This document shows, piece by piece, positions 1-64,000 of a DNA stretch of 64,000 bases. This DNA comes from Acidimicrobiia bacterium. GTDB lineage: Bacteria; Actinomycetota; Acidimicrobiia; Spongiisociales; ZC4RG35. The DNA lies in assembly GCA_041751055.1 (NCBI GenBank), contig JBGSYD010000011.1, positions 2,506 through 66,505 of the forward strand, in the 5' to 3' direction. The position numbers and the translations under genes are program-made. The notes under the pieces are model-generated. The model was not told the origin of the DNA, did no database searches, and worked only from the letters and a program-made list of their open reading frames with translations. Each line of letters opens with the position of its first letter. Within the stretch, counting starts at the first letter, position 1.

Positions 1-364
1 TCTCTCGAAAATCCAGTCAGGAACCAAGAACCCAGGGTCGGAGGCGCTTTCGGCCTTCATGTTCAATCAGGCGAATCAGGAGAATCCGTTCGACCTCCTT
101 GGTGCCATGTACATCATCGAGGGACTTGGAGCCAACAAAGCGACTCGGTGGGTGGAACTGATCAAGGAGCAACTCGACCTCAGCTCAGAGCAGGTCTCGT
201 TTATCGAGTATCACGGCGGCGCCGATGAGGAGCACACGGCGAAGATGTTCGAGATCCTCCGGTCTGATCTGATCACCCCGGACATTGCCCGCTCGATCAT
301 CCATACCGCACGTGTCGTCGGCCGGCTGTACGCCCTCCAACTCGAGGAGATCGAGAATGTTTGA
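1..364 (+). CDS. Iron-containing redox enzyme / heme-oxygenase-like diiron oxidase domain (5'-partial)
   Basis: Frame is open from base 2 (LSKIQSGTKNPGSEALSAFMFNQANQENPFDLLGAMYIIEGLG...YHGGADEEH); the E...HxxxDxxH ligand pattern fits the heme-oxygenase-like diiron family. Confidence 0.7.
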   Translation, partial: LSKIQSGTKNPGSEALSAFMFNQANQENPFDLLGAMYIIEGLGANKATRWVELIKEQLDLSSEQVSFIEYHGGADEEHTAKMFEILRSDLITPDIARSIIHTARVVGRLYALQLEEIENV

Positions 365-1250
365 CGCGAGGCCCAGCCTGATGATCGATGGCCCCGGGCC
401 GGGAATCTGGGATGCGCTCCAGGGTGATCCGACTCTCAGCTTCGATCGTCGGGCGCTACGGCTGTTGGAGGTTGACCAGAGCCGGTGGTCCAACAGGTTT
501 GTGAGGCCGCCGGCCAGGGTCCTGAGCAGGGTTGTCGTCTCATTCATCGTCCTGGCGAAACGAGTCCTCCCGTTCGAGTTCTCCTCTCACGACCTCCTCG
601 ATCGTCTTGGGATCTTCTTCCTATCTCGATTCGTCTCGAAAGAGGGGGGCGAGCTGCTCCTCCGGCACTTCGTGCTCGAAACAAATGTTCTGGCCTTCAT
701 CGCCAGGAACAGCGGGATGGACGAGCCGGTCTTACGACCGGCCCGATTAGACCAGCTCGATGAAAACGCCGTCATCGTCCACGACATCAACCTGTACGAA
801 GTACTCGCCGGACTGGACGGCCGATCACTCCCCCGTCCTCATACCCGGACAAGACCACTTGACTTCTCGATGTTGGAGGTTGGTGAGATCAACGTCAGCA
901 CCAGGCGCCGATGGCTCCACCTCGATCTCGAGACCGGCATGTCGTTGATGAACATGGCCTTCGCTCTATTGACGACATCGTATGAATACCGTAGGGCCGT
1001 CCACTCACTCCAGTTCGACGAGTCGATTGTCGCCTGTCTTGCCGAGCTAACCGGCGACGAGGTGTTCCGCAGCTGGAAGCCGTCTGGATTCGTCCCGATA
1101 GTTCGAACCAATCGCGACGTCCCTCGCGACCTCTTCGCCCATGCTGTGATCCACGAATACGCCCATGCCAGGTTGCTTCATCACGCGGCAGCGGCCAAGC
1201 CGTGTCGCCAGACCTGCACGCCACTTGCACAGGAGTTGACGAGGATCTGA
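357..1250 (+). CDS. DUF6999-like protein
   Basis: ATG at 357 overlaps the upstream stop, with GAGGAG RBS; motifs LLLRHFxxETNxLAFI, LRP..L, HDINLY, SLQFDE recalled from DUF6999 proteins. Confidence 0.55.
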   Translation: MFDARPSLMIDGPGPGIWDALQGDPTLSFDRRALRLLEVDQSRWSNRFVRPPARVLSRVVVSFIVLAKRVLPFEFSSHDLLDRLGIFFLSRFVSKEGGELLLRHFVLETNVLAFIARNSGMDEPVLRPARLDQLDENAVIVHDINLYEVLAGLDGRSLPRPHTRTRPLDFSMLEVGEINVSTRRRWLHLDLETGMSLMNMAFALLTTSYEYRRAVHSLQFDESIVACLAELTGDEVFRSWKPSGFVPIVRTNRDVPRDLFAHAVIHEYAHARLLHHAAAAKPCRQTCTPLAQELTRI

Positions 1251-1257
1251 ATCGGTC

Positions 1258-1899
1258 CTATATCAGCTCCCGTTTCGCCGCCCATCGGGTCAGCTCATTG
1301 CGGTTGGTCAACTGCAACTTGCGGAGAACCGATCCTACATGAGACTCCACGGTCTTTACGGATATGAACAATGCCTCCCCTGTCTCACGGTAGGTATAGC
1401 CCCGAGCGATGTACTGGAGGACTTCCTTCTCCCTCGCCGTCAGGGAGGCAAGCTCATCGTCAACATCGCTTGGCATGAGTGCCGTAAAGGCATCGAGGAC
1501 GAAGCCGGCAAGTTTGGGAGAGAACACGACATCGTCATTCGCCACCTTCTCGATTGCTGCAATCAGTTCATCGGAGGTGATGGACTTGGTCACGTATCCC
1601 CTGGCACCGGCATGAACGACATCAACCACGTCTTGAGGGGCGTCGGAAACGGAGAGGGCGAGGAACCTCACATCGGGATGTGTCTCTTTCACCGCCGTGA
1701 TCACAGCCCGGCCCCCACCCGCCGGCATGTGAACGTCGATCAACACAATGTCGGGACTTCGCTCACGGATGAGCTCGATGGCCGCAGAAACCTCATCGGC
1801 TTCGCCGACCAAATCGAACCGTCCACCAAGCGCGGCCTGCACTCCGGCGCGAAAGAGGTCGTGATCGTCAACGAGAAAAACTGTGGTCTTCCCACTCAT
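1258..1899 (-). CDS. NarL/LuxR-family response regulator
   Basis: REC domain (LVDDH, DVHMP, KS) plus LuxR HTH (LTAREKEVLQYIARGYTYRE...KTVESHV). Confidence 0.93.
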   Translation of the reverse strand: MSGKTTVFLVDDHDLFRAGVQAALGGRFDLVGEADEVSAAIELIRERSPDIVLIDVHMPAGGGRAVITAVKETHPDVRFLALSVSDAPQDVVDVVHAGARGYVTKSITSDELIAAIEKVANDDVVFSPKLAGFVLDAFTALMPSDVDDELASLTAREKEVLQYIARGYTYRETGEALFISVKTVESHVGSVLRKLQLTNRNELTRWAAKRELI

Positions 1900-3020
1900 G
1901 CCTTGACTCCGCGCTCCACCGGGACCGGCATTGCCAATCGAACCTCGGTTCCAGAGCCGATGCTGCTGTTGATCTCGGCTGAACCGCTGTGGCGATCCAT
2001 TCGACCCCGGATCGATTCCGAAAGGCCCCTCCGGTCCGACTCCACTGCGTCCGGGTCGAAGCCGATTCCTCGATCCCTCACGAAGACCTCGACCATCGAT
2101 TCGGATGCCTCCGCAAACACTGATATTTTCTCAACGCCGGCATGTTTGGCTGCATTGATCACCGATTCGCGTGTTGCGCCGACAAGAGCGGCGAGGGCAT
2201 CGTCCATGTTTCGATCGCCAACTGATACCAATTCCACGGCCACTCCGTGGCGTTTCTCGATCTCTGAACACACCGATTCGAGAGCCCTCACCAGAGTTCC
2301 CACCCCGTCTGGGGCGCCGAGCAGCCAGTTGCGAAGCTCACGCTCCTGAACCCTGGCGAGACTTCGCACCTCGGCCTCGTCTGAGGCACCGGTCTGTATC
2401 AATGCCAACGTTTGGAGAACCGAATCGTGGAGGTGCGCAGCCACCCCAGCACGCTCCTCGCTCCTGATCCGCGCCGCCCGTTCTGCTTCGAGTTCGGCTT
2501 CGGCACGCACCCGGCGCCGCTCGCTGCTCCGGAGCACGTCGAAGGCCCAAGCTGCGACTCCGCCAACTGCGAGGTAGAGAATTGCCGTAGCAATGTTTCC
2601 AGCAAGATTGAAAACTCCGGCAGAGACCAAGCCGGCCGAGACGACCGCCGCAGAACTTAGTCCACCGGGCATTCGATAGGCGTAACCCCACAGCAAAACC
2701 GACGACATCGGATAGCCACCGACAAACCCACCTTGGGTTGCCCCGTCTGCGGCGTCGGATGCGACGATGGCCACCGCCACGACCAGGTCGATGACAAGCC
2801 ATACCGGGTTTTCGAAACGGTCCGATGCGGCGAGCCAGAAGGTGACCGCGGTCCATATCCATACAGCAGCTACCGATCCGACGACAACACCCGGGCGGGC
2901 ATCCCATGCGACGATCGCGATGATCCCGAGCACCGTGATCCACACAGCCGAGACCAGGCGAAATCCGACAATAATCCTTCGGAGGGTCGCATCGACGCGC
3001 AGTTCGGTGTTTGACGCCAT
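1896..3020 (-). CDS. Membrane sensor histidine kinase
   Basis: N-terminal TM helices, AHLHDSVLQTL H-box, VINAAKHA N-box, DRGIGF; 4-bp overlap with the response regulator. Confidence 0.9.
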   Translation of the reverse strand: MASNTELRVDATLRRIIVGFRLVSAVWITVLGIIAIVAWDARPGVVVGSVAAVWIWTAVTFWLAASDRFENPVWLVIDLVVAVAIVASDAADGATQGGFVGGYPMSSVLLWGYAYRMPGGLSSAAVVSAGLVSAGVFNLAGNIATAILYLAVGGVAAWAFDVLRSSERRRVRAEAELEAERAARIRSEERAGVAAHLHDSVLQTLALIQTGASDEAEVRSLARVQERELRNWLLGAPDGVGTLVRALESVCSEIEKRHGVAVELVSVGDRNMDDALAALVGATRESVINAAKHAGVEKISVFAEASESMVEVFVRDRGIGFDPDAVESDRRGLSESIRGRMDRHSGSAEINSSIGSGTEVRLAMPVPVERGVKA

Positions 3021-3107
3021 TCCAACAAGTCTACGGGTCCAGGGTTCGGTCGCCGTTTACAAACCGCTACCACTGAACGGGAAGAGTCGACCAGTAGCAT
3101 CCGCGGC

Positions 3108-3518
3108 ATGAGAGTTGTCTCGATGGCTGTGGCTGCCTTGGTGGTTGGCAGTTGCACACCCGTACCAGACACCGTCTCCGAGCGGCCAGACCTCCCATCC
3201 TGTTCACCGAACGAGAAAATCTTCTTGCCACCCGGGCAAGGACCGGGTCCGGACGACGACGCCGGAGCAGCATCGCTGGCAATCGAATGTCTGACGTCGG
3301 CCTGGAAGTCGGGGGATGCTGCTGAGCTCAACTTCACGCTGATGGGTGCGGAAGGGCAGCAGTATCGAGCAATCATCCAGGTTCTGGACGACTCGACGGT
3401 GAACTATTTCCATGAGCTGGACCGGGGATGGGCAACGTACGAAGGATGTTGGAATATCTCTTTTCCAGAACCCGGGATTCCTGATCCGATCAAGTGCGCA
3501 GCAATAACACCGCCCTAG
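3108..3518 (+). CDS. Putative lipoprotein, unknown function
   Basis: Signal peptide with lipobox VVGSC; TAGCAT hexamer 7 nt upstream of ATG. Confidence 0.65.
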   Translation: MRVVSMAVAALVVGSCTPVPDTVSERPDLPSCSPNEKIFLPPGQGPGPDDDAGAASLAIECLTSAWKSGDAAELNFTLMGAEGQQYRAIIQVLDDSTVNYFHELDRGWATYEGCWNISFPEPGIPDPIKCAAITPP

Positions 3519-3559
3519 CCAGATTCCGCCTGGTCCGCCCGGTCACTCTTCGCTGCTAC

Positions 3560-4015
3560 TCATGATGGCTCCTCTTCCAGCTTCGAGAGGAAGTGACGGA
3601 GATGCTGGGCGACGTTTGCCCTGGCGAGTCCAAGTGGGAAAAACGGGTAGAGGATTCGACCTTTGAACCCTTTGAGAATACGGACGGCGATCACCTCGAC
3701 ACGACTCCCGTGCTCTATCGGAGTGACCCGTATCTCCCACGAACTTCCCGGTTTGAAGATGTTGGAGTCGATGACAACTCCGACCACCGCTCCCGGTTGG
3801 GACCAGTCGTATCGAAGCCTCTCCCATACGTAACCGATCGGCCAAGGATTCCCCTCGGTTACTTCGGCGAAATGCTCGCCCTTTTCGTGAACCTCGAGGA
3901 ATTCGGCATGGACGTCGGGCCACATGTCTGCCCTGCGGTCAGTGAAGTCACGGGCCGCCTCCATCACCCGTTCCGGCTCCACGGGAGTCACGTCGACGAC
4001 ATGCACTCGTGGCAT
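3560..4015 (-). CDS. SRPBCC (polyketide cyclase/dehydrase-like) protein
   Basis: 151 aa with SRPBCC-like pattern (WERLRYDWS...DSNIF..GSSWE). Confidence 0.65.
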   Translation of the reverse strand: MPRVHVVDVTPVEPERVMEAARDFTDRRADMWPDVHAEFLEVHEKGEHFAEVTEGNPWPIGYVWERLRYDWSQPGAVVGVVIDSNIFKPGSSWEIRVTPIEHGSRVEVIAVRILKGFKGRILYPFFPLGLARANVAQHLRHFLSKLEEEPS

Positions 4016-4089
4016 CGATCAAAACCTACCCCGTGATGCACGCAGGAAGTCGTCAACTTTCTGTCTCGGGACTCATTTAGAATCAACCC

Positions 4090-4872
4090 ATGGCACGAGC
4101 TATCTGGAAAGGCGCAATCAATTTTGGCTTGGTGACGATCCCGGTGGGGCTTTACAGCGCTACCGACGAGAAATCTCCCAAGTTCAAGCAGTTGCGCAAA
4201 GACGACCATTCAGCGATCAAATACAAGCGTGTCGCCGAAGCCGACGGCAAAGAAGTGGGCTGGGACGACATCGTCAGGGGCTATGAGTTCGAAAAGGGCC
4301 GGTATGTCGTCTTCACCGACGACGAGTTGGAATCAGCGAGCACCCAGGGAAACAAGCTGGTAGACGTGGTCCAGTTCGTCGAAGAGGACGAGATCGACCC
4401 AATCCTTTTCAAGAAGACCTATTACCTCGCTCCGGAGAAGACCGGAATCAAGGCCTATCAGATCCTCGAGCAGGCTCTGGAGTCCAAGGGCCGGGTTGGG
4501 ATCGCCAAAGTCTCCATCAGAGAGAAGCAACAACTGGCAACGATCCGGGCCAAAGATGGGGTCATCGTGATGGAGACCATGTATTGGCCCGATGAGATCC
4601 GCGCCGCCGAATTCGAGGAGCTGGACAGCGAATTCGAGATCAGAAAGGAAGAGGTCGAAATGGCTGCTTCTCTGATCGACAACCTCACTCGACCGTTTGC
4701 CGAGGACGACTACGTCGACCGAACCCGGGAACAAATCGAGGAGCTGGCTGCGAAGAAGGTCGCCGGCGAGGAGATCGTTGCAGTCGACAGCTCACCCGAG
4801 CCCACCAAAGTCATCGACCTGCTCGACGCTCTCAAAGCGTCGGTCGAAGCAACCAAAAAGGCCGCCAGCTAG
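4090..4872 (+). CDS. ku: Non-homologous end-joining protein Ku
   Basis: MARAIWKGAINFGLVTIPVGLYSA...KVIDLLDALKASV, classic prokaryotic Ku. Confidence 0.96.
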   Translation: MARAIWKGAINFGLVTIPVGLYSATDEKSPKFKQLRKDDHSAIKYKRVAEADGKEVGWDDIVRGYEFEKGRYVVFTDDELESASTQGNKLVDVVQFVEEDEIDPILFKKTYYLAPEKTGIKAYQILEQALESKGRVGIAKVSIREKQQLATIRAKDGVIVMETMYWPDEIRAAEFEELDSEFEIRKEEVEMAASLIDNLTRPFAEDDYVDRTREQIEELAAKKVAGEEIVAVDSSPEPTKVIDLLDALKASVEATKKAAS

Positions 4873-5807
4873 CTGTCGGGACCTTCGGTTATCCAATCGA
4901 TAGAACCCGGCTCAGCTACCTCGATGCCTTTGTAGACCGGCGCCCGGAGGTGCCCTTCGTGAGTCCACTCCTTGAATTCGACGTTCACGACGACGCCAGG
5001 CTCGACCCAATGAAGACGACCCGGATACCTGACGGGCGGGTCGAACGGCGTCGAGTCACGACCGATTTCTGAAAGGGCCGGGGTTATGGCGCTGAGGGTC
5101 TGTTCATCGAACCCCGAACCGACGGCGCCCACGAACCTGAGACTACCGCTATCCCACAGTCCGAGAAGGAGAGAGCCAAAGGTCGTCGATCTGCTGCCCT
5201 CGCCCTCGACCCAACCCCCAACAACGGCCCGCATTTGTCGACGAACCGACACCTTGCGCCAATCAGGCGACCGCTTCCCGGAGAGGTAGCGCGAACCCGA
5301 CCTCTTGCCAACGATCCCCTCGACCCCCCGTTCCTTAACCGCATCGAACAGCGCTTTCCCCGAACCACGGGTCGGCGAGGCGCTTACCACCGGTGACGGG
5401 ATCTCCATGTCATCCAGAGCAGCTCGCCGATCCTCATAGGGACGATCGACCAAGCTCTCGCCATTGCGATAGAGGAGGTCGAAGACTACGAAGTTGACCG
5501 AGACCCGTGCGTCGGTGCCCGCTCCTCCAAACCCCGTGCGACGCTGAATCAGAGAGAAACTAGGTCGTCCTTCGCTGTCAAAGGCCACGATCTCGCCATC
5601 CACAACGACGCCTCCGGGGATGGGCAGATCGGCCAGTTCGGGAAATCCGCTCAGAAGGTCGATGCCGCGACGAGAACGGACTCGAATCCCGTCGTCGTTC
5701 GAAACGATGGCGCGGTAGCCATCCCATTTGACCTCGAACCACCAATCATCGCTGTCAAATGGATGGGCCCATTTGGTGGCAAGCATCGGCTCGAATGAGG
5801 GCAGCAT
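4869..5807 (-). CDS. ligD: ATP-dependent DNA ligase, stand-alone LigD/LigC-type ligase domain
   Basis: EPMLA, EVKWDGYR adenylation motif, DGEIV, FDLLY, EGIVGK, VGSGF, HLRAPVYKG; no polymerase or phosphoesterase domain. Confidence 0.85.
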   Translation of the reverse strand: MLPSFEPMLATKWAHPFDSDDWWFEVKWDGYRAIVSNDDGIRVRSRRGIDLLSGFPELADLPIPGGVVVDGEIVAFDSEGRPSFSLIQRRTGFGGAGTDARVSVNFVVFDLLYRNGESLVDRPYEDRRAALDDMEIPSPVVSASPTRGSGKALFDAVKERGVEGIVGKRSGSRYLSGKRSPDWRKVSVRRQMRAVVGGWVEGEGSRSTTFGSLLLGLWDSGSLRFVGAVGSGFDEQTLSAITPALSEIGRDSTPFDPPVRYPGRLHWVEPGVVVNVEFKEWTHEGHLRAPVYKGIEVAEPGSIDWITEGPDS

Positions 5808-6271
5808 CAGCCGCCGACCAACTCCTCACGCACGACTCTGTTGACAAGTCCGCCATCGAGATCGCCGCCTCGAGTCTTCATGAGTTGGCCGGTCACCCGG
5901 CCCGCCGCTTTCTCGTCACCCGCTACTCCCAACTCCAAGATTGCCTCACGCACCAATTCCCGCGTCGTCGCCTCGTCCAACTTCGTCGGAAGCCATCGGC
6001 CGAGATAATCGACCTCGAACGCCAGCTTTTCCGCCATGGCGGCCCCGCGGTCGCCCAATTCGAGGTACTCCGAGCGAGATTTGTCCATCTTCTTGACATA
6101 CGACGCAATCACCTTCTCGTATAGAGAGTCGTCCACTTCGCCAGTGAAGTCAGGGTGACTGCGTGCCATTGACACCTCGGTTTCAATCTGGCGGATCACA
6201 TCACGTCGCGGGGCGTCCCTGGAAAGCATTGCGTCTTTGAGCTCTGCGGCGAGCTCCTCTTTTATCGTCAT
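5807..6271 (-). CDS. GatB/YqeY domain protein
   Basis: Likely start MTIKEELAAELKDAMLSRD at 6271 (4-bp overlap with upstream gene); YqeY-like helical pattern ending GGDLDGGLVNRVVREEL. Confidence 0.8.
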   Translation of the reverse strand: MTIKEELAAELKDAMLSRDAPRRDVIRQIETEVSMARSHPDFTGEVDDSLYEKVIASYVKKMDKSRSEYLELGDRGAAMAEKLAFEVDYLGRWLPTKLDEATTRELVREAILELGVAGDEKAAGRVTGQLMKTRGGDLDGGLVNRVVREELVGG

Positions 6272-6981
6272 GAAGGGTTCTCCAACCGGTGGCGTGTGGC
6301 TACTGGATCGTCGGTAATGATGCCGGACACACCCATAGATACCAACTCGTCCAGCTCGATAGCGATCAGGTCCATTTCGTCCGACGCCCACACAAAAACC
6401 TTGGGTCCGCCACCTACTGACTCAACAGCCGCCCCGGGGGATTCCAATATTCTGATATTGGGTATTACCAGGTCATGACCTTCTCGCACGGCGTGTTCGC
6501 GCGCTTCAGCAAGGTTGCCGAGCACCCCGACGATCAGCCCCGTCCTGACATTGTCGAACGTCTTTCTTACCCGGTCGGCCGTGGCCCAATTGAAAGACGT
6601 GACCACGTCGCCCTCCCGCGCCCGAGAGGCTGCCTCGAGAGCCAATCGATGATCGGGCTCGAAACCGGCGCCCCACGGATTGTTCTTGATCTCGATCATG
6701 AGGGCACGGTCGGGCACCGCGGCAAGGGCCTCATCGAGCAGGCAGGGCCGGTACCCTCCCCCCAGATCGACCTCACCAAGCATCGGCCAGGATGTTTCAG
6801 CCACCTGGTGCTCTCCGAGATGTTCGTCATGGGCAAGTACGAGCTTTCCGTCGAGGGATCTGCGAACATCGACCTCGATACCTTCGCAGAAAGGGGCTAC
6901 CGCGAGGAAACCCGACAACGTATTATCGGGATACCGCGCGGGCCAACCACGGTGTCCCACGACCTCGATGGCGACCGTCAT
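6268..6981 (-). CDS. Glycerophosphodiester phosphodiesterase
   Basis: VVGHRG...PDNTL, EVDVRRSLDG.LVLAHD, IEIK, GIITDDP. Confidence 0.9.
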   Translation of the reverse strand: MTVAIEVVGHRGWPARYPDNTLSGFLAVAPFCEGIEVDVRRSLDGKLVLAHDEHLGEHQVAETSWPMLGEVDLGGGYRPCLLDEALAAVPDRALMIEIKNNPWGAGFEPDHRLALEAASRAREGDVVTSFNWATADRVRKTFDNVRTGLIVGVLGNLAEAREHAVREGHDLVIPNIRILESPGAAVESVGGGPKVFVWASDEMDLIAIELDELVSMGVSGIITDDPVATRHRLENPS

Positions 6982-7077
6982 GGCGAAGAATTCCGAGAAA
7001 CTCGTTTACAAGACGGGTCTGATTTGTTAAATTCGATATGGAATCCCTCCGCGCACAGCGGATAATCATGCCGACCC

Positions 7078-7095
7078 TTGTGAAAAAGATCACAA
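7078..7095. promoter_or_regulatory. CRP/GlxR-type palindromic operator upstream of whiB
   Basis: TTGTGA-AAAAGA-TCACAA, a perfect TGTGA-N6-TCACA about 15 nt before the whiB start. Confidence 0.7.
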
Positions 7096-7110
7096 ACCCA
7101 AGGAAATTTT

Positions 7111-7383
7111 GTGCTTACAACTGTTACGACCGACTGGCGAGACCTTGCTTCATGTAAGGACTCAGAGCCAAATCTATTCTTCCCGGTAGGGACTACCGGG
7201 CCGGCCATCGACCAGATCGAGGCCGCCATCGAGATATGTTCGACCTGCATGGTCCAAGAGGACTGCCTGCAATACGCTCTGGAGACCAACCAGGAATCCG
7301 GCGTATGGGGTGGATATGCAGAGGACGACCGCCGCCGCCTTCGCAAGAGGTGGCTTGCCGACCGACGTCGCCGCTCGGTCTGA
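7111..7383 (+). CDS. whiB: WhiB-family Fe-S transcription factor (WhiB1-like)
   Basis: DWRDLASC...FFPVGTTGPA...CSTC.VQEDCLQYAL...GVWGG, basic C-terminus. Confidence 0.93.
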   Translation: MLTTVTTDWRDLASCKDSEPNLFFPVGTTGPAIDQIEAAIEICSTCMVQEDCLQYALETNQESGVWGGYAEDDRRRLRKRWLADRRRRSV

Positions 7384-7413
7384 ATCACACCGGGCCCCCG
7401 CGCCCTTCGATCC

Positions 7414-7440
7414 AAGAGCCCTCCAGATGGAGGGCTTTTG
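7414..7440. terminator. Intrinsic (probably bidirectional) terminator
   Basis: AGCCCTCCA-GA-TGGAGGGCT hairpin followed by TTT, between convergent whiB and DUF3107 genes. Confidence 0.75.
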
Positions 7441-7451
7441 CGCGCCCCGCC

Positions 7452-7679
7452 CTAAACAGCAGGTCCGAAACCTACGGCATGGCCGCCATCGGGTGAGTCC
7501 ACCTCGACGTAGGCGATACGCGCTGCCGGGATTCCGATCTCCCGGCCCTTGGTGTCGGTGAACCAGGCAATTCCCCCGGCCTTGACTGCGTCTTCCACCG
7601 ATTGACGGAACTTCTTGTGGTCATCGACCTCGAGTTCGATCAGCTTGCTGGAGTCGGCAACCCCGATTTTGACATTCAT
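7452..7679 (-). CDS. DUF3107 domain protein
   Basis: MNVKIGVADSSKLIELEV...FTDTKGREIGIPAARIAYVEV, matching the actinobacterial DUF3107 pattern. Confidence 0.8.
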   Translation of the reverse strand: MNVKIGVADSSKLIELEVDDHKKFRQSVEDAVKAGGIAWFTDTKGREIGIPAARIAYVEVDSPDGGHAVGFGPAV

Positions 7680-7727
7680 ATGACTTTCCACGATTTTGGT
7701 TGATGTGATCGTAACCCTCTTTCACCG

Positions 7728-8090
7728 GTGCGTACGGTGTCGTACTTTGGGGATATGTCTCGACCGATCACCCTGGTCATGTTGGCCGCACTCGCTTTCA
7801 TCTTCATGGGCAACGCCAACGCCGGAAGTCGGAGCGACGACTCATACCTCCCTGTAGACCTGGCCGCCAGGACGGCCGATCACGTGATCGTCGAGACTGG
7901 AGACAGTCTGTGGAGCATCGCTGCGACCCATCTCGATTCCCAGCTGGAACGCATGACCACGCCATCAGAGATCGCCCCTTACTGGCTACTGGTCATCGAC
8001 GAGAACGCAGAGAGCTTGACATCACGCGACCCCGACCTCATCTATCCCGGTGAGAAGGTGATCGTTCCCGCAATCAGCGATTGGCCGTGA
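7728..8090 (+). CDS. LysM peptidoglycan-binding protein
   Basis: Signal/TM segment, then HVIVETGDSLWSIA...DPDLIYPGEKVIVP. Confidence 0.85.
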   Translation: MRTVSYFGDMSRPITLVMLAALAFIFMGNANAGSRSDDSYLPVDLAARTADHVIVETGDSLWSIAATHLDSQLERMTTPSEIAPYWLLVIDENAESLTSRDPDLIYPGEKVIVPAISDWP

Positions 8091-9423
8091 ACTTGGCGAC
8101 TTTTCCGTCGTAGGTCACAGCAAACAGCTCGCCAGTGCCACCTAACCCAAAGGAATTAATCTGGCCGATGGTCCCCAGGTCAGGAGTCCAATCCTTTTCT
8201 TCGGTGACCTCGCCGTTCACGTATTTGAAAGACCTGATCCACTGGTTGCACCAATCGCTGTAGAAGTAGGTTCCATCCAGTTCGGGAATCTCACTGCCGC
8301 GATACACATAACCACCGGTGACCGAACATCCCTGGTCGCTCTCGGACCCATGCAGGTACGTCAGCACAGGGGCTGTGTATTTGGACAGATCACAGTCCTG
8401 GACGTGAAAGCACCGGGTCCCTTCTACGTCGGACCAACCCAGGTTGAACCCGCCTTTTGAGATCGGAAGGATGTCTATCTCCTCTTGATCGGCGTGTCCG
8501 ACGTCGGCGATGTATATGAGGCCGTCGACGGGATCGATGCTGAATCGCCACGGATTGCGCAGCCCGTAGGCCCAGACCTCTCCGGCCCCACCACCGTCGA
8601 CGAATGGGTTTTCCGGTGGTATGCCGTACGGGTCACCACTGTCGACATCGAGCCGCGACACTGCTGCAAACATAGTGTCGGGGTTCTGGCCCTGGTCACG
8701 GGAGTCGGCACCGTCGCCTTGCGATGTGTATAGGTAGCCGTCGGGGCCAAATGCCAGCTGTCCCGCATAGTGCCTGATGTCGGTGGATCCCTCGGGCTGG
8801 TCGAACTCGAAGAGAACCCGCTCAGAATCGGGGTCAGCCCGGTTCGGATTGGTCGCCGAAACGGTGAACTCGGAGAGTTGGCGGCGACCGCCTTTATCGG
8901 TGTAGTAGACGTAGAACTTCCCGTTGTTGGCGTAATCAGGATGAAACGCCAGTCCCAGGAGCCCTTGCTCGATTCCGCCGGCCAACACCCGGTCGTCGAT
9001 GGCGAGGAACGCCGGATCAACTACTTCGTAATCCTCGTCGAGAATGCGGATCACGCCGACACGCTGGGCAACGAACAGTCGAGTGTCGCCGGGTGGGGCC
9101 GTCAGGACAGTCGGCTGCTGAAAGCCTTCGTACACGACATCCAGGCTCACGCTCTGCAGCTCAGGCAAGGACGGACCCGTAGGCGTTGATGTTCCCGACG
9201 GATCTGTTCCGGGGTTGGTCCCATCGGTACCGGGGGTTGTCCCACCATCGGGTCCGGTGGTCGTGGTTTCCCCTGCAATGGGATTAGTGGAGCCGGGAGA
9301 GTCCTCACTGCCATCTCCGCGCAAGAACACGAATGCAACAAGGAATATTGCGATGAGACCGAGAACCAATGCCCTGACTCTGGCCTGTGCCGGCGAAACC
9401 GGCTGTCGATGACGAGCACTCAC
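8074..9423 (-). CDS. PQQ-dependent sugar dehydrogenase (GSDH family), membrane anchored
   Basis: TM anchor, T/P/G-rich linker, GLLGLAFHPDY, AFGPDGYLY..GDG, YGLRNPWRFS.D, SVTGGYVYRG. Confidence 0.88.
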   Translation of the reverse strand: MSARHRQPVSPAQARVRALVLGLIAIFLVAFVFLRGDGSEDSPGSTNPIAGETTTTGPDGGTTPGTDGTNPGTDPSGTSTPTGPSLPELQSVSLDVVYEGFQQPTVLTAPPGDTRLFVAQRVGVIRILDEDYEVVDPAFLAIDDRVLAGGIEQGLLGLAFHPDYANNGKFYVYYTDKGGRRQLSEFTVSATNPNRADPDSERVLFEFDQPEGSTDIRHYAGQLAFGPDGYLYTSQGDGADSRDQGQNPDTMFAAVSRLDVDSGDPYGIPPENPFVDGGGAGEVWAYGLRNPWRFSIDPVDGLIYIADVGHADQEEIDILPISKGGFNLGWSDVEGTRCFHVQDCDLSKYTAPVLTYLHGSESDQGCSVTGGYVYRGSEIPELDGTYFYSDWCNQWIRSFKYVNGEVTEEKDWTPDLGTIGQINSFGLGGTGELFAVTYDGKVAKFTANR

Positions 9424-9455
9424 GTCGCAGGAGTGTAAGCGCTACTCCGAATTCG

Positions 9456-10430
9456 TCAGACGTTGTCGCCCAGGAATATCTCCGAGACTGAGGAGTCCAT
9501 GAAAATTGCCTGCAAAGCCTCGGCGAGGATCGGCGCTATCGACAGCACCTTCAGCTTGTCCAGCTTTAGAGCGTCGTCGCTTACCGGCAGGGTGTTGGTG
9601 ACGATCACCTCATCGATGGGAGCGTTTTTCAAGCGGTCAATGGCCGGATCGGAAAGAATGGCATGGGTAGCGGCGATCCGAACGCTGAGGGCTCCGTACT
9701 CCCTCATCATCTCGGCCGCATTGCAGACGGTCCCCGCGGTGTCGATCATGTCGTCCACGATGACGACGTGTTTGCCCTTCACGCGGCCAGCCATGGATAG
9801 AGCGTGTGACACGTTGTGCTCGTTGGGATCGCGACGCTTGTAAATAAAGGCGACAGATGCATCACCCAGGCGTCTGGCATATCGCTCGGCACGCTTCACT
9901 CCCCCGGCGTCCGGCGAAAGCACCGCGATCCGGCCTTCGATTTGCTCCGCCACGTAGTCGGCGATCATCGGAATGGCAGTGAGGTGATCAAAAGGCTTCT
10001 GGATGAAACCCTGGAGCTGACCGGTGTGCAGATCGACGGAGACCAGCCGGTCGGCACCGGCAGTCATGAACAAGTCGCCGACGAGACGGGCTGAAATGGG
10101 CTCTCGAGGCAACACCTTCTTGTCCTGCCGGGAATACCCGTAGAAGGGCATGACCGCTGTGATACGACGAGCCGACGCCCTACGCAGGGCATCGATCGTG
10201 ATGAGCTGCTCCATGATGTGGTCGTTGACCGGTGCGCAATGACTCTGCAGCACGTAACAATCGGCACCACGGACACTTTCCATCGGTCGGGTGTAGAGCT
10301 CGCCGTTTGCGAATTGGGAACGCTCCAGCTTGCCCAGTGCGGTACCGATGACCTCGGCTACCTCGTCAGCAAGCGGCAGATTGGCGCTTCCGGAGAAAAG
10401 CATCATCCGGTTGCGAGAGACTATGTCCAC
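9456..10430 (-). CDS. prs: Ribose-phosphate pyrophosphokinase
   Basis: Likely GTG start at 10430 with GGGAG RBS; FANGE, MPFYGYSRQDKK, DLHTGQLQGF, SPDAGGVKRA, VDDMIDTAGT. Confidence 0.95.
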   Translation of the reverse strand: MDIVSRNRMMLFSGSANLPLADEVAEVIGTALGKLERSQFANGELYTRPMESVRGADCYVLQSHCAPVNDHIMEQLITIDALRRASARRITAVMPFYGYSRQDKKVLPREPISARLVGDLFMTAGADRLVSVDLHTGQLQGFIQKPFDHLTAIPMIADYVAEQIEGRIAVLSPDAGGVKRAERYARRLGDASVAFIYKRRDPNEHNVSHALSMAGRVKGKHVVIVDDMIDTAGTVCNAAEMMREYGALSVRIAATHAILSDPAIDRLKNAPIDEVIVTNTLPVSDDALKLDKLKVLSIAPILAEALQAIFMDSSVSEIFLGDNV

Positions 10431-10482
10431 TGGGCTCCCGGGTCGTCGGTGTATGTCGATTGTACCGCGATCTTCAACTGGA

Positions 10483-11871
10483 CTACGACTCCTCGTCCTT
10501 CTTTGCGGCCTGTCTTTCGGCGCGTCTTTGAGCGTACCCAGGGATAATCCGCTGCTCATTTCTCTCGACAGCGAGAGCATCAGCCTCGATGTCTTTGGTG
10601 ATGACCGAACCTGCGCCGGTGATGGCGCGATCGCCGACGGAGATCGGAGCCACGAGCATCGTGTCCGATCCGATGAAGGCCTCATCGCCGATAACGGTCG
10701 CGTGCTTTTCGTATCCGTCGAAGTTGCAGGTAATCGTGCCGGCCCCGATGTTGGCGCGACGACCGACCGTGGCATCTCCAAGGTAACTGAGATGAGGTGC
10801 CTTGGCCCCCTCTCGAAACGTCGTGTTCTTGGTCTCGACGAACGTGCCAGCCTTTGACCCGCGCTCGAGAACAGTCCCCGGACGCAACGATGCGTACGGC
10901 CCAACCTGACAATCCTCGCCAACACTCGCTGAGCGCAGCACCGAATACCAGACAAGGGCACCTTTACCGATAGAAGAGTCGACAGCAAAAACATCCGGCC
11001 CGACCTGGGAATCGGCTCCAACTGTCGTCTTGCCCTCCAGATGGACACCGGGGTAGATGGAGGCGCCAGGCTCGATGGTCACCGTGTCGTCGATATAGGT
11101 CGATCGGGGGTCGATAATCGATACGCCTCGCTCCATGTGTTCGCGATTGATTCGCTGCTGAAGCAGTTCCCGTGCATCGCTCAATTGGTCTTGCGAGTTT
11201 ATTCCGACCACCTCCTGGGCATCGGCGGTGACAGTGGACAGTTTGGCACCTCGTTCATACAGAATCCCAATTACATCGGTCAGATATCGCTCACCTTGCG
11301 CATTGTCGCTTTCTATCGATTTCAAACTCGACACGAGGTCAGCGGCACGAAACGAATAGACACCGGCGTTGATCTCAGTGATGGCTTTCTGCTCATCGGT
11401 ACAATCACCATCTTCGACAATTGCCACGACCTGTCCGCCAAGACGAACCACGCGACCATAACCCGATGGATCGTCGACATTCGCCGTGACCATCACGACG
11501 CTCACATCCGGAGGCCTGGTGGCAAGGGAACCGACCAGGTCGTCGGTTAGGAGAGGCATATCCCCATACAGAACGACGATGGTGTCGTCGTCGGCGACGC
11601 CGTCGAGGGCAGACAGCCCGACTTCGGTTGCGTGGCCAGTGCCAAGTTGTACCTCCTGGACGGCGACTGATGCCATCTCCGGAAGTAATGGTGTGACCTG
11701 ATCGGCCCCATGCCCCACAACAACAGCTATCGAGTCGGGTTTCGCCGGTAACACCGCCTCCATCACCCATCCGATCAGCGACCGCCCGGCGGCAGTATGC
11801 GCCACCTTTGGCAACTCGGATTTCATCCTCTTCCCCTGGCCCGCGGCCAGGATGAGCACATGGATTGGCAA
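10483..11871 (-). CDS. glmU: Bifunctional UDP-GlcNAc pyrophosphorylase / glucosamine-1-P acetyltransferase
   Basis: ILAAGQGKRMKSELPKV, QLGTGHA, GYGRVVR, EINAGVY, hexapeptide repeats, HLSYLGDA; likely TTG start at 11871. Confidence 0.95.
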   Translation of the reverse strand: MPIHVLILAAGQGKRMKSELPKVAHTAAGRSLIGWVMEAVLPAKPDSIAVVVGHGADQVTPLLPEMASVAVQEVQLGTGHATEVGLSALDGVADDDTIVVLYGDMPLLTDDLVGSLATRPPDVSVVMVTANVDDPSGYGRVVRLGGQVVAIVEDGDCTDEQKAITEINAGVYSFRAADLVSSLKSIESDNAQGERYLTDVIGILYERGAKLSTVTADAQEVVGINSQDQLSDARELLQQRINREHMERGVSIIDPRSTYIDDTVTIEPGASIYPGVHLEGKTTVGADSQVGPDVFAVDSSIGKGALVWYSVLRSASVGEDCQVGPYASLRPGTVLERGSKAGTFVETKNTTFREGAKAPHLSYLGDATVGRRANIGAGTITCNFDGYEKHATVIGDEAFIGSDTMLVAPISVGDRAITGAGSVITKDIEADALAVERNEQRIIPGYAQRRAERQAAKKDEES

Positions 11872-11894
11872 TTCAGCCTTTCGGGTTGTGTGCG

Positions 11895-11966
11895 CTGGGG
11901 GGGCAGGGCTCGAACCCGCTCTTACAGGTCCAAAACCTGCCGTGCTACCGATTACACCACCCCCCA
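11895..11966 (-). tRNA. trnQ: tRNA-Gln (anticodon TTG)
   Basis: Reverse complement TGGGGGGTGGTGTAATCGGTAGCACGGCAGGTTTTGGACCTGTAAGAGCGGGTTCGAGCCCTGCCCCCCCAG folds as a cloverleaf; no encoded CCA. Confidence 0.95.
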
Positions 11967-12049
11967 TAAAATGAGAGAGCGCTGACAGAATAACTGAAGG
12001 AAACAGCTGAGCGACCCAAGGTGCTCCCACCCTGTTGAACTGCACGGTC

Positions 12050-12385
12050 GGGACCACCCCGCCCTCCCCCTCGCTGCGCGTTGTCCTCCCGCTTGCGCCG
12101 AGGTTGGTCCCTGCACGAGCGTCAGCGAGTGGAGGTAGGAGGCAACCCTGGCGGGTTGCTTGGGGGTTGCTCCGCAACTCCAGGGCATGATCCCGCCCGC
12201 GTTGAGATCGGGTCGCGTCCCACGCCGAGCCTTGCCGTTGGGAACTAGCCACCCTCCCCCCTCGCTGGCGCTCGGGTACTCGGGAGCCCCAAGGGGGTTC
12301 CTTGCCGCAAGCGGAGGGAGAGTAAGAGCAAGCGGAGGGAGAGGCGAAGCAAGCGCGGGAGAGTCGGCGTTGTGCTCCCGAGTCC
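12050..12385. repeat. Mosaic intergenic repeat region (REP/BIME-like)
   Basis: CCCTCCCCCTCGCTG twice (about 12062 and 12252); three tandem GCAAGCG(G/C)..GGAGAG units at 21-bp period (12307, 12328, 12349) enclosed by a 10-bp inverted repeat ACTCGGGAGC/GCTCCCGAGT. Confidence 0.6.
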
Positions 12386-12410
12386 AAGTCCGAAAAGGAG
12401 CTGCAACTCC

Positions 12411-13028
12411 CTAGCTTTGCAAGAGGATCACCGCGGCGAACGTCAGAACCAACGAGTTCCCCAGGATCGCCGCGACCGCTCGGGCAGTTGGCCCGAGCCG
12501 TTGACCGGCGAAGGATCCGACACCAGCGAGGAGTGTTTGCCAGGACAGCGAAGCCAGAAAAGCGCCGCCTGCGAATAGGAACCCCTCTGTTGCCGAGAAC
12601 TCTTCGGCGATCCCAAGCCCGATTATCACGGCTGCGAAATAGATGATCGTCGTCGGATTGATGATCGTCAGCCCGACAAATCGAACATAGGTCCGGCCCA
12701 GTTCTCCGATGTTGGGGCCGCTCCGCTTGACAAACTGGGCCGGACCAGATCGGATTCGCAGGAGCCCCCTGACGGCGATGAGAATCAGCAAGACTGCACT
12801 GGCGACGCGAAATTCGTCACCGACCGAGTTGACCGTCTCGCTGAGAGCAACCCCACCAATCACTGCAAGGCTTGCGTACATCAAGTCGGCAGTTGCTGCC
12901 CCGGCGCCGGCCGCGAAGGACTGGGCGAAGCCATTTCTCAATCCGGATTCGACGATAAGCACTGAAATCGCACCGACGGGAATTGCGATTCCGTAGCCGG
13001 CCAGCAAACCGGTCAAAAGGGCTTCCAC
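12411..13028 (-). CDS. LysE-family translocator
   Basis: Likely GTG start at 13028 with GAGG RBS; GYGIAIPVGAISVL, GAATAD..YA, LTIINPTTIIYF. Confidence 0.88.
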   Translation of the reverse strand: MEALLTGLLAGYGIAIPVGAISVLIVESGLRNGFAQSFAAGAGAATADLMYASLAVIGGVALSETVNSVGDEFRVASAVLLILIAVRGLLRIRSGPAQFVKRSGPNIGELGRTYVRFVGLTIINPTTIIYFAAVIIGLGIAEEFSATEGFLFAGGAFLASLSWQTLLAGVGSFAGQRLGPTARAVAAILGNSLVLTFAAVILLQS

Positions 13029-13029
13029 G

Positions 13030-13881
13030 TCAGTCCTCGGCGTTCTCGACCCGCTCCACCCCTTTGGGTCGGAGATCAACACCAACAGCTGCCCGTGTGC
13101 CAGATACCGAGCCTGCAGCCTCTGCGGCTTCGGCTCGATCGCTGAAGAACCCATAACAAGCAGGGCCGGTGCCCGTGAGTAGCACTGCCGAGTCCCAAAG
13201 CAGGCCAACATCGTGCACGAAGTCGCCGAGGGCTGGTTGAAGATCAACGGCTGCCCGGTAGAGGTCGTTTTGGAAGGGGAAGGTGTCACGGAGAGCAGGC
13301 GGCAGAAAGCGATCCGGGAGTTCAAATCCCCCGGGCTCACCCAGGTCGTCCCATCTCTGATACACATCGGCTGTCGACAGTTCGAAGTTCGGCACGACAA
13401 CAGCAACAGCAAACCCTTCGAGGCCAGTCATCTTCTCCAGCTTCTCTCCATACCCCGTCATCTCCACTGTCCCCCCGGAAAGGAGAACCGGGACATCGGC
13501 GCCGATCCGCGGGGCAATGTCCACCGCAAATGATGGCGGGCGTTTAGCCAGCTCACAGCAGGCCAGGAGGGCGGCTGCGGCGTCGGAAGAGCCGCCACCC
13601 AGCCCGGCCGAAACTGCGATCTCCTTCTGTAGTAGAACCGAGACCGGGGGCACTGCTACCGACTTTCGGAACTCCTCGATGGCCCTGACCACGAGATTGT
13701 CGGCACCGTCGGAAACATCTGCGCCACTGACTTCCAGCTCGTCCTCGTCCGCGACGGCGAAGTCGATCAGATCGCACCACTCGATGGTTTGAACGACCGA
13801 TCGCAAAGGGTGATATCCACGTTCGTCGCGACTGCGAACAAGCAGGTTCAGGTTGATCTTCGCCGGTGCCTCGTACCTCAT
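13030..13881 (-). CDS. ispE: 4-diphosphocytidyl-2-C-methyl-D-erythritol kinase
   Basis: MRYEAPAKINLNL...GYHPLRSV, KEIAVSAGLGGGSSDAAA, IGADVP, NDL. Confidence 0.92.
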   Translation of the reverse strand: MRYEAPAKINLNLLVRSRDERGYHPLRSVVQTIEWCDLIDFAVADEDELEVSGADVSDGADNLVVRAIEEFRKSVAVPPVSVLLQKEIAVSAGLGGGSSDAAAALLACCELAKRPPSFAVDIAPRIGADVPVLLSGGTVEMTGYGEKLEKMTGLEGFAVAVVVPNFELSTADVYQRWDDLGEPGGFELPDRFLPPALRDTFPFQNDLYRAAVDLQPALGDFVHDVGLLWDSAVLLTGTGPACYGFFSDRAEAAEAAGSVSGTRAAVGVDLRPKGVERVENAED

Positions 13882-14687
13882 GTCTCCACACCAGCCAGGG
13901 CGAGGAACTCCGCCGGAGAAAGGTCTTCGGCCCTGCGGGTCGGGGCAATTCCAACGCTCTCGAGGATCTGCGTTGGATCGTCCAGAACTCCGTCGAGTGA
14001 GCGGCGCAACATCTTGCGACGTTGTCCGAAGGCAGCCTGCGCCAGCTGAATGGCCCGATCGGCTGTCTGGGGGAATTCGATCCTGGGCATGACTACAACT
14101 GATGACTCGACAGTCGGCGGCGGGAAGAAGACCTGCGGGGGGACTCGAAATGCGACAGTCGGCTTGGTGTATATCTGTGCGATGATCGAGGGTAGGCCGT
14201 ACTCCTTGCCGCCAGGAGCGGCCACGAACCGATCTGCCACTTCCTTCTGCACCAGCACCACAAACAGCTCGATATTCATGTGATTTCGCATGGCATCGAG
14301 CACCAACGGCGTGCCAACGTTGTAGGGAAGGTTCGCCACCATCTTCCATGGCCCTGTTCCCAGCGCCAGACCGAGGTCGACATCGGTGATGTCCTCGATA
14401 CGGAGCTCCACACCCGTTCCATCCAGGACTTCCGTCAGCAACCGTCCCAATCCTGCATCAACCTCGTAGGCAACAACATCGCCACCCGCCGCTGCCAGGG
14501 CCAGAGTCAACGTGCCGGTTCCAGCGCCAACTTCCACGATTCGATCGCCCGGACCCACACCGGCCGTAGTGACGATCTTGCGGGTGATGTTCCCATCGGC
14601 GAGAAAGTGCTGCCCGAGCCGCCGGTTCGGTGAGAGACCATATCGATCGAGAAGGTCCGCGATCTCGGATCTGGTCTGGGCGCTCAA
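13878..14687 (-). CDS. rsmA: 16S rRNA adenine dimethyltransferase
   Basis: LGQHFL.D, EVGAGTGTLT, VANLPYN, QKEVADR, AFGQRRKMLR. Confidence 0.96.
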   Translation of the reverse strand: MSAQTRSEIADLLDRYGLSPNRRLGQHFLADGNITRKIVTTAGVGPGDRIVEVGAGTGTLTLALAAAGGDVVAYEVDAGLGRLLTEVLDGTGVELRIEDITDVDLGLALGTGPWKMVANLPYNVGTPLVLDAMRNHMNIELFVVLVQKEVADRFVAAPGGKEYGLPSIIAQIYTKPTVAFRVPPQVFFPPPTVESSVVVMPRIEFPQTADRAIQLAQAAFGQRRKMLRRSLDGVLDDPTQILESVGIAPTRRAEDLSPAEFLALAGVET

Positions 14688-15430
14688 GGCGCGAAGACCT
14701 TGGTGGCATTCTCCGAGGTAAACGCGGCCACATCGGTTACCGGAAGACCCCAGACGTCAGAAAGTGCCTTGCCGACCAGGGCGACCCACGCCGGCTCGTT
14801 GGGCCGACCGCGATATGGCGGCGGAGCCAGATATGGCGTATCCGTCTCGATCAAGGCCCGTTCCGGTGGGACCAGGGATGCCCCGAGGCGGATCGTCTCA
14901 CCTGTCTCGAAGGCCACCGGCCCGGCGTACGAGAACATGACTCCGAGTTCGAGGAACCGCTTGGTCCATCGCGTCCCGCCTGTCCAACAATGGAGCACGC
15001 TTCTGCTGCCCGCTTCTTTCTCCTGGAGGATCTCGAACACTTCTGAGAATGCATCGCGGCAGTGGACCACCACGGGCAGGTCGTGCTCGATTGCAAGATC
15101 GACCTGCTCTGAGAACGATCGGATCTGGGCTTCGCGTGGCGCGAGATTGCGGTAGAAGTCCAATCCCGTCTCCCCGATCGCAGAAACCAGTGGGGCCAAA
15201 GACTCGATCCGGGACCGCTCGGAGTCCCATCGCTCGGCCTCATGAGGGTGCAGCCCTGCCGTCGCAAGGACTCTTCCAGGGAAGCGCTCACTCAGTTCGA
15301 CAGCAGCTGCCGATGAGGCGGCGTCCACGCCAGGTGCGACCACCCAGTCGACGGCATCGGCTCGACTCAAAAGTTCCTCAGCGTCTCGTTCGTCGAGCTG
15401 CAGATGGCAATGTGTGTCGACCCAAGTCAC
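14684..15430 (-). CDS. tatD: TatD-family hydrolase
   Basis: VDTHCHL, AGLHPH, IGETGLDFY, VHCRDA, LHCW, ETDTPYLAP; likely GTG start at 15430. Confidence 0.92.
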   Translation of the reverse strand: MTWVDTHCHLQLDERDAEELLSRADAVDWVVAPGVDAASSAAAVELSERFPGRVLATAGLHPHEAERWDSERSRIESLAPLVSAIGETGLDFYRNLAPREAQIRSFSEQVDLAIEHDLPVVVHCRDAFSEVFEILQEKEAGSRSVLHCWTGGTRWTKRFLELGVMFSYAGPVAFETGETIRLGASLVPPERALIETDTPYLAPPPYRGRPNEPAWVALVGKALSDVWGLPVTDVAAFTSENATKVFAP

Positions 15431-15485
15431 CGACGCATCACCCACTACCGGCGTTGTAGGCTCGACGGGAAGGAGGAATCTCTGC

Positions 15486-15722
15486 ATGGACAGTGGAATC
15501 GCACGCAAGATTGACGACCTTGGTCGGATCGTCATTCCCGCCGAGACACGAAAGCTGTTCAACATCAGAGAAGGGGATCATCTGTTCATCGCCGTAGAGG
15601 GGGGTTCCATAGTCATGCGGAAGATGACTGACACCTGCACTTTCTGCGGCACCGACGATGGCGTCAAGCAATTCAAGGGCAAGGGGATCTGCGCGGGTTG
15701 CAGAAATCAACTCATCCCCTGA
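15486..15722 (+). CDS. AbrB/SpoVT-type DNA-binding protein with C-terminal Cys4 (Zn-ribbon-like) motif
   Basis: MDSGIARKIDDLGRIVIPAETRK...CTFCG...ICAGC; strong AAGGAGG RBS. Confidence 0.88.
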   Translation: MDSGIARKIDDLGRIVIPAETRKLFNIREGDHLFIAVEGGSIVMRKMTDTCTFCGTDDGVKQFKGKGICAGCRNQLIP

Positions 15723-16549
15723 TCGTCAAGCAGAGCCTGATAAATGTCGCGACGGCCCGTTCCCAGGTCTCCTGCAACCATTCTGGCGGCTTCGGATAGA
15801 GACGTCCCGGAGGCAACCAGCCGCTTCGCCGCCTCCACTGCAACGCCCAGGTCTGCTCCGACCGTATTCGCTGGCCCGATGACGAGTGTGAGTTCGCCTT
15901 TGACCTGACGCGGTCGCCATTGCTCGACTGCTTCGCCGAGGGTCCCGACCCAAACCTCTTCATGCAACTTGGTCAGTTCCCGGTTTATCGAGATCTGCCT
16001 GTCAGCCCCGAGCACCTCGAGAAATTCCTCGAGGTCGCCGATCAGGCGATGTGGCGTGACAAACCAAACGACTGGCCGGTTTTCCATGGCGGTGGCCTCG
16101 ATCCGTGTGCGCCTCTCCTTGGCCTTCTTGGGCAAGAAGCCCTCGAACACAAAACGTCCGCCTTGGAACCCGGATAACGCCACGGACATGGTCACCGAGC
16201 TCGGACCGGGAATGACCGTAACTTTCATCCCGGCTTGTCGTGCCAATCGAACCGCCACAGATCCAGGGTCGGAGATTGTTGGCATACCGGCATCGGAGAC
16301 CAGCGCCACTTTCATGCCGGCCCGAAGATCATCGACGAGCATTTCGGTACGTTCCGACTCATTGCCAGCGAATAGGGACCTGGTTTTCACCTTCAAATCG
16401 AGGTGGTTCAAGAGCTTGGCCACCCTCCTCGTGTCTTCGGCATAAACGACATCAACCAATGACAGTGTCTTCGCCAAACGATGCGAAATATCGCCGAGGT
16501 TCCCGATCGGCGTGGCACAAACAAACAATTGACCCGGATCACTCATCAA
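15707..16549 (-). CDS. rsmI: 16S rRNA (C1402-2'-O)-methyltransferase
   Basis: LFVCATPIGNLGDI, AEDTR, VSDAGMPTISDPG, FEGFLP, RELTKLHEE. Confidence 0.95.
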   Translation of the reverse strand: MMSDPGQLFVCATPIGNLGDISHRLAKTLSLVDVVYAEDTRRVAKLLNHLDLKVKTRSLFAGNESERTEMLVDDLRAGMKVALVSDAGMPTISDPGSVAVRLARQAGMKVTVIPGPSSVTMSVALSGFQGGRFVFEGFLPKKAKERRTRIEATAMENRPVVWFVTPHRLIGDLEEFLEVLGADRQISINRELTKLHEEVWVGTLGEAVEQWRPRQVKGELTLVIGPANTVGADLGVAVEAAKRLVASGTSLSEAARMVAGDLGTGRRDIYQALLDDQGMS

Positions 16550-16856
16550 ACGTCACTATCGCACCGAGGCCTGGGACCAGACGTCCCGCTGGGAACTCGA
16601 TGACGTCCCAGGCTTCGGGGAAGAAAGCGATCCGGTTCGGGCGCAGATCACGTATCTCCAAGACTTCTCCGGATGGGGACGTCGATACGGCTCTGATATG
16701 TCTACTGAAGCCGATGGTGTGGATGCTCCTGGTCCGGATCAAAAGGCCGTTTTTTGCACTAGGGGAACGCATTCCGAGGAAACGATCCGCAAAGGTTTCC
16801 GCTTTTGCCACGGTGGCACCGTCCCATCCCGGCGACCGCAATTTCACAAGCCTCAC
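16539..16856 (-). CDS. DUF192-like protein
   Basis: AETFADRFLGM...GLLI...SIHTIG pattern. Confidence 0.65.
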   Translation of the reverse strand: MRLVKLRSPGWDGATVAKAETFADRFLGMRSPSAKNGLLIRTRSIHTIGFSRHIRAVSTSPSGEVLEIRDLRPNRIAFFPEAWDVIEFPAGRLVPGLGAIVTFDE

Positions 16857-16916
16857 CGCAACAAAGCTAGCGGTAGGGAGGGCCGTAAAACAGACCTTCG
16901 GTGGTCTGACATGGGC

Positions 16917-18221
16917 CTAGCTTTTCAGCGAATCGCGGATGCCTTCGCCCACTGCCGGAATGTCCGAGGCGATGAAGGCCAACTGGTCGTTGATGACCTC
17001 AACCCAGGCAAAAGCGGCATCGGGGATATTGGTGGTTGCGTACTCCAAAAACGCAATCCGGGTTTCTTCTAGATCCTGGCCGGTGTCGCCCTCATAGAGA
17101 ATCAAGAACGCCGCATTGGTTCCGTCGTACCAGAGGGAATAACGGTCCCCTCCCCAGCCATCGGCGGCAGTGAGAGTCGCCTCTTCGTCCATGACTCCCC
17201 CAAACATGACTCTTAGACCAAACTCACCCCAGACCGAGTTTTCCTCGAGGGTGTATCCGGGAACTGTGATGTCCGGCATTCGAACATCTATTGGCAAATC
17301 TCGCCCGTAGTCATCTGGAGTGATTATCTGCTCGGTCGAGCCAGGAAGGTCCAGCAGCCGACCGTATGCCTCGTCGACACTGTCCCAGCCATCGCTGAGG
17401 TATAAACCCTGAACAAAAGCAAGCCCGGTGTCATATGGGAAAATCAGCGTCTCCTGGAGAAACCGTGGTGCAGCGTCGAGCTGACCGGTGCCTGCCTGGA
17501 GGGCCTCCGCAAAGAACTCGCCCAGCTCGGTCTGGCTCAGGGTCTGCAGATACAGGACCTCGTTGAGGCTGGCGTCGCCCTCGATCAGTGCCTGATACGC
17601 CGAAGCTTCGTCATATCTCTGCTCATCGAACATTGCCTGGTACCCAGCGTGGAAATCAAAATTCTGGTCAGTAAGGGAGTGGGTCAACTCGTGGACCATG
17701 GTCGCTTTCTGAACTGGGCTGAAGCCGTCATCCCGGATTGGCACTACCAGCTCCCCCGTCTCGCCGTCATAGAAACCCGCTACCTGCTCGCCGTAGAGAT
17801 CCGACAGGAGGGTTGCCAGGTCTGCAGTCTTGCTGAGAAGGCCAAGCAATTGATAGAGGGCCTCGTCAACCGGAAAATCCTCGGCTTCCTCTTCGATCTG
17901 GGCCCTGACCCGCGCCTCCAGTTCGGCTTCGGTGACAACAGAGATCAGGGGTGGCTCGATGAAACTGAGCTCACGAAGGTCCTGCGTCAGGTTTACCAGG
18001 GCAAGCAACTCGTCTCGGACTTCCTGCGGAAGACCCTCCGTGCCAGGCAGCTCGGTGATGGGTGGCGGGCTCGTTGTGGTCGATGCGGTCGGGTCGGTCT
18101 GGTTTGCGGTCGTTGTCGAAGTCGTAGCTCCGGCGAGCGTTGTGTTCGACGTGTTGGACTCACACCCGCTCACGATCAGTATGAGGGCGACAAGAAGAGA
18201 GAAGCGACGAAGAAACAGCAT
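16917..18221 (-). CDS. Secreted lipoprotein with HExxH motif (putative Zn metallopeptidase)
   Basis: Lipobox LIVSGC, Thr-rich linker, GFYDGET, VHELTHSLTDQNF, ALIEGDA, FPYDTG, GWGGDRY. Confidence 0.65.
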   Translation of the reverse strand: MLFLRRFSLLVALILIVSGCESNTSNTTLAGATTSTTTANQTDPTASTTTSPPPITELPGTEGLPQEVRDELLALVNLTQDLRELSFIEPPLISVVTEAELEARVRAQIEEEAEDFPVDEALYQLLGLLSKTADLATLLSDLYGEQVAGFYDGETGELVVPIRDDGFSPVQKATMVHELTHSLTDQNFDFHAGYQAMFDEQRYDEASAYQALIEGDASLNEVLYLQTLSQTELGEFFAEALQAGTGQLDAAPRFLQETLIFPYDTGLAFVQGLYLSDGWDSVDEAYGRLLDLPGSTEQIITPDDYGRDLPIDVRMPDITVPGYTLEENSVWGEFGLRVMFGGVMDEEATLTAADGWGGDRYSLWYDGTNAAFLILYEGDTGQDLEETRIAFLEYATTNIPDAAFAWVEVINDQLAFIASDIPAVGEGIRDSLKS

Positions 18222-18286
18222 CGGACAACAGGTTACCGGCGAGGTCGGTAATAACTCTGTAGGTCAGGTGGACCATCGTTCCAGAT

Positions 18287-18312
18287 CATCCGGATCGAGG
18301 GGCGGCGACGAA
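18287..18312 (+). promoter_or_regulatory. Putative SigK-type ECF promoter of heliorhodopsin
   Basis: CATCC-N17-CGAA ending 8 nt before the ATG; same spacing and GGGCGGCG spacer as the motif at 23655-23680. Confidence 0.6.
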
Positions 18313-18320
18313 GAGAAGTT

Positions 18321-19100
18321 ATGACATCGAGCACAGTTCCACCTCAAACACAGCCAAGAACATCACGTCTCCGCTGGTACAACCTGCTTATGGGTTTGCT
18401 TCATGCCGCCCAAGGCTTCGCTGTTTTGGCTTTGGCCAACGACTTCACACTCCCGGTAATTGCGACCTACATGGATGGGCCTCCCGGAGCCGGAACGCCA
18501 TCGGTGGAGCCGGTTTTCGATCTAAGGATCGCATGGGGCGTCGCGGCTTTCCTCTTCCTGTCCGCAATCGCGCACATCGTTATTGCGTCTCCGGGCGTCT
18601 ACACCTGGTATCGCCGCAACCTGGAGAACAACCGCAACTACGCGCGATGGATCGAATACTCGCTGTCGTCCTCGATCATGATCATCTTGATCGCGATGCT
18701 CGTCGGCATCGCCGATATCGCGGCTCTCATTGCTCTCGCCGGCGTCAATGCCTCCATGATCCTGTTCGGCTTGCTCCAGGAGAAGTACGAAAACCCGGGC
18801 CGGGACGTCAGTTGGATTTCATATTGGTTTGGCGTTTTGGCCGGTGCCGTACCGTGGCTGGCAATAGCGTGGTACTTGTTCAGCCCTGGATTCGACGCCA
18901 ACCCTCCCGGATTCGTCTACGGGATATTCGTTTCGCTGTTCGTGTTCTTCAACATCTTCGCAATCGTCATGGTGCTGCAATACAAGAAGGTCGGTAGATG
19001 GGCCAACTACGAATTTGGTGAGTCGACGTATGTGCTGCTGAGCTTGCTGGCGAAGTCCGCCCTCGCCTGGCAGGTGTTCGGCGGCACCCTAGCTGCGTGA
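18321..19100 (+). CDS. heR: Heliorhodopsin
   Basis: 7-TM protein with LHAAQG, AHIV, RWIEYSLSSSIM, NASMILFG and the retinal-binding lysine in LSLLAKSALAWQVF. Confidence 0.95.
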   Translation: MTSSTVPPQTQPRTSRLRWYNLLMGLLHAAQGFAVLALANDFTLPVIATYMDGPPGAGTPSVEPVFDLRIAWGVAAFLFLSAIAHIVIASPGVYTWYRRNLENNRNYARWIEYSLSSSIMIILIAMLVGIADIAALIALAGVNASMILFGLLQEKYENPGRDVSWISYWFGVLAGAVPWLAIAWYLFSPGFDANPPGFVYGIFVSLFVFFNIFAIVMVLQYKKVGRWANYEFGESTYVLLSLLAKSALAWQVFGGTLAA

Positions 19101-19101
19101 C

Positions 19102-20442
19102 TCATTCCCCTCGAGCAGCCTCGTAAGCCTCAATGGCGCGGAGGCGGGCCATGGCATGATCGACCATCGGCTCGGGGTAGTCCTTGCCGAGAACAAAGTT
19201 GTAGCGCGCCAGCTCGTCGCTTCCCCATCCGGCGGGTGAGTGGATTTGGGGAGCGGGTAACCCGGCGAGCTCAGGCACCCATCGTCTGATATATGCACCG
19301 TCTGGATCGAACTTCTTGGATTGGGTCATTGGATTGAAGACGCGGAAGTAAGGGGCTGCATCGGTGCCCACACCGGCCACCCATTGCCAGTTGCCCACGT
19401 TCTGCGGAGTGTCGCCATCGAGCAGGTGGTGACGCAAAAACCGTTCACCGATCCTCCAGTCGACAAGAAGATCCTTGACCAGAAACGAAGCCACGACCAT
19501 ACGGATGCGATTGTGAATCCAACCCTCCCCCTGCAACTGCCTCATTCCGGCGTCAACGATCGGATATCCGGTTCGACCTGATTGCCACGCCGCGATCTGA
19601 TCAGGGTCGTTGATCCACAGCATGGATTCGTAGTCGAAGCGCATTGGCTTGTCCACGCTGTGTGGCCATCTGGCCAAAACGTGGGCGTAGAAGTCACGCC
19701 AGGCCAGCTGTCGTCGAAAGGCAATCCGACCCGGGGTACTCCCTGACGTCCGGTCGAAAACCAGCCGGGGGCCGATCCACCCGTACTTGAGGTCAATTGA
19801 CATATGGCTCGTCGAATCGAGGTCCGGCCGATCCCGTTCCTTGTGGTAGGAATCAATCTTGTTCAGGAAGTCGATGAAACGAGTTGATGCACCGTCTTCA
19901 CCGGCGTGCTCAACTTCTGGAACGTCCGGCAAACCATCACCCACATCGGCGAGCACCCGCGCTTTGCCAGGATCTCCGACCGGGACTACTGGCCGATCGG
20001 ACCATGAGCGGAAGAAGGGTGTGAACACCCGATAGGTGTTTCCGCTACCGGTCAGGATGGATCCCGGTGGATGGATGTAGTTGCCGTCATGGAGATCGAG
20101 GTCGACAAGCCGGCTGATGCGGTCATCCCGACTCGAGCCAAATGGAGTGACGTCACGATTGGCATGGACGATATCGGCCCCTACCCGTGCCACGACGTCA
20201 GGCACCACCCTGGTGGGGTCTCCCCGAAGGACCAGGAGTCGGCCTCCTTGATCGGACAGCCTGGTATCGAGCGATTTGAGCCCTGCGATCAGGTAGGAAC
20301 GGCGGCGGTTCGAAACCGCGTCGTAGAGGTCGGGATCGATTACGAATAGGGCACATACCTCATCGGCTTGCGTGCCCGCCGCCCAAGCAGGATTGTCTTC
20401 CAGTCGGGCATCCCGACGAAACCAAACCACGGACCTCCCCAC
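19102..20442 (-). CDS. phrB: Deoxyribodipyrimidine photolyase (CPD photolyase/cryptochrome family)
   Basis: VWFRRDARLEDNPA, QLAWRDFY, TGYPIVDAGMRQL, GWIHNRIRMVVASFL, NVGNWQWVAG, PYFRVFNP. Confidence 0.93.
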   Translation of the reverse strand: MGRSVVWFRRDARLEDNPAWAAGTQADEVCALFVIDPDLYDAVSNRRRSYLIAGLKSLDTRLSDQGGRLLVLRGDPTRVVPDVVARVGADIVHANRDVTPFGSSRDDRISRLVDLDLHDGNYIHPPGSILTGSGNTYRVFTPFFRSWSDRPVVPVGDPGKARVLADVGDGLPDVPEVEHAGEDGASTRFIDFLNKIDSYHKERDRPDLDSTSHMSIDLKYGWIGPRLVFDRTSGSTPGRIAFRRQLAWRDFYAHVLARWPHSVDKPMRFDYESMLWINDPDQIAAWQSGRTGYPIVDAGMRQLQGEGWIHNRIRMVVASFLVKDLLVDWRIGERFLRHHLLDGDTPQNVGNWQWVAGVGTDAAPYFRVFNPMTQSKKFDPDGAYIRRWVPELAGLPAPQIHSPAGWGSDELARYNFVLGKDYPEPMVDHAMARLRAIEAYEAARGE

Positions 20443-20445
20443 TTC

Positions 20446-20625
20446 CTAACCGCGCTCCGGAGGGTCGGGGAAGAGTGTGTTGGTTCGATACAGGTAGTCC
20501 CCGTATTCGGGGCCTCGTCTGACAATCGACTCTTCCAACGTACCGGACCCGGTCACTTTGAACAAGGATCCATGACCGAAACGGCGGAGATCCTCGGGCA
20601 TAACCTGGACGATCGGCGCAGCTGA
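20446..20625 (-). pseudogene. C-terminal remnant of a DUF1295 (steroid 5-alpha-reductase-like, Rv0446c-like) gene
   Basis: ...SLFKVTGSGTLEESIVRRGPEYGDYLYRTNTLFPDPPERG* resembles the DUF1295 terminus (LLxxVSGxxLLE...Y.xY..RT..FFPxPP); a -1 shift joins it to ISAVSVM; no upstream TM region. Confidence 0.55.
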
Positions 20626-20638
20626 ATCCTGAGCTGGC

Positions 20639-21808
20639 TCAATTGCGCAGCGCCCTCCTGTAGAACTCAATTGTCTTGTCGGCGACCGCCTCGATTGTGT
20701 AGAACTCGGTGAACCTGTCCTTGGCAGAGTCAACCAAAGACTTCGCGAGGTCTTTGTCCACAAGCACGCGCGAGATGGCGGCAGCCATTTCGTCCGGAGC
20801 CTCCAACGACACCAGCATGACCACCGGTGTCTCGCCGCCAGCCACTTCGCGAACTGACGGGATATCACTCGCAACGACAGGGACTTCGAGGGCCATTGCC
20901 TCGATCAATACGCCAGGAGACCCCTCTGTTCTCGACGGAACCACCACAACATCGGCAGCACACATCAAGTCGGGCACGTCGGTCCTGTGACCCGCGAATG
21001 TCACGGCTTCGTCGAGCCCGCCGGTGGCCGCGGTCCGTCGAAGGTTGGCTGAGGCCGGACCCTCCCTGCCCGCAATCAAGAGGTGGGCTTCGGGGACGCA
21101 CTCCCTCACACCGGCAAAGGCTGATAACAGAAGATCGAGACCTTTCATGTGGTAATGCCTGCCAGCTGCCATAACAAGTGGCACTTGATCGCCTAGTCCG
21201 AGCGAACGCCGCACGTCGGCCCGTCTTCCCGGAGAGTTAGCGCCGAGCATGCCAAGGTCCCGACCCCGCGGAATCACCTCGACGCGGTCCCGGGGAACTC
21301 GCAGTCGCGTGGCCATTAGATCGGCGCTGCTTGCCGACACGGCATGAAACCTACGGACCAACCTGGCCGTTATTGCGTCCGTCAAGTGCGCGGCTCGTAC
21401 TTTCCAGCGCCGGTACTCAGGGTTGGACAGGTGTTCGGGGCCGTATAACTCGGTGACGAAGCTGGAAACCACAGGTATTCGAGCGAGTCGCGCTGCGACC
21501 CGGGCGGTCACATCGGCTTCGAACAATATCGTGTGAACAAGGTCCGGACGCAGCGACCTGAGCAATTTGAGTCCTCGAAATACGGCCATGATGCGACCCC
21601 CGCCACCTGCGATGCTGTGCAATGAAACTCCACTAGCGTCGAGGCTTCCGCCCACCCCCACACGGTCCACCAGGTAGGCCACGTGGAGATCGATGCCGTC
21701 CTTGACCAGGTAGGGAGCCACCATCGCCAGAGACTGTTCGGCACCGCCAACAGCAAGGCTATCGATGACGATCAATATTCTGAGCCGAGCATTTATCGAA
21801 CGTTTCAC
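20639..21808 (-). CDS. GT4-family glycosyltransferase
   Basis: IDSLAVGGAEQ, KGLDLL, PSRTEGSPGVLIEAMA, VVASDIP. Confidence 0.9.
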   Translation of the reverse strand: MKRSINARLRILIVIDSLAVGGAEQSLAMVAPYLVKDGIDLHVAYLVDRVGVGGSLDASGVSLHSIAGGGGRIMAVFRGLKLLRSLRPDLVHTILFEADVTARVAARLARIPVVSSFVTELYGPEHLSNPEYRRWKVRAAHLTDAITARLVRRFHAVSASSADLMATRLRVPRDRVEVIPRGRDLGMLGANSPGRRADVRRSLGLGDQVPLVMAAGRHYHMKGLDLLLSAFAGVRECVPEAHLLIAGREGPASANLRRTAATGGLDEAVTFAGHRTDVPDLMCAADVVVVPSRTEGSPGVLIEAMALEVPVVASDIPSVREVAGGETPVVMLVSLEAPDEMAAAISRVLVDKDLAKSLVDSAKDRFTEFYTIEAVADKTIEFYRRALRN

Positions 21809-22776
21809 GCCTGGTGCTCATGCCTTCGGACTCGTTGAGCTAGATCGGACATGGTCAGGTTTTCGAGGAGGCCCTCGTCGATGCCCTTGCGGGCTTCCTC
21901 AAACAGAACTTCGAAGGCTCGGCGCGATCTCCGCGGGTGCCCCGCGAGATTGTGGCTGTGGAACCACATGTGGAAGAGCGAAGACGTCCGAACTGCGCCA
22001 CGGAGGCGTCGGCGCACGACCCGACCCCAGAGTTCATCGCCCAGCCGGTCGGCGGTTTTCGAACCGGGATTGAAGAGGTACGTCTGAGGGATCGCCACCA
22101 GATCGCCCTTGATCTCGGGGCGGAATGCGCCGGAACGAAGGGGGCGAACCCGATCCATAGCTAGGGCCATCTTCTTCAGTGGGGGCGACATCTGTGTGAA
22201 ACGATCGGGTGTGTGACTCCGATAAGCCAAGAATCCCGCTTCGGCGAGAAGTCCCAGATGCCCTATCGAGTTGCGCGGAAACACGTATGACATCAGGTTC
22301 AGACCGCTCTCCGCGGCAGCGCTCAAGCAAGCCTCGAGATCGGAGCGAAAGGCCTCCTCAGTGCAACCCTCGTCGCCGGCGATGACATGCCCGAACGAGT
22401 GCGAGGCGAGCTCGTGTGGTATGTGGCTCTCTCTGATCCTCGCGACCAGATCAGGGCCATACCAGGTGGGGTCGTCGGTGAGCGACGTGCCGGGGTCGAG
22501 GTCGTACCAGTCACCGGCGAACCACGAATAATCGGGCCGCACTATTTCCGGATGTTTCATTCCGGTGGATTGTCCACATCGGGGCAAGAAGAGATGGCCT
22601 ACCACGGCCCAAGTCGCCGAAATCTCGTACTCTTCCATCACCTCGAGCAATTCGGCCACCACCCGCCGCTCTTCGAGATAGGGCGACCTGTCATGTGGTG
22701 AACCATGGTGAACTGCGCCCCACGACATCTCGAGATCGATCGATATTACGAAGGCGGCTGCCCCATCTAAGACCAT
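21805..22776 (-). CDS. Polysaccharide deacetylase family protein
   Basis: FVISIDLEMSWG, ATWAVVG, ELASHSFGH, SYVFPRN, FHMWFHSHN. Confidence 0.8.
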   Translation of the reverse strand: MVLDGAAAFVISIDLEMSWGAVHHGSPHDRSPYLEERRVVAELLEVMEEYEISATWAVVGHLFLPRCGQSTGMKHPEIVRPDYSWFAGDWYDLDPGTSLTDDPTWYGPDLVARIRESHIPHELASHSFGHVIAGDEGCTEEAFRSDLEACLSAAAESGLNLMSYVFPRNSIGHLGLLAEAGFLAYRSHTPDRFTQMSPPLKKMALAMDRVRPLRSGAFRPEIKGDLVAIPQTYLFNPGSKTADRLGDELWGRVVRRRLRGAVRTSSLFHMWFHSHNLAGHPRRSRRAFEVLFEEARKGIDEGLLENLTMSDLAQRVRRHEHQA

Positions 22777-22986
22777 AAAAAGTCACTGTACCGACGGCCT
22801 TTAAATACCCTGGCCTGGTGCCCCATGGCAAGGGGCCCCGGACATGCGTGAGGATTGCGGACCGCGGGCAAAAGGTTTCAGCGGCGATCTTCCCGGGGCC
22901 AGTGTATGCAACCGCCGAGAGGAGTTCGGGGCGGCGGCATGCGACTGTCACCGATCGCACCCTGACTGTGAATGAGGTTTATCCCC

Positions 22987-23541
22987 TCAACCTGCTGCAA
23001 GGTCGGACATCGAGACTGCAAGTCTTTTCATTCCAGTGCGAATTCGGCTTTTCACCGTACCTTCGGGTGCTCCTAACCGACGAGCAACCTCGACGTAGCT
23101 CAGGCCCTCGAGGTAGGCCAGGGAAATTGCCTCCCTCTCGCCGTCCGGGAGGTCGTTCAGAGCGGCTCGCACATTCTCGGAGATCGTAAGGGCCCAAACG
23201 TCGTCGACGACGTCAGAATGATCCCGGTCAGGTGGTTTAAGCTCCCGCCGGGACCGAGCGACTTCGGAGCGGACGGCGTCGACCGCCCTGCGATGGGCAA
23301 TAGTCACCAGGAAGTTGCGAAGCGATCCGCGTCTGGCATCAAATCTTTCCGGTGCGTCCCAAAATCGAAAGAACGTGTCCTGAACCACGTCTTCGGCGAG
23401 CGTTGGATTGTGAAGCACCCTTCGAGCAACCGATCTGACCGCTCCTCCGTGTTCTCCCATCACGGTCTCCATTGCGGCCTCATCGCCCCTCAAGACAAGG
23501 TCGGCTAGCGCCTTGTCGCGTTCATCAACTCCGACCATCAA
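22987..23541 (-). CDS. ECF RNA polymerase sigma factor, SigK-like
   Basis: AEDVVQDTF..FW..PERFD..RGS, AHRRAVDAVRSE, LAYLEGLSYVEVA..LG...GTVKSRIR; the AHRRAVDxVR signature is shared with mycobacterial SigK. Confidence 0.85.
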   Translation of the reverse strand: MMVGVDERDKALADLVLRGDEAAMETVMGEHGGAVRSVARRVLHNPTLAEDVVQDTFFRFWDAPERFDARRGSLRNFLVTIAHRRAVDAVRSEVARSRRELKPPDRDHSDVVDDVWALTISENVRAALNDLPDGEREAISLAYLEGLSYVEVARRLGAPEGTVKSRIRTGMKRLAVSMSDLAAG

Positions 23542-23653
23542 ACCTCGAATCGAGACCCACCGATGCTAATGGTGGAGGGCCGGGACCAGCATTTTGGCGG
23601 TACCGACTAGGGCACGATTAACGGGCTTGTGTTTGGAGGCACCAATTTATTTC

Positions 23654-23680
23654 CCATCCGACGCACTGGGCGGCGCCGAA
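23654..23680 (+). promoter_or_regulatory. Putative SigK-type ECF promoter
   Basis: CCATCC-N16-CCGAA ending 6 nt before ATG 23687. Confidence 0.62.
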
Positions 23681-23686
23681 CCAGAC

Positions 23687-24061
23687 ATGATGGGTAACAG
23701 AATCGCAATCATCGGCACCGGTATTTCCGGCCTCGGGGCAGCCTGGGGGCTCCATGCAGATAACGAAATCACCGTTTATGAAGCGGCCGATCGTTTGGGC
23801 GGGCACTCCAACACCATCAAGGTCGACACGCCTCTGGGAGAAACGTCCGTCGATACCGGTTTCATTGTCTATAACAATGAGACCTACCCAAATCTTTCCC
23901 GGCTATTTGCCAAACTCGAAGTCGCGACCGAGCCCAGCGACATGTCCTTCTCATATTCAGTTGACGGCGACTTCGAATACGGGGCAAGCCTTTCTCTGTG
24001 CGAGGCTGGGTTCCGGCTGGGCCGGATAAATGTAGAACAGTGGAGTTTCTCCCGACCATGA
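23687..24061 (+). pseudogene. Truncated FAD-dependent oxidoreductase (Rv0449c/UfaD-like amine-oxidase family)
   Basis: IAIIGTGISGL.AAW.L, EAADRLGGHSNT, VDTGFIVYN..TYPNL, SDMSFS; similarity ends near 23990 after about 100 aa, whereas intact family members are >400 aa. Confidence 0.8.
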
Positions 24062-24098
24062 AGCGATACTCCCGCTTGTTCAATATCGTGACCAATCC

Positions 24099-25100
24099 AT
24101 GATCGGCAACGACACACCGGATCGCCTCGCCGCACGCCTCGGCGTGATGGCGGCTGCGATTGCGGGTGACTCGGGCGGGCTCTATCAACTGGTTGCAAGG
24201 CTGTTGGACGACGGCGTGCCCCTCGACGTCATTCTCTTCGACATTCTCATTCCCACCGAAAGAGATGTGGGCCAGCGCTGGCAGCAGGGTGACGTGCTCA
24301 TCTCGGAGGAACATGCCGCCACAGCGACCATGGAGACGGTTGTCTCCCTGATCGCGGGATCCTTCGATCCATCGGATAACGGTCCCCGAATAGTGATTGC
24401 GGCAGCCGAAGGAGATGACCATTCTCTTCCGGGGCGCCTGATTGCGGCCCACCTGCTTTTCCTCGGCTACCGGACGGCATACCTGGGTGGCAACGTCAAG
24501 GCCTCAGATCTGGCGGAATATCTCCAGGGCGAACCGGCTGATGCAGTTGTTCTCTCTTGCGCCCTGCCCACACATCTGATTGGTGCGCGTTCGTCGATCC
24601 AGGTAAGCCATCATGCAGGGGTCCCTGTTGTCGCCGGGGGCAATGGGTTTGGCCCGGGTGGGGTCTGGGCCACGCCGTTGGGGGCAGACGTATGGGTTCC
24701 GACTCCCCGGCAGGTGTCAGAGACTCTGGAATCGTGGAATCCGGACCCCGCGACTTCGGAAGCCCGAGCAGTTGATATGACTTCCGACGTCGCCGCACTC
24801 ATCAATCGCCGGATGAGAATCGTGTCATCCGCCCAGGACCACGTCGCGGCCGGAGGCAATCAATACCCCGATCGGGAAACCACCGACGAGATCGATCATC
24901 TTCTGAGTGCTGTGGGAGCGGCGATGTTTGTTGGCGATTCGGCTCTGTTGTCGGCCGAAATCAAATGGCAACAAGCGATGCTCGCTGCTCACAGCAGAAC
25001 CGACTCGGATCAAATTGTCGAGGCGATGGTCGCCGCTCTGGAGTTGGAATCGCCCCTGGCTGCTGAGTTCATGCAGGCGACAATCCGGGCCAAATCCTGA
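24099..25100 (+). CDS. Cobalamin (B12)-binding domain protein, CarH/AerR-like W-x9-EH, no DNA-binding domain
   Basis: Four-helix cap with VGQRWQQGDVLISEEH, Rossmann B12 domain EGDDHSLPG...YLGGNV...VVLSC...GG, extra helical C-terminal domain. Confidence 0.85.
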   Translation: MIGNDTPDRLAARLGVMAAAIAGDSGGLYQLVARLLDDGVPLDVILFDILIPTERDVGQRWQQGDVLISEEHAATATMETVVSLIAGSFDPSDNGPRIVIAAAEGDDHSLPGRLIAAHLLFLGYRTAYLGGNVKASDLAEYLQGEPADAVVLSCALPTHLIGARSSIQVSHHAGVPVVAGGNGFGPGGVWATPLGADVWVPTPRQVSETLESWNPDPATSEARAVDMTSDVAALINRRMRIVSSAQDHVAAGGNQYPDRETTDEIDHLLSAVGAAMFVGDSALLSAEIKWQQAMLAAHSRTDSDQIVEAMVAALELESPLAAEFMQATIRAKS

Positions 25101-25122
25101 CCACTCCGGGGCCAGCCACACC

Positions 25123-26118
25123 ATGATGGAGAACGCATGGAGCCGTCGTCTGATAACGGTTCCAGCCGTTTATCTCAGCTTTGCAGCCCTGACTCTTGCC
25201 ATGCCCATAGTGATGACGGTGGCGGCAGTTACCGATCTCGGCAGGTGGTTCAGACGGCGTAAGCCAGCCATTGCCATGCGCATTACGGTGTTCGGCTGGT
25301 GTTACCTCTTGGGTGAAACGTGTGCGGTGGCCGCCATGGCCCTGGCAGCGTTGTTGGGGCGCGACCTATCAATCAAAGCCACCTACCGATTGCAGCAGGT
25401 CTGGCTCAACTGGAACTTCGATATGCTCAGTCTGGCCTTCAGTCTGAATTTCGAGGTCGAAGGAACCACGGAGATCACCCCAGCGCCATTTGTGCTGCTC
25501 TCCCGCCACGCCTCACTCATCGACACGATGCTCCCTGGCCGATACGTCGTCGGGCCCCACGGCCTGAGACTTCGCTATGTGTTGAAAAAGGAGCTGCTGA
25601 TCGACCCAGCTCTCGACATAGGCGGCAACCGCCTCCCCAACTACTTCATTGACAGGGGAGGCAGCGCGGCGCAGGAACTCGATGGTATCCGTCACCTCGC
25701 TTCCGGATTGGGAACCCGAGACGCCGTACTGATATATCCAGAGGGGACACGCTATTCAGACGCAAAACGCAAAAAATACGTCGACCGAATCACCCGGCGG
25801 GGTGGACCCGCCGCTGACGTCGCCTCCACCTACCGGCACGTGCTGCCGCCGCGCCCGGCCGGGACGCTTGCGATTCTCGACGTATCGGAGGCCGACGTGG
25901 TGATCCTGGCACACCGTGGATTGGAAGGCTTCGCGACCCTTGCGGACATGTGGGACGGCGGTCTGGTGGGGTCAACTGTGGAAGTCCTGTTTCGCCGGAT
26001 CCCGAAATCGCAAATTCCCTCTGATCGGGATTCACAACAGCTGTGGCTGTACCAGGTCTGGGCCGAGGTCGACCAATGGGTCAATGACACAGCCGGGCGG
26101 ATTCGCCGTATTCGATAG
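25123..26118 (+). CDS. Lysophospholipid / 1-acyl-glycerol-3-phosphate acyltransferase family protein
   Basis: RHASLIDT (HxxxxD), LKKEL, FIDRG, IYPEGTR, LPPR; N-terminal TM helices. Confidence 0.85.
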   Translation: MMENAWSRRLITVPAVYLSFAALTLAMPIVMTVAAVTDLGRWFRRRKPAIAMRITVFGWCYLLGETCAVAAMALAALLGRDLSIKATYRLQQVWLNWNFDMLSLAFSLNFEVEGTTEITPAPFVLLSRHASLIDTMLPGRYVVGPHGLRLRYVLKKELLIDPALDIGGNRLPNYFIDRGGSAAQELDGIRHLASGLGTRDAVLIYPEGTRYSDAKRKKYVDRITRRGGPAADVASTYRHVLPPRPAGTLAILDVSEADVVILAHRGLEGFATLADMWDGGLVGSTVEVLFRRIPKSQIPSDRDSQQLWLYQVWAEVDQWVNDTAGRIRRIR

Positions 26119-26123
26119 TTGGG

Positions 26124-26197
26124 TGGAGCTGAGGGGATTTGAACCCCTGACCCCCTGATTGCGAACCAGGTGCTCTGCCAGGCTGAGCTACAGCCCC
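26124..26197 (-). tRNA. trnA: tRNA-Ala (anticodon CGC)
   Basis: Reverse complement GGGGCTGTAGCTCAGCCTGGCAGAGCACCTGGTTCGCAATCAGGGGGTCAGGGGTTCAAATCCCCTCAGCTCCA. Confidence 0.95.
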
Positions 26198-26249
26198 AAT
26201 CGTTGTGGGACGGTGATTGTATCCCTGCTCGGTCTATCAGCCAGTCGAG

Positions 26250-26690
26250 TTAGTTGGCGACGACCTTGATCTGCGGCTCTTCGAAAGCCGGCCGCTGCGC
26301 AGAGACATGACTGATCTTCAGCCGGTATTCGCGTCGTTGCTTCACCTGGGCGAGAGCCGCAACGTAGAGGAAAAGCAGAGAGTCAGTGAACAGGTGGATG
26401 AGGAGATAACTCATCGACATCTTCAACAAGGCCAGCCCTGCTGTGGCCAAGGCGAGAAGGACAAGTACGCTCAAAACCGCCCGGCGGCGATTACGTACCG
26501 AATACCGCTCAGGGGAGACAATTGTATTGCGGGGGCGCTTCTGAACGTCTGCCATGAGGTGGGTGAAACGGTCGAATTCCTCAGCGGACTGCAACGAAGC
26601 CTCCCTACGGTCACCGAAGACGGTGGGTAGCAAGTAGATGCTCCACACTGCGGCTATTACCAGCAAGCCGACAATGACTGGGGTTTCCAT
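26250..26690 (-). CDS. SepX/GlpR-like actinobacterial membrane protein
   Basis: N-terminal TM ending WSIYLLP followed by EEFDRF, RRR before two C-terminal TMs; sits between moeA/moaC and tRNA-Ala(CGC) as in other actinobacteria. Confidence 0.6.
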   Translation of the reverse strand: METPVIVGLLVIAAVWSIYLLPTVFGDRREASLQSAEEFDRFTHLMADVQKRPRNTIVSPERYSVRNRRRAVLSVLVLLALATAGLALLKMSMSYLLIHLFTDSLLFLYVAALAQVKQRREYRLKISHVSAQRPAFEEPQIKVVAN

Positions 26691-26749
26691 TACTCCTAGT
26701 TCTCCGTCCGATTGAGAGCGTAGCTAACGAAGGCTCACAAGCCAACGAC

Positions 26750-27229
26750 TCAAGATCTCGACCATAAACCAGAACGTCCACCGGACTTTTCCAGCAGCCG
26801 CACGTGCCTGATCTCGACATCCCTTTCCACACTCTTCACCATGTCATAAATGGTCAAAGCTGCCACAGATGCTGCGGTCAAGGCCTCCATCTCGACACCG
26901 GTACGACCGGTCGTGCTAACTATAGCAAGCACATGGATTCCATGCCCAGTTCGGGTCAACGTCACCTCAGCCCCGGTGAGAGCGATCGGATGACATAAAG
27001 GGATGAGATCTGCTGTTTTCTTGGCAGCATTGATCCCGGCGATCCGGGCTGCAGCAGCCGCATCCCCCTTGGGAAGATCGTTCTGGAAGAATCGGTCGGT
27101 TAATCCAGGGCTCATGACGACCTCGGCTTCTGCGATCGCTTTCCGGGCCGTTTCCTCTTTGGCTCCAACGTCCACCATGTGGACCGCGCCATCCTCGGTC
27201 AGATGGGTCATGGGCTTATCCTCAGGCAT
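26750..27229 (-). CDS. moaC: Cyclic pyranopterin monophosphate synthase
   Basis: THL...G.VHMVDVGAK, KGD, AAKKTADLIPLCHP, TGVEMEALTAASVAALTIYDMVK. Confidence 0.96.
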   Translation of the reverse strand: MPEDKPMTHLTEDGAVHMVDVGAKEETARKAIAEAEVVMSPGLTDRFFQNDLPKGDAAAAARIAGINAAKKTADLIPLCHPIALTGAEVTLTRTGHGIHVLAIVSTTGRTGVEMEALTAASVAALTIYDMVKSVERDVEIRHVRLLEKSGGRSGLWSRS

Positions 27230-28448
27230 CTATCCAACTCCTCGTCTCCGGTGAGCGAAAGAGTTCCACCTCGAAACTCTGACCGGCCTTGATCTCGGCT
27301 ATGCCCACGGCGATCAACCCGAACGCATCGGATGCGGCCAGACCGGACAGCACGTGGGAGCCCTGCCCCCCGGACGATCTTGCAATCAACTTCCCATTGG
27401 CCTCCAGCTTCAGGCCGACTCTCAGGAATTCCAGACGATCGGGGTCGGAGCGGATCTTTTCTCCTGCGACCGCCCGAACCCGGGGGCGGAAAACGCTCGT
27501 GGCCGATTGCATGGCGAGCAATGCCGGCCGGACCAGCTGTTCGTATGCAACCACCGCCGACACCGGATTTCCCGGTAGACCGAAGAAGGGGACCCCTCCG
27601 ACAGTTCCAAAAGCAAACGGCTTGGCCGGCTTGATCGCGACCTTCCAGAAATCGATCTCCCCGAGGTCGCCCAGAACCGATCTCACATAATCATGGTCAC
27701 CCATCGACACACCACCGGAGGTGACAATCGCATCAGATCCTGCGGCCGCTCTGGCAAACGCGGCGTGCAGGTCGACCGGATCATCGCGAACGATTCCCTG
27801 GTCGAGCACGGTCGCCACTTCGGACAGAAACGAGTGGAGCAAAACCCTGTTGGAATCCCGGATTTGACCCGGACGGAGGACTGCGGCCGACGCGGGCGCA
27901 AGTTCGTCGCCGGTGCTGAACAAAGCCACACGCGGGCGCCGCGAGACGAGTGGTTGTGCGGCGCCAATGGCGGCAAGTACACCCAGGTGAGTGGAATGGA
28001 TCCGCGTGCCCCGAGCGAAAACGATTGCCCCCTTGGGTATGTCGCTGCCGGCAGATCGTACCGAGGTCCCCTCGTCGACGATAGGGCTGATTTTCACGAC
28101 ATCGTCCAAACGCTCTGTGTCTTCGATTCGAACGACAGTGTCGGCCCCTGCCGGCATCGGCGCCCCCGTCATGATCTTCATGGCCGTTCCTGGTTCCACG
28201 ACCTGGGTGGTCGCGTGACCCGCAGAGATCTCACCGATCACGCGAAGTAGGGCGCCCGGTGAGCCAACATCGGATGCCCGCACGGCATAGCCATCCATCG
28301 CCGAGTTGGGGAACGCTGGAATCGGCTCCCTGGCCACTACGTCCTGGGATACGACACGGCCCAGGGCGGAGGCAAGTTCAACAGTCTCCTCCCCGAGGTG
28401 GCGGATTGAACCGAGGACGGCTGCCTGGGCTTCCTCGAGCGAGATCAC
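27222..28448 (-). CDS. moeA: Molybdopterin molybdotransferase (gephyrin-like Glp/MoeA)
   Basis: FPNSAMDGYAV, IMTGAPMP.GAD, STGDEL, TSGGVSMGDHD, KPAKP, GLPGNPVS. Confidence 0.94.
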   Translation of the reverse strand: MISLEEAQAAVLGSIRHLGEETVELASALGRVVSQDVVAREPIPAFPNSAMDGYAVRASDVGSPGALLRVIGEISAGHATTQVVEPGTAMKIMTGAPMPAGADTVVRIEDTERLDDVVKISPIVDEGTSVRSAGSDIPKGAIVFARGTRIHSTHLGVLAAIGAAQPLVSRRPRVALFSTGDELAPASAAVLRPGQIRDSNRVLLHSFLSEVATVLDQGIVRDDPVDLHAAFARAAAGSDAIVTSGGVSMGDHDYVRSVLGDLGEIDFWKVAIKPAKPFAFGTVGGVPFFGLPGNPVSAVVAYEQLVRPALLAMQSATSVFRPRVRAVAGEKIRSDPDRLEFLRVGLKLEANGKLIARSSGGQGSHVLSGLAASDAFGLIAVGIAEIKAGQSFEVELFRSPETRSWIDA

Positions 28449-29260
28449 GGCTTGGTTAGCCGCCGGAGGAAGTCAGCGAAATCAGTCCCGAACCGGTGGA
28501 GCCCCAACTCGACCGTTGCTTCCAGCAAACCCTTTGGAGTGCCCACGTCGAGCAGGTCGGTTTGGGTGACAAAGCCGCGCATGTCCCCGGTTCGACCCAA
28601 TTCGTCGATTGCATCTGTCAGCTGGATCTCTCCCAACGCTCCGGGTTCGGTCTTTTCGAGTATCGGAAAGATCTCCGGAGTGAACAAATACCGGCCCACC
28701 AGCCCCAGGCGCGACGGGGCGTTGTCGATCCCGGGTTTCTCCACGGCACCGTTCAAATCCAGATAGCCGTCGACCACCTCGGAGTCGGGGACCACGAATC
28801 CGTATTTGTCGAGGTACTCGTCCGGGTACTCCTTGAGACACATGACCGACGTGGAGCCGCCGTTTGAACCCGCCGCGAGCGATCCGAGGACGTCATGTCC
28901 GGGCCGCACGATGTTGTCTGACAGCAGGCAGAAGAAGGGCCGATCGCCAACCATTTCCCTGGCCTCGAAAACCGCGTGGCCAAGACCCAACGGCTCTTCT
29001 TGGACGGCAGGACGGAGACGTATCTCCTCCAAGCCGGGCAACGCCCCCTCGAGGCTGAAGTGCTGGGAGATCAGGTGCCCGGTGTCGAGATCTACGACCA
29101 CAACTGCTTCTTTGGCGCCAGCTCGGGCCGCTTCCTCAACCGAATACTGGATGGCTGGCCGGTCGACCACGGTTAAGAGGGCTTTCGGAACCACCCTCGT
29201 CGCCGGGCGCATCCTGGTCCCTCGTCCTGCTGCGGGTATCACCGCTACGTCGATTGTCAT
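28445..29260 (-). CDS. galU: UTP--glucose-1-phosphate uridylyltransferase
   Basis: AVIPAAGRGTRMRPAT..VPKALL.VVDRP, QEEPLGLGHAV, VEKP, GEIQLTDA. Confidence 0.9.
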   Translation of the reverse strand: MTIDVAVIPAAGRGTRMRPATRVVPKALLTVVDRPAIQYSVEEAARAGAKEAVVVVDLDTGHLISQHFSLEGALPGLEEIRLRPAVQEEPLGLGHAVFEAREMVGDRPFFCLLSDNIVRPGHDVLGSLAAGSNGGSTSVMCLKEYPDEYLDKYGFVVPDSEVVDGYLDLNGAVEKPGIDNAPSRLGLVGRYLFTPEIFPILEKTEPGALGEIQLTDAIDELGRTGDMRGFVTQTDLLDVGTPKGLLEATVELGLHRFGTDFADFLRRLTKP

Positions 29261-29862
29261 GCCGGGACCCTTTGCTCGTTGCCTGAGAACATCCTGGAGA
29301 TATTGGAACGATGACGCCAGAGAATCAAAAGGACGATCAATCCAAGCCATAGCAGCGACAGCCCCATCACGCCCCTCCACAGAGCAAGCGGTACTGCTAT
29401 CGCCAGAACGACGAGTGACCCGATCGAGGCCGTTTTCGTGAGTTTCACCGTGACCGCCCACACCGCGGTACTGATCAGCGCCACTAGCGGCACCGTGAAG
29501 AGCATCACGCCGCCCGCCGTCGCCACGCCTTTGCCGCCTTTGAAGCGGTGGAAGATCGGGTAACAGTGGCCGACGATCGCCGCCAAACCTGCCAGGAAAG
29601 CCCAATGGATCGTGGGATCTGCTGTCCCGGAAGCGACCATCCCCATCGCAGCTCCGATTGTGCCTTTCAGGAGATCGCCGACAAAGACCATTGCCGCCGG
29701 AAGTCGGCCCAGCGTGCGTAGGACGTTGGAAGCACCTGGATTCCCGCTTCCCTCGACGCGGATATCGATGCCGTGCAGGCGTCCGACGATGACCGCGAAG
29801 TCGATGCTGCCGATGGCGTAAGCGGCAACGATGGCGAGGGCGAGGGACATCGCCGCAATCAT
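29257..29862 (-). CDS. plsY: Glycerol-3-phosphate acyltransferase PlsY
   Basis: [39 protein letters not shown]. Confidence 0.94.
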
Positions 29863-29895
29863 ACGTACCTGGTTCCAAGTACCATGGCCCCTTCG

Positions 29896-31716
29896 ATGTC
29901 CCGCACCCCCTTTCGCAATGTCGCTTTGATCGCGCACGTAGACCATGGCAAAACAACCCTTGTCGATGCCATGTTGTCCGCAACCGGCGTGTTCGCTTCG
30001 CATGAGGAGCACGTCGACCGCATCATGGACTCCAGTGACCAAGAACGCGAGCGCGGCATCACGATTCTCGCCAAGGCCGCTTCCGTTGAATGGAAAGGGA
30101 CCAAGATCAACCTGGTCGACACCCCCGGCCACGCCGACTTTGGCGGGGAGGTCGAGCGGGCTCTCGCCATGGTCGACGGTGTCCTGCTGCTTGTTGATGC
30201 ATCTGAAGGCCCGATGCCCCAAACCCGATACGTCCTCTCCAAGGCGCTCGCATTGCATTTGCCCGCGGTCGTGGTGATCAACAAAGTCGACCGACCTGAC
30301 TCACGTATGGCTGAGGTCGTCGATGAGGTCTACGAACTGTTCTTCGACCTGGGCGCATCCGACGAGCACATCGACTTCAGGATCATCTCGACTGTTGCCC
30401 GCGAAGGCAGGGCCATGGCGGGCATCGGGATTCCGGCAGTAGACGCCGACCTCAGTGCTTTGCTCGACGCCATCGTGGAGACAATCCCGGCGCCATCTGG
30501 CGATCCTGACGCACCGCTACAGGCCATGGTTACCAACCTCGATGCCTCCGACTACCTCGGTCGTCTCGCCATCGGTCGGGTGTCCGAAGGCACGTTACGC
30601 AGCGGAGAGCATGTGGCGCTGTGCCATTCCAACGAGGAGGAACCGCCCCTCAAGCGTCGACTCACGCAGCTGATGGGATTTGCCGGATTGGGCAGGCTGG
30701 ATGTCGAGGACCGCACCGCCGGAGACCTCTTTGTCGTTGCAGGGTTCCCAGAAGTGGAGATCGGGGACACGCTCGCCGACCCCAATGACCCCAAACCTAT
30801 GCCCCGCCTGGAAGTCGACGAGCCCGTGCTCCGCATGACTTTTGGTGTGAACACGTCCACATTGTCCGGACGCTCCGGGAAATTCCTGACATCCCGCCAG
30901 ATTCGGGATCGTCTCGACCGCGAGGTGCTCGGCAACGTTTCCATCAGGATTGGTGCGACATCCTCCCCCGAAGTCATCGAGGTTGCCGGCCGTGGCGAAC
31001 TTCAGCTGGCTGTGCTCATCGAGACCATGCGTCGGGAGGGATATGAGATCCAGGTGAGCCGTCCCGAAGTGATCATCAGAGAGATCGATGGCAAGCCCCA
31101 CGAACCAGTGGAGCGAGCAGTCGTCGATGTGCCGGACGAACATGTCGGAACCGTGACCCAAGGTGCGGCACCGCGCAAGGGAAAGATCACTGATCTCCGG
31201 CCGGGCGATGCGGGCAGGACAATAGTGACCCTGGAGGCGCCGGCCCGAGGTCTGCTCGGCTTCCGGTCGCTCTTGATGACATCGACGAGAGGCACTGCAC
31301 TCGTCCATCAACACCACGCCGGCTGGATGCCGTGGGCAGGTGAACTACCCCATCGAATTGGAGGCGCCATGATCTCGGACCGCGCCGGATCGGTCACGGG
31401 CTTCGCCCTGGACAACCTGCAGAAACGCGGCGAGATGTTTGTCGAGCCCGGAGTGGAGGTTTACGAGGGAATGATCATTGGGGAGGCGTCACGTCCCGAA
31501 GAGATGGTCGTAAATGTCACTAAAGGCAAACAGCTGACCAACATCCGCACCCATTCGAGCGACGACGCCATAAAGCTCAAGCCCGCACGGCATCTCACTC
31601 TCGAGCTTGCGATCGAGTGGATAGCTGACGACGAGCTCGTGGAAGTGACTCCTGATGCGATACGGGTCAGAAAGAAGTTCCTGACCGACGGTGAGAGGCG
31701 ACGGCACCACAAATAG
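29896..31716 (+). CDS. typA: Translational GTPase TypA/BipA
   Basis: [62 protein letters not shown]. Confidence 0.97.
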
Positions 31717-31788
31717 CCCGCTCAAAGTTGGTACCCAGGGTTGGTACAATTCGGCTGCGGTCGTCCCCCATTACCTCTTGATCAACTG

Positions 31789-32103
31789 ATGCCTACCTAC
31801 GAATACACCTGTAAGAAATGCCACGAGAACATCGAGGTCTTTCAGCCGTTCAGCGCCAAGCCTCTCAAAAAGCATCAGGAATGTGGTGGTGAGTTGCAAA
31901 AGGTCTTTCACGCACGAGGGGTGCTTTTCAAGGGTTCAGGTTTCTACGCCACCGACTCCAGAAAAGCGGACAAGGACTCTTCTGGCAAAGAGCTCGACAC
32001 CAAAGAATCCAAAAACAAGGAAGCCGCCTCGAAGTCAAACGGTGCCAAACAAAAGCCCGCGGCCAAGAAGGAAGCCGAAGCCTCCAAACCCGCCACCGAC
32101 TGA
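31789..32103 (+). CDS. FmdB-family zinc-ribbon protein with low-complexity K/A/S tail
   Basis: MPTYEYTCKKC...CGG.LQKVF...FKGSGFYATDSR. Confidence 0.9.
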   Translation: MPTYEYTCKKCHENIEVFQPFSAKPLKKHQECGGELQKVFHARGVLFKGSGFYATDSRKADKDSSGKELDTKESKNKEAASKSNGAKQKPAAKKEAEASKPATD

Positions 32104-32150
32104 CCAACAAACCACTGGCTACGTGACCACCGCTTCAATACGTTGGGACC

Positions 32151-32669
32151 ATGTTGTGGTTGCAAAGCCCGCAGTGGGCCCGGTGGGGTCTCGCCATCGT
32201 CATCACCGCCGCTGCCATCTGGACTGAGTTCCGACCCGACCCATCCGTCGAACACCCCTTCGCAATCAGCCCGATCGGAGTCGGCGAGCCAATCGGGCCG
32301 ACCAACACCGAAAACAGGGACATCCCATCGGGCCTACTCGAACCAGTGCCCGATGTCGGTTTTGCCACCCATGGATACGAGCCTGGCGAGCCGATCACCA
32401 CAGGAGGTCTGAGCGAGAGGCCAATCGTCGTACCGGACGGCTGGTGGTCGATTGCAGTGGCGTTGCCTCCTGGCATCACTGTGGGCAGCGACGTGCAATT
32501 GGTGCTGATCGACAGTGGTTTGGTCGTCCCTGGACGGGTCACATCAGTTCCATACGACGACCCGCTTTCCAGCAATGAAGGATCGGTGGCAATACCCCCT
32601 GAAAGTGCAGCGGCGGTGGCCGCGGCTCTGCTCAACGGCAGAGTGGCAGTCCTCGTCAGAACAGGATGA
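32151..32669 (+). CDS. SAF/CpaB-like domain protein
   Basis: TM segment followed by SAF-like beta region; conserved position beside FmdB in actinobacteria. Confidence 0.55.
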   Translation: MLWLQSPQWARWGLAIVITAAAIWTEFRPDPSVEHPFAISPIGVGEPIGPTNTENRDIPSGLLEPVPDVGFATHGYEPGEPITTGGLSERPIVVPDGWWSIAVALPPGITVGSDVQLVLIDSGLVVPGRVTSVPYDDPLSSNEGSVAIPPESAAAVAAALLNGRVAVLVRTG

Positions 32670-32685
32670 TCACTACTGTGCCGTC

Positions 32686-33459
32686 GTGGTTGCTGCCATC
32701 ATATGGGGTCTAATCCAGGGGCTCACCGAATTCTTACCGGTGTCATCTTCAGGTCATCTCGTCGTTGTGCCGGCGCTTATCGACAAGTTGGGCTACGAGA
32801 TCTCACAGCCCAGTCTCGCTGTCTCAGCAGTCCTCCACTTGGGAACCCTGATGGCCGTGCTTGTCTATTTTCGATCCGACCTGTTGAAGGTCCTGAGGTT
32901 TAGAAGCGATCCTGAAGGCAAGAAGATCGCCGTGCTCGTGGCGATCGGGACCATTCCGGCATTGATCGGTCTTCCCTTGCGCGACTCACTCGACCGGTTT
33001 CAAGACAATGTCTCAGCGGTAGGTTGGGCTCTTGTCGCCACAGGGGTGATCCTCATCGTCGGTCAGCGCCTCGCCACGGGTAGCAGAGTTCTCGCCGAGG
33101 GCCGTGTCCCCGATGCCGTCGTGATCGGCATCGCCCAGATGTTCGCCCTGGTGCCGGGAATCTCTCGTTCGGGAAGCACGATCAGCGCCGGAAACGGGCG
33201 CCAATTCAGTCCGATCGAGGCGGCGCGCTTCTCATTCCTTCTCGGCATACCAGCCATCGCCGGCGGTGGACTGAGTCAGTTGCTCGATCTCAGTGGGAGC
33301 CCTGAACTCGGCCCTGAGCTGGTTGTCGGAACGGTTGTCGCCGCCGTCTCCGGGTATGGAGCCATCGCCTTGCTGCTCAGTGCGTTGCGCCGGGTAGGAC
33401 TCCTGCCGTTTGCCGCTTACTGCTTTGCAATAGGCGCGGTAGCCATTACCTGGTTGTAG
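32686..33459 (+). CDS. uppP: Undecaprenyl-diphosphate phosphatase
   Basis: GLIQGLTEFLPVSSSGH, LHLGTL, PGISRSGSTI, AARFSFLL. Confidence 0.95.
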   Translation: MVAAIIWGLIQGLTEFLPVSSSGHLVVVPALIDKLGYEISQPSLAVSAVLHLGTLMAVLVYFRSDLLKVLRFRSDPEGKKIAVLVAIGTIPALIGLPLRDSLDRFQDNVSAVGWALVATGVILIVGQRLATGSRVLAEGRVPDAVVIGIAQMFALVPGISRSGSTISAGNGRQFSPIEAARFSFLLGIPAIAGGGLSQLLDLSGSPELGPELVVGTVVAAVSGYGAIALLLSALRRVGLLPFAAYCFAIGAVAITWL

Positions 33460-33462
33460 CCG

Positions 33463-35094
33463 TCACTGCGAATAGTTACTCGACATCCGCATCGTCTCCG
33501 CGATGTAAACGTTGATCAGTGCGGGCAGTCCCGACCGCCGGGCTCGCTCCAATGCGGGCCTGATCTCCTCGGGTCGATCCACGAACTCCCCGTAGGCACC
33601 CAAGCCTTTGACCATTTCGTGATACGGGCGAACACCGAGATCGGTGGCAACCAACCGATCCGGAAACGCCATTCGGTGAAATGTCTTGATATTGCTCCAC
33701 ACCCCATCGTTGCCGACAACGCCGATAATGGGGAGTCCGAGGCGAACCATGGTGTCGTACTCCATCGCATTGAAACCGAAGGCACCATCACCGAAAACGA
33801 TTCCAACCGTCTTGTCCGGGCAGGCAATAGCGGCGGCGATCGCATACGGGGCACCGGTTCCGAGGGTGCCGAATGGCCCGGGATCGAGGACATGGCCTGG
33901 AGTCGAGACCTGGAGCCACCGTGCCGTTGTGGAGACGATGTCTCCACCGTCGACCGCAACAATTGAGTCGGGCCCGAAGAACTCGGCCACCTCCCGGCCG
34001 AACCTCTGGGGCATCACCGGCGAGGAGTTGTCATCGGATTCGCGGGCCAACTCTTCAGCTCTCTCCGCCTCGCGAACCAGGATTTCGGCCGTCCACGAAG
34101 ATGGGTTGGACCTCCCGATCTCGTCCCCGAGGTCGACCAGCTGGGCAACCACAGTCATCGGGTCGGCGACAACGCCGATTTCGGCGTCACGATTCCACCC
34201 GATTTTCGAAGGGTCCGCATCGACCTGGATAACGGTGGCATCGCGGCTTATCTTCTCGCCGTACGAGGTTCGAAAATCCCAATCAACCCCGAGCGCCAGC
34301 ACGACATCAGCTGTCGCCATGGCCTGCGACCTTGCATGATTCCCCAGATAGGGATGGCCGTGGGGCAGGGAGCCACGTGCGCGGCTATTGACATACGTGG
34401 GTGCATGCAACAGTTCGGCAAGCTCTCGAACACGGTTGACTTCGCCGTGTCGGGCGCCGGTGCCGGCGAAAACCATTACCTTTTCGCTGCCCGCAAGCCG
34501 GTCCGCAATGCGGGACAGCGTCAGATCATCTGCTCCCCTGGAAGCGTTGTCCCGGTAGTCGACCGGGGTGCGGACCGCAGTTTCCTCCACCATGTCGAAC
34601 TGGACGTCCATCGGAATGTCGAGAAAGACCGGGCCACCACGTCCGCCAAACGCGTGCCGGGCCGCAGTGGCTATGTAGTCGGCAAGCCTGTCGACCTGCC
34701 AGGCCGTTGCCGCCCACCGGGTAATGGAATGAAACAAACTCGTGTGGTCCATTTCCTGCAGACCGCCCCTCAGCTCCTGGCGTATCATGTGCCTGCCGCC
34801 AATCACCAGCATTGGGGTGTTGGCGTAAAACGCCGTCGCCACAGCAGTGATGGTGTCGGTGACTCCCGGCCCGGCCGTGACAACAGCAACGCCGAGGTGA
34901 CCTGTCAATCGGGTGTAGGCGTCTGCGGCATGGGCGGCCGACTGCTCATGGCGAACATCGACGACTTTGATCCCCTCCTGAACACACCCATCCAGCACCG
35001 GGACGATGTGGCCACCTGTCAAAGTGAAGATCGCTTCAACGCCCTCCCGTTTCAGGGCACGCGCAACTATTTGACCACCGTGGATTTGTGCCAT
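33463..35094 (-). CDS. Thiamine-diphosphate enzyme (acetolactate synthase-like / 2-hydroxyacyl-CoA lyase family)
   Basis: GGHI, RHEQSAAHAADAY, TAGPG, GPFGTLGTG, GDGAFGF...GND ThDP motif. Confidence 0.85.
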   Translation of the reverse strand: MAQIHGGQIVARALKREGVEAIFTLTGGHIVPVLDGCVQEGIKVVDVRHEQSAAHAADAYTRLTGHLGVAVVTAGPGVTDTITAVATAFYANTPMLVIGGRHMIRQELRGGLQEMDHTSLFHSITRWAATAWQVDRLADYIATAARHAFGGRGGPVFLDIPMDVQFDMVEETAVRTPVDYRDNASRGADDLTLSRIADRLAGSEKVMVFAGTGARHGEVNRVRELAELLHAPTYVNSRARGSLPHGHPYLGNHARSQAMATADVVLALGVDWDFRTSYGEKISRDATVIQVDADPSKIGWNRDAEIGVVADPMTVVAQLVDLGDEIGRSNPSSWTAEILVREAERAEELARESDDNSSPVMPQRFGREVAEFFGPDSIVAVDGGDIVSTTARWLQVSTPGHVLDPGPFGTLGTGAPYAIAAAIACPDKTVGIVFGDGAFGFNAMEYDTMVRLGLPIIGVVGNDGVWSNIKTFHRMAFPDRLVATDLGVRPYHEMVKGLGAYGEFVDRPEEIRPALERARRSGLPALINVYIAETMRMSSNYSQ

Positions 35095-35102
35095 AGGCGA
35101 AG

Positions 35103-35861
35103 CTATTCGAGAAGAGCAGCCAAACCCAAGTGCACCCCCGGTTCGAGGCTCCCCACGTTGCGGATCGCCAGCAAGGCACCACGGGCAAAAGAATCGTACG
35201 ACGTCGACATGTGCACAATCGAAAACAGCTCGCCAGGGTTGGACAGTGCAACTTCCTGATGGGAGATCAGACCGGGGAGTCGCAGCGCGTGGACACGTAC
35301 CCCTCCCACGGAAGCACCGCGAGCCCCATCCACCAACTCGTTCGAGCCCTCAGCGGAGACGCCGCCGGCCCGCGATATGCCTTGGGCGGTGGCAAGCGCT
35401 GTCCCCGAGGGTGCGTCTGGCTTGGTGGAATGATGACGCTCGATCACCTCGACAGCCTCGAAATGACGGGCCGCTGCAGCTGCGTATTCCATCATCAGCA
35501 CTGCGCCAATTGAGAAATTCGGGACGACAAGACAGGCTGGGCCTTCATCACCCCAGAGCTCTCGAAGCGTTTCCAAGCGCTCCTCCGTGAAGCCCGACGT
35601 TCCGACTACGGCCGACATACCGGCGCTCTTCCACGCTGCGAGATTCTCGAAGACATGGTCCGGGTGCACCGTTTCTATGACCACATCCCCGGAAACTTCG
35701 TCGGGTGACCCTGTTACCTGATGGCCCTGGACCTGTATGCCAGAGCGATTCGGGTTGTAAAGGGCGGAGATCTCGAGATCTTCGGATGCGTCCACGGCGT
35801 CGATGATCGGTGAAGCCAGGTTTCCCCCGGCTCCGGACACGACGATCTTCAGCTTCGTCAA
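35103..35861 (-). CDS. dapB: 4-hydroxy-tetrahydrodipicolinate reductase
   Basis: VVGTSGF, PNFSIGAVL, EVIERHHSTKPDAPSGTA, HALRLPG. Confidence 0.9.
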   Translation of the reverse strand: MTKLKIVVSGAGGNLASPIIDAVDASEDLEISALYNPNRSGIQVQGHQVTGSPDEVSGDVVIETVHPDHVFENLAAWKSAGMSAVVGTSGFTEERLETLRELWGDEGPACLVVPNFSIGAVLMMEYAAAAARHFEAVEVIERHHSTKPDAPSGTALATAQGISRAGGVSAEGSNELVDGARGASVGGVRVHALRLPGLISHQEVALSNPGELFSIVHMSTSYDSFARGALLAIRNVGSLEPGVHLGLAALLE

Positions 35862-37174
35862 TGGCCCTCCAACGTCTCCCCGAGCGACTCCTCGAATACC
35901 TGCAGCGATGTAGCTACATCTTCAGCGGTGTGTGCCGCGCAGACGAACCAAGGCTCTTTGGCATCCGGACAGGGCATCACACCCTTGCCGATCATGTTCA
36001 TTGTCAGACGCTCATAGAGGTCTTCGTCGTGTCGGGCGATATCGCGATAATCCACCAACTCGCCTTCACCGATGTAAATCGAGAACATTGCGGGCACACC
36101 GATCACGGCGCTCTCGACTCCCCGGTCGGCCAGGACCTTCTCGATACCCTCCATCAACGCCGTACCGGTCTTCTCAATCGCGGCGAGTGGCTCGCCGGTC
36201 ATGAGACGGTCGACGGTTGCCGACGCAGCAGCAGCAGCGATTCCGTTACCCGAATAGGTGCCGGCCTGGGCGATTCCACCCTTGCTCCACCCGTCAACAT
36301 AGGCGCCCCGGGTCGCGATGGCCGCAACCGGTACGCCGTTGCCCATGGCCTTGGCATACGTACCGATGTCGGGAGTCACTCCGAAGTACTCATTGGCACC
36401 TCCGACAGCGATGCGAAACCCGGTCTTGACCTCGTCGAAAATGAGGGCTGAGCCAGAATCCTCAGTCAACTTCCGCAGACCCTCGAGAAAACCGTCTTTT
36501 GGCATCAGGCCGAAGGCATTACCCAGAACGGGTTCGACGATCACCGCAGCTATCCGATGGCCCTCACTCTTGAACAGGCTTTCTACCAGGTCCAGATCGT
36601 TGAACGGAAGAGTGCGAATGTAGGTCCTGATCGAGTCGGGTATTCCGGAGCTGGATTGGACCGGGACCGGTCGGAACCTCGAGCCCAGAGCTCCATAGGG
36701 TGCGCTGGCGGTCGAGAACATGACATAGTCGTGGACCCCGTGGTACTGGCCTTCGAACTTGAGTACGAGGTCGCGGCCGGTGACACCGCGCGCCAGGCGG
36801 ATTGCGTGCATCGTTGCTTCGGTCCCCGTATTGGTGAACCTCATCCGTTCCGGCCACTTCAATGCACCGAGCACCCTCTCGGCCGCCTCGACTTCGCGTC
36901 GTTGGGTCATGGCAAAACTTGTGGCTTCGGCAACGGCGTCTGCCACAGCCGCGGAAACGGCCGGGTCACCGTGCCCGAGAATGACGGGGCCGAATCCCAG
37001 TTGGAAATCTATGTAGCGCTTGCCATCCATGTCATAGAGATGGCCACCCTCACCGTGGTCTATGACGATCGTGTCGTCATCACCCCAGTAACGGAATTGG
37101 CTGGAGACGCCATTGACCAGAGCTTTATTGGCTCGATCGAACCAACCTTTGGTTTCTGTTCCCTGGAGACCCAT
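35858..37174 (-). CDS. Class III PLP aminotransferase, glutamate-1-semialdehyde aminomutase-like
   Basis: GPVILGH, RFTNTGTEATM.AIR.AR, KFEGQYHG, FDEVKTGFR, YAKAMGNG. Confidence 0.85.
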   Translation of the reverse strand: MGLQGTETKGWFDRANKALVNGVSSQFRYWGDDDTIVIDHGEGGHLYDMDGKRYIDFQLGFGPVILGHGDPAVSAAVADAVAEATSFAMTQRREVEAAERVLGALKWPERMRFTNTGTEATMHAIRLARGVTGRDLVLKFEGQYHGVHDYVMFSTASAPYGALGSRFRPVPVQSSSGIPDSIRTYIRTLPFNDLDLVESLFKSEGHRIAAVIVEPVLGNAFGLMPKDGFLEGLRKLTEDSGSALIFDEVKTGFRIAVGGANEYFGVTPDIGTYAKAMGNGVPVAAIATRGAYVDGWSKGGIAQAGTYSGNGIAAAAASATVDRLMTGEPLAAIEKTGTALMEGIEKVLADRGVESAVIGVPAMFSIYIGEGELVDYRDIARHDEDLYERLTMNMIGKGVMPCPDAKEPWFVCAAHTAEDVATSLQVFEESLGETLEGH

Positions 37175-37310
37175 GTTTTCACTCCTCTCAGACCGTCCAC
37201 AAATACCTGATGTCACAAGTAATCCGGGTACCCGGGCGGACGGGTTATGTAGTAGCGAACATTAACTGTGACCGGCGGGATCAGCGGCACCAAACATGTA
37301 GATTCGTGTC

Positions 37311-38750
37311 ATGCCTACTGATCTCAAGCTTTTCATCGCCGGAGAATGGACCGAAGGCACCGGAGACGACAACTACCAGGTCAGGTCCCCGGTGACAGGA
37401 GAGCACATCTACAACGTGCCCAAGGCCAGCCAAGGAGACATCGACCGGGCAGTCATTGCCGCGCGCGAGGCTACGGATGAGCTCAGACAGTGGACGGCGT
37501 TCGAGCGGGCGGACCTTTGCCTCCGTATCTATGACCTATGGCAGACCCGCATCGACGACGTGGCCCGAATTCTGACACTCGAACAGGGAAAGCCATATCA
37601 GGAAGAGTCGATCGACGACATTGCCGAGTCGGGTGACTATTTCCAGATAGCGGCCGAAGATGTCAAGCGAATGACAGGAGAGCTGATACCAACGACCGAA
37701 CGCCATCGGAGGATGTTCACCGTCCGGAGACCGGTCGGGGTTTGGGCTGCCATTACTCCCTGGAACTTCCCGGTGATGATCCCGATGGAGTACGTCGGTC
37801 CGGGGCTGGCCACCGGCAATTCGGTGATAATCAAGCCACCCGAATTCACGTCATGGGCCTTACTCGAAATGGCCAAGGTCTTCGAGGAGGCGGGAGTACC
37901 CAAGGGAGCCATATCGGTGATCCCCGGCGCGGGTGACATCGGAGAGGCGTTGGTCACTCACGACGGCATCGACGCCATCGGCTTCACCGGCTCGTCAGCA
38001 ACCGGGAAGAGGATCGTATCGCAGATGGGCCTGAAGCGGTCGATCATGGAGATGTCAGGAAACGGACCGACAATTGTCACCAACGATGCCGATGTCGACA
38101 AGGCAGCCAAGGCAGCCGTTTATGGCGCCTACTACAACGCCGGCCAGGTGTGTTGTGCCACAGAGCGGGTAATCGTAGTCGAGGAGGTCCATGACCAATT
38201 CGTCGAAGCCGCACTGAAAGCTGCCGCCGACGTCCGCCTCGGCGACCCATTCGACGCCCAAACCAACATGGGCCCGCTCAACAACGCGCCGACGGCAGAG
38301 AAAATGGACCGCCACATCGCAGACGCAAGGGATCGCGGCGCCGAAGTGCTCGCTGGGGGCAATCGCGCCGGTGGCCACCCCACCAACCTGTATTACGAGT
38401 TCACGGTGATCGACCGCGTGCCGGAAGAAGCTGCCGTGTCTCAGGAGGAGTCGTTTGGCCCGATTCTTCCCATCCTCACCGCCCGCGACGACGCGGATGC
38501 CATCGGGTTGGCAAACCGCACTCACCTCGGCCTCCAGGCAGCTGTGTTCACCAACGACCTCACCAAGGCGTTCTGGTACGCCGACCGGATTCGCTCTGGA
38601 ACGGTCGTCGTGAACGATTCAACCGACTTCTGGGAGACCTTTCAGCCCTTTGGCGGGGCCGCCGGCACCGACACCGGCTGGGGGCGACTGAGAATCGACG
38701 AGTTCACAGATCTGCAGACGATCGTTTTCAGCCTGCGCGAAGAGTTATAA
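37311..38750 (+). CDS. NAD(P)-dependent aldehyde dehydrogenase
   Basis: ITPWNFP, KPPEFT, FTGS, MEMSGN, NAGQVC, EESFGP. Confidence 0.93.
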   Translation: MPTDLKLFIAGEWTEGTGDDNYQVRSPVTGEHIYNVPKASQGDIDRAVIAAREATDELRQWTAFERADLCLRIYDLWQTRIDDVARILTLEQGKPYQEESIDDIAESGDYFQIAAEDVKRMTGELIPTTERHRRMFTVRRPVGVWAAITPWNFPVMIPMEYVGPGLATGNSVIIKPPEFTSWALLEMAKVFEEAGVPKGAISVIPGAGDIGEALVTHDGIDAIGFTGSSATGKRIVSQMGLKRSIMEMSGNGPTIVTNDADVDKAAKAAVYGAYYNAGQVCCATERVIVVEEVHDQFVEAALKAAADVRLGDPFDAQTNMGPLNNAPTAEKMDRHIADARDRGAEVLAGGNRAGGHPTNLYYEFTVIDRVPEEAAVSQEESFGPILPILTARDDADAIGLANRTHLGLQAAVFTNDLTKAFWYADRIRSGTVVVNDSTDFWETFQPFGGAAGTDTGWGRLRIDEFTDLQTIVFSLREEL

Positions 38751-38754
38751 CGAT

Positions 38755-38970
38755 CTACTCCATGGTCATGGCCATGCCGGCGAAACCGCCGGCAAACACT
38801 CCGAGCATCACCCCGGGGAGAATGGCCGTGGCAAACGAATCCGCAAGGGAAATGTTTGTTATCAGGAGGACGACCAGCGTCAGTCCGACGATTCCGATCG
38901 GTAGCCCGATCATCACTCCGCGGACTATCGCCTTGCCCATACGCTCATTGGCGTGATCGGAATCCGTCAT
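38755..38970 (-). CDS. Small two-TM hypothetical membrane protein
   Basis: 71 aa, two hydrophobic segments, fills the gap between genes. Confidence 0.55.
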   Translation of the reverse strand: MTDSDHANERMGKAIVRGVMIGLPIGIVGLTLVVLLITNISLADSFATAILPGVMLGVFAGGFAGMAMTME

Positions 38971-39042
38971 GTGCCCATATTGGCAGGAAGCGACGCTCTC
39001 GCCAACGTCGTTGCAGTCGTAACAATTCGTCGCGCGGTGGCA

Positions 39043-40326
39043 TCAGATCAAAGGCAGCTCGCCGGTCTCCGAATCGACGGGCATCGAAGTCCGGTCAGCT
39101 GGAAGGTTCATCCGTTTCACTTTGAGGATGAACGGGAGTTGAGCGATATAGAGGACCCCGGCGACGATATAGCCGGTTCCCAACGAGTAGATGTCAGCAA
39201 CTCGCCCCAACAGCGGCTGAGACACCACACCCCCGGCCGATCCTGTGAGGGAGACTAAGGAGAGCACTGTCGCCCGCTGGTGGGAGGGGATGATTGCATT
39301 GAGATAGGCCTGCTGCATGGGCCCGGCCAGAGCCCACAGCAGAGCGGTGAGGGTGAGGAGGGCGATTGCAAACCAGAAGCCGATGGGTATGGATAGGAAC
39401 TCCGCCAGACCCACACCAACCAGGGCGACACAGCCGATCACAATCGAACCGACCAAAACCGATGTCCGGGTCTTGAACCAGCGTCTTACGAGGCCAACTG
39501 TCGAGCCTCCGACCATCTGCGCGAGGGCGAAGACTGCGGCGGCAATGCCGGCGAGGTAGGTCGCGTCGGGATCACCAAACAGCTCGAGCAGATAGGGCTG
39601 GAAGGCGTAGAACACCCATATTCCGATCCCGAAGGAGAACGGGGCCGCCAGCAGGAACATTCTCACAGCGGGGTTGCGAAACCCGTGGGTCATAGATGCC
39701 TTGAGGATTCCGGTGACCTGATCTCGTATCGAGCCTTCGCGACTCGGCTCGTACCCGATGTCGTGCATGGCACGGTATGCAGCGAAAATCACGAATATCA
39801 GGAGGAGCGAGCGCACCGCATAGGGAACTCCGAGATTGATTGATCCGAGAAAACCCCCCGAGATGGTCCCGATCAGAGTTGCGGCACCTGCGGTGGTTTG
39901 TCCCCGGCCGAACACGGTCTCGATTGGCTTGTCGTAACCGGTTGCATCCAGAGCATCGACCAACCAGGCCTCAGTTGCCCCGGAGAAGAACGTGAAGCCC
40001 AACCCGATGAGCGCCGAAACCAGGATCCACCACCAGATTCCGGCCTCGTAGTTCCAAAGCGCGAGATAGGCGAGCGTCGTGACGAGAAGCGTCGCCGCCC
40101 CGAGGATGAACGAAATCCGACGACCGGCCGCGTCAGCGACGACGCCCGTTGGAACCTCGAACAGGACCATGCCAGCAGTGAAGGCAGCGTTAGCGACGAA
40201 GGCTTCGGTGATCGACAGCCCGGCGTCCAGGAGGAACAGCGTGTTGATGCCCCAGATAAGCGACGCAGCCAGAGTCTGAAGCAGGACCAGGGTGACATAG
40301 GTCCTTTTAATCTCTTCTGGAGTCAT
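39043..40326 (-). CDS. MFS transporter
   Basis: 12-TM pattern; FEVPTGVVADAAGRR.SF, SGATEAWL.D, RATVLS. Confidence 0.9.
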   Translation of the reverse strand: MTPEEIKRTYVTLVLLQTLAASLIWGINTLFLLDAGLSITEAFVANAAFTAGMVLFEVPTGVVADAAGRRISFILGAATLLVTTLAYLALWNYEAGIWWWILVSALIGLGFTFFSGATEAWLVDALDATGYDKPIETVFGRGQTTAGAATLIGTISGGFLGSINLGVPYAVRSLLLIFVIFAAYRAMHDIGYEPSREGSIRDQVTGILKASMTHGFRNPAVRMFLLAAPFSFGIGIWVFYAFQPYLLELFGDPDATYLAGIAAAVFALAQMVGGSTVGLVRRWFKTRTSVLVGSIVIGCVALVGVGLAEFLSIPIGFWFAIALLTLTALLWALAGPMQQAYLNAIIPSHQRATVLSLVSLTGSAGGVVSQPLLGRVADIYSLGTGYIVAGVLYIAQLPFILKVKRMNLPADRTSMPVDSETGELPLI

Positions 40327-40366
40327 GGTCCGCTCTTTTCCGTCGGCTAGTTAGCGTAGCCTCGCA

Positions 40367-41368
40367 ATGTTCACCCCTTACGAAGATCGCCGGGACGAAG
40401 TCCCGTTCGCATCGGCCGAATACATGTCATTCGCCTCGAGAAATTCCTTCCTGGGCTGCCCTGCGGTGACGCCCGGCGATTTGGGAGATGGAGACGTTGT
40501 GATCATGGGGGCTCCGTTCGATTGGGGCACGTCCTACCGGCCCGGGGCGCGCTTTGGTCCACAAGCCATTCGCGAAGCTGACTATCTGTCGATGGATGGT
40601 TCGCGCCCGCACCTGCCGACTGGTTTGGATCCTCTGGAAATCCTTGGCGTTGTGGACATCGGAGACGTCTACCTGCATCCCGGGCAGCTCGAAGAATCGA
40701 TATTCAGGATCGCCGACGCCGTCGAAGGAATCGCCGTCGCGGGCAAAGTGCCGATCGTTTTGGGAGGCGATCATTCGATAACCTGGCCAAATGCCCTGGG
40801 TGTGGCCCGGGTCCACGGTTTCGGAGAAGTCGCCCTGATCCACTTCGACGCTCACGCCGACACCGGGTCCGATGACGGCCCGCTCGTGGGCCATGGGACG
40901 CCAATGCGACGCCTGATCGAATCCGGGGCGGTTCCTGGCCACCGTTTCGTGCAGATCGGCCTCCGTGGCTATTGGCCTGGTCCGCCGGTTCTGCAGTGGA
41001 TGAGCGAGCAGAAAATGCGTTCTTATCTGATGAGCGACATCGTCGAACGCGGCCTGGGCACGATTGTCGATGAAGCTGTTGAATACAGCCTCGCCGGCGG
41101 CGCTAAAGGGGTCTTCATCTCCGTCGACATCGACGTCGTCGACCCTGGCCTTGCTCCCGGAACCGGGACACCGGAGCCAGGTGGCCTCAACTCGCGCGAG
41201 ATTCTGGACACAGTGCGACGATTGGCCAGGGACCTCAATGTGCTGGGAGCAGATGTGGTGGAACTGTCCCCACCGTACGACGGCCCGGGCCGGCAAACCG
41301 CATTCCTGGCCAACCGCATCGTCATGGAACTCCTAAACGGCATGGCCGAACGAAAGACCGCAACGTAA
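40367..41368 (+). CDS. speB: Agmatinase / ureohydrolase family protein
   Basis: GAPFD.G.SYRPGARFGP, LGGDHSI, HFDAHAD, GHGTP, SVDIDVVDP..APGTGTPEPGG; exact guanidino substrate uncertain. Confidence 0.8.
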   Translation: MFTPYEDRRDEVPFASAEYMSFASRNSFLGCPAVTPGDLGDGDVVIMGAPFDWGTSYRPGARFGPQAIREADYLSMDGSRPHLPTGLDPLEILGVVDIGDVYLHPGQLEESIFRIADAVEGIAVAGKVPIVLGGDHSITWPNALGVARVHGFGEVALIHFDAHADTGSDDGPLVGHGTPMRRLIESGAVPGHRFVQIGLRGYWPGPPVLQWMSEQKMRSYLMSDIVERGLGTIVDEAVEYSLAGGAKGVFISVDIDVVDPGLAPGTGTPEPGGLNSREILDTVRRLARDLNVLGADVVELSPPYDGPGRQTAFLANRIVMELLNGMAERKTAT

Positions 41369-41560
41369 GGCGGCAGCCCCGACCGACCGGCGTCTGTTTG
41401 ACCGGGTCACAAACCTCTGTGGGTGTGTGACTGAGTGTGGTCCCCGGCACCGCGACGACTACAAGTGTCGGAGGCAATCGGTCAAAGTCGGCCGGCAATC
41501 AAACAGGCATGGCCGAACGAAAGACCGCAGCGTAGGGCGGCAGCCCCGGTCGACCGGCGT
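41340..41560. repeat. 54-bp direct repeat pair (4 mismatches) flanking a 113-bp element with 8-bp terminal inverted repeats
   Basis: 41340-41393 vs 41507-41560; spacer begins CTGTTTGA and ends TCAAACAG. Confidence 0.85.
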
Positions 41561-41593
41561 TGGGAAAGTTCTCGGTACAAATAGACTCGACCC

Positions 41594-41986
41594 ATGGAGG
41601 CCACCTACAAAATCACGGTAGAGGCAGACGCCGACACCGTTTTTACCCATATGACGGACCCTGCTCTGCTCAGCAAATGGTGGCCGTCGGGAGCCGAGAC
41701 GGATCTCCGGGTTGGTGGCACATATCACCTTTGGTGGGAGGGGCCCGATTGGCACCTCCGCGGTGAGTACCTGGAGATTGATCCTCCTAACAATGTGCGA
41801 TGGACCTGGAAATGGGACCACGATGAGCTCCCACCCCGTGAGGTCGCGATCACCATCACAGGCAGAGTCGACACCACCGAGATCGAAATCATTCATGAAG
41901 CAGGCTCCCCCGAGGAGCGAGATTCCTACCTCGAGGGGTGGTCTCATTTCTTGGGCATCCTGGGAGATCTCCTTGAAAATCGGTAG
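41594..41986 (+). CDS. SRPBCC/AHSA1 (activator of Hsp90 ATPase-like) domain protein
   Basis: VF...TDP.LL.KWW, DLRVGG.Y, GEYLEIDPP...WTW, GW..FL..L. Confidence 0.88.
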   Translation: MEATYKITVEADADTVFTHMTDPALLSKWWPSGAETDLRVGGTYHLWWEGPDWHLRGEYLEIDPPNNVRWTWKWDHDELPPREVAITITGRVDTTEIEIIHEAGSPEERDSYLEGWSHFLGILGDLLENR

Positions 41987-42899
41987 CCAACTTGCGAACC
42001 GGGTTCGCTCCCGGATCATCGATGGCGCGGCCGGGCCCTTTCGTCACACGGAGTACCCACTGAGCAACAGTCTCGACTATCCCGGCGACCCTGGACTCCA
42101 TGGCCCGGGGTCGGTGACTTGGTCGGTAATGGGAGATGTTGCGACATTTGTCGGCGGAATACGCGGCCTCTTGATCCAGGCGGCCCATCCCGAAGTCGTT
42201 GCCGGTGTCGGGGATCACTCCCGCTACAGAGAGGATCCGCTTGGGCGCCTCTCTCGCACATCTGCGTATGTCACCGCCACCTCATATGGTGCGATGCCTG
42301 AAGTCGCGCGTGCCGTGGCAACCGTCAGAAGGATTCATCAGAGAGTGAATGGCGTGTCCGAGCGCGGGGTCCCCTATAACGCCGACGACCCCGGCTTTTC
42401 AGCGTGGGTTCACAACGCCCTGACGGACTCATTTTTAGTTGCGAATCAGGTCTATGGCGCAACCAAGCTGGGACCATCCGACGCCGACCGGTTTGTCTTG
42501 GAACAAACCAGTGTTGGCGCTCTTCTGAATGCCAACCCGATGCCTGACAATGCCGGGGCTCTCGAGGATTGGATTGTCAACCACCCGGATTTGGCTGCCA
42601 GCAAGGCCACAGAAGAAGCGGTCGAGTTCCTGCGACATCCTCCGTTGACTACCGGTGTACGCCTCGGCTACAAGGTCCTGCAGGCCGCGGCAGTGGCCAC
42701 CCTTCCGGCACGTATAAGATCGATCCTCGGCCTGGAGACCACTCCGGGTGCGATAGCCGCGGGGCAAGCTGCGATCCGGGGACTGCGTTGGGCGTTGGGA
42801 TTTTCACCAACATGGCATCTCGCCCTCCTACGCACCGAATCTCCGGTCCCGCTCGGCAAGTTCGTTCAGCCCCTTCCGGTCAACATCGAACAGGGCTGA
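41973..42899 (+). CDS. MpaB/DUF2236 oxygenase family protein
   Basis: DPGL.GPGSVTW.V.GD, LLIQAAHP.V.AGV.DHS, RL.RT, HQRV.G, WVH..L.DSF; likely TTG start at 41973. Confidence 0.85.
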   Translation: MKIGSQLANRVRSRIIDGAAGPFRHTEYPLSNSLDYPGDPGLHGPGSVTWSVMGDVATFVGGIRGLLIQAAHPEVVAGVGDHSRYREDPLGRLSRTSAYVTATSYGAMPEVARAVATVRRIHQRVNGVSERGVPYNADDPGFSAWVHNALTDSFLVANQVYGATKLGPSDADRFVLEQTSVGALLNANPMPDNAGALEDWIVNHPDLAASKATEEAVEFLRHPPLTTGVRLGYKVLQAAAVATLPARIRSILGLETTPGAIAAGQAAIRGLRWALGFSPTWHLALLRTESPVPLGKFVQPLPVNIEQG

Positions 42900-42915
42900 G
42901 CATATAGTTTCTGCG

Positions 42916-44217
42916 ATGGTCAGGATTCGCAGCACCCGCGTCGTCATCGAGGACGAGATCCGACCGGCGACCATCGGCTTCGAAGACGGTGTGATTACGG
43001 AGCTGTCCAACCACTCTCCCGACTTCGACTTCGGCGACAACGTGATCCTTCCCGGATTGGTCGATTCTCACGTTCATGTCAACGAGCCCGGCCGGACCGA
43101 ATGGGAGGGCTTCGATACTGCGACCCGAGCCGCTGCCGCAGGAGGAACCACCACCATCGTCGACATGCCCCTCAACTCGATCCCGCCCACCGTCACGGCG
43201 GAGGCATTGAGGGTCAAGCGCTCCGCTGCCGCTAACAAGTTGCATGTCGATGTCGCTTTTTGGGGAGGACTCATCCCGGGGTCGATCGATGAGATCGACC
43301 AGCTAGTCGCCGAGGGCGCATGTGGGTTCAAGTCGTTTCTGGTCGACTCCGGAGTAGAGGAATTCCCGGCCATCTCGATCCCGGAACTGAAAGCGGGCCT
43401 CGCCCGGATGGCGGAACTCGACGTACCTTCGCTCCTACATGCCGAAGACCCGGCGTCGCTACAACTTGTTCGCGAAGACGTGCGGGCATACCGGTCGTAT
43501 CTCGAGTCCCGGCCGTCGGATGGAGAAGGCCGGGCGGTGGAGTCTGCGGCCGCTTTGGCCGAAGAGACCGGGGCCAACGTCCACATCCTCCACGTCTCGT
43601 CAGCTGACGCTGTAGACGCGTTGGCGAGGGGCCCGGCGAACCTCTCGGGCGAGACTTGCCCTCACTACCTGATTTTTTGCGCCGAGGAGATTGCCGATGG
43701 CTCGACGGCCTTCAAGTGTGCCCCTCCAATTCGGGAGGCCCAACACCGTCATCGGCTCTGGGACGCCCTCCTCTCGGGAACGCTGGACATGGTGGTCTCC
43801 GACCATTCGCCCGCCCCGGCCGACCTCAAAGAGATCGAATCCGGCGACTTTGGACGTGCCTGGGGCGGTGTGGGCTCGCTACAACTGAGGCTCCAGTCCG
43901 TGTGGACAGGCGCGCAACAGCGTGGAATCGGTATTGAGCGATTGGCCCGATGGTTGGCAACCAAACCTGCCGAATTGGCCGGGCTCAGATCCAAGGGCCG
44001 AATCTCCGAAGATAAAGATGCCGATTTCGTGGTGTTCGATCCCGATGGCTCAATGACAGTGAGCGGACGTGATCTCGAGCACCGTCACCCGGTCACCCCC
44101 TACGATGGAATGCAGCTCAGGGGCAAGGTCATCACCACGATTCTAGGTGGCAAAACGATTTACGAAGACGGCAATATCGTGCTGCGGTCGGGAAGGATGT
44201 TGGTTAGAGATGGGTGA
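42916..44217 (+). CDS. allB: Allantoinase
   Basis: PGLVDSHVHVNEPGRTEWEGF, DMPLNSIPPT, FKSFL..SGV.EF, ETCPHYL, FKCAPPIR, SDHSP. Confidence 0.95.
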   Translation: MVRIRSTRVVIEDEIRPATIGFEDGVITELSNHSPDFDFGDNVILPGLVDSHVHVNEPGRTEWEGFDTATRAAAAGGTTTIVDMPLNSIPPTVTAEALRVKRSAAANKLHVDVAFWGGLIPGSIDEIDQLVAEGACGFKSFLVDSGVEEFPAISIPELKAGLARMAELDVPSLLHAEDPASLQLVREDVRAYRSYLESRPSDGEGRAVESAAALAEETGANVHILHVSSADAVDALARGPANLSGETCPHYLIFCAEEIADGSTAFKCAPPIREAQHRHRLWDALLSGTLDMVVSDHSPAPADLKEIESGDFGRAWGGVGSLQLRLQSVWTGAQQRGIGIERLARWLATKPAELAGLRSKGRISEDKDADFVVFDPDGSMTVSGRDLEHRHPVTPYDGMQLRGKVITTILGGKTIYEDGNIVLRSGRMLVRDG

Positions 44218-45640
44218 CATGATCAGCTCGGCCGTCGGGGGCCGGGTAGTGACCTTCAATGACGAGTTTTTCGCCGAGGCAGCCAACCTCCTCAACCCCG
44301 CCCCGCCGGTTTGGGATGAGAGTCGATTCACCGACAGAGGGAAGTGGATGGACGGCTGGGAGACGAGGAGACGGCGCGAGCCCGGTTACGACTGGTGCAT
44401 CCTCGCATTGGGGACACCCGGGAAAGTGGAGTCGGTGACAGTCGACACTTCCTTCTTCACCGGCAACTACGCCGAGGAGTTCAGCCTCGAAGGATGCGGT
44501 GCCGCTGCTGACGACGACCTCGGGAATGCCGAATGGGCCGAATTGATACCCCGGACACGACTCAAAGGTGACTCCACAGCTGATTTCGTGGTTGATGCCG
44601 TGCAACGAGTGACCTACCTCCGGCTCAATATCTTTCCCGACGGCGGTGTCGCCAGATTCAAGGTTGACGGGTCACCAATTCCCGCACGGGATGACGTGTG
44701 CCCCGATGACCACGGCGTGGACCTCCTTTCCCAGATCGTCGGAGGCACCGCCCGCGACGCGTCCGATGCCCATTACTCCCCTCCGTCCAACATGACCCGT
44801 CACACCGAACCTCAAGGCATGTGGGACGGCTGGGAGACCAAACGGCGCCGTGGCCCCGGTTTCGACTGGGCGATCTTCGACCTGGGTCTACCCGGCTCCG
44901 TTGAGAGCTTCGTGGTGGACACCCGCCACTTCAAGGGAAATGCACCGGGATGGGTTTCGATCCTCGTCGACGACGGTGGCGGCTGGTCCGAGATAGTGAC
45001 CAAGGCACCCATCCGGCCGGACTTTGAAAATCGGATCACGCCAGAAAGCAAGACATCGGCAAAAAGTGTGAAGCTGGAGATCCACCCCGACGGCGGTGTG
45101 GCCCGTTTCCGAGTCCTCGGGAGAGCACAGCGAAGTGCGGCGGGCCGGAAACGCCTCGAGTATCTCAACTCGCTTTTTGACCAGCAGGCCCTTGTCTTTT
45201 TTCAAACAGCTTGTGCGGCGAGAACCTGGGCAGCGGCCATGAACCGGAGTCGGCCCTTTACGAGTCTTGATGTCGTTTATCAGACGGCGGAAACTTCTTT
45301 CGACAAACTCACCGAGGACGACTGGCAGGAAGCGTTTTCGGGTCATCCCCGAATCGGTCAGAGCGGCGACTCGATGGCGAATCAGGAGCAAGAATCTGCA
45401 TCTGGGGCGGATTCAGGGACACTTCTGTCCCTTGCCGAGGTGAATAACCAATACGAAGCAAAATTCGGATTCAGGTACATCGTCTATGCCACGGGTAAGA
45501 CTGCCGCCGAGATGCTGGATATCGCCACGCGCAGGTTGGCGAATACCCGATTGGAGGAGGTCGAGAATGCCTCCATTCAGCAGCGACAGATCACAGCGAC
45601 CAGACTGCACAAGATGATGTGTCAATCGGGTCAAGAGTGA
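44210..45640 (+). CDS. alc: Allantoicase fused to OHCU decarboxylase
   Basis: NDEFFA, WMDGWETRRRR, IFPDGGVAR, GWETKRRR, IHPDGGVARF; then LN...CAA..WA..M...RPF, EAFSGHPRIG, YEAKFGFRYIV, EQ/QQ..ITA.RL. Confidence 0.88.
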   Translation: MGDMISSAVGGRVVTFNDEFFAEAANLLNPAPPVWDESRFTDRGKWMDGWETRRRREPGYDWCILALGTPGKVESVTVDTSFFTGNYAEEFSLEGCGAAADDDLGNAEWAELIPRTRLKGDSTADFVVDAVQRVTYLRLNIFPDGGVARFKVDGSPIPARDDVCPDDHGVDLLSQIVGGTARDASDAHYSPPSNMTRHTEPQGMWDGWETKRRRGPGFDWAIFDLGLPGSVESFVVDTRHFKGNAPGWVSILVDDGGGWSEIVTKAPIRPDFENRITPESKTSAKSVKLEIHPDGGVARFRVLGRAQRSAAGRKRLEYLNSLFDQQALVFFQTACAARTWAAAMNRSRPFTSLDVVYQTAETSFDKLTEDDWQEAFSGHPRIGQSGDSMANQEQESASGADSGTLLSLAEVNNQYEAKFGFRYIVYATGKTAAEMLDIATRRLANTRLEEVENASIQQRQITATRLHKMMCQSGQE

Positions 45641-45954
45641 CCCGCCTCTCAACCCACGTGCTCGATGTAGGAGCCGGGAAACCCGGTGCGGGGGTCGAAG
45701 TCACGCTCGAGCGCGAAGACAACACACAATGGCTCCCGCTGCACACGGCCCACACTGATGCCGACGGTCGTGTCGCAGATTTGGGAACCGCTCTCGGCTC
45801 AGGGACCTACCGAGTCACATTTGATACCGGAACCTACGGCAACTCGCTTTTCTCGAAGGTGCAAATCGTGGTGACCTTGTTTGACGACCAGGATCACTAC
45901 CACATCCCCCTTCTCCTCAGCCCATTCGGCTTCACAACGTATCGAGGAAGTTGA
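45637..45954 (+). CDS. uraH: 5-hydroxyisourate hydrolase (transthyretin-like)
   Basis: LSTHVLD...GKPG, HYHIPLLLSPFGFTTYRGS C-terminal signature. Confidence 0.95.
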   Translation: MTRLSTHVLDVGAGKPGAGVEVTLEREDNTQWLPLHTAHTDADGRVADLGTALGSGTYRVTFDTGTYGNSLFSKVQIVVTLFDDQDHYHIPLLLSPFGFTTYRGS

Positions 45955-45955
45955 G

Positions 45956-46774
45956 ATGGCAAAGCTCGGTGAGAATCGCTGGGGAAAGTCAGAAGTCAGA
46001 GTCTCCAAGGTCCATCGCGGGCCCGAAGCTGACACATTCTCCGACCTCATAATGCAGATCCTCCTGACCGGAGACGTCGAACGTGCGCATACCGTTGGCG
46101 ACAATGCGGGAGTCGTGCCGACTGACACCATGCGCAACACGGTTTACGGTCTGGCGCAGGACCATCTTGGCCATGACCTCGAGGCATTTGGTGCCGTTGT
46201 CGCCAAGCATTTCCTGAACAAACCCGGGATCGAATCGGCGCGGGTCGAAGTGAAGGAGAACCGCTGGACCCGGCATACCAATACCGGCTTCACCGGTGGA
46301 GGCTCTGAGCGCCGGGTGGCCATCGTGACCACAAACGCTGTGAGTGTGGCGACCGAAGCAGGCATCGAAGGGCTCGTGGTCCTCAAAACCAGGGGCTCAG
46401 CATTCTCGGGCTTTCCCGGCGACGAATACACAATCCTGCCCGAAGCCGAGGACCGACTCCTCGCCACGTCGGTGACTGCGACCTGGAAATATACGGCGGT
46501 GCCTGACGATACGACAGCCACCTGGGAGAGAATCCGGGCGGTCCTCCTCGACCGATTCTTCACCGATTGGTCGGCCTCAGTGCAACATCAGGGTTTCTTG
46601 ATGGGCGAAGCAGTGCTCGCGTCGATACCTCAAATCGATGAGATCTCGTTCCATCTCCCCAACCAACACCACCTTCCCTTCGACCTCTCTCGATTCGGTA
46701 AGGAAAACAACGCAAATGTATTTCACCCTGTTTCTGAGCCCTATGGCGACATCCAATTCACCATGACGCGGTAG
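45956..46774 (+). CDS. pucL: Factor-independent urate hydroxylase (uricase)
   Basis: WGKSEV, PTDTMRNTV, VLKTRGSAF.GF..DEYT.LPE..DRLLAT, SASVQ, LPNQH. Confidence 0.93.
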   Translation: MAKLGENRWGKSEVRVSKVHRGPEADTFSDLIMQILLTGDVERAHTVGDNAGVVPTDTMRNTVYGLAQDHLGHDLEAFGAVVAKHFLNKPGIESARVEVKENRWTRHTNTGFTGGGSERRVAIVTTNAVSVATEAGIEGLVVLKTRGSAFSGFPGDEYTILPEAEDRLLATSVTATWKYTAVPDDTTATWERIRAVLLDRFFTDWSASVQHQGFLMGEAVLASIPQIDEISFHLPNQHHLPFDLSRFGKENNANVFHPVSEPYGDIQFTMTR

Positions 46775-46778
46775 CTCG

Positions 46779-48110
46779 CTATTGGCTTCCGCCCGTACGC
46801 CCCTTGAGAATCGTCAGGAACGACCGGGTTCGCAGTTCGTCCACCGTTAATCCGGTGCGCTTGGTCGCCTCATCCTCATCGATCGCCCCACAGTTGATCG
46901 CACGTAGGAAATAGTTGAGCAAACCTTGACCGGTGGCGGCGTCATCGAAGACTTCACCCACGAGAGTTGCCTTTGCCGCGGAGTCGACGAAGTTGGCTAG
47001 CCGCTCTCCCGCTTGATCCAAACCCTCCACAAAGAACGAGTACACGGCGGCATACCGCGTTGGCAGTTGTGCCGGGTGGAGGTCCCAGCCCTGGTAATAG
47101 GCATGGCTCAGCGAGTGTCGGATATGGTCGTAGTGGAGACGCATGGTCTCCTCGATAGACCTCCGATTCTCGTCCAACAGCGGGGCGGCGAGATCCTCCC
47201 CCTTATGGATCGCAACAGGCATCACATTGGTTGCACCGTCCGAGAGCCACACGCCGGTTCCGGCCAAGCTCACTTGCATGGCATGCCTGGCAAAGTCGCA
47301 GGCCGGGTGGGTCATCGTTTGATGGGCGGCTGTGATGTTCATCGACGCCGTGTAGTCGTAGGTGCCAAAGTGGACGCCCCGTACCCTCCCATTGCCGGCC
47401 TCGACGAATTTCCTCACGCCGGCAGAGCCATCGCGGTCGATGACCATTTGCGGGGTTTCCATCATCAACTCGATCGCGATTCGAGCCAACCCCAAACTCG
47501 CCTCCAGCTCTCCCAGGACTTCGTCGAGTACGACCACCTGGTCGACCTCCTGGATTTTCGGCAGTGTCACCACAAACCCATCGGGCAAAGTGGTCGTCGC
47601 TTCAACCAGCGAGGTTACGAAGGTGTCGAGCGTCCTCAGTGACCGTCTGTGTAGCTCACCGGTCAAAGTCTTGATGCGAATTCCGATGAATGGTGGAAGT
47701 GTCCCGGCCTCCATACCTTCGGCGACTTCGCCGGCCGAAGTCCTCGCATGCCCATCTTCTTCGTCGTCGGGTCGGTTGCCGTACCCATCTTCGAAATCGA
47801 GCCGGAAGTCCTCCACAGGCTCCCGCTCGAGCTTCTCCCTCACCTGGGCATGGACTATCCCGGTAAGTCTCTCGGGGATCCCGAGAATTCTCGCGAAATC
47901 GTCGGGCTCCGACGCCCATTGCTCGAGTGCGCCCAGGGCCAGTTCGCCGAGTCGTTGCGCCGACCCCGATGAGAACAGATGGGCTCCCCCGTACACGGTG
48001 TGCACTGGTTGTCGCTCCGGCCCCTCGCCGGGGAAATCGCGGGATACATCTTTTGACGCGGCAATAAGGCGGTCGGTCCATCCGGACATCGAGGCGGATT
48101 TCAAGGTCAT
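46779..48110 (-). CDS. DUF6986-like HpcH/citrate-lyase-beta-fold protein
   Basis: RQPVHTVYGGAHLF, EDFRLDFEDGYG, TLPK, ELMMETP, HFGTYDY, SDGATN, YQGWDLHPAQL; start uncertain (48110 or 48089). Confidence 0.75.
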   Translation of the reverse strand: MTLKSASMSGWTDRLIAASKDVSRDFPGEGPERQPVHTVYGGAHLFSSGSAQRLGELALGALEQWASEPDDFARILGIPERLTGIVHAQVREKLEREPVEDFRLDFEDGYGNRPDDEEDGHARTSAGEVAEGMEAGTLPPFIGIRIKTLTGELHRRSLRTLDTFVTSLVEATTTLPDGFVVTLPKIQEVDQVVVLDEVLGELEASLGLARIAIELMMETPQMVIDRDGSAGVRKFVEAGNGRVRGVHFGTYDYTASMNITAAHQTMTHPACDFARHAMQVSLAGTGVWLSDGATNVMPVAIHKGEDLAAPLLDENRRSIEETMRLHYDHIRHSLSHAYYQGWDLHPAQLPTRYAAVYSFFVEGLDQAGERLANFVDSAAKATLVGEVFDDAATGQGLLNYFLRAINCGAIDEDEATKRTGLTVDELRTRSFLTILKGRTGGSQ

Positions 48111-48152
48111 CGTGGCGCAGACTCTAGGTGGGTAGGTACCGTCCATCCTCTA

Positions 48153-49511
48153 ATGACCACGTTGCTGTTCAAGAACATCGACACGCTGGCGACGATGAAC
48201 GGTGCCGACATCAAGGATGGTGCCATATTTGTGCGAGACGGCTGGATCGAAGAAGTGGGGCCGAAGGGGCAGCTGCCGGAAACGGCAGACGAGGTCGTCG
48301 ACCTTGCCGACCATGTCGTTCTGCCGGGCCTCGTCAACACCCACCACCACCTCTATCAAACGCTGACGAGAGTGATCCCGGATGCCCAAAATGCGGGTTT
48401 GTTCGATTGGCTACGCACGCTCTATCCCATCTGGTCGAAACTGACCCCTGACCACGTCCGGGTCTCGACAACGCTCGGGCTCGCCGAGCTCGCACTCAGC
48501 GGATGCACCACCGCATTCGACCACCACTACCTCTGGCCGGGCGGCTCGAGACTCGACGATCAGATCGAGGGTGCCGAAAAGTTGAACATCCGGTTTCACA
48601 TCTCCCGGGGGTCGATGAGCCTGGGCGAGTCCTCGGGGGGTCTTCCTCCCGATTCGGTCGTCGAAAGCGAGGGATCGATCCTCGAAGACAGCCACCGTGT
48701 CGTCTCGACTTATCACGACGCCGACCCCGGGGCCATGCGGCGGATCGTTCTCGCTCCCTGCTCCCCTTTCTCGGTGACTGGCGAACTGATGGCTTCGACG
48801 GCCGCCATGGCGCGGGACCTCGGTGTGGGGCTCCATACTCATCTCGCCGAAACTTACGACGAAGAGCAGTTCTGTTTGGACAGTTTCGGGATGCGCCCGG
48901 TCGAGTATATGGAGTCTTTGGGCTGGTCGGGCCCCGATGTCTGGTACGCCCACGCCGTCCACGTGGGAGACGACGAAATCGCCCGGATGGCGGCAGCCGG
49001 TACCGGGGTGGCCCACTGCCCGACATCCAACATGAGACTGGCAAGTGGCCTGGCCCCGGTCAACAGGTATCTTTCGAACGGGGTCAATGTTGGCCTCGGT
49101 GTCGACGGCTCGGCATCAAACGACGGTTCCCACATGCTCAACGAGGTGAGACAGGCCCTGCTTCTCAACCGCCTCGCGGTCTCGCCCGGGTTAGGGACAG
49201 GCCCCCAGATCACTGTCCGTGACGTGATCGAACTCGCCACCACCGGTGGAGCGCTGGTCCTCGGACGTGACGACATTGGCAAGTTGGCCCCCGGCTACGC
49301 CGCCGATCTGATCGCTTTCGACCTCAATCGCATCGAGTTCGCCGGAGGTCGACACGATCCGACCGCAGCCGTGGTGATGTGCGGTCCGATGAAGATCGAC
49401 CACTCCTGGGTCGGTGGGCGCCCCCTAGTCCAGAACGGGAATCTGGCAGACCTGGACCTGGAATCCACAATCGCCGCCCATAACGCGCTCAGCGCATCGC
49501 TGATTGGGTAG
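48153..49511 (+). CDS. 8-oxoguanine deaminase / amidohydrolase
   Basis: PGLVNTHHHLYQTLTR, DHHYL, LAPCSPFSV, HTHLAET, AHCPTSNMRL, GLGVDGSASND. Confidence 0.9.
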   Translation: MTTLLFKNIDTLATMNGADIKDGAIFVRDGWIEEVGPKGQLPETADEVVDLADHVVLPGLVNTHHHLYQTLTRVIPDAQNAGLFDWLRTLYPIWSKLTPDHVRVSTTLGLAELALSGCTTAFDHHYLWPGGSRLDDQIEGAEKLNIRFHISRGSMSLGESSGGLPPDSVVESEGSILEDSHRVVSTYHDADPGAMRRIVLAPCSPFSVTGELMASTAAMARDLGVGLHTHLAETYDEEQFCLDSFGMRPVEYMESLGWSGPDVWYAHAVHVGDDEIARMAAAGTGVAHCPTSNMRLASGLAPVNRYLSNGVNVGLGVDGSASNDGSHMLNEVRQALLLNRLAVSPGLGTGPQITVRDVIELATTGGALVLGRDDIGKLAPGYAADLIAFDLNRIEFAGGRHDPTAAVVMCGPMKIDHSWVGGRPLVQNGNLADLDLESTIAAHNALSASLIG

Positions 49512-49522
49512 TTTCTCCCCAG

Positions 49523-50317
49523 ATGAGAATCAGCCACCCCACAACCGTCGACGATGCCCTCGCCACGGTTACCGATGAGACGCAATTCCTGGCTGGCGGG
49601 ACCGACCTGATGGTCGAGGTCAACCTCGGGCATCGTGACCCCACAGATGTCATGGCATTGCGCCGGATCGAGGAGCTACATACGTGGGAGGGAAATCGGA
49701 TTGGCTCAGGAGTCACTTGGCGTCGGATCGAGCGAGACGGGCCCAAGGGGTTGGCCGAGGCTGCCCGCACGGTGGGCTCCCCACAGATTCGCAACGCCGG
49801 GACCATCGGAGGAAACGTCGCAACGGCGAGCCCTGCAGGTGACGGTCTCCCGTTTCTTGCGGCCGTAGACGCTTCGATAGAGCTTCGATCTTCATCCGGC
49901 ACGCGTTCGCTCCCCTGGCACCAATTCTTTCTTGGCGTCAAAAAGACCGCCAGACGACACGATGAGTTGATCATTTCGGTGACACTTCCCGAAGCTTTGC
50001 CCGACCGGCAGGCCTTCGGAAAGGTTGGTGTCCGCAACGCCATGGTCATCGCCACGGTGTGTTGTGTCGTGACCCGGGACACCGACGGAGCAACGCACGT
50101 AGCCCTTGGGTCGGTCGCGCCTACGACGATGCGCGCCACGCAAGCCGAGGAAATGATCTCATCAATCTCCAGCCCTACCGACTCCGATATGACCGAGTTT
50201 GCGCGGCTGGTCGGCTCCGAGGTCAAGCCGATAACCGACCATCGCTCCACCGAGGAATATCGGCGACATGCCTCCGGTGTTCTGGCGCGTCGTCTGCTCG
50301 AGAGGTGCCTCAAATGA
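49523..50317 (+). CDS. pucC: Xanthine dehydrogenase FAD-binding subunit
   Basis: LAGGTDLMV, VGSPQIRNAGTIGGN...ASPAGD, KVG.RNA, PI.D.RST.EYR. Confidence 0.85.
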   Translation: MRISHPTTVDDALATVTDETQFLAGGTDLMVEVNLGHRDPTDVMALRRIEELHTWEGNRIGSGVTWRRIERDGPKGLAEAARTVGSPQIRNAGTIGGNVATASPAGDGLPFLAAVDASIELRSSSGTRSLPWHQFFLGVKKTARRHDELIISVTLPEALPDRQAFGKVGVRNAMVIATVCCVVTRDTDGATHVALGSVAPTTMRATQAEEMISSISSPTDSDMTEFARLVGSEVKPITDHRSTEEYRRHASGVLARRLLERCLK

Positions 50318-50772
50318 TTGTCTCCTTCATCGTCAATGGAGAGGAAGTTGCCCCGCGGGTCTCCGCGCCGACCAGCCTTCTCGACGTATTACGTGATGAG
50401 CTAAATCTGCCTGGTTCAAAAAGCGCCTGTGAACAGGGTGAATGTGGCTCCTGCTCGGTGATTCTCGATGGAGAGTTGGTTTGCTCCTGTCTCGTCATGG
50501 CAGCAGATGCCGAAGGGTCGGAGGTAGTCACCGTGGAAGGTCTTGGTGAAGGCGCCATCCACCCGGTGCAGCAAGCAATGCACGAGGCAGGAGCGGTCCA
50601 ATGCGGATTCTGCACACCGGGGTTCGTGGTGGCGGCCGCAAACCTCTTTGCTGCCAATGCCCACCCGACGTCGGCTGAGATCAAGGAAGCGCTCGCAGGA
50701 AACATTTGCCGGTGCACCGGTTACGGCGCGATCATCAGAGCGTTCCAGGGACTTTCGGACCAGACATCATGA
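50314..50772 (+). CDS. pucE: Xanthine dehydrogenase (2Fe-2S) subunit
   Basis: GSKSACEQGECGSCSV, QCGFCTPG, GNICRCTGY. Confidence 0.88.
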   Translation: MIVSFIVNGEEVAPRVSAPTSLLDVLRDELNLPGSKSACEQGECGSCSVILDGELVCSCLVMAADAEGSEVVTVEGLGEGAIHPVQQAMHEAGAVQCGFCTPGFVVAAANLFAANAHPTSAEIKEALAGNICRCTGYGAIIRAFQGLSDQTS

Positions 50773-52994
50773 CGATCGATACGACTACGAGATCACGGAA
50801 CATCGAGGGCCGGGTTGGTGATTCCCCCCTACGTCCGGATGGGATCGCAAAACTCAAAGGAGAGTTCGAGTATGCCCAGGACCTGACGGCCGAGAACATG
50901 CTTTGGGCGGCTACCGTCCGCAGCCCACATCCACATGCCAGGATCGTCTCGATCGACATCGCACCCGCGCTCGCTATCGGCGGAGTCCACGCTGTCCTGA
51001 CCGCCGATGACGTTCCCGGCCGCGCCACATTTGGCCTGGAACATCCGGATCAGCCGGTGCTCGCCGGCACAGAAGTCAAATTTTGGGGTGAGCCGGTTGC
51101 CATCGTCGCCGCCGAAGACGAAGCCACGGCCAGAAGCGCTGCACGGGCCGTGGTGGTCGAATACGAGGTGCTGGACCCGTTGGTTGATCCTCAGGCTGCC
51201 GACGAGCGTGACGAGGTCTTTCGGCGGATGCTCATCAAGAACGGAGATCAGAAGGCGTCAGGAGACGTTGTAGTCGAGGGCTATTACGAGGTTGGCATGC
51301 AGGACCAGGCACCGCTGGGGATGGAGGCAGGTCTGGCGGTGCCCGACGCTCAGGGTGGGGTCGATCTCTACGCAACGAGCCAGTTCGTGCACGTGGACCA
51401 GGAACAGGTTGTTGCGTCCCTGGGCCTGCGACCCGACCAGGTCCGTTCACACCCGACTGGAGTGGGCGGGGCTTTTGGCGCACGTGAGGATGTCAACCTT
51501 CACATCCACCTATGCCTCTTGGCACTGCACACAGGTCAGCCCGTGAAAATGGTCTACCACCGTTCGGAGTCCTTCACAGGTCACGTTCACCGTCACCCCG
51601 CACGCATGTGGTACCGCCATGAGGCGAACCGGGACGGGAAACTGGTACGGGTCGAAGCCAGGATCCTGCTCGATGGCGGGGCATATGCGTCCACGACGTC
51701 AGCGGTACTGGCAAACGCATGCTATTTCGCTGTGGGGCCATATACGTGCGAGTCGGTGAAAGTTGTCGGCATCGGCACCCGGACCAACAACCCACCGTGC
51801 GGTGCGATGCGGGGATTTGGTGCCGTCCAGGTGTGTTTTGCCCACGAGGCCCAAATGGACAAACTTGCCGCCCGGCTCGGCATTGACCCGATCGAGTTAC
51901 GCCGCCTCAATGTATTGACGAAGGGCTCACCTCTGGCGACCACAGGACAGCCCATCGATACCCCGCTCCCGATACACGAGATCCTCGATTCGCTGGTTGC
52001 GATGCCGATGCCAGACGATCGGATCCCCGATGATGCCCTGTCGTTGCCCGGTGGGACTGGCCTGACCACCAGTCCGAGCGAAGTGGTGCGAGGTGTCGGG
52101 TATGCGGTCGGTATCAAGAATCTCGGATTCAGCGAGGGTTTCGATGACTATGCCCAAGCGAGGGTGAAACTGACGAACGAGGGCGCGATCGTTGAGACTG
52201 CTGCCATCGAAGTCGGACAGGGGCTCGTGACGGTCATGGCCCAGATCGCACGAACGGCCCTGGGTGTTTCGAGGGCCGAAGTGCGGTTTGTGGACACATC
52301 GAGAATCGACAGCGCCGGATCGACTTCAGCCTCCCGCCAAACCCAGATAACGGGCGGGGCGACACTCGAAGCAGCAACCAAGCTCCGCGATCGGATACTT
52401 TCGCTGCATTCCGGTGACGAACTCGACGACGAAGGCGTTTGGAGAGATGGAACCCTGATAGTGCCCATGGCGCAGATCGTCGACCAGAATTTTGAAGAAA
52501 CAGTCACTTTTCGCCATCCCCCTACCCAGCCGCCTGACGAAAACGGCCGCGGGACGATCCATGCCGATTTCGCCCTCGCCGGTCACCGCGCTGTGGTTGA
52601 TGTCGATCAAGAACTCGGACTCGTGCGAGTCGTCCGCATAGACACCGCCCAGGATGTGGGAAGGGCTTTGAATCCCGAGTCGGTGCGGGGCCAGATCGAA
52701 GGTGGGATCATGCAGGGTGTGGGATTGGCGGTGATGGAAGAGTTGATCGTCACCGATGGGGTAATCCGAAATCCGAACTTCACCGACTATTTGCTCCCCA
52801 CGATCCTCGACGCCCCCGACGTTGAAAGCCTCTTGATCGAAGAGGACGGCTCATGGGGCCCGTTCGGGGCCAAAGGTGTCGGAGAACCGCCCACTATCTC
52901 ATCGACAGCAGCCATAGCTGCCGCCATACGCGACGCCACCGGAAAGCCCATCAATCGAGTTCCGGTGCGGCCCCAGGACATTGCCCTCGCCTGA
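50769..52994 (+). CDS. pucD: Xanthine dehydrogenase molybdopterin-binding subunit
   Basis: RPDG..KL.GEF.Y..DL, VGGAFGARED, GAMRGFG..Q, SAGSTSASRQT, GQIEGG, GAKGVGE. Confidence 0.88.
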   Translation: MTIDTTTRSRNIEGRVGDSPLRPDGIAKLKGEFEYAQDLTAENMLWAATVRSPHPHARIVSIDIAPALAIGGVHAVLTADDVPGRATFGLEHPDQPVLAGTEVKFWGEPVAIVAAEDEATARSAARAVVVEYEVLDPLVDPQAADERDEVFRRMLIKNGDQKASGDVVVEGYYEVGMQDQAPLGMEAGLAVPDAQGGVDLYATSQFVHVDQEQVVASLGLRPDQVRSHPTGVGGAFGAREDVNLHIHLCLLALHTGQPVKMVYHRSESFTGHVHRHPARMWYRHEANRDGKLVRVEARILLDGGAYASTTSAVLANACYFAVGPYTCESVKVVGIGTRTNNPPCGAMRGFGAVQVCFAHEAQMDKLAARLGIDPIELRRLNVLTKGSPLATTGQPIDTPLPIHEILDSLVAMPMPDDRIPDDALSLPGGTGLTTSPSEVVRGVGYAVGIKNLGFSEGFDDYAQARVKLTNEGAIVETAAIEVGQGLVTVMAQIARTALGVSRAEVRFVDTSRIDSAGSTSASRQTQITGGATLEAATKLRDRILSLHSGDELDDEGVWRDGTLIVPMAQIVDQNFEETVTFRHPPTQPPDENGRGTIHADFALAGHRAVVDVDQELGLVRVVRIDTAQDVGRALNPESVRGQIEGGIMQGVGLAVMEELIVTDGVIRNPNFTDYLLPTILDAPDVESLLIEEDGSWGPFGAKGVGEPPTISSTAAIAAAIRDATGKPINRVPVRPQDIALA

Positions 52995-53004
52995 GCGGAG
53001 TGTT

Positions 53005-54036
53005 ATGACCGACAACATTCGCCAGCTGATAACACGCTTACCCAAGGCGGAATTGCACATCCACATCGAAGGCACTCTGGAGCCCGAGCTTATGTTCGCC
53101 CTCGCCAAGCGCAACGGCCATGAGCTGCCGTTCGGGACGATTGACGAGGTAAAAGATGCGTACCAATTCACCGATCTCCAGTCGTTCCTCGACATCTACT
53201 ACCAGGGAGCAGCCGTCCTTTCGACGCCCGATGATTTCTACCAACTCATGACCCAGTACCTCGATAGGGCGGCTGCCGAAGGTGTCCGCCACGCCGAGAT
53301 ATTCTTCGACCCGCAGACCCACACCGGGCGAGACGTCGGATTCCCGGTCTTCATGGAAGGTTTTCGCTCGGCCATCTCCGACGCCAGATCCAGCCATGGC
53401 ATGACAGCGGACCTGATCCTCTGCTTCCTGAGACATCTCAGCGGTGAGTCTGCGATTGAGACGCTGCGGAGCGCCGAAGACCACCTCGAGGGCGTGATTG
53501 GAGTGGGGCTCGACTCGTCCGAAAAAGGCCGCCCCCCACATCTGTTCGAGGAAGCCTTCAATCTGGCTCGGCATCTGGGTTTGCGCACTGTCGCTCACGC
53601 CGGGGAAGAAGGACCACCTGAATACGTGATATCCGCCCTTGATGTGCTCGGCGCCGAGCGCATCGACCACGGGGTGCGCAGCCTCGAGAGCGCCGATCTC
53701 ATCGATCGGCTTCGCCGGGACCAGACTCCCCTGACGGTCTGCCCTCTCTCCAACCTCGCGCTCAAGGTCGTGGAGCGGCTCGAAGACCACCCGCTGCCCA
53801 AGATGGTCGAATCGGGATTGCACGTTTCTGTCAACTCCGATGATCCCGCCTACTTCGGTGGATATGTGGGCGACAACTACGTTGCTGCCGCCGAACATCT
53901 CGGGCTTGGATTCGAAGCCCTGGCCGACCTGGCTCGCATGTCGATAACGTCCTCGTTCCTCGAAGAGGGGAAGAAGGTTCGCCTCATAGAGGACCTCGAT
54001 GTGGTCGTCTCGACCGCGTTCGCGGGCGGTAGCTAA
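53005..54036 (+). CDS. add: Adenine/adenosine deaminase
   Basis: LPKAELHIHIEGTLEP, LQSFLDIYY, HAGEE, RIDHG, NSDDPAYFGGY. Confidence 0.88.
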   Translation: MTDNIRQLITRLPKAELHIHIEGTLEPELMFALAKRNGHELPFGTIDEVKDAYQFTDLQSFLDIYYQGAAVLSTPDDFYQLMTQYLDRAAAEGVRHAEIFFDPQTHTGRDVGFPVFMEGFRSAISDARSSHGMTADLILCFLRHLSGESAIETLRSAEDHLEGVIGVGLDSSEKGRPPHLFEEAFNLARHLGLRTVAHAGEEGPPEYVISALDVLGAERIDHGVRSLESADLIDRLRRDQTPLTVCPLSNLALKVVERLEDHPLPKMVESGLHVSVNSDDPAYFGGYVGDNYVAAAEHLGLGFEALADLARMSITSSFLEEGKKVRLIEDLDVVVSTAFAGGS

Positions 54037-54062
54037 TCACGGAATCGGGCTAGCTTGCTCTG

Positions 54063-55079
54063 ATGATCCGAACCAAAATCCTGATCGCACGCGTTGCGAG
54101 AAAGGTGTTGGGCGAGCGCCGCTACCGAGACCTCACCGGCCCGAGACGAGGCGACCATTCCAAGCTGCTCGGCGAGCTGGCCGATCCAGCGAAAATACCG
54201 GACCCTTTCACCGGGGAACGATTGCCAGAAGGCTGTGTCCAGGTCAAGCCGCGCGACGAGATTCTGCCGGTATATGACCCGTTGTTCACTCCCGCCCACG
54301 AGGCGGATTGGTCCCCGAGCGATATGGTCATTGGGATCTCACTTGCCGGCGAGGCAAGAGCCTATCCAGTCGGCCCCCTGAACAAACGCGAGATGGTCCT
54401 CGATCGTATCGGTGAAATCCCAATCGTTGTCAGCTGGTGCCCCCGATGCGGGACCGGCCTGGTCCACAGCCGCATCCTTGAAGGGCGCGAACTCGTCTTT
54501 GGCAACCAAGGTGCCTTGTGTGCGGACGCCATGACTTTTTGGGATCACGAAACCGGGAGCGTGTGGAGTCAGCCGACCGGGACCGCAATTGCGGGGCCCC
54601 TTGTGGGCAAGCAACTCGAGCTTCTCCGGTCGACAGTCACGACCTGGCAGAGCTGGGTAGATCACTATCCGGACACCAGGGCCCTGCGTGTGAAGCGGCG
54701 TCCGGGCCATCACACGATGTCGGACCTCTCAATCGCCGTCACCGTGCTCGGGACTACCACCGCTTACGACGTCGATCTGGTTCGCGACCGCGGCGTGATC
54801 AATGATGAAATCGGTGGGTCATCAATAGCCGTGATGGTCGACCCAGCCGACCGTGATTCATGGAGCGTCTTCTCACCTCTCCTGGACGACACTCTCCTGA
54901 AATTCGAGGTAAGGGATAACCAGATTGTGGATACGACCGGTGGCACTGTCTGGAATCCCTGGAGCGGAGTCGGGACAGAAGGTCCGCTTGCGGGCCGGAG
55001 GCTCGAACCGATCCCGGCCTCAACGGTCCTACCCAAGGACATCCTCACAATTTGGCCGGGCGCCACAATCTACGAATAG
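54063..55079 (+). CDS. DUF3179 domain protein
   Basis: ARAYP, HE/RE.V.D, WCPRCGTG, D.ETGS.WSQ..G.AI.GPL. Confidence 0.8.
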   Translation: MIRTKILIARVARKVLGERRYRDLTGPRRGDHSKLLGELADPAKIPDPFTGERLPEGCVQVKPRDEILPVYDPLFTPAHEADWSPSDMVIGISLAGEARAYPVGPLNKREMVLDRIGEIPIVVSWCPRCGTGLVHSRILEGRELVFGNQGALCADAMTFWDHETGSVWSQPTGTAIAGPLVGKQLELLRSTVTTWQSWVDHYPDTRALRVKRRPGHHTMSDLSIAVTVLGTTTAYDVDLVRDRGVINDEIGGSSIAVMVDPADRDSWSVFSPLLDDTLLKFEVRDNQIVDTTGGTVWNPWSGVGTEGPLAGRRLEPIPASTVLPKDILTIWPGATIYE

Positions 55080-55090
55080 TCGGACAGGGC

Positions 55091-55705
55091 TTAGTCGACC
55101 TCCCAGACGATCAACGCCGCCCAGCCGTCATCGGCTTCACTCTCGATGTAGTTCTCGAGAAGACCCCGCACCTCAAACCCCTGGCTCATCTGGAATGTGA
55201 GCGTCGGGTCGCTTAGTTGCTTTGAGACCACGGCCGCTACATAATCCTGTGCCGACATGGTCGACTTATGGTCGAAGTATCCGGGAAGCGATCCCCCGGC
55301 CACGATTCCTCGTTTGCCGGAGCGACGCACCAGGTCTTTCCTCACCTCGTACAGCATCCCACCGATGCCCCGGCCCCGATACCCGGGAAGCACCGTCATG
55401 TCGGTTCCGTAGTACCAGGCTCCATCGGGATCGTGATTGCCACATTGGTGCTCACCGGTGATCTCGGCGATGGTGTGCTGGGGTCTGTCGAAGTCGAAGT
55501 CGAGAAAGATTCCGGCCCCCATCCCAACGGGCTTGTCCCCGTCCATGGCCACAAAATACCCCTCAGGGAAAGTGGAAGCGTAAGCAAGAATATCTTCCTC
55601 ACTCAGGAGGTCGTCCGGGTTCGCCATCGGAAAACAGGCCAATTCGATACTCGCGAGCTCCCGGGCCATGCCCGGCTCGAGATTGACGACATGGATTTCA
55701 CCCAA
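55091..55705 (-). CDS. GNAT acetyltransferase (YkwB/YhcX N-terminal type)
   Basis: FPEG.FVA, HDPDG..YYG.DM.V.P.YRGRGIG..LY, GG.LPGY, DPTLTFQ...GF; start uncertain. Confidence 0.82.
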   Translation of the reverse strand: MGEIHVVNLEPGMARELASIELACFPMANPDDLLSEEDILAYASTFPEGYFVAMDGDKPVGMGAGIFLDFDFDRPQHTIAEITGEHQCGNHDPDGAWYYGTDMTVLPGYRGRGIGGMLYEVRKDLVRRSGKRGIVAGGSLPGYFDHKSTMSAQDYVAAVVSKQLSDPTLTFQMSQGFEVRGLLENYIESEADDGWAALIVWEVD

Positions 55706-56732
55706 AGTCGAAATGCTCCCAGGGCAAATCGCCGGGCAATCCCCAAACTGCATCCATCGATCGTTTGGCCGGGCTCATCGAAACCGCACCACAGGTTGCG
55801 ACATCGTGGCGGGTCTCCGCCCTCCTGTTGATATCAGGGTCCGAGAAGAACAAGTCCAGGTTTGTTCCCAATGTCAGACCGTTATTGAGCCGACGTTCTG
55901 AGCTCTCGACGTTGCCAGGGTTCCGGCTTCCCTCTTCCAATGCCGTCCTCGGATCCAGACAGTGATTGCTATGGACAAACACTCCTGTGTCTACACGGGT
56001 CACATGGCGCGAGCCGGGCATCGCCTCAATATTGCATCCTGCTCCGTCCGGCCCCATCAAAAGGAAGTTGTGGCCGCCGGCCAGGTCGGCATCCAGGACG
56101 ACTTTCACTGCATCGTCCAACGACGTCTGGCTCAGCACCCGTCGTACGACGAAAGGCCAAGTTACGCCAGGCTTGCCGATGGAAGTCAAGTTGTTGATTC
56201 CGACGGCGACGCCCGCCTCGTTCAGTCCGATCTGACCCAGGCATCCCGCGGTTGTCTGCACCATTGCGCGAGGTCCATGGTCAGGGGCGATCTTGAGCAA
56301 AGTGACGAATTCCCCGGCCGATGCATGCATGTCCCAGGTTTGGGCCAGTATTCCCCGGTCAGCATCGATCACGGCCGTGCAGTCATCTTCTTCGATGGCC
56401 GGACCTCCCTCCGCACGCACCACATCGATGAGATCGGTGAAACCGCCGACGACAACGGCTTCGGCGTCGGTGATTCCAGCAGCAGAAGCCATGGCGGACA
56501 TCTCGGCATAGAGCGCGGAATCGAACGCCTCATGATGGTCCAGGGTTCTCGAAGCAAGAGACAAAATGGTGCTGGCCCCGGCCGTGCGCCCCGACCAATA
56601 AGGATCCCCCGAGAGTTCCAAACGATCCGCCAAGTAGGCCCGAATCGGCTCCGCCAGCCGCGATCCGTGTGTCGTCCCTAGGACCGCTGCCGAACCCGAC
56701 ATTTCGATGATTCGCAAAGGTCCGCCATACAT
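55698..56732 (-). CDS. C45-family autoproteolytic acyltransferase/hydrolase (Ntn)
   Basis: EEDDCTAV cleavage/nucleophile site, AQTWDM, GLNEAGVAVGINNL, GHNFL, HSNH. Confidence 0.82.
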   Translation of the reverse strand: MYGGPLRIIEMSGSAAVLGTTHGSRLAEPIRAYLADRLELSGDPYWSGRTAGASTILSLASRTLDHHEAFDSALYAEMSAMASAAGITDAEAVVVGGFTDLIDVVRAEGGPAIEEDDCTAVIDADRGILAQTWDMHASAGEFVTLLKIAPDHGPRAMVQTTAGCLGQIGLNEAGVAVGINNLTSIGKPGVTWPFVVRRVLSQTSLDDAVKVVLDADLAGGHNFLLMGPDGAGCNIEAMPGSRHVTRVDTGVFVHSNHCLDPRTALEEGSRNPGNVESSERRLNNGLTLGTNLDLFFSDPDINRRAETRHDVATCGAVSMSPAKRSMDAVWGLPGDLPWEHFDFG

Positions 56733-56815
56733 CCGGACAACGCTACAGGAACTGTTCGCATGTCCGTGGCCGTCCAACCTTTGCCGTGACCATCCCGGAA
56801 TGAGAAGGAGAGATC

Positions 56816-57763
56816 ATGAAACGAACTTTTGCAACGGCAGCGGCTCTTGTGCTCGTTTTGGCGGCCTGCGGCGCCCAAGCGTCGGAATCGTTCAGCGAGA
56901 TCGGGTCTGCGCTAGGAGGAGATGGCCCGGTCTACTACGGCGAGGAGGCTCCTCCCGAAGATGTGGCCCGCGCCCTCGAGGATGGAAAGAACGCGGTGAA
57001 CCTCGATGTCGTCTTCGCTGACAACCGCAAGGTGATCCGTCAGGTCTCGCTATCGCTGGCCGCTGACGATACCCGCGCCGCATATGACGAGATCGTCAGA
57101 GTTGCCGAGGATGCAGGAGGTTTTGTCGCCGAGGCGCAGGTCAATCCCACCGGCGACGACGAAGAACCCCGGATCACACTGACGGTTCGAGTTCCGGCGG
57201 CCGGGCTGACCACCTCGCTGACAGCAATCAAGAACGCGGCGGACGAAGTGCTGGCCGAATCCCAGGGTGCACAAGACGTCACAGCGACATTCATCGACCT
57301 CGAGGCACAGCTGACCAACCTCGAAGCGCTCGAGATCGAGTTGAGGGCACTCCTTGAAGAGGTTCGAATGCAGCCCGACGCCGACCCTGACAAGCTCCTG
57401 CGTGTCTTCACGGAGATATCGACCACGCGTGGCCAGATCGAGCAGATTCAAGGCCAGCTCAATTATCTAAACGACGTCGTCGACCTGTCGACAGTGACCA
57501 TCACGATCGATCCGACGGCCGGGGCATTGCCAATTGTCGAGGAGTCATGGGCGCCGGTCGAGTCCGTGCGCGATGCTTTGCGCAGCCTGGTCGCCGGGCT
57601 TCAGGCGATCACGGACACGGCGATTCGCTTCACGATTGGAACCCTTCCGATCCTGCTGATCGTCATCGGTGTCCCGGGTTTGTTGCTGATCCTGACCTTT
57701 CGGGCATGGAGGAAGCGTCATCAGCCAAATTCGGCAGCGCTTTTGCCATCACCCGCCGAGTGA
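56816..57763 (+). CDS. DUF4349 domain lipoprotein
   Basis: Lipobox LAACG, RKVIR...L, T.RVPA, QDVT..F.DL.A.L, IE...GQL.YL...V..ST.T, C-terminal TM. Confidence 0.85.
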   Translation: MKRTFATAAALVLVLAACGAQASESFSEIGSALGGDGPVYYGEEAPPEDVARALEDGKNAVNLDVVFADNRKVIRQVSLSLAADDTRAAYDEIVRVAEDAGGFVAEAQVNPTGDDEEPRITLTVRVPAAGLTTSLTAIKNAADEVLAESQGAQDVTATFIDLEAQLTNLEALEIELRALLEEVRMQPDADPDKLLRVFTEISTTRGQIEQIQGQLNYLNDVVDLSTVTITIDPTAGALPIVEESWAPVESVRDALRSLVAGLQAITDTAIRFTIGTLPILLIVIGVPGLLLILTFRAWRKRHQPNSAALLPSPAE

Positions 57764-57770
57764 AACCTAA

Positions 57771-57798
57771 GAGGGTGGGAGCACGTGCTCCCACCCTC
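57771..57798. terminator. Perfect 28-bp palindrome between convergent genes (terminator-like)
   Basis: GAGGGTGGGAGCAC-GTGCTCCCACCCTC. Confidence 0.65.
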
Positions 57799-57809
57799 CT
57801 CCAAGCGGT

Positions 57810-58952
57810 CTAGCTTCGTGCCAACTGATAGAAGTCGTTGTACTGGATCTCGAAGTCACCGGTGTCGGTGATGATCTCCAGTTTCTGCTGTAACTCGTCC
57901 GAGGGGTAGATCGTCTCGTCGGTGAGCACTTCCTCGAGGATGAAAGGCTCCGCTGCAGCATTGGGGCTGGCGTAATAGTTCCAGTTGGTCAAAGCTGCCC
58001 CGTTCTCGGCGTCGAGGAGATAGTTGATGAACGTGTGGGCGGTGCATGGGTGCTCCGACACCGTCGGGATGGCCATGTTGTCGATCCACACGGTGCCACC
58101 CTCCTCTGGAATGACGTACGCCCAGTTGTCCACGTCGTCGGTATCGGCAAACGCTGTGAAGAAGTTGCCGGAGTACCCGTGAGCAACGGCCGTCTCGCCG
58201 TTGACCAGATTCTCGTCGTACTGGTCGGAATCGAATGCGGTGATGTTTATTTTGGCGTCGGCGATGAGGTCGGCCGCTTCTTGGAGCTCGGCTTCACTTG
58301 TCGAATTCAACGAGTAACCGAGGTACTTCAAAGCAGCACCCATTGTCTCCCTGGGGTCATTCAACATCGAGACCCCACCCGGGAAGGTCGCTGTCAGTTC
58401 CGGGTCGAACACCAGCGCCCAACTCGGCTCGAAGTCCTCACCAACCACCGATAGGTTGACACCGAGTCCAGTGGTGCCCCACTGATAAGCCACCGAGAAT
58501 TCGCCGGTGGAGTCATACGGGGGGTTGACGAACTGCGGGTCCAGATTGCCGAGGTTGGTCAATGCATCCTTCTGAAGCGATGCCAGGAGGCTTTCCTCGA
58601 TCATGATCCCAACCATGTAGTCGGAGGGGACGATGAGGTCGTAGACCGCGCCAGCCTGGAGTTGGGCGAGCATTGCCTCGTTGGAGTCGTAGAAGTCTTC
58701 CACTACATCGACTTCAAATTCGGTCTCGAAGGCAGCTATCAGCTCGGGATCGATGTATTCGGACCAGTTGTAGAAGTTGAGGTCTCCATCGACCTGGTCA
58801 GGAGCGCAAGCGGTGCCCGGTTCCCCATCCTGAGTGGTTGTGGCGCCACCTGCACCTGCGGTGGTGGAGCTATCCGAACCCGAATCTCCGCAAGCTGCGA
58901 GCACCAGTGTCATGACGCCAAGCAGCGCCACGAGTCTCTTCAGTCTGTTCAT
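57810..58952 (-). CDS. potD: Polyamine ABC transporter substrate-binding lipoprotein
   Basis: Lipobox LAACG, LNFYNWSEYIDP, DSNEAM, YDLIVPSDY, YQWGTTG, W.DNMAIP. Confidence 0.9.
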   Translation of the reverse strand: MNRLKRLVALLGVMTLVLAACGDSGSDSSTTAGAGGATTTQDGEPGTACAPDQVDGDLNFYNWSEYIDPELIAAFETEFEVDVVEDFYDSNEAMLAQLQAGAVYDLIVPSDYMVGIMIEESLLASLQKDALTNLGNLDPQFVNPPYDSTGEFSVAYQWGTTGLGVNLSVVGEDFEPSWALVFDPELTATFPGGVSMLNDPRETMGAALKYLGYSLNSTSEAELQEAADLIADAKINITAFDSDQYDENLVNGETAVAHGYSGNFFTAFADTDDVDNWAYVIPEEGGTVWIDNMAIPTVSEHPCTAHTFINYLLDAENGAALTNWNYYASPNAAAEPFILEEVLTDETIYPSDELQQKLEIITDTGDFEIQYNDFYQLARS

Positions 58953-59026
58953 TTGTCTTATTCCTCCGTGGTTGTTGCTCTATGCAACACAAGCGACAAG
59001 CCTCAGGGTAACCCGATTGGCAATAT

Positions 59027-59902
59027 TTAGGCGCCGGTCTCGAGTCCCAACACCTCATCATCGGGGATTTCGCTTCGCCCTCCTCTTGTCCGTTGCAATC
59101 CGAGGGAAATGGCCACGAGGATCATCGATGCGAGGAGCATCACGGTGCTCACGGCGTTGATCAAAGGGGTGACACCCCTGCGAACAAGCCCAAAAACGTA
59201 GACGGGTAAGGTCGTCGAACCCTGTCCGGAGACGAATTGGGTCACGACGACGTCGTCGAGCGAGAGTGTGAGGGCCAGAAGGGCCCCACCGGCGACACCG
59301 GGCGCAATCAAAGGAAGCGTCACTCTGCGAAATGTGGCCCAACGCGATGCATAGAGATCCGCCGCCGCCTCCTCCAAGGAATCGTCGAACTGAGCGAGGC
59401 GCGCCCTGACCACAATCGCGACAAACGAGATATTGAATGCAATATGAGCCAGCGTTATGGTCCCCAGACCCGTCTTCAAGTCGAGGCCAAACACGTTCTC
59501 CATGACACCGATCGCCTGAAAGAAGAAAATAAGGAGCATGACGCCCATGGTTACGTCGGGGATGATGATCGGCATGTAGGCAATGCCATCGAGCAAACCC
59601 CGACCACGGAACTTGTAGCGCTCGAGGGCCAGGGCCAGCATCGTGCCCATAACCGTCGCCACGATCGTCGACACGAAAGCAACGATGAGCGAATTCCGCA
59701 ATGCGCTGAGAATCCGGTCGTCCTGGAGAATCTCTCGGTACCAGCGCAAAGAGGGCTCAGTCCAGATTGAGACATTGGCGTTGTCGTTGAAGCTGAAGAC
59801 GATCAGCAGGGCGATCGGCGCATAGAAAAAGATGTAGACCAGCCATGCATTGGTCGCGAGCAATCGGTCTATCGCCCCGCGCGGAGCCCGGTTCTCGCTC
59901 AT
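59027..59902 (-). CDS. potC: Polyamine ABC transporter permease
   Basis: FFYAPI.LLIVFSFN, EEAAADL.A, SLDD.VVT, TLP.YVFG.VRRG..P.INA. Confidence 0.9.
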   Translation of the reverse strand: MSENRAPRGAIDRLLATNAWLVYIFFYAPIALLIVFSFNDNANVSIWTEPSLRWYREILQDDRILSALRNSLIVAFVSTIVATVMGTMLALALERYKFRGRGLLDGIAYMPIIIPDVTMGVMLLIFFFQAIGVMENVFGLDLKTGLGTITLAHIAFNISFVAIVVRARLAQFDDSLEEAAADLYASRWATFRRVTLPLIAPGVAGGALLALTLSLDDVVVTQFVSGQGSTTLPVYVFGLVRRGVTPLINAVSTVMLLASMILVAISLGLQRTRGGRSEIPDDEVLGLETGA

Positions 59903-60777
59903 ACGTTCCTCGCCCCGCTTCTGAAGTAGATCAATGTCGCGATGAGCATCAGCGACATGATCCCGATGGACAAGGCTGAGCCAAACGGCCAGTTGCGGGC
60001 CGTGAGGAACTGGCTGACGATGTAGTCGCCGATCAACACGGTCCTGGCGCCACCCAGAATCGCGGGAGTCACGTAGGCACCGAGTGCGGGGATGAAGACG
60101 AGGATCGATCCTGCGATGACACCGGGCATCGACAGCGGCAACGTGACTTTGCGGAAAGCGGTAAAGCCCGACGCATAGAGGTCGCGGGCGGCGTCGACGA
60201 GGCTCCAGTCGAGCCGTTCCAGAGCGGCGTACAGCGGCAACACCATGAATGGCATGAAGCCGTAGACCATTCCGATCAATACGGCAGTGTTGGTGAACAG
60301 CAAGCGGATTTCCCCTCCACCGAACCACTGGCTGATCTGGCTGACGAGGCCATCGGAGCCGAGGATGAACCTCCATGCGTAGGTCCTGACCAGGAAATTG
60401 GACCAGAACGGGATCATTACCAGCACGAGGAGGATGTTCCGCAGCGTCGGGCCGCGGGTGGCGATGTAATACGCGAATGGGTAGCAAACGACAAGACAGA
60501 TCGCCGTAGTCGACACTGCAAGCAGTAATGACCGGAGGAAGATCTGGGCGACTTGCTCGCTAAAAAGCCGGGCGTATGAATCGAGATTCCAATCCTCGAG
60601 GACCGTCAGACCTGTCGAAGAGCGGCTGGCGAAAGAGTAGACAAATACCAGGAGGAGCGGGACGACGAAGAAGACGACCAAATACGCGTACGGCGGCAGT
60701 GCGATACGGAATCCACGTCGGGATTTGGCTCGCTCAGCTGCCTTCTCGAGTTCGGGGTTGGCAGGTGCCGCAACCAT
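59899..60777 (-). CDS. potB: Polyamine ABC transporter permease
   Basis: MIPFWSNFLVRTYAW, MVY..MPFMVLPLYA.LE, AARDL.A, FIPALG.Y. Confidence 0.9.
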   Translation of the reverse strand: MVAAPANPELEKAAERAKSRRGFRIALPPYAYLVVFFVVPLLLVFVYSFASRSSTGLTVLEDWNLDSYARLFSEQVAQIFLRSLLLAVSTTAICLVVCYPFAYYIATRGPTLRNILLVLVMIPFWSNFLVRTYAWRFILGSDGLVSQISQWFGGGEIRLLFTNTAVLIGMVYGFMPFMVLPLYAALERLDWSLVDAARDLYASGFTAFRKVTLPLSMPGVIAGSILVFIPALGAYVTPAILGGARTVLIGDYIVSQFLTARNWPFGSALSIGIMSLMLIATLIYFRSGARNV

Positions 60778-61850
60778 CAAATGACGACCAGACCGGCGGC
60801 CTCCGGATGCCACACCAGATAGGCGTCCTCATCGATCTCGTATCGCTCCACCGAAGGCCGGTTCTCCTCTTTGACCTCAACCAACTCCCCCGTGCCCCCC
60901 ACGACTCCGTAGTAGTAGACGTCTCCGTAGTAGACCCTTCTCGTCACCTTGACCTGGAGGCGGTTCAACCCATCGGGGATGGGCTCGTCGAGGTCATACA
61001 GAGACAATCTCTCCGGCCGGATCGCCATCGTCGCTTCCCCCGAACTTACGCCGGCAGTCGAGATCGGAAATTCCTGCCCTCCCTGGAACTTCACCCGGTC
61101 GACTCCGGTCACCGTCACCGGAATGAGGTTGATATCTCCGATGAAGTCTGCAACGAAGCGGGAGGTGGGGTGTTCGTAGATGTCCTCAGACTTTCCAATC
61201 TGAAGCAGCTTTCCCTCGTTCATGACACCGATTCGATCAGACATCGTGAGAGCTTCCTCCTGATCGTGTGTCACATAGATGAAGGTGATGCCGACCCTGG
61301 TCTGCAGTTCCTTCAATTCGACCTGCATCGTCTGGCGAAGCTTGAGGTCGAGGGCTCCTAGTGGCTCGTCGAGAAGCAAGACCTCAGGCTCGTTGACAAG
61401 GGCCCGGGCCAGCGCCACCCGTTGCTGCATGCCTCCTGAAAGCTGTTTGGGCTTGGCGTCGGCGCGGCGACTCAGTTGGACCTGATCGAGGACTCGTTTC
61501 ACCCGGTCGCCAATCTCGTTCTTGGCAACCTTTTTCATCTGCAATCCAAAGGCAACATTCTCGGCGACTGTCATGTGAGGAAACAGTGCATACGACTGAA
61601 AGACCGTGTTGACCGGGCGCTGATTTGGCGGGCGCAAGCCCATCTCCTCACCATGGATCCTGAGATTCCCCGAAGTCGGGTACTCGAAGCCGGCAATCAT
61701 TCGCAGGGTGGTCGTCTTGCCGCACCCCGAGGGACCGAGGAGGGAGAAAAACTCTCCATCCTCGATAATGAGATCGAGACCGTCTACGGCGACTACATCG
61801 TCACCAAAAGACTTCGTGATTCCGGTGAGTTCGACTGCAGGCTGGGTCAT
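60777..61850 (-). CDS. potA: Polyamine ABC transporter ATP-binding subunit
   Basis: GPSGCGKTT, VNTVFQSYALFPHM, LSGGMQQRVALARAL, LLLDEPL.ALD, TOBE-like C-terminus. Confidence 0.92.
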   Translation of the reverse strand: MTQPAVELTGITKSFGDDVVAVDGLDLIIEDGEFFSLLGPSGCGKTTTLRMIAGFEYPTSGNLRIHGEEMGLRPPNQRPVNTVFQSYALFPHMTVAENVAFGLQMKKVAKNEIGDRVKRVLDQVQLSRRADAKPKQLSGGMQQRVALARALVNEPEVLLLDEPLGALDLKLRQTMQVELKELQTRVGITFIYVTHDQEEALTMSDRIGVMNEGKLLQIGKSEDIYEHPTSRFVADFIGDINLIPVTVTGVDRVKFQGGQEFPISTAGVSSGEATMAIRPERLSLYDLDEPIPDGLNRLQVKVTRRVYYGDVYYYGVVGGTGELVEVKEENRPSVERYEIDEDAYLVWHPEAAGLVVI

Positions 61851-61974
61851 AGAGTCGCGAATCTAGAGGAATAGGCGATGACGCGTCGACCGGATCGGCA
61901 GGCATCTGGAGAACTTCCACAACGTTGCAATGAGGCGTTCACAACCAAGCGATCCGAGCACTAGCCTCACCGTC

Positions 61975-63213
61975 ATGTCTGCTTACTGGCACCCATTTGC
62001 CGAGATGAACAAAGTCAAGGATCACCCATTCGTCGTCGATCACGGCGAAGGAATATACGTGTTCGACGAAGATGGCACGCGATATCTCGACGCGGCCGCA
62101 TCCCTCTGGTACATGAACGTGGGATACGGGCGTGACGAAATCGTCGATGCAATGAACGAGCAAGCTCGCAAGATGCCGGCGTTTCACTCATTCATCGATT
62201 ACGCGACCCGGCCCCCGATCGAACTTGCGGAGCGAATCGCCGCAGTGTCACCAGACAAAGATTCCAAGGTGTTCTTCGGGTCCGGCGGCTCAGATGCAGT
62301 TGACACTGCCGCCAAGTTGGCGCGTCGCTACTTCTCGGCTATCGGAGAGCCCGATCGCACCGTTTTCATCGCTCGGGAGTGGGCGTATCACGGCATGCAC
62401 ACCTATGGAACGTCGCTCGGAGGGATGGAGCCCAATCGACTTGGATACGGTGGCGATCTCGTCTCGGATGTAGTCATCGTCCCCCACGACGACTCCGAGG
62501 CCGTGGAGAAGGCCATCGATCATGTGGGGCCAGACAGGCTCGCGGGCATTTTTGTGGAAGCGGTGATCGGAGCGGGTGGAATCAGGCCGGTCAGCAACGA
62601 ATACCTCACCAAGGTGAGAGATCTGGTGAGAGCCGCCGGCGGGCTCTACATCTCCGACGAGGTGATCACCGGGTTCGGCCGTGTCGGCGACTGGTTCGCG
62701 GCGAATCTCTACGACCTCGATCCTGATCTCATCACGTTTGCGAAGGGTGTCACGTGTGGGTACGCCCCGCTGGGCGGCGTGATTGCAAGCCCGAGGATCG
62801 CCGAGCCATTCTTCTCGACTCCCGGATTGATCTTCCGCCATGGGTACACATATTCGGGTCACTCGACAGCGTGTGTGGCAGGCCTGAAAGTGATGGACAT
62901 CATCGAGCGAGAGGGCCTGGTGGGTCGAGCCGCGGCGTTGGAGGGAGAAATCTACGACGCCCTGTTGCCTCTTGAAGATCTCGACGTCGTGGACCACATC
63001 AGACGTGGCGTCGGAGCCCTGGCAGCCATTCAGCTCAAGGTTGGCGAAGACGAGACTTTGCCGGCTCGGGCGGCGGCAGCCTGTCGCGAGGCAGGAGTAC
63101 TGAGCCGGGCCGTGGGTGGTGGAGGACTGCAGGTGTCGCCGCCGCTGATCATGACGCCAGATCAGGTCACGGAGATGGCAGATCTCTTCCACGCCGGGTT
63201 GGCTGGTCTGTGA
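61975..63213 (+). CDS. Class III aminotransferase (omega-amine/putrescine--pyruvate type)
   Basis: YWHPF, YLDA.ASLW..NVG.GR, SGGSDA, YHG, DEVITGFGR, TFAKG. Confidence 0.88.
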   Translation: MSAYWHPFAEMNKVKDHPFVVDHGEGIYVFDEDGTRYLDAAASLWYMNVGYGRDEIVDAMNEQARKMPAFHSFIDYATRPPIELAERIAAVSPDKDSKVFFGSGGSDAVDTAAKLARRYFSAIGEPDRTVFIAREWAYHGMHTYGTSLGGMEPNRLGYGGDLVSDVVIVPHDDSEAVEKAIDHVGPDRLAGIFVEAVIGAGGIRPVSNEYLTKVRDLVRAAGGLYISDEVITGFGRVGDWFAANLYDLDPDLITFAKGVTCGYAPLGGVIASPRIAEPFFSTPGLIFRHGYTYSGHSTACVAGLKVMDIIEREGLVGRAAALEGEIYDALLPLEDLDVVDHIRRGVGALAAIQLKVGEDETLPARAAAACREAGVLSRAVGGGGLQVSPPLIMTPDQVTEMADLFHAGLAGL

Positions 63214-64000
63214 ACCATGAGCCTTTCTGGGTGGAGGACCACCCAAGACCGGCAGATCTCGGAACTGACAGCCTTCCAACAGAAACCGATGTTCTCGTGG
63301 TGGGATCGGGGCTGACCGGCATATCGGCAGCACTCCGCCTTGTCGGCGCCGGCAGGACGGTGACGGTCCTCGATCGCGGTGAGATTGCCGGTGGAGCGTC
63401 GTCGATCAACGGAGGAATGGTCTCCCCGGACGTCAAGGCGGGAATGAGGGCGGTGATGTCCAGCCACGGCCCGGACCTGGCCAACGAGATCTGGAATGCC
63501 TCAGTTCGGTCCGTCGAGATCGTCAAAGACCTGGCAAGGCTCCACGAGATCGACGCCAGGATCAACCAAGGCGGATTGTCCGCCCTGGGGCTCGACGACC
63601 GCGATCTGGCCAAGTTCTCCGCAACGGCGAAATGGTACCGGGAGAAATTTGGCGTGAACTGGGAAGTTCTCGACAAGACCAGAGTGAGCGAGGTCGCCAG
63701 GTCTGAGTCCTTCACATCTGCCTTGTTCGAGCCGGAGGGGTTCGGCATTCACCCCGCTCGGTTCGCCTTTGGCCTGGCGACGGCCGCCGCTACAGCGGGC
63801 GCGCTGATGGTCGCCCGGACTGAGGCAAGCCGGATATCCCCCACTCGCGACGGGTTTGAGGTCTCGACACCGCAAGGCACGGTGAGCGCAGGGGAAATCA
63901 TCGTTGCGACCAACGGATACACCAATGCCAGGCCACTTCCGCAACTGAAGAAGAAGATCGTCCCGATCGGCTCGTACATCGTCGTCACAGAACCTCTGAC
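63210..64000 (+). CDS. FAD-dependent oxidoreductase, PuuB/DadA family (3'-partial)
   Basis: Not in the ORF track; GTG at 63210 overlaps the upstream stop and reads MNHEPFWVEDHPRP...DVLVVGSGLTGISAA...GASSINGGM, open to the window end. Confidence 0.85.
   Translation, partial: MNHEPFWVEDHPRPADLGTDSLPTETDVLVVGSGLTGISAALRLVGAGRTVTVLDRGEIAGGASSINGGMVSPDVKAGMRAVMSSHGPDLANEIWNASVRSVEIVKDLARLHEIDARINQGGLSALGLDDRDLAKFSATAKWYREKFGVNWEVLDKTRVSEVARSESFTSALFEPEGFGIHPARFAFGLATAAATAGALMVARTEASRISPTRDGFEVSTPQGTVSAGEIIVATNGYTNARPLPQLKKKIVPIGSYIVVTEPL

Follow-up and report, generated by a model that had tools for sequence, protein, structure and literature searches.

Gene content of the block

The window analysed here, a 64 kb stretch of DNA from an Acidimicrobiia bacterium, contains a gene block bounded by tRNA-Ala(cgc) and rsmI, as described in the first-pass annotation of this DNA; the slot recurs in a relative (L025), where the module is bounded by the same tRNA-Ala. 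The features of the block are listed in Table 1.

Table 1. Genes, promoter-like sites and boundaries of the block (positions in the window; PWM, position weight matrix).
Feature	Position	Strand	Basis of assignment
rsmI (block boundary)	15707-16549	-	
SigK-type ECF promoter-like site before HeR, ATCATCCG-N16-CGAAG	18285-18316	+	Strict pattern and PWM
Heliorhodopsin (HeR), 259 aa	18321-19100	+	PF18761, NF038020
CPF-family photolyase (class I CPD-like)	19102-20442	-	PF00875, PF03441
GT4 glycosyltransferase	20639-21808	-	Pfam, NCBIfam
Polysaccharide-deacetylase-like gene	21805-22776	-	Weak Pfam match only
SigK-like ECF sigma factor, 184 aa	22987-23541	-	Pfam sigma regions 2 and 4; SigK best match
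Second SigK-type promoter-like site, CCCATCCG-N16-CGAAC	23653-23684	+	Strict pattern and PWM
Remnant ORF, 124 aa, UfaD-like/CMAS fusion	23687-24061	+	tblastn with L003 operon proteins
Stand-alone photocobilin-type photoreceptor candidate, 333 aa	24099-25100	+	PDB 8J2W/8J2X homology, AF2 fold
PlsC/LPLAT-like membrane acyltransferase	25123-26118	+	PF01553
tRNA-Ala(cgc) (block boundary)	26120-26198	-	ARAGORN

The heliorhodopsin and photolyase assignments of the first pass were confirmed. HeR scored 325 bits with the NCBIfam HeR equivalog model (cutoff 100) and matched its Pfam family at 5e-100; it is similar to HeR 48C12 (1e-77), with Glu at the counterion position and Lys at the Schiff-base position conserved (E107 and K241 equivalents). 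The photolyase carries both photolyase Pfam domains, with scores under the cutoffs of the NCBIfam photolyase models, and is convergent with HeR, the ORF ends lying 1 bp apart. Between the photolyase and sigma factor genes lies a 2.1 kb pair encoding the glycosyltransferase and the deacetylase-like protein (4 bp overlap); no homologue of either was found at the 80 related loci, and the pair is a lineage-specific insertion outside the module. These two genes and the PlsC-like acyltransferase gene had been omitted from the earlier reading. The description of the block as a compact light island was not borne out: two unrelated envelope genes lie inside it, and it is part of a housekeeping core region whose composition is ordinary.

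The sigma factor is SigK-like, as first proposed, its closest homologue being M. tuberculosis SigK (PDB 4nqw, 7.7e-24); it also matched the NCBIfam SigK subfamily best, at 142 bits, under the cutoff of 226. No match to an anti-sigma factor was found anywhere in the 64 kb window, including the region 3' of the sigma gene, and no autoregulatory motif was found upstream of this gene in the window. Since the motif is missing there, the sigma factor may simply be constitutive; a sigma-A-like -10 element (TAGCAT) was spotted by eye about 45 nt 5' of its annotated start.

The B12-binding protein noted earlier for its W-x9-EH motif (W61-x9-E71-H72) is a photocobilin candidate, hereafter photocobilin. 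It matched PDB 8J2W/8J2X over residues 11-304 (4.8e-41), and its AF2 model (pLDDT 95.3) gave Foldseek TM scores of 0.83 to 8J2W and 0.82-0.84 to 8J2Y. The architecture comprises a four-helix bundle right at the start, a Rossmann B12 domain and a C-terminal bilin-binding photoglobin domain; W61-x9-E71-H72, D106-x-H108 and W290 are invariant across 24 orthologues. The earlier count of three chromophores is in principle an undercount, as characterised photocobilins also bind biliverdin. The protein has no output domain and no DNA-binding domain, so that any control it exerts would have to go through protein-protein contact; characterised photocobilins work in this way, altering their quaternary structure in light (PMC10979010). 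The acyltransferase gene is probably cotranscribed with the photocobilin gene because it starts 22 bp past the photocobilin stop codon.

The remnant ORF was compared with the intact operon of a relative (L003), whose genes were assigned by Pfam. Positions 23687-23992(+) encode the N-terminus of a UfaD-like FAD/amine oxidoreductase (71% identity over 101 aa to the intact L003 protein, tblastn), which agrees with the remnant reported at first. Fused to it in frame, positions 23990-24055 encode the C-terminal 22 residues of a CMAS/cfa-type methyltransferase, 77% identical to L003 CMAS residues 367-388 (tblastn). This is the sole other remnant, and its former assignment as DUF1295 was rejected on this alignment with the CMAS C-terminus. 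The ORF is the scar of an in-frame deletion of about 3.4 kb, in which DUF1365 and the remainder of the oxidoreductase and CMAS genes were lost.

Promoter motif and gene neighbourhoods in relatives

Two high-scoring copies of the motif tCATCCG-N16-CGAAt were detected in the window, one before HeR and one before the remnant-photocobilin-acyltransferase operon, both on the correct strand and ending 6-9 nt 5' of start codons. The HeR site has a PWM score of 26.0 (25.3 with the window sites excluded from the PWM), and its CGAA is followed after 8 nt by the HeR ATG. The second site scores 21.0 (20.0 with the same exclusion), with ATG codons 6 and 9 nt past CGAA. As the promoters sit so close to the start codons, the motif-driven transcripts, including the one predicted for HeR, are probably leaderless. 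When the two window sites were kept out of the PWM, no further site on the two strands of the window scored higher than 8.7. Sites scoring at least 17 numbered 2 in the window (0.07 in shuffles) and 82 in the 1.23 Mb of related loci (1.85 in shuffles); because the strict pattern had been used to select the training sites of the PWM, the counts for the related loci are partly circular.

In the window, the strict 8-base pattern gave 6 matches where 4.0 were expected, which is no enrichment, and the block has been rearranged, deleted from and inserted into. Both observations would suit a reading in which these genes are chance neighbours in a rearrangement-prone slot, with fortuitous motif matches and no functional link. 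That reading is very improbable and is already contradicted by the comparative sequence data: the arrangement recurs in dozens of species, shuffled sequence holds about 40-fold fewer sites than observed, and both high-scoring sites have the position and strand expected of promoters. With protein identities of 40-85%, the related loci are not near-identical copies of one genome. The linkage conserved across relatives and the promoter motif they have in common are far beyond chance.

The motif was found at a fixed distance 5' of HeR in 17 of the 19 assessable HeR genes at photocobilin loci of Acidimicrobiia relatives, the other two having one-mismatch variants. In an independent HeR-centred set, it preceded 14/16 HeR genes at least 71% identical to that of the window and was not found at Chloroflexota, Nanopelagicales and most other HeR loci. 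Relatives also carry it 5' of the intact oxidoreductase-DUF1365-CMAS operon, 5' of recurrent SRPBCC-SDR, DUF4397 and acyltransferase genes (the acyltransferase orthologues of L003, L007 and L023 have their own site just 5' of the start codon) and, in loci retaining an anti-sigma factor, often 5' of the sigma gene itself. At mycobacterial sigK loci, [AG]TCC-N16-CGAA lies directly 5' of the homologous oxidoreductase gene in 42/45 cases; the second window site is positionally orthologous to the site before this operon in relatives and mycobacteria. From the autoregulatory placement in relatives and the mycobacterial parallel, we strongly infer that the window promoters are read by the neighbouring sigma factor. 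Dozens of related species share the predicted promoter link between HeR and the photocobilin operon.

The first-pass annotation held that its proposal would fall if these genes did not co-occur in related genomes. They do: HeR was found in 20/80 photocobilin loci, in 13 of them directly 3' of the photocobilin gene; of the 73 photocobilin loci having upstream sequence, 37 contain a sigma orthologue (55-68% identity). The sigma and photocobilin genes are nearly always divergent, 83-220 bp apart or parted only by the fatty-acid operon. The remaining 36 loci, mostly of more distant orthologues, have no sigma gene nearby, and two metagenomic sigma orthologues (50-56% identity) have an anti-sigma gene and no photocobilin gene within reach. 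An intact RskA-like anti-sigma factor with an HxxxCxxC zinc motif, its gene overlapping the sigma gene by 4 bp, is encoded at 23 sigma loci (full length or as a 67-85 aa stub); 2 loci have remnants, and it is absent from 12 and from the window.

Regulatory interpretation

The region is best explained, with a probability of about 0.55, as a local and partly eroded copy of a SigK-like regulon of an Acidimicrobiia clade, which includes HeR and whose sigma factor the photocobilin may couple to light. One window promoter would drive HeR. The other would drive an operon once headed by UfaD-like, DUF1365 (UfaO-like) and cfa/CMAS-like fatty-acid-modifying genes and now consisting, after the deletion, of the remnant, photocobilin and acyltransferase genes. 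The photocobilin, whose gene is conserved next to the sigma gene in divergent orientation, could act on the sigma factor by direct contact or, in relatives, via the short RskA-like anti-sigma factor; on this reading, HeR and membrane-lipid functions would be induced in light or under photo-oxidative conditions. In the window, both the anti-sigma factor and the self-activating promoter of the sigma gene would have been lost, which leaves the photocobilin, itself sigma-dependent, as the only candidate regulator at the locus. Of the regulon as first proposed, the SigK type, the membership of HeR and the homology to the mycobacterial sigK locus are retained, and the membership of the photolyase is not.

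Light gating of the sigma factor by photocobilin is plausible; the adjacency of the two genes fits equally well a regulon member with another partner. Under this less probable alternative, the same regulon would respond to oxidative or singlet-oxygen stress (in the style of SigK-RskA or sigma-E-ChrR), the window sigma factor would be constitutive, and the photocobilin would be an output only, modulating another partner in light, such as the lipid enzymes, the acyltransferase or HeR. Most relatives keep the zinc-motif RskA-like anti-sigma factor, and the photocobilin gene is the distal gene of a sigma-dependent operon in the long arrangement and in the window and lies directly 5' of HeR in the 13 loci mentioned above, all of which would favour an output role. 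Published photocobilins control enzymes (PMC10979010), and HeRs are reported to act by binding partner proteins (PMC9769723, PMC11109279). Against an output-only role, the pairing with the sigma gene persists through three gene arrangements and also without an anti-sigma factor (12 loci and the window), and the 67-85 aa anti-sigma stubs, which have no sensor domain, always lie beside a photocobilin gene.

A single co-regulated light island with three chromophores, made up of HeR, photolyase, B12 protein and sigma factor and having the photolyase among the targets of that sigma factor, is unlikely. The photolyase gene abuts HeR, and in Rhodobacter, according to the first pass, phrA belongs to the sigma-E regulon; both points would favour such an island. 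A heliorhodopsin has also been reported to bind and help a photolyase (PMC9769723). However, the PWM scan found no site scoring at least 8 near the photolyase on either strand, its convergence with HeR precludes a common transcript, it adjoins in only 5/80 photocobilin loci and 4/80 HeR loci, and the block is interrupted by the two envelope genes. On the preferred reading, the photolyase, glycosyltransferase and deacetylase-like genes are neighbours outside SigK-type control. For HeR, whose function is still mysterious, the SigK-type promoter shared with the photocobilin operon would provide a testable regulatory context.

Comparison with known systems

The closest known system is the mycobacterial SigK-RskA regulon (Rv0449c-Rv0444c, mpt70/mpt83), which has the nearest sigma homologue by PDB and NCBIfam and in which SigK regulates the sigK-locus genes (PMC4105308). 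The mycobacterial locus has the same neighbouring set (FAD oxidoreductase, DUF1365 and CMAS), consistent with the fatty-acid genes noted beside sigK in the first pass, and its oxidoreductase gene is directly preceded by essentially the same promoter motif; the RskA-like anti-sigma factor is likewise present in many Acidimicrobiia relatives but not in the window. The ATCC-to-CGAA spacer is 17 nt here and 16 nt at mycobacterial sigK loci, and the cysteine pair conserved in the SigK family (PMC7509140) has no counterpart in the window sigma factor, which is free of cysteines. Unlike in mycobacteria, the predicted targets include heliorhodopsin, and the sigma gene is paired with a photocobilin gene.

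The sigma-E-ChrR system of R. sphaeroides, which controls the UfaD/UfaO furan fatty acid operon RSP1091-1087 (PMC7380195), is similar in having an ECF sigma factor and a zinc-type anti-sigma factor over a UfaD-like, DUF1365 (UfaO) and cfa-like set that modifies membrane acyl chains, and in its overall logic of a photo-oxidative stress response. It differs in ECF lineage (the window sigma factor matched RpoE at 1e-13 and SigK at 7.7e-24) and has no HeR or photocobilin counterpart; in the window, no motif precedes the photolyase, and the fatty-acid genes have been lost by deletion. The HeR-photolyase pair of Trichococcus flocculiformis (PMC9769723) is likewise formed by adjacent genes; in the window these genes are convergent and the photolyase does not share the promoter, and their adjacency is sporadic in the clade.

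The photocobilins SasPcob and AbDPcob (8J2W/8J2X/8J2Y) share their three-domain fold with the window protein along its entire length (TM 0.83); W61, E71-H72 and H108 are numbered identically, a W296 equivalent is present, and the stand-alone architecture is shared with SasPcob. Unlike in SasPcob, the residue at the position of the biliverdin-ligating Asp270 is Glu264, and Lys replaces the proline of GxxxP in the published light-responsive B12 signature. Published photocobilin contexts comprise STAS/SpoIIE partner-switching genes, GGDEF domains and two-component genes, and pairing with an ECF sigma factor or heliorhodopsin is not described among them. A B12 light sensor and an ECF sigma factor also cooperate in the light responses of Streptomyces (LitR-LitS) and Myxococcus (CarH/CarA with CarQ-CarR), where the sensors are MerR-type DNA-binding repressors. 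The window photocobilin differs from these in lacking a DNA-binding domain, and any control by it would be more like that of the AerR/PpaA antirepressors.

Gene content and surroundings of the block

The genes of the window were called from an ORF listing, a tRNA search, and Pfam and NCBIfam scans, and those of the block are listed in the table. Scanning the block for generic sigma-70 promoters and terminators yielded nothing useful. The remaining genes of the window are housekeeping ones (ksgA, tatD, glmU-like, moaC/moeA, typA, uppP, and purine catabolism), and all protein relatives belong to Acidimicrobiia. The block was also considered as a possible horizontally acquired island, but this reading was dropped: GC content across the window is ordinary, housekeeping genes lie on both sides, and inheritance of the module extends across the clade. 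The surface-protein and rsmI–tatD genes next to the module in the window are also its neighbours in the related loci L019/L082 and L025; L025 further has it between tRNA-Ala(cgc) and rsmI, the slot that the first-pass annotation had pointed out here.

Features of the block and its borders (window positions)
Feature	Coordinates	Strand
rsmI	15707-16549	-
Small ORF	16539-16856	-
Hvo_1808-family surface protein	16917-18221	-
Heliorhodopsin (HeR)	18321-19100	+
Photolyase	19102-20442	-
GT4 glycosyltransferase	20639-21808	-
Polysaccharide-deacetylase-like gene	21805-22776	-
ECF sigma factor	22987-23541	-
124-aa ORF, Rossmann/amine-oxidase N-terminus	23687-24061	+
B12-binding protein	24099-25100	+
PlsC-like acyltransferase	25123-26118	+
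tRNA-Ala(cgc)	26120-26198	-

A small AbrB/MazE-fold gene (15414-15722) lies between tatD and rsmI, overlaps the ends of both, and has the same position in L019/L082 and L025. Elsewhere in the window are convergent, adjacent genes for Ku protein and ATP-dependent DNA ligase (4090-5807), a non-homologous end-joining pair, and a purine-catabolism cluster (44147-49511) with an allantoicase–OHCU decarboxylase fusion, DUF6986, and an amidohydrolase. An MpaB/Lcp-family oxygenase gene is located at 41712-42899; in the related loci L016, L022, and L075, a protein of about 309 aa, by eye an MpaB/Lcp-like candidate, is encoded just 3' of the anti-sigma gene.

The heliorhodopsin matched PF18761 with 334 bits over model positions 1-242 of 242 and the NF038020 equivalog with 325 bits (cutoff 100), and it is 48C12-like (1e-77). 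In the alignment with PDB 9ljj_A, a 48C12-like HeR chain (residue numbering as 6su3), the Schiff-base Lys (K241 of 48C12) and the counterion Glu (E107) are kept, and RWIEYSL and SLLAKSALAWQ are conserved. With the Pfam and NCBIfam equivalog models passed and both key residues in place, the earlier identification as HeR is, as judged from the sequence, unambiguous.

The photolyase carries an N-terminal photolyase domain and FAD-binding domain 7, both strong Pfam matches, but its scores against the NCBIfam equivalogs PRK10674 (348 bits, cutoff 506) and TIGR03556 (331, cutoff 885) are under the cutoffs. By homology the protein is a member of the CPF family and a putative class I CPD photolyase, with the substrate class not proven. 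An interaction between HeR and photolyase at the protein level has been published (PMC9769723), and a comparable one may, by analogy, occur between the two proteins of the window.

The photocobilin and its linkage with the sigma gene

The B12-binding protein consists of a four-helix bundle (PF02607) and a Rossmann B12-binding domain (PF02310). The W-x9-EH motif noticed in the first pass is present as W61-x9-E71-H72 and is invariant in 24 orthologues, as is D106-x-H108, which holds the His lower ligand. Of the published light signature, the elements GxxW, EH, and GxxH were found; in the GxxxP element, Lys takes the place of the proline. The closest solved relatives are 8J2W/8J2X, a Saccharothrix photocobilin (SasPcob; 4.8e-41 over residues 11-304), with 8J2Y (Acidimicrobiaceae photocobilin) also among the best. 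An AlphaFold (AF2) model built from the orthologue alignment had a pLDDT of 95.3 and superposed on 8J2W over its full length with a TM of 0.83 over 333 columns. Both the SasPcob match, which extends through residue 304, and the model indicate that the C-terminus forms a globin-like domain of five helices that packs against the B12 domains. The CarH match is confined to the B12 module; no N-terminal MerR-type DNA-binding domain of the CarH/LitR kind and no HTH were detected with Pfam or NCBIfam, and the model starts with the helical bundle.

Photocobilins, a newly described class, combine a CarH-like B12 module with a C-terminal biliverdin-binding photoglobin domain, respond to light by a change in quaternary structure, and exert their effect via partner proteins (PMC10979010); the photoglobin domain itself was described separately (PMC8717448). 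Among the biliverdin residues of SasPcob, Trp296 is kept as W290, and Asp270 is replaced by Glu264, Glu being typical of this clade; the characterised photocobilin AbPcob has His at this position and is still red-light responsive. By homology and modelled fold, the B12 protein is a photocobilin, for which AdoCbl/biliverdin binding and photoactivity are predicted.

A single-protein query with the B12 protein gave only one irrelevant Burkholderiales match, and an alignment query was needed. The alignment-based scan, with one genome per species, retrieved 80 Acidimicrobiia photocobilin loci, which were searched with the window proteins. A sigma orthologue (55-68% identity) was found in 37 of the 73 loci with at least 1.5 kb of upstream sequence; the two genes are nearly always divergent across 83-220 bp or separated by the fatty-acid operon alone. 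HeR occurs in 20/80 loci, in 13 of which it immediately follows the photocobilin gene in the same orientation, and the acyltransferase in 11/80. The proposed co-occurrence of the block genes in relatives thus stood for the sigma factor and HeR, but not for the photolyase (5/80 loci). The GT4 and deacetylase-like genes have a counterpart in none of the 80 loci and therefore represent a lineage-specific insertion into the module. This pair (20639-22776) overlaps by 4 bp, and its best NCBIfam matches are PEP-CTERM/XrtA-system families, far under cutoff. Metagenome contigs scanned with the sigma as the anchor gave, apart from generic ECF sigmas, which made up most of the matches, two orthologues (50-56% identity), both with an anti-sigma present and no photocobilin nearby.

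In the photocobilin locus L003, the operon opposite the sigma gene comprises an amine-oxidase/UfaD-like oxidoreductase, DUF1365, and CMAS (cfa-like methyltransferase) genes, followed by the photocobilin gene. Relatives keep this oxidoreductase–DUF1365–CMAS set intact, and the window retains a remnant of it. A search of the window with the L003 proteins resolved the 124-aa ORF into oxidoreductase residues 17-117 (71% identity) and the last 22 residues of CMAS (77%), fused in frame. A deletion has removed about 3.4 kb and left the promoter and, 3' of it, the photocobilin and acyltransferase genes. The DUF1295 remnant suspected earlier was dismissed, as the intact L003 operon has no DUF1295 gene and the second remnant matches the CMAS tail.

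The SigK-like sigma factor, RskA-like anti-sigmas, and the promoter motif

The sigma factor carries sigma-70 regions 2 and 4 (PF04542, PF08281). Its best PDB match is M. tuberculosis SigK (4nqw, 7.7e-24), and it scored 142 bits against the NCBIfam SigK subfamily, under the cutoff of 226, so that the description 'SigK-like' used in the first pass is fair and membership is not proven. The 184-aa translation has no cysteine and hence lacks the conserved cysteine pair of M. tuberculosis SigK (C133/C183; PMC7509140).

No homologue of an RskA-like anti-sigma, the partner of mycobacterial SigK, was detected in the whole 64 kb window. In 23 related loci, the sigma gene shares its last 4 bp with a gene for an RskA-like HxxxCxxC protein, from which it follows that the sigma lineage once had an anti-sigma. 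Of these loci, 12 encode a full-length protein (about 219-243 aa) and 11 a stub of 67-85 aa; remnants occur in 2 loci (L003, L078), and the gene is absent in 12 loci and the window. The loci form a degradation series, from proteins with transmembrane and outer domains (e.g., L006, L007) through cytoplasmic stubs (L045, L050, L060) and remnants to absence.

Reading of the divergent intergenic regions revealed CATCCG and CGAAT elements in the orientation of the oxidoreductase gene and, in many cases, of the sigma gene as well. The strict pattern ATCC-N17-CGAA is not enriched in the window (6 matches vs 4.0 expected); 2 of the 6 are followed after 6-9 nt by a start codon, one by that of HeR and the other by that of the remnant ORF. 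The signal of the motif thus lies in site position and the extended weight matrix rather than in the strict 8-base pattern. With a leave-window-out matrix, built from sites of other genomes only, the HeR and remnant-ORF sites scored 25.3 and 20.0, and the next best on either strand of the window 8.7. Sites of at least 17 numbered 2 in the window vs 0.07 in shuffled windows, and 82 vs 1.85 in the related loci, the latter count being partly circular.

The motif stands 8 nt before the HeR ATG in 17/19 assessable loci, the other two having one-mismatch variants. An independent HeR-centred set contained it at 14 of the 16 HeR genes at least 71% identical to that of the window (a CGTA variant in the other two), including some loci without sigma or photocobilin within 8 kb. 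The HeR genes of Chloroflexota, Nanopelagicales, and other lineages in this set are without the motif. In L003 (302-377), the HeR promoter site is tandemly duplicated, with two GACATCCGATCGGACCGGGCGCTACGAAC copies 44 bp apart, the downstream copy at the usual distance from the ATG.

In relatives, the motif also precedes the oxidoreductase operon, the sigma gene, and, recurrently, SRPBCC–SDR, DUF4397, acyltransferase, epimerase-like, and small membrane-protein genes. The sigma gene has a SigK-type site of its own, among the loci checked, only where the anti-sigma is kept or, in L051, where the contig end hides this position. The sigma gene of the window has neither; by eye, a sigma-A-like -10 (TAGCAT) lies 5' of its start. 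Sites scoring at least 8 in the window were those of HeR and the remnant operon and a weak one at 46399, far from the block. No site lies near the photolyase gene, which contradicts the earlier suggestion that it shares the ECF promoter as in the singlet-oxygen regulon of Rhodobacter; all available tests place the photolyase outside the regulon.

An SDR of about 306 aa is encoded directly 3' of HeR or after the motif-bearing SRPBCC (Polyketide_cyc2) gene in several loci (HeR-centred L083-L089 and L099; L003, L006, L012, L019, L025, and others). It has the N-terminal motif VTGATGGIGLETA, and its best PDB match is an uncharacterised mycobacterial SDR, with protochlorophyllide reductase among the matches. 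This enzyme could supply retinal from retinol. No SDR homologue was found in the window.

Proposed regulation and comparison with known systems

The promoter and linkage data support the prediction of a SigK-like ECF regulon whose targets in the window would be HeR and the remnant–photocobilin–acyltransferase operon. Within it, the photocobilin would couple the sigma factor to light. It is the most persistent neighbour of the sigma gene through three gene arrangements, and it persists where the anti-sigma is a sensor-less stub or gone. Anti-sigma factors are usually expressed from a sigma-dependent promoter, and the photocobilin of the window would be too. Its characterised relatives, moreover, signal by protein-protein contact. 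These four observations point to the light-coupling role. The main rival explanation sees the photocobilin as nothing more than an output of a stress-sensing regulon. We give about one chance in three to the full reading: the photocobilin is a light-sensing regulator of the SigK-like sigma, as or through an anti-sigma, and HeR is its most conserved output alongside membrane-lipid remodelling enzymes (furan/cyclopropane-type fatty acids, acyltransferase), with the SDR maybe serving for retinal.

All parts of this system are of known kinds. In the open-access full-text literature, no paper was found that connects heliorhodopsin to a sigma factor, to B12, or to photocobilin, and none of the searched papers reported HeR as a conserved SigK-type promoter target, the sigma–photocobilin gene pairing, or graded RskA loss. 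Published leads on the role of HeR concern single partner proteins in single organisms. Here, across an entire Acidimicrobiia clade, no target of the one identifiable sigma is predicted as consistently as HeR, the gene of this sigma habitually has a B12/bilin photoreceptor gene as its partner, and the mycobacterial and Rhodobacter relatives of this sigma govern a membrane-lipid, photo-oxidative stress response. The long-standing question of the purpose and timing of HeR thereby becomes directly testable. If the reading is true, the photocobilin would be the first B12/bilin photoreceptor with demonstrated control over a sigma factor through protein-protein contact, and HeR function would be placed inside a light or photo-oxidative membrane-protection response.

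In contrast to the CarH/LitR repressors, the photocobilin has no MerR-type DNA-binding domain at its N-terminus. In Rhodobacter, chrR is the anti-sigma gene. Rhodobacter UfaD and UfaO (DUF1365) make furan fatty acids, and the product accumulates on chrR deletion (PMC7380195). The intact Acidimicrobiia operon contains homologous UfaD/UfaO genes. The photolyase of the window is without a shared ECF promoter.

A secreted DUF4397 protein (about 266 aa) has a SigK-type site about 55 nt 5' of its start in L019/L082, L025, L002, L005, L012, L022, L037, and L039, with a sortase-like gene nearby in several of them. It may represent the cell-surface arm of the putative regulon, in loose analogy with the SigK-controlled secreted proteins of mycobacteria.

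SigK reportedly regulates genes at the sigK locus (PMC4105308), and conservation of its binding sites among Actinobacteria has been reported (PMC7509140). Unlike mycobacterial SigK, the sigma factor of the window has neither the RskA partner nor the cysteine pair. The promoter parallel was examined on 80 mycobacterial sigK loci, which have the gene order oxidoreductase–DUF1365–CMAS–(about 0.9 kb)–sigK. The N17 matrix gave zero matches in these loci; reading of the sequences revealed CCCATCCG..GGCTCCGAATA immediately before the oxidoreductase start in 42/45 of them. The CATCCG..CGAAT motif thus precedes the oxidoreductase gene in both groups, with a spacer of 17 nt in Acidimicrobiia and one base shorter, 16 nt, in mycobacteria.

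Follow-up and report, generated by a model that had tools for sequence, protein, structure and literature searches.

A SigK-type promoter motif upstream of heliorhodopsin and its predicted regulon in Acidimicrobiia

Background

What switches on a heliorhodopsin gene? Heliorhodopsins were discovered in 2018 and are widespread in aquatic Actinobacteria. We know of no agreed function for them and of no work that addresses their regulation. Heliorhodopsin resides in the membrane and has a photocycle that runs slowly. Surveys of heliorhodopsin gene (heR) neighborhoods, PMC11109279 among them, name photolyase, SDR, hydrolase and two-component genes, and no sigma factor. A 64,000-nucleotide stretch of DNA from an Acidimicrobiia bacterium (the window) poses the question in concrete form: heR and a second gene are each preceded by a CATCC-N17-CGAA element, which an initial annotation ascribed to a SigK-like sigma factor encoded nearby. 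That annotation knew of no earlier description of such a link, and a literature search likewise found no paper in which heliorhodopsin is connected to SigK or to any ECF sigma.

Comparison with related genomes makes it very probable that both elements function as promoters, recognized by RNA polymerase with the nearby sigma factor bound, and that heR belongs to a SigK-type regulon conserved across Acidimicrobiia. Motif presence, conservation, geometry, consensus match, sigma family and regulon content were computed; from these we infer the reading of the sites by the local sigma, the transcription start and a light or photo-oxidative signal.

Two SigK-type sites in the window

18287..18312, plus strand: putative SigK-type ECF promoter of heR; CATCC(G) -35 element at 18287-18292, CGAA -10 element at 18309-18312, 17-nt spacer
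18321..19100, plus strand: heliorhodopsin gene, 259 aa (Pfam PF18761, E 5e-100)
19102..20442, minus strand: deoxyribodipyrimidine photolyase (Pfam and NCBIfam), convergent with heR
23655..23680, plus strand: putative second SigK-type promoter; CCATCC at 23654-23659, 17-nt spacer after CATCC, CGAA at 23677-23680

The heliorhodopsin is 72-79% identical to other Acidimicrobiia heliorhodopsins and combines the PF18761 fold with a retinal lysine in the last helix (K245) that is invariant in the alignment. The CGAA of its promoter ends 8 nt upstream of the ATG at 18321, so that transcription is predicted to start at or adjacent to the A of this ATG, i.e., the mRNA would be leaderless. In the second site, which is divergent from the sigma gene, 6 nt separate CGAA from the downstream ATG at 23687. 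Both sites were found where first reported, with equal 17-nt spacing. As had also been noted, a sigmaA-type TANNNT hexamer is absent between motif and ATG at either site, and a sigma-70 consensus scan of 18100-24200 returned no site.

The published M. tuberculosis SigK consensus is CCATCC-N15-CCGAAT (Chauhan 2016, PMC4821874, Suppl. Table 2), in agreement with the consensus given in the initial annotation, CCATCC...CCGAA. Site 1 reads tCATCC-N16-aCGAAg and site 2 CCATCC-N16-CCGAAc; both contain the SigK boxes with a spacer one nucleotide longer than in M. tuberculosis.

Could the two sites be alike by chance, or through GC-rich composition? The 9-base core by itself is not significant: 1.18 exact matches are expected and 3 are seen, a count of 3 being reached in 11 of 100 shuffles. 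The third match (16226-16251), located within a gene on the minus strand and scoring 3.8 bits, was rejected as a chance occurrence. A position weight matrix (PWM) built solely from sites in genomes other than the window's gives a different picture: site 1 scores 26.8 bits, site 2 scores 19.9 bits, and everything else on both strands of the 64 kb scores 9.1 bits or less. Two matches at 19.8 bits or more are thus observed against 0.035 expected in Markov-1 random windows. Orthologous sites are, moreover, kept in dozens of species, and these comparative data refute the chance explanation, whose probability is negligible.

The shared spacer block pointed out earlier, GGGCGGCG, is indeed present at the same register in both sites, but it is not conserved: the promoter corresponding to site 2 in a relative whose sigma is 90% identical (L087) reads CCATCC-GAAGTCCCAGCCCGTGC-CGAA. 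The block, which occurs 14 times in the window and to that extent favors coincidence, is no evidence of function. A weaker preference, for GGC 2-5 nt ahead of CGAA, is seen across the family.

Conservation and geometry in relatives

Scanning other heR upstream regions, a check proposed at the outset, located the exact motif in 41 of 85 heR loci. With the PWM, the promoter lies directly upstream of heR in 49 of 81 species-level non-redundant loci and in 40 of the 43 whose heliorhodopsin is at least 72% identical, the loci compared being related species and not independent samples. Since the PWM core was set by exact CATCC/CGAA matches, the matrix alone cannot gauge conservation of the boxes, which is addressed by an ATG-anchored footprint and by permuted control motifs. 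The footprint, which presupposes no motif and aligns 45 species on the heR ATG, has information peaks only at about -35 to -30 (tCATCCg) and -12 to -9 (CGAA); spacer sequence is freely divergent between species. Exact sites number 140 in 1.34 Mb versus 6-63 for five permuted controls, and an ORF starts within 15 nt at 77 of the 140 versus 1-13 for the controls. The spacing is that of M. tuberculosis plus one at 73 sites and equal to it at 15. The distance from CGAA to ATG has a mode of 8 nt, which, with footprint peaks near -34 to -30 and -12 to -9, bears out the earlier remark that the position suits leaderless initiation. The motif serves leaderless genes and also genes with 30-70 nt leaders.

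The families downstream of exact sites are led by heR (35, +4), followed by amine oxidase (11), fasciclin (9), SRPBCC, alpha/beta hydrolase and acyltransferase (7 each), DUF4397 (5) and sigma (at least 5). All the canonical SigK targets are found behind the motif in relatives: the amine oxidase-DUF1365-CFA synthase genes, fasciclin and sigK-rskA. In the 11 amine-oxidase genes the motif lies 8 nt upstream of the ATG. This gene set overlaps the known M. tuberculosis SigK regulon (PMC4105308; PMC7509140). Other genes behind the motif are an acyltransferase-photolyase operon, an SRPBCC-SDR pair and an operon that has a photocobilin gene last. In a semi-independent metagenome scan for exact consensus promoters, heR was the commonest recognizable downstream gene (8 of 68 matches; 30 of 68 had no ORF).

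The boxes might instead be the operator to which some regulatory protein binds, for instance a light-responsive repressor, or heR might be transcribed chiefly from an unrecognized housekeeping promoter. A MerR/CarH-type light repressor would suit the gene content, and MerR regulators are among the reported heR neighbors (PMC11109279). However, the site lacks symmetry: its two blocks keep a fixed distance of 16-17 nt, point in every case in the direction of the gene and are placed at -34 to -30 and -12 to -9 from the ATG; it serves both leaderless and 30-70 nt leader genes, matches a known sigma consensus, and stands in a region (18100-24200) with no sigma-70-like site. The photoreceptor encoded next to the second site (below) has no DNA-binding domain. 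The operator or housekeeping explanation is therefore very improbable.

The local sigma factor

22987..23541, minus strand: SigK-like ECF sigma factor, 183-184 aa, cysteine-free (NCBIfam and PDB matches)
23563..23568, minus strand: candidate sigmaA-type -10 hexamer TAGCAT (TANNNT) upstream of the sigma gene

The top NCBIfam match of the sigma factor is SigK (NF007228, E 1.6e-41) and its top PDB match is M. tuberculosis SigK (4nqw, E 8e-24 versus 5e-14 for the next sigma). Because the NCBIfam score of 142 bits is below the cut-off of 226, the protein is classified from its sequence as SigK-like and not as a curated SigK equivalog. The redox cysteine pair of M. tuberculosis SigK (C133/C183) has no counterpart, as the window sigma and all the relatives examined are free of cysteine.

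No RskA anti-sigma gene or remnant was found in the window. Among sigma relatives of 55-69% identity, roughly half are followed by RskA with an ATGA overlap, and in others it is degenerate; the anti-sigma genes following the relatives' sigmas carry RskA_C/zf-HC2 domains. Of the 12 loci with full-length RskA, 8 have a SigK-type promoter ahead of the sigma gene, versus 1 of 16 without it, the one being at a contig edge. None was detected upstream of the window sigma (best PWM score -5.4), and autoregulation by this sigma was rejected. TAGCAT, TAACAT or TATCAT is aligned in 11 of 11 upstream regions of sigma genes lacking intact RskA. Because RskA is absent and a sigmaA-type -10 appears to replace the SigK promoter, the activity of the window sigma is presumably set by expression of its gene or by another partner, and not by release from RskA. 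A precedent exists in Nocardia, where natural Cys-less SigK with lost or truncated RskA is RskA-independent (PMC7509140).

A conserved promoter could be real and yet be read by a different sigma, for example an ECF paralogue encoded elsewhere, with the SigK-like gene a mere neighbor. Of the motif-positive heR loci, thirty lack a SigK-like sigma within 10 kb (the search elsewhere in the genome covered one genome), extra ECF sigmas occur at some loci (e.g., L001, 14408-14962), and sigmas of 37% identity lie near heR in L006 and L007. The usual argument from autoregulation fails in the window genome because its sigma has no promoter of the SigK type. Set against these points, the boxes are those of the published SigK consensus, and the genes that define the SigK regulon, sigK-rskA, fasciclin and Rv0449c-type genes, are preceded by the motif in relatives. 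The promoter is present at heR in 19 of 19 loci having the sigma within 10 kb, and in 6 of 8 contexts anchored on the sigma, heR is found no more than 10 kb away. One metagenome-assembled genome merely has its sigma (L160) on a contig separate from the motif-bearing heR (L030). Recognition by a different sigma is thus improbable, and the SigK-like factor is the favored candidate for reading the sites.

The second promoter and its downstream genes

23687..24061, plus strand: deletion remnant ORF, 124 aa; in-frame fusion of residues 1-101 of an amine oxidase (Rv0449c-like) with the C-terminal 22 residues of a homologue of cyclopropane-fatty-acid synthase
24099..25100, plus strand: photocobilin-like photoreceptor downstream of the 23655 promoter; CarH-type AdoB12 domain and C-terminal helical bilin-binding domain
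25123..26118, plus strand: acyltransferase (Pfam Acyltransferase), beginning 22 nt past the photocobilin stop

In M. tuberculosis, autoregulation of sigK runs through the promoter of Rv0449c (PMC7509140), in agreement with the initial annotation, which names Rv0449c as a SigK target. The gene at 23687, when considered as an intact Rv0449c homologue, was rejected: it is a truncated deletion remnant. By tblastn, oxidase residues 1-101 map to 23690-23992 and CMAS residues 367-388 to 23990-24055; DUF1365 is gone, as is the greater part of the genes on either side of it, and Pfam detects the Rossmann N-terminus alone. An identical truncation is present in an independent assembly (L086, 99.98% identity). 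In L087 the same boxes, with a different spacer, precede an intact amine oxidase. The remnant is the sole canonical SigK target in the window. Because the deletion took most of the oxidase operon, the 23655 promoter would now drive the remnant ORF, the photocobilin and the acyltransferase.

Photocobilin was first described in 2024. The window protein has the corresponding domain composition (Pfam B12-binding_2 and B12-binding), and a true photocobilin would also bind AdoCbl and biliverdin and respond to light. Its AF2 model (pLDDT 96) aligns over the full length with photocobilins 8j2w/8j2x/8j2y in Foldseek (TM 0.83), phmmer matches residues 11-304 to 8j2w (E 4.8e-41), and across 42 homologues neither Wx9EH (W61, E71, H72) nor D106/H108 varies. 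Neither Pfam nor Foldseek detected a DNA-binding domain. The acyltransferase, which probably shares a transcript with the photocobilin, is 59% identical to motif-preceded acyltransferases. In relatives it is the first gene of a SigK-promoter operon with photolyase last, as in L005 and L158; for the window photolyase, the PWM scan of the 64 kb detected no SigK-type promoter.

A proposed SigK-type regulon

The SigK-like sigma would direct RNA polymerase to the CATCC(G) -35 and CGAA -10 elements, 16-17 nt apart, and a start at or beside the A of the ATG would give a leaderless heR mRNA. If the two sites are promoters of this sigma, heliorhodopsin belongs to a SigK-type regulon, the central proposal of the initial annotation, and conservation, consensus match, sigma family and shared canonical targets all argue in its favor. 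The proposed regulon would have a classical part (the operon for amine oxidase, DUF1365 and cyclopropane fatty acid synthase, a fasciclin lipoprotein resembling mpt83, and sigK-rskA), a light-related part (heliorhodopsin, photolyase behind acyltransferase, and the photocobilin B12/bilin photoreceptor), and members outside both parts (the SRPBCC-SDR pair and an alpha/beta hydrolase).

This would be the first concrete handle on heliorhodopsin switching, in an uncultured Acidimicrobiia bacterium and about 50 related species, and a simple one experimentally: one sigma, one 26-bp site and a leaderless start. It names the predicted co-expressed genes of heR (photolyase, a B12/bilin photoreceptor and lipid-modifying enzymes) and places photocobilin in a defined regulatory context. 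The gene content points to a regulon responding to light or photo-oxidative damage. Because the same regulon is here packed with light-related genes, it may also offer a clue to the SigK signal, which is still unknown in mycobacteria (PMC7509140).

A more speculative and rather unlikely extension is that the SigK system is at root a light/photo-oxidative circuit in which the controlled photoreceptors feed back. Heliorhodopsin would act on membrane RskA where present, and photocobilin would be a light-dependent anti-sigma or activator partner of the orphan sigma where RskA is lost, as in the window. If true, heliorhodopsin gains a transcriptional signaling output, and an inducing signal is suggested for the mycobacterial SigK/mpt70-mpt83 regulon.

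Comparison with known systems

The closest known system is the M. tuberculosis SigK-RskA regulon (ECF19; Rv0449c-Rv0444c, mpt70/mpt83). It shares the boxes CCATCC...CCGAA(T) and the sigma nearest to the local one; relatives retain the mpt83 (fasciclin)-sigK-rskA cassette and the Rv0449c-type oxidase/DUF1365/CFA-synthase operon behind the motif, and the proximal promoter of the sigma gene is not SigK-dependent, as reported for M. tuberculosis sigKp (PMC7509140). It differs in that the CATCC-CGAA spacer is 16 nt and here mostly 17, the window sigma falls under the curated SigK cut-off, and many Acidimicrobiia targets are leaderless. The Acidimicrobiia regulon adds heliorhodopsin, photolyase, photocobilin, SRPBCC-SDR and hydrolase; the window genome is without RskA, the oxidase operon and autoregulation.

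Rhodobacter sphaeroides sigmaE-ChrR (ECF11) likewise has an ECF sigma divergent from an operon of conserved uncharacterized genes and a photo-oxidative stress theme, but the sigma family and promoter sequence are different, the anti-sigma is ChrR and not RskA, and its regulon is not reported to include a rhodopsin or a B12 photoreceptor. In Streptomyces LitR-LitS and Myxococcus CarH/CarA with CarQ, a CarH-type AdoB12 module is linked to an ECF sigma that activates photoprotective genes, the B12 protein being a MerR-type DNA-binding repressor upstream of the sigma. In contrast, the Acidimicrobiia photocobilin has no DNA-binding domain and is usually downstream of the sigma's promoter.

Heliorhodopsin has already been paired with photolyase, glutamine synthetase and an ABC transporter, in studies of protein-protein effects and operon neighbors that give no promoter type or sigma for heR. 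For example, TfHeR enhances photolyase (PMC9769723), and reported neighbor groups include photolyase, SDR and alpha/beta-hydrolase (PMC11109279). The window heR, which adjoins a photolyase, echoes both.

Predicted SigK-type promoters in the window

The genes and tRNAs of the window that are considered here are listed below.

Features of the window (window coordinates)
11895-11966, minus strand, tRNA
18321-19100, plus strand, heliorhodopsin (heR; PF18761, E 5e-100)
19102-20442, minus strand, photolyase
20639-21808, minus strand, GT4 glycosyltransferase
21805-22776, minus strand, deacetylase-like protein
22987-23541, minus strand, ECF sigma
23687-24061, plus strand, 124-aa ORF
24099-25100, plus strand, B12-binding protein
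25123-26118, plus strand, acyltransferase
26124-26197, minus strand, tRNA, lying 5 nt past the acyltransferase stop codon

The two tRNAs are the only Rfam matches in the window. The window comes from an uncultured Acidimicrobiia bacterium. Its closest relatives, by the sigma and by heR, are Acidimicrobiia MAGs, and a second, independent assembly (L086) matches it at 99.98% identity across 19061-24322.

The initial annotation had placed a CATCC-N17-CGAA motif before heR and before the gene at 23687. Both sites are exact: the first lies at 18287-18312, with the ATG 8 nt further, and the second at 23655-23680, with the ATG 6 nt further. The 9-base core by itself is not significant in the window (3 matches vs 1.18 expected). 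A weight matrix (PWM) was built from the sites of other genomes, with the window excluded from training. It scores the two sites at 26.8 and 19.9 bits, a level at which 0.035 matches are expected in Markov-1 random windows, and no further window site scores above 9.1 bits (both strands, 128 kb). The third exact core match, at 16226-16251, is attributed to chance: its PWM score is 3.8 and it lies within a minus-strand gene. The plus-strand ORF behind it has a low-complexity translation. The claimed absence of a sigmaA-type site agrees with the prediction of no sigma-70-type site within 18100-24200. The GGGCGGCG block shared by the two spacers was considered as a functional element; it is missing from the orthologous promoter of L087, a relative with a 90% identical sigma, and that reading was abandoned. 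The only family-wide spacer trait is a weak GGC preference before CGAA.

The boxes of the SigK consensus that the initial annotation gave, CCATCC...CCGAA, match the published one, CCATCC-[N15]-CCGAAT (Chauhan et al. 2016, PMC4821874, Suppl. Table 2). The latter is equivalent to CATCC-N16-CGAA; the spacer in the window is thus one base longer than published.

Conservation upstream of heliorhodopsin

A survey of one genome per species, scanned with a heR alignment, gave 80 loci. At 41 of 85 loci, an exact copy of the motif occurs in the 250 nt before heR. With a split PWM (threshold 15 bits; background 99th percentile 12.5 bits per 420 nt), the predicted promoter is also found before the heR of relatives, in 49 of 81 non-redundant species. 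Positives make up 40 of the 43 loci whose heR is at least 72% identical, and all loci (19/19) with the sigma within 10 kb. The motif is absent from distant heRs (Chloroflexota, Coriobacteriia, Thermoleophilia, Demequinaceae), which makes the motif-heR link specific to the Acidimicrobiia lineage.

A motif-blind footprint was obtained by aligning 45 species on the heR start codon alone (A of ATG = +1). Information peaks appear only at -35 to -30 (tCATCCg) and at -12 to -9 (CGAA). This geometry is that expected of an ECF promoter with a leaderless mRNA, as had been proposed from the position of the site. Spacers vary freely between species. Four heR sites have CGTA instead of CGAA as the -10 element; the variant was noted upstream of heR in L006, L007, L021, L040 and L077. 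In L021 the oxidase and the sigma are preceded by CGAA sites. A tandem duplication of the heR promoter region (CATCCGATCGGACCGGGCGCTACGAA) in L013 and L015 places two SigK-type sites before heR.

The sigma factor and its two architectures

The top NCBIfam model for the window sigma is the SigK subfamily (1.6e-41, 142 bits, under the 226 cut-off), and its top solved structure is M. tuberculosis SigK (4nqw, E 8e-24), followed by SigL (5e-14). The protein has no cysteines. Sigma homologues at 55-70% identity number in the thousands in Acidimicrobiia. In about half of the neighbourhoods examined, an RskA-type anti-sigma (zf-HC2 HxxxCxxC, RskA_C) overlaps the sigma stop codon; in the remainder, the window included, RskA is lost or survives only as fragments. 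No RskA or remnant was found downstream of the sigma or anywhere in the window, and a 16-residue RskA match within the deacetylase-like ORF was judged to be noise.

Architectures were compared at 28 sigma-bearing loci, 12 with full-length RskA and 16 in which it is absent or degenerate. Of the 12, 8 have a SigK-type promoter in front of the sigma, and a ninth has one that reaches the sigma via an upstream operon gene. Among the 16, only one locus has such a promoter, and it lies at the edge of a contig. What the sigma genes lacking intact RskA have in common is an aligned TANNNT hexamer (TAGCAT in the window, 23568-23563, minus strand), which suggests transcription of the housekeeping type. 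The window is of this second architecture, with no intact RskA and with TANNNT instead of a SigK-type promoter; upstream of its sigma no SigK-type promoter was found, the best PWM score being -5.4. In M. tuberculosis, sigK is autoregulated through the Rv0449c promoter, in line with the tie between Rv0449c and SigK given in the initial annotation; the proximal promoter of sigK itself does not depend on SigK, and what induces the system has yet to be found (PMC7509140).

Predicted regulon members in relatives

In 1.34 Mb of loci, 140 exact sites were found, vs 6-63 for five permuted control motifs. An ORF starts within 15 nt of the site in 77 of the 140, vs 1-13 for the controls.

SigK-type sites by downstream gene, with the CGAA-to-start distance
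heR: 35 (+4) sites, mostly 8 nt
Rv0449c-like amine oxidase, heading oxidase-DUF1365-CFA synthase: 11 sites, 8 nt
Fasciclin, mpt83-like: 9 sites, 31-62 nt leader
SRPBCC, then SDR: 7 sites, 8 nt
Alpha/beta hydrolase: 7 sites, 27-74 nt
Acyltransferase, then DUF1295 and photolyase in L005 and L158: 7 sites, mostly 10 nt
DUF4397, then sortase and B12 protein: 5 sites, 40-61 nt
The sigma itself: 5 or more sites, variable

In sigma-anchored look-ups, heR lies within 10 kb of the sigma in 6 of 8 contexts. In the MAG SMAG_U16138 the sigma is on one contig (L160) and a heR with the motif on another (L030), which explains at least some of the motif-positive heR loci with no sigma nearby. No SigK-type promoter was found before the photolyase, the acyltransferase or the MPAB_Lcp_cat homologue of the window. 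The latter (41985-42875, plus strand, 64% identical) is 18 kb from the sigma; an MPAB_Lcp_cat gene comes after sigK-rskA in L005 and L158.

Metagenomes were scanned for the exact pattern, a strong consensus promoter plus ATG, a search biased to the heR version of the -10. The 68 sites include 8 before heR, 2 before the sigma, 2 before SRPBCC and 1 before the oxidase; 30 have no ORF. Three other gene types follow the exact consensus promoter with its ATG: a 166-aa methyltransferase-like protein on five contigs (L095, L102, L103, L131, L151), TatA-like proteins (L105, L134) and GDSL-type lipoproteins (L125, L146). These genes could be more regulon members or chance matches in other taxa.

The acyltransferase and alpha/beta hydrolase genes share an intergenic region in L015, L020, L024, L048 and L051 in which two divergent SigK-type promoters lie back to back and overlap. 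They have one palindromic -10 core in common, TTCGGCGCCGAA, so that each -35 box lies downstream of the start of the other promoter.

A deletion remnant and a photocobilin homologue

The gene at 23687 is not an intact Rv0449c homologue: it is an in-frame fusion of oxidase residues 1-101 to the C-terminal 22 residues of the CFA synthase homologue (CMAS). A clean deletion took the 3' part of the oxidase gene, DUF1365 and most of CMAS. The deletion is identical in L086 and absent from L087, which has an intact 437-aa oxidase behind identical promoter boxes. The promoter of the oxidase operon has thus been kept, with the B12 protein and the acyltransferase now behind it.

The B12 protein (24099-25100) is, by sequence and structural model, a standalone photocobilin homologue. 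Its Wx9EH and DxH motifs are invariant, its sequence matches 8j2w at E 4.8e-41, and its model, a confident one (pLDDT 96), can be superposed from end to end on the photocobilins 8j2w/8j2x/8j2y (TM 0.83). A classical anti-sigma domain at the C-terminus was considered and is unsupported, the whole protein superposing on photocobilins. The family (~330 aa) is seemingly restricted to Acidimicrobiia, and its genes are usually linked to those of the SigK-like sigma and of heR; no SigK-type promoter was found before the L002 member, which is divergent from the sigma there. Photocobilins, described in 2024, are B12 and biliverdin photoreceptors (PMC10979010); rhodopsins and SigK are not mentioned there. 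Together with heR (retinal) and photolyase (flavin), photocobilin (B12/bilin) gives a regulon with three light-dependent proteins. On evidence that is computational throughout, we infer the pairing of sigma and promoter, the transcription start and a light or photo-oxidative signal.

Relation to known systems

A literature search found no paper with heliorhodopsin and ECF together. Judged by title and abstract, the papers in which heliorhodopsin and "sigma factor" both occur are genome surveys, and no link between the two was found in those examined; sigma factors go unmentioned in the principal studies of heR neighbourhoods. As far as these sources extend, the heR-sigma link had, as claimed, no earlier description. 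The Acidimicrobiia system works like the mycobacterial SigK-RskA regulon and is evolutionarily tied to it. In content it is also similar to the singlet-oxygen regulon of sigmaE-ChrR in R. sphaeroides, where photolyase, a homologue of CFA synthase and a divergent operon are present (PMC3546557). Three features are new: i) the recruitment of heliorhodopsin, photolyase and photocobilin into a SigK-type regulon; ii) the predominance of predicted leaderless targets in the Acidimicrobiia regulon; and iii) an RskA-less, non-autoregulated form of the SigK-type system.

Follow-up and report, generated by a model that had tools for sequence, protein, structure and literature searches.

The window, by which we mean the whole 64,000-nucleotide stretch of Acidimicrobiia DNA that was analysed, contains five ORFs that enter the argument below. 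The source lineage is an aerobic-type one, and the habitats on record are hot-spring and beach-sand metagenomes, both light-exposed.

18321 to 19100, plus strand: heliorhodopsin gene (Pfam PF18761, E = 5e-100)
19102 to 20442, minus strand, as the sigma factor gene: DNA photolyase gene (Pfam DNA_photolyase and FAD_binding_7)
22987 to 23541, minus strand: gene for a SigK/LitS-type ECF sigma factor, transcribed away from the photocobilin side (Pfam Sigma70_r2 and r4_2)
23687 to 24061, plus strand: chimeric remnant ORF of 124 aa (blastp against full-length neighbours in related loci; Pfam for its N-terminal part)
24099 to 25100, plus strand: gene for a stand-alone photocobilin of 333 aa (ORF, phmmer against the PDB, AF2, Foldseek)

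A sequence-only reading of this DNA had described the 333-aa product as a stand-alone CarH-type B12 protein that lacks a DNA-binding domain and carries an extra helical domain at its C terminus. On both points the description was accurate. Pfam matched PF02607 and PF02310, each above its gathering score, and found no HTH or MerR domain, while the AF2 model (mean pLDDT 95.2) had a four-helix bundle beginning at aa 7 and C-terminal helices at aa 205 to 332. What needed correction was the family, which had been left unclassified. In phmmer searches of the PDB, the protein matched the SasPcob structures 8J2W and 8J2X (E = 5e-41, aa 11 to 304) and the AbDPcob structure 8J2Y (E = 4e-28), whereas CarH reached only E = 1e-12, over aa 14 to 197. 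The Foldseek comparison that had been proposed for the C-terminal domain was run on the full-length AF2 model; it gave TM scores of 0.83 to 0.84 to 8J2W, 8J2X and 8J2Y over the full length (330 to 337 alignment columns), whereas the B12-binding domain of CarH aligned with the N-terminal 200 aa only. Searched by itself, the C-terminal domain matched no Pfam family, even at E ≤ 10. The gene product is a stand-alone photocobilin, consisting of a B12 domain and a photoglobin domain, and is thus a new member of an already known family that was defined in 2022 and 2024 and for which crystal structures have been solved (PMC10979010). Its domains, and the codons of the residues discussed below, all on the plus strand, are as follows.

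24150 to 24350: B12-binding_2 four-helix bundle, aa 18 to 84 (Pfam PF02607, E = 9e-12)
24279 to 24281: W61, within the B12-binding_2 domain, invariant
24309 to 24314: E71-H72, within the B12-binding_2 domain, invariant
24387 to 24683: Rossmann-type B12-binding domain, aa 97 to 195 (Pfam PF02310, E = 3e-11)
24420 to 24422: H108, lower axial ligand, in the B12-binding domain, invariant, aligned with His108 of SasPcob
24711 to 25097: helical C-terminal photoglobin (bilin-binding-type) domain, aa ~205 to 333 (AF2 helices; full-length structural match to photocobilins)
24888 to 24890: E264, standing where SasPcob has its biliverdin ligand, D270
24966 to 24968: W290, at the position of SasPcob W296, in an ungapped register

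The cofactor-site motifs named in the sequence-only reading, W-x9-EH and a lower-ligand His in EGDDHSLPG, proved to be conserved among the relatives of the protein; W-x9-EH and E/DxH, the latter with the lower axial His, are the light-responsive motifs of photocobilins. The stretch WQQGDVLISEEH provides W61-x9-E71-H72, and H108 lies within GDDHSLPG. None of these four residues varies among 28 homologues or across about 80 related loci, and each aligns with the SasPcob residue of the same number (numbering of PMC10979010). Light-responsive cobalamin domains have been assigned the signatures GxxW, EH, GxxH and GxxxP (SignatureFinder; PMC11796333). The first three are present as G58-x2-W61, E71-H72 and G105-x2-H108, and the fourth is replaced by G130-x3-K134. 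At position 134, Pro is found in 47/80 relatives and Leu in 24/80, and Lys occurs in the window's protein alone. Since W61 is followed by Q62, His132 of TtCarH, which makes the bis-His light state, has no counterpart. SasPcob likewise has no His beside this Trp, and its light state is water- or hydroxide-ligated (PMC10979010); a CarH-like bis-His light state is therefore not expected in either protein. By homology, the photocobilin probably binds AdoCbl and undergoes its photochemistry.

The bilin site is less uniform. E264 is Glu in 42 of the 47 members of the clade to which the window's photocobilin belongs, and the same position is Asp in 18 of 30 sequences outside it. The site's Trp is conserved (W290), and His137 of SasPcob is replaced by Asp137, which is nearly invariant in the group. 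With Glu264 in the place of the key Asp, the protein may or may not bind biliverdin; AbPcob, with His at the Asp270 position, still binds it weakly (PMC10979010).

The sigma factor gene is divergent from the photocobilin gene. Its product had SigK as its best NCBIfam match (142 bits, below the subfamily cut-off of 226) and Mycobacterium tuberculosis SigK (4NQW) as its best PDB match (E = 8e-24, the next match being 5e-14), and it carries the AHRRAVDxVR motif of SigK/LitS-type (ECF18/19) sigma factors. Its likeness to SigK rests on sequence, and its likeness to LitS on the predicted promoter motif described below.

We compared the photocobilin gene with its surroundings in 80 related loci, 47 of which form the clade of the window's photocobilin. 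An orthologue of the sigma gene lies upstream on the opposite strand in 36/47 clade loci and in 0/31 loci outside the clade. As for the remaining clade loci, the sigma gene is cut by a contig end in two, there is too little flank in seven, and two truly have no sigma gene. A set of 38 sigma-linked loci is used below. The sigma orthologues show 55 to 68% identity, and the linkage persists even where one or two operons have been inserted between the two genes. No other neighbour is kept throughout the clade. Sister clades of the family have no sigma gene nearby and stand in varied contexts. The linkage is far more than chance adjacency, and we consider it probable that photocobilin and sigma factor are functionally coupled.

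A comparable arrangement was found further afield. A sigma-side scan of metagenome contigs brought to light two more distant loci (L133 and L136); the matches listed in that scan were mostly other SigK-RskA pairs, at 40 to 53% identity and without a photocobilin. In L133 and L136, the divergent position is taken by an HTH_17, B12-binding_2 and B12-binding protein with W-x9-EH, the gene of which is divergent from an operon of sigK, rskA, SDR, amine oxidase, DUF1365 and cyclopropane-fatty-acid (CFA) synthase genes. These loci are an independent parallel, in which a DNA-binding B12 photoreceptor stands beside sigK-rskA.

The window's sigma gene had been called an orphan, missing its RskA, and this was confirmed for the 210 bp downstream of it: no anti-sigma gene came to light there in a scan for HxxxCxxC, in a three-frame translation or in tblastn searches with the sequences of 20 related anti-sigma factors, either RskA or short ones. 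The further proposal, that the photocobilin fills the role of the missing RskA, did not hold as a general rule. An anti-sigma factor is kept beside the photocobilin in 23/38 sigma-linked loci, as a full RskA-type protein (12 loci) or as a soluble domain of 70 to 85 aa (11/38), so that the photocobilin does not generally replace RskA; moreover, the anti-sigma factor in these loci could regulate the sigma factor alone, which we count against direct control by the photocobilin. The other 15/38 loci, in several subclades, have an intact photocobilin and no anti-sigma gene, a recurrent, lineage-specific loss. It follows that an anti-sigma factor cannot be the photocobilin's only target, and that the sigma factors of these 15 loci need some other control. 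Pfam recognised the genuine RskA and the short zf-HC2 proteins of the relatives, and found neither zf-HC2 nor RskA_N in the photocobilin. The photocobilin could work like an anti-sigma factor while standing outside the class I anti-sigma family (ASD, zf-HC2, RskA).

In all 38 sigma orthologues the conserved core is free of cysteines, and the two redox cysteines of SigK are thus missing. The window's sigma factor has no cysteine at all, C133 of SigK corresponding to S92. SigK-type sigma factors without the two redox cysteines often lack RskA and are known to become constitutively active, and a cysteine-less SigK of Nocardia is active without RskA (PMC7509140). This would explain an orphan sigma factor without any photocobilin.

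To ask which genes the sigma factor may serve, we turned to promoter motifs. The motif ATCCG-N15-CCGAAT precedes the first genes of operons around the related loci, and was not found before internal operon genes of these loci. Three promoter-like elements, all on the plus strand, concern the window.

18288 to 18313: weaker SigK/LitS-type site, 7 nt before the heliorhodopsin ATG (PWM 13.0 bits, second best in the window)
23656 to 23681: SigK/LitS-type site ATCCGACGCACTGGGCGGCGCCGAAC, 5 nt upstream of the start codon (ATG) at 23687 (PWM 18.6 bits, best in the 64-kb window), with a G preceding CCGAA
24084 to 24089: putative -10 hexamer of housekeeping type, TATCGT (TANNNT), 9 nt upstream of the photocobilin start codon (ATG)

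Shuffled windows gave zero or one match at 11 bits or more. Across the related loci, the motif lies upstream of the DUF4397 gene in 13/13 cases, of the heliorhodopsin gene in 9/16, of the amine oxidase gene in 7/14, of the NmrA-DUF2867 genes in 7/12 and of the SRPBCC gene in 4/10, but of the photocobilin gene in only 3/79. We infer that the ATCCG-N15-CCGAAT promoters are read by the window's sigma factor. The photocobilin gene mostly appears to have its own housekeeping-type promoter: gCTAGCCT or gCTACGCT stands in the same relative place as TATCGT in 26/40 related loci, compared with 3.9% of random windows. In the window, TATCGT would give a leaderless or near-leaderless transcript. An own TANNNT element together with a rarely present sigma-type motif is what would mark a sensor that is produced constitutively and lies inside a regulon. 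None of the RNA runs searched for the locus contained it, and an exact search of the assembly collection for the window's protein gave no record.

In 12/80 loci, the heliorhodopsin gene comes next after the photocobilin gene and shares its strand; in about eight more, the window among them, it lies elsewhere within 10 kb. Since it so seldom comes next and usually has a sigma-type promoter of its own, it seems to be one of the sigma factor's targets. The photolyase gene is directly downstream of the sigma gene in a syntenic locus (L082).

The ORF behind the site at 23656 to 23681 is a remnant. The N-terminal ~102 aa of the 124-aa ORF derive from a flavin amine oxidase, and an in-frame fusion joins them to the C-terminal 22 aa of a CFA synthase; by comparison with the related loci, the ORF is the scar of a deletion of about 2.9 kb that removed an amine oxidase-DUF1365-CFA synthase operon. 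The junction is seen in independent metagenome contigs, an undeleted variant joins at 23989, and the deletion is polymorphic in the source populations. Its effect on the locus is that the photocobilin gene now lies directly behind the window's strongest sigma-type promoter.

Taken as a whole, these observations are best explained if the output of the photocobilin is the adjacent SigK/LitS-type ECF sigma module, an explanation that we nevertheless hold tentatively. The photocobilin would be a cytoplasmic photoreceptor in which a CarH-type AdoCbl module is packed against the photoglobin domain, and which has neither an enzymatic nor a DNA-binding output. If it behaves as SasPcob does, H108 would bind AdoCbl in the base-off/His-on form, W61 and E71-H72 would keep the adenosyl group in place, and the head-to-tail dimers present in the dark would dissociate into monomers once the Co-C bond is cleaved by light. 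The photocobilin gene would be transcribed from a housekeeping-type promoter of its own, and its product would in one of its two light states bind the sigma factor itself; in relatives with an anti-sigma factor, the cytoplasmic domain of that protein could be a further partner. Sigma activity would in this way be set by light. From ATCCG-N15-CCGAAT promoters, the sigma factor would transcribe a light and photo-oxidative-stress regulon that includes heliorhodopsin, amine oxidase-DUF1365-CFA synthase, SRPBCC-SDR, DUF4397-sortase and NmrA-DUF2867 genes; in some genomes photolyase would belong to it as well.

Because the photocobilin has no DNA-binding domain, its control of the sigma factor would have to be post-translational. 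That this happens by direct protein-protein contact falls a little short of an even prospect in our judgement. Somewhat more doubtful still is the full proposal, in which a light-gated photocobilin acting directly on the ECF sigma factor or on a cytoplasmic anti-sigma domain would be the first B12 (possibly bilin) photoreceptor with post-translational sigma control; such control would replace the LitR-type DNA-binding control of Streptomyces and of L133/L136, and would place heliorhodopsin, photolyase and lipid-modifying enzymes in one light-switched Acidimicrobiia regulon.

The sequence-only reading had also suggested a light-gated partner of the orphan sigma factor, and this idea stood in part. 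In its favour are the conserved linkage, the LitS-equal promoter motif and the parallel in L133/L136; two further comparisons lent it no support. Distance matrices of sigma factor and photocobilin correlated with r = 0.70 over the 38 loci, which is not above background, since other neighbour pairs ranged from 0.39 to 0.94 and the mirror-tree test does not discriminate. In a Rosetta-stone search, a profile was run against 1.84 billion representatives and matched 583 at E ≤ 1e-30; of the best 150 matches, the longer ones were fusions to GGDEF, PAS-GGDEF-EAL, GAF-HTH_17/MerR or GAF-ANTAR, and none was a fusion to a sigma or anti-sigma factor.

Both results fit a photocobilin that is a functional photoreceptor but has a target other than the sigma factor. 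The linkage would then mark a "light-response island" of co-travelling genes (heliorhodopsin, photolyase, membrane-lipid modification genes, sigma factor and photoreceptor), and the photocobilin might act on heliorhodopsin, on a regulon enzyme or on an unlinked diguanylate cyclase. Stand-alone SasPcob did modulate an unrelated diguanylate cyclase domain in vitro (PMC10979010), and the 12 loci with heliorhodopsin directly downstream and the sigma-free contexts of the sister clades also fit. What argues against such an island is that the sigma gene alone is kept clade-wide, that heliorhodopsin looks like a sigma target, and that the divergent pairing of a B12 photoreceptor with an ECF sigma factor recurs in L133, L136 and Streptomyces LitR-LitS. 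We regard it as a somewhat unlikely alternative, though one to be taken seriously.

Decay of the module in the window's genome is decidedly less probable. The sigma factor would be constitutive or idle, and the photocobilin, even if it senses light, would control nothing at the locus. The deletion of a core regulon operon does suggest that the module may be decaying, and the missing anti-sigma gene, the frequent absence of RskA beside cysteine-less SigK and the Lys at the GxxxP proline position point the same way. Against this, the sigma and photocobilin ORFs are intact, every residue invariant in the family is kept, and 14 other loci without an anti-sigma gene, in several subclades, have both genes intact; the deletion itself set the photocobilin gene behind the strongest sigma-type promoter. 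Finally, it is most improbable that the protein is no photoreceptor but a corrinoid carrier working with a methyltransferase, or a B12-status protein sensing B12 in the dark: homologues carry JGI names such as "methanogenic corrinoid protein MtbC1", but the NCBIfam matches to MtbC, MtgC and MtaC are weak (19 to 33 bits against cut-offs of 215 to 450) and CarH is the best match, the photoreceptor-specific W-x9-EH is invariant, the full-length structural match is to photocobilins, no methyltransferase is among the conserved neighbours, and the lineage is aerobic-type and from lit habitats.

Returning to the sigma module as the output of the photocobilin, a link to an ECF sigma factor is plausible and can be put to the test, and it seems not to have been described before; a literature search, itself incomplete, found no earlier connection of a photocobilin or B12 domain with an ECF sigma factor or heliorhodopsin. 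With the window's locus and the 36 relatives that show the sigma linkage, stand-alone photocobilins have a concrete candidate output and, if the link is real, a first natural target. A real link would also explain how a SigK without an anti-sigma factor or sensor is controlled and give SigK-type sigma factors a defined input, when to our knowledge no activating signal of theirs is known. Heliorhodopsin, the function of which is still debated, would be tied to a light-induced stress regulon. B12 photoreceptors would have been wired twice to the same sigma family, through DNA binding and through protein contact, and synthetic biology would gain a small two-protein transcription switch for green or red light. 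If the link is not real, the protein is simply one more photoreceptor of a family that is already known.

Among known systems, the closest is SasPcob of Saccharothrix syringae (8J2W dark, 8J2X light; Zhang et al. 2024, PMC10979010), which is of the same length as the window's photocobilin, shares 31% identity with it, and is likewise built from a four-helix bundle, a Rossmann B12 domain and a photoglobin of five helices. W61, E71, H72 and H108 are shared, as is the Trp contacting both chromophores (W296, here W290), whereas the biliverdin-ligating Asp270 is Glu264 here, Asp137 replaces the His137 that in SasPcob reaches over from the second monomer to form a salt bridge with the bilin propionate, and the GxxxP proline is Lys134. 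Stand-alone photocobilins act through protein-protein interactions, and their function was called "less clear" by the authors, whose network analysis placed SasPcob in the context of STAS, SpoIIE and PP2C partner-switching (PMC10979010); the context in the window's clade is a SigK/LitS-type ECF sigma factor. AbDPcob (8J2Y), a photocobilin-diguanylate cyclase fusion from an Acidimicrobiaceae bacterium and thus from the same bacterial class, has the same photoreceptor module (TM 0.83), and its bilin-site Asp is also replaced, by His, with weak biliverdin binding. Its attached GGDEF output is light-activated more than 10-fold (PMC10979010), whereas the window's photocobilin has no output domain.

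On the sigma side, SigK-RskA of M. tuberculosis is the closest solved relative, from which the loci described here differ by the loss of both redox cysteines, by an anti-sigma factor that is absent in 15/38 and reduced in 11/38, by a conserved photoreceptor neighbour and by a predicted regulon that includes heliorhodopsin. The amine oxidase-DUF1365-CFA synthase operon beside sigK is one that we take to match Rv0449c-Rv0447c. Autoregulation through the Rv0449c promoter has been mentioned (PMC7509140).

LitR and the CarH proteins of Thermus and Myxococcus have a B12 domain with the same W-x9-EH and His ligand, but act on promoters through an N-terminal MerR-type DNA-binding domain, where the photocobilin has a photoglobin domain instead. 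AerR/PpaA of purple bacteria, like the photocobilin, are B12 proteins without a DNA-binding domain, and they exert their effect through contact with a second regulator (reviewed in PMC10734443). In their case this is the repressor CrtJ/PpsR, for which no gene is found among the conserved photocobilin neighbours, and they have no photoglobin domain; sequence and structure searches place the window's protein with the photocobilins. In gene order, a counterpart is LitR-LitS of Streptomyces, where the gene for an AdoCbl photoreceptor is divergent from an ECF sigma gene, as at the window's locus, and where the LitS promoter consensus GCATCCR-N15-CVGAAD (PMC11519972) equals the motif found around it.

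The product of the ORF at 24099-25100 carried two Pfam domains in its 333 aa, with no further Pfam domain and no HTH.

24099-25100, + strand, photocobilin gene (ORF, 333 aa)
photocobilin aa 18-84, B12-binding_2 (Pfam)
photocobilin aa 97-195, B12-binding (Pfam)

The segment WQQGDVLISEEH corresponds to W61-x9-E71-H72, while H108 sits within GDDHSLPG, and all four residues (W61, E71, H72, and H108) were invariant across 28 homologues and approximately 80 related loci. The AlphaFold2 model (mean pLDDT 95.2, pTM 0.92) displayed helices at approximately aa 205-332. The sequence-only reading, i.e., a stand-alone CarH-type B12-binding protein with W-x9-EH, the lower-ligand histidine, no HTH and an extra C-terminal helical domain, was thus an accurate description.

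The top matches in a PDB sequence search were 8J2W and 8J2X (E 5e-41, aa 11-304, C-terminal domain included), the dark and light structures of SasPcob, a stand-alone photocobilin from Saccharothrix syringae, followed by 8J2Y of AbDPcob, a photocobilin-diguanylate cyclase fusion from an Acidimicrobiaceae bacterium (E 4e-28); CarH reached 1e-12 at best and was confined to aa 14-197. In Foldseek, the model matched 8J2W, 8J2X, and 8J2Y with TM 0.83-0.84 over 330-337 alignment columns, and CarH B12 domains spanned just half of the query. CarH was also the best NCBIfam match, for the B12 part only. The corrinoid methyl-carrier family was rejected (NCBIfam 19-33 bits vs cut-offs of 215-450). The three structures are photocobilins, in which a CarH-like AdoCbl domain is fused to a biliverdin-binding "photoglobin" domain (Zhang et al. 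2024, PMC10979010); an earlier prediction covered both this domain and its near-obligate association with B12-binding domains (PMC8717448). The product is therefore almost certainly a photocobilin, and a new addition to a family that is already known and characterised by structures. Searching 1.84 billion representative proteins with a profile gave 583 clusters at E<=1e-30, most of them stand-alone proteins of about 330 aa; among the best 150 of the 583, longer relatives had GGDEF, PAS-GGDEF-EAL, GAF-HTH_17/MerR, or GAF-ANTAR outputs. Close homologues (P0002, P0006, P0017, and others) bear automatic names such as "methanogenic corrinoid protein MtbC1" and "MerR family ... light-induced transcriptional regulator"; these names are misleading, as neither fits the domain content.

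Throughout the B12 module, the residue numbering equals that used for SasPcob (PDB sequence alignment), and several departures from the characterised members were observed. SasPcob His137, which forms a salt bridge to the propionate of the other monomer's bilin, is replaced by Asp137, nearly invariant in the group of the window's protein. The bilin-ligating Asp270 of SasPcob corresponds to Glu264 in an ungapped register counted back from a common Trp (SasPcob W296, window W290), a register that also recovers the His of AbPcob at this site, as stated in the paper. Glu was found here in 42 of the 47 sequences of the window's clade, and Asp in 18 of 30 sequences outside it. GxxxP, the fourth element of the "light-response signature" (PMC11796333), reads G130-x3-K134; at the proline position, 47 of 80 sequences had Pro and 24 had Leu. 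Judged from these residues, the protein likely binds AdoCbl and undergoes photolysis, and it may bind biliverdin. We consider it probable, with good confidence, that it functions as a photoreceptor.

The gene lies in the following neighbourhood (Pfam):

18321-19100, + strand, heliorhodopsin
19102-20442, - strand, photolyase
20639-22776, - strand, GT4 glycosyltransferase and polysaccharide-deacetylase-like gene
22987-23541, - strand, ECF sigma
23687-24061, short ORF with an amine-oxidase N-terminus, before the photocobilin gene
after the photocobilin gene, acyltransferase gene

The closest solved relative of the sigma was Mycobacterium tuberculosis SigK (4NQW, E 8e-24; runner-up 5e-14). The window's sigma lacks both redox cysteines of that SigK, with S92 in place of C133, and none of the 38 orthologues, with or without an anti-sigma, had a cysteine in the conserved core. 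No anti-sigma gene or remnant was found after the window's sigma.

Scanning one genome per GTDB species gave 80 related loci, nearly all from Acidimicrobiia MAGs, and a neighbour-joining tree assigned the window's photocobilin to a 47-member clade. Upstream on the opposite strand, 36 of the 47 clade loci had a sigma ORF orthologous to the window's (55-68% identity); in the others, the sigma was cut by the contig end (2), the flank was too short (7), or the sigma was absent with at least 7.5 kb of flank (2). Outside the clade, none of 31 sequences had this sigma upstream. About 25 loci had the two genes in direct divergence, separated by 83-220 bp. In the other linked loci, one or two plus-strand operons intervened (amine oxidase-DUF1365-cyclopropane synthase and DUF4397-sortase; Pfam), indicating that the linkage survived many rearrangements. 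Gene calls and Pfam revealed no anti-sigma at L081 (sigma / photocobilin-heliorhodopsin) or at L082 (photolyase-sigma / photocobilin), whose MoaC-MoeA side is syntenic with the window. At L082, the photolyase gene directly follows the sigma gene; in the window, the deacetylase-like and GT4 genes are inserted between the two, all four on the same strand.

Across the 38 sigma-linked loci, 12 had a transmembrane RskA, 11 only a soluble zf-HC2 domain of 70-85 aa (L009, L028, L029, L030, L036, L044, L047, L049, L051, L057, and L059), and 15, including the window, had none. The soluble proteins (HxxxCxxC) correspond to the RskA N-terminus without its membrane and outer parts and are encoded directly downstream of the sigma. 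The anti-sigma has been lost repeatedly: L002 (none) is nearly identical to L006 (RskA) and, relative to it, has lost RskA recently.

The comparative data speak for a functional connection of this sigma family with a B12 photoreceptor, and we lean toward functional coupling of the photocobilin to the sigma. Protein contact would be the simplest mechanism, since the photocobilin has no DNA-binding domain. Regulation via protein-protein interaction has been shown in vitro for stand-alone photocobilins, whose natural function "is less clear" (PMC10979010). An intact photocobilin in the 15 loci without an anti-sigma, spread over several subclades, favours action on the sigma itself, as do the 11 soluble anti-sigma domains, which have no sensory part and depend on a signal from the cytoplasm for their release. 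Several points argue the other way: loss of RskA, and activity in its absence, are known for SigK proteins devoid of the cysteines (PMC7509140), 23 of the 38 linked loci encode an anti-sigma of their own, the sigma-photocobilin mirror-tree signal did not exceed background, and no fusion of a photocobilin to sigma or anti-sigma domains was found among the best 150 of the 583 clusters. Direct contact is proposed only tentatively and is somewhat doubtful. The earlier suggestion of a B12/light-dependent anti- or co-sigma factor is plausible as regards a partner of the sigma, with comparative backing, while replacement of the missing RskA does not hold generally given those 23 loci. The literature searched, incomplete in coverage, gave no description of a photocobilin, or of any B12 protein without a DNA-binding domain, linked to an ECF sigma; the interest lies in a testable hypothesis on the sigma link rather than in the protein class.

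The ORF at 23687-24061 (124 aa) is an in-frame chimera with its breakpoint at 23988/23989. Its residues 2-102 correspond to the N-terminus of the flavin amine oxidase encoded at related loci (62-72% identity), and residues 102-123 to the last 22 residues of the cyclopropane-fatty-acid (CFA) synthase there (77-86%). An in-frame deletion of approximately 2.9 kb has taken out the core SigK operon (amine oxidase-DUF1365-CFA synthase) and has set the photocobilin gene directly behind a sigma-type promoter. In hot-spring and beach-sand metagenomes, independent contigs ran across the junction. Two hot-spring runs also contained minor contigs that join at 23989 and whose upstream part translates to DRFHRMWGLY, i.e., intact synthase sequence, and deleted and undeleted forms thus coexist. 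Hot-spring metagenomes contained near-identical window sequence (98% and 92% of sampled words), with partial matches in metagenomes of beach sand and soil; all of these habitats are exposed to light.

A motif, ATCCG-N15-(C/T)TCCGAA(T/C), was found 5-10 nt before the start codons of the first genes in neighbouring operons. A position weight matrix, scored against a 98th-percentile background, gave the following counts.

Loci with the motif upstream, by gene
DUF4397, 13/13
heliorhodopsin, 9/16
amine oxidase, 7/14
NmrA-DUF2867, 7/12
SRPBCC, 4/10
sigma gene itself, 5/38
sortase (internal operon gene), 1/14
photocobilin gene, 3/79
DUF1365, CFA synthase, SDR, RskA (internal operon genes), none

The best site of the 64 kb (23656-23681, 18.6 bits) precedes the ATG at 23687 by 5 nt, and the second-best, weaker one (18288-18313, 13.0 bits) precedes that of heliorhodopsin by 7 nt; shuffled windows had 0-1 sites of at least 11 bits. 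The photocobilin gene had a TANNNT element of its own, mostly gCTAGCCT, approximately 22 nt upstream in 26 of 40 loci, compared to 3.9% of random windows; in the window, TATCGT is 9 nt ahead of its ATG. The resulting picture is of a sensor expressed from a housekeeping-type promoter and encoded amid genes driven by the neighbouring sigma. Motif-bearing heliorhodopsin genes occurred at L013, L018, L024, L035, L037, L063, and other loci. Judging by the upstream motif, heliorhodopsin may share an ECF-sigma regulon with photo-oxidative-stress genes; the heliorhodopsin-context literature searched made no mention of a LitS/SigK-type promoter.

The motif has the same form as the LitS-dependent promoter consensus of Streptomyces, GCATCCR-N15-CVGAAD (PMC11519972). 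From its position and the LitS and SigK parallels, we infer that it would be recognised by this sigma. LitS is the ECF sigma paired with the B12 photoreceptor LitR, and their genes share bidirectional promoters (PMC11519972). In a sigma profile scan of metagenome contigs, the matches listed were for the most part SigK-RskA pairs of the usual kind (40-53% identity) with no photocobilin, the exceptions among them being L133 and L136 (sigma 41-42% identical).

L136:810-1622, - strand, 270-aa HTH_17 + B12-binding_2 + B12-binding protein with W-x9-EH
L133:1562-2377, - strand, 270-aa HTH_17 + B12-binding_2 + B12-binding protein with W-x9-EH

This B12 protein is CarH-like, but with an HTH of the excisionase type, and its gene is divergent from sigK-rskA-SDR-amine oxidase-DUF1365-CFA synthase. 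The two loci look like a LitR-LitS-like arrangement on a SigK operon, in which a DNA-binding B12 photoreceptor holds the place of the photocobilin in another lineage.
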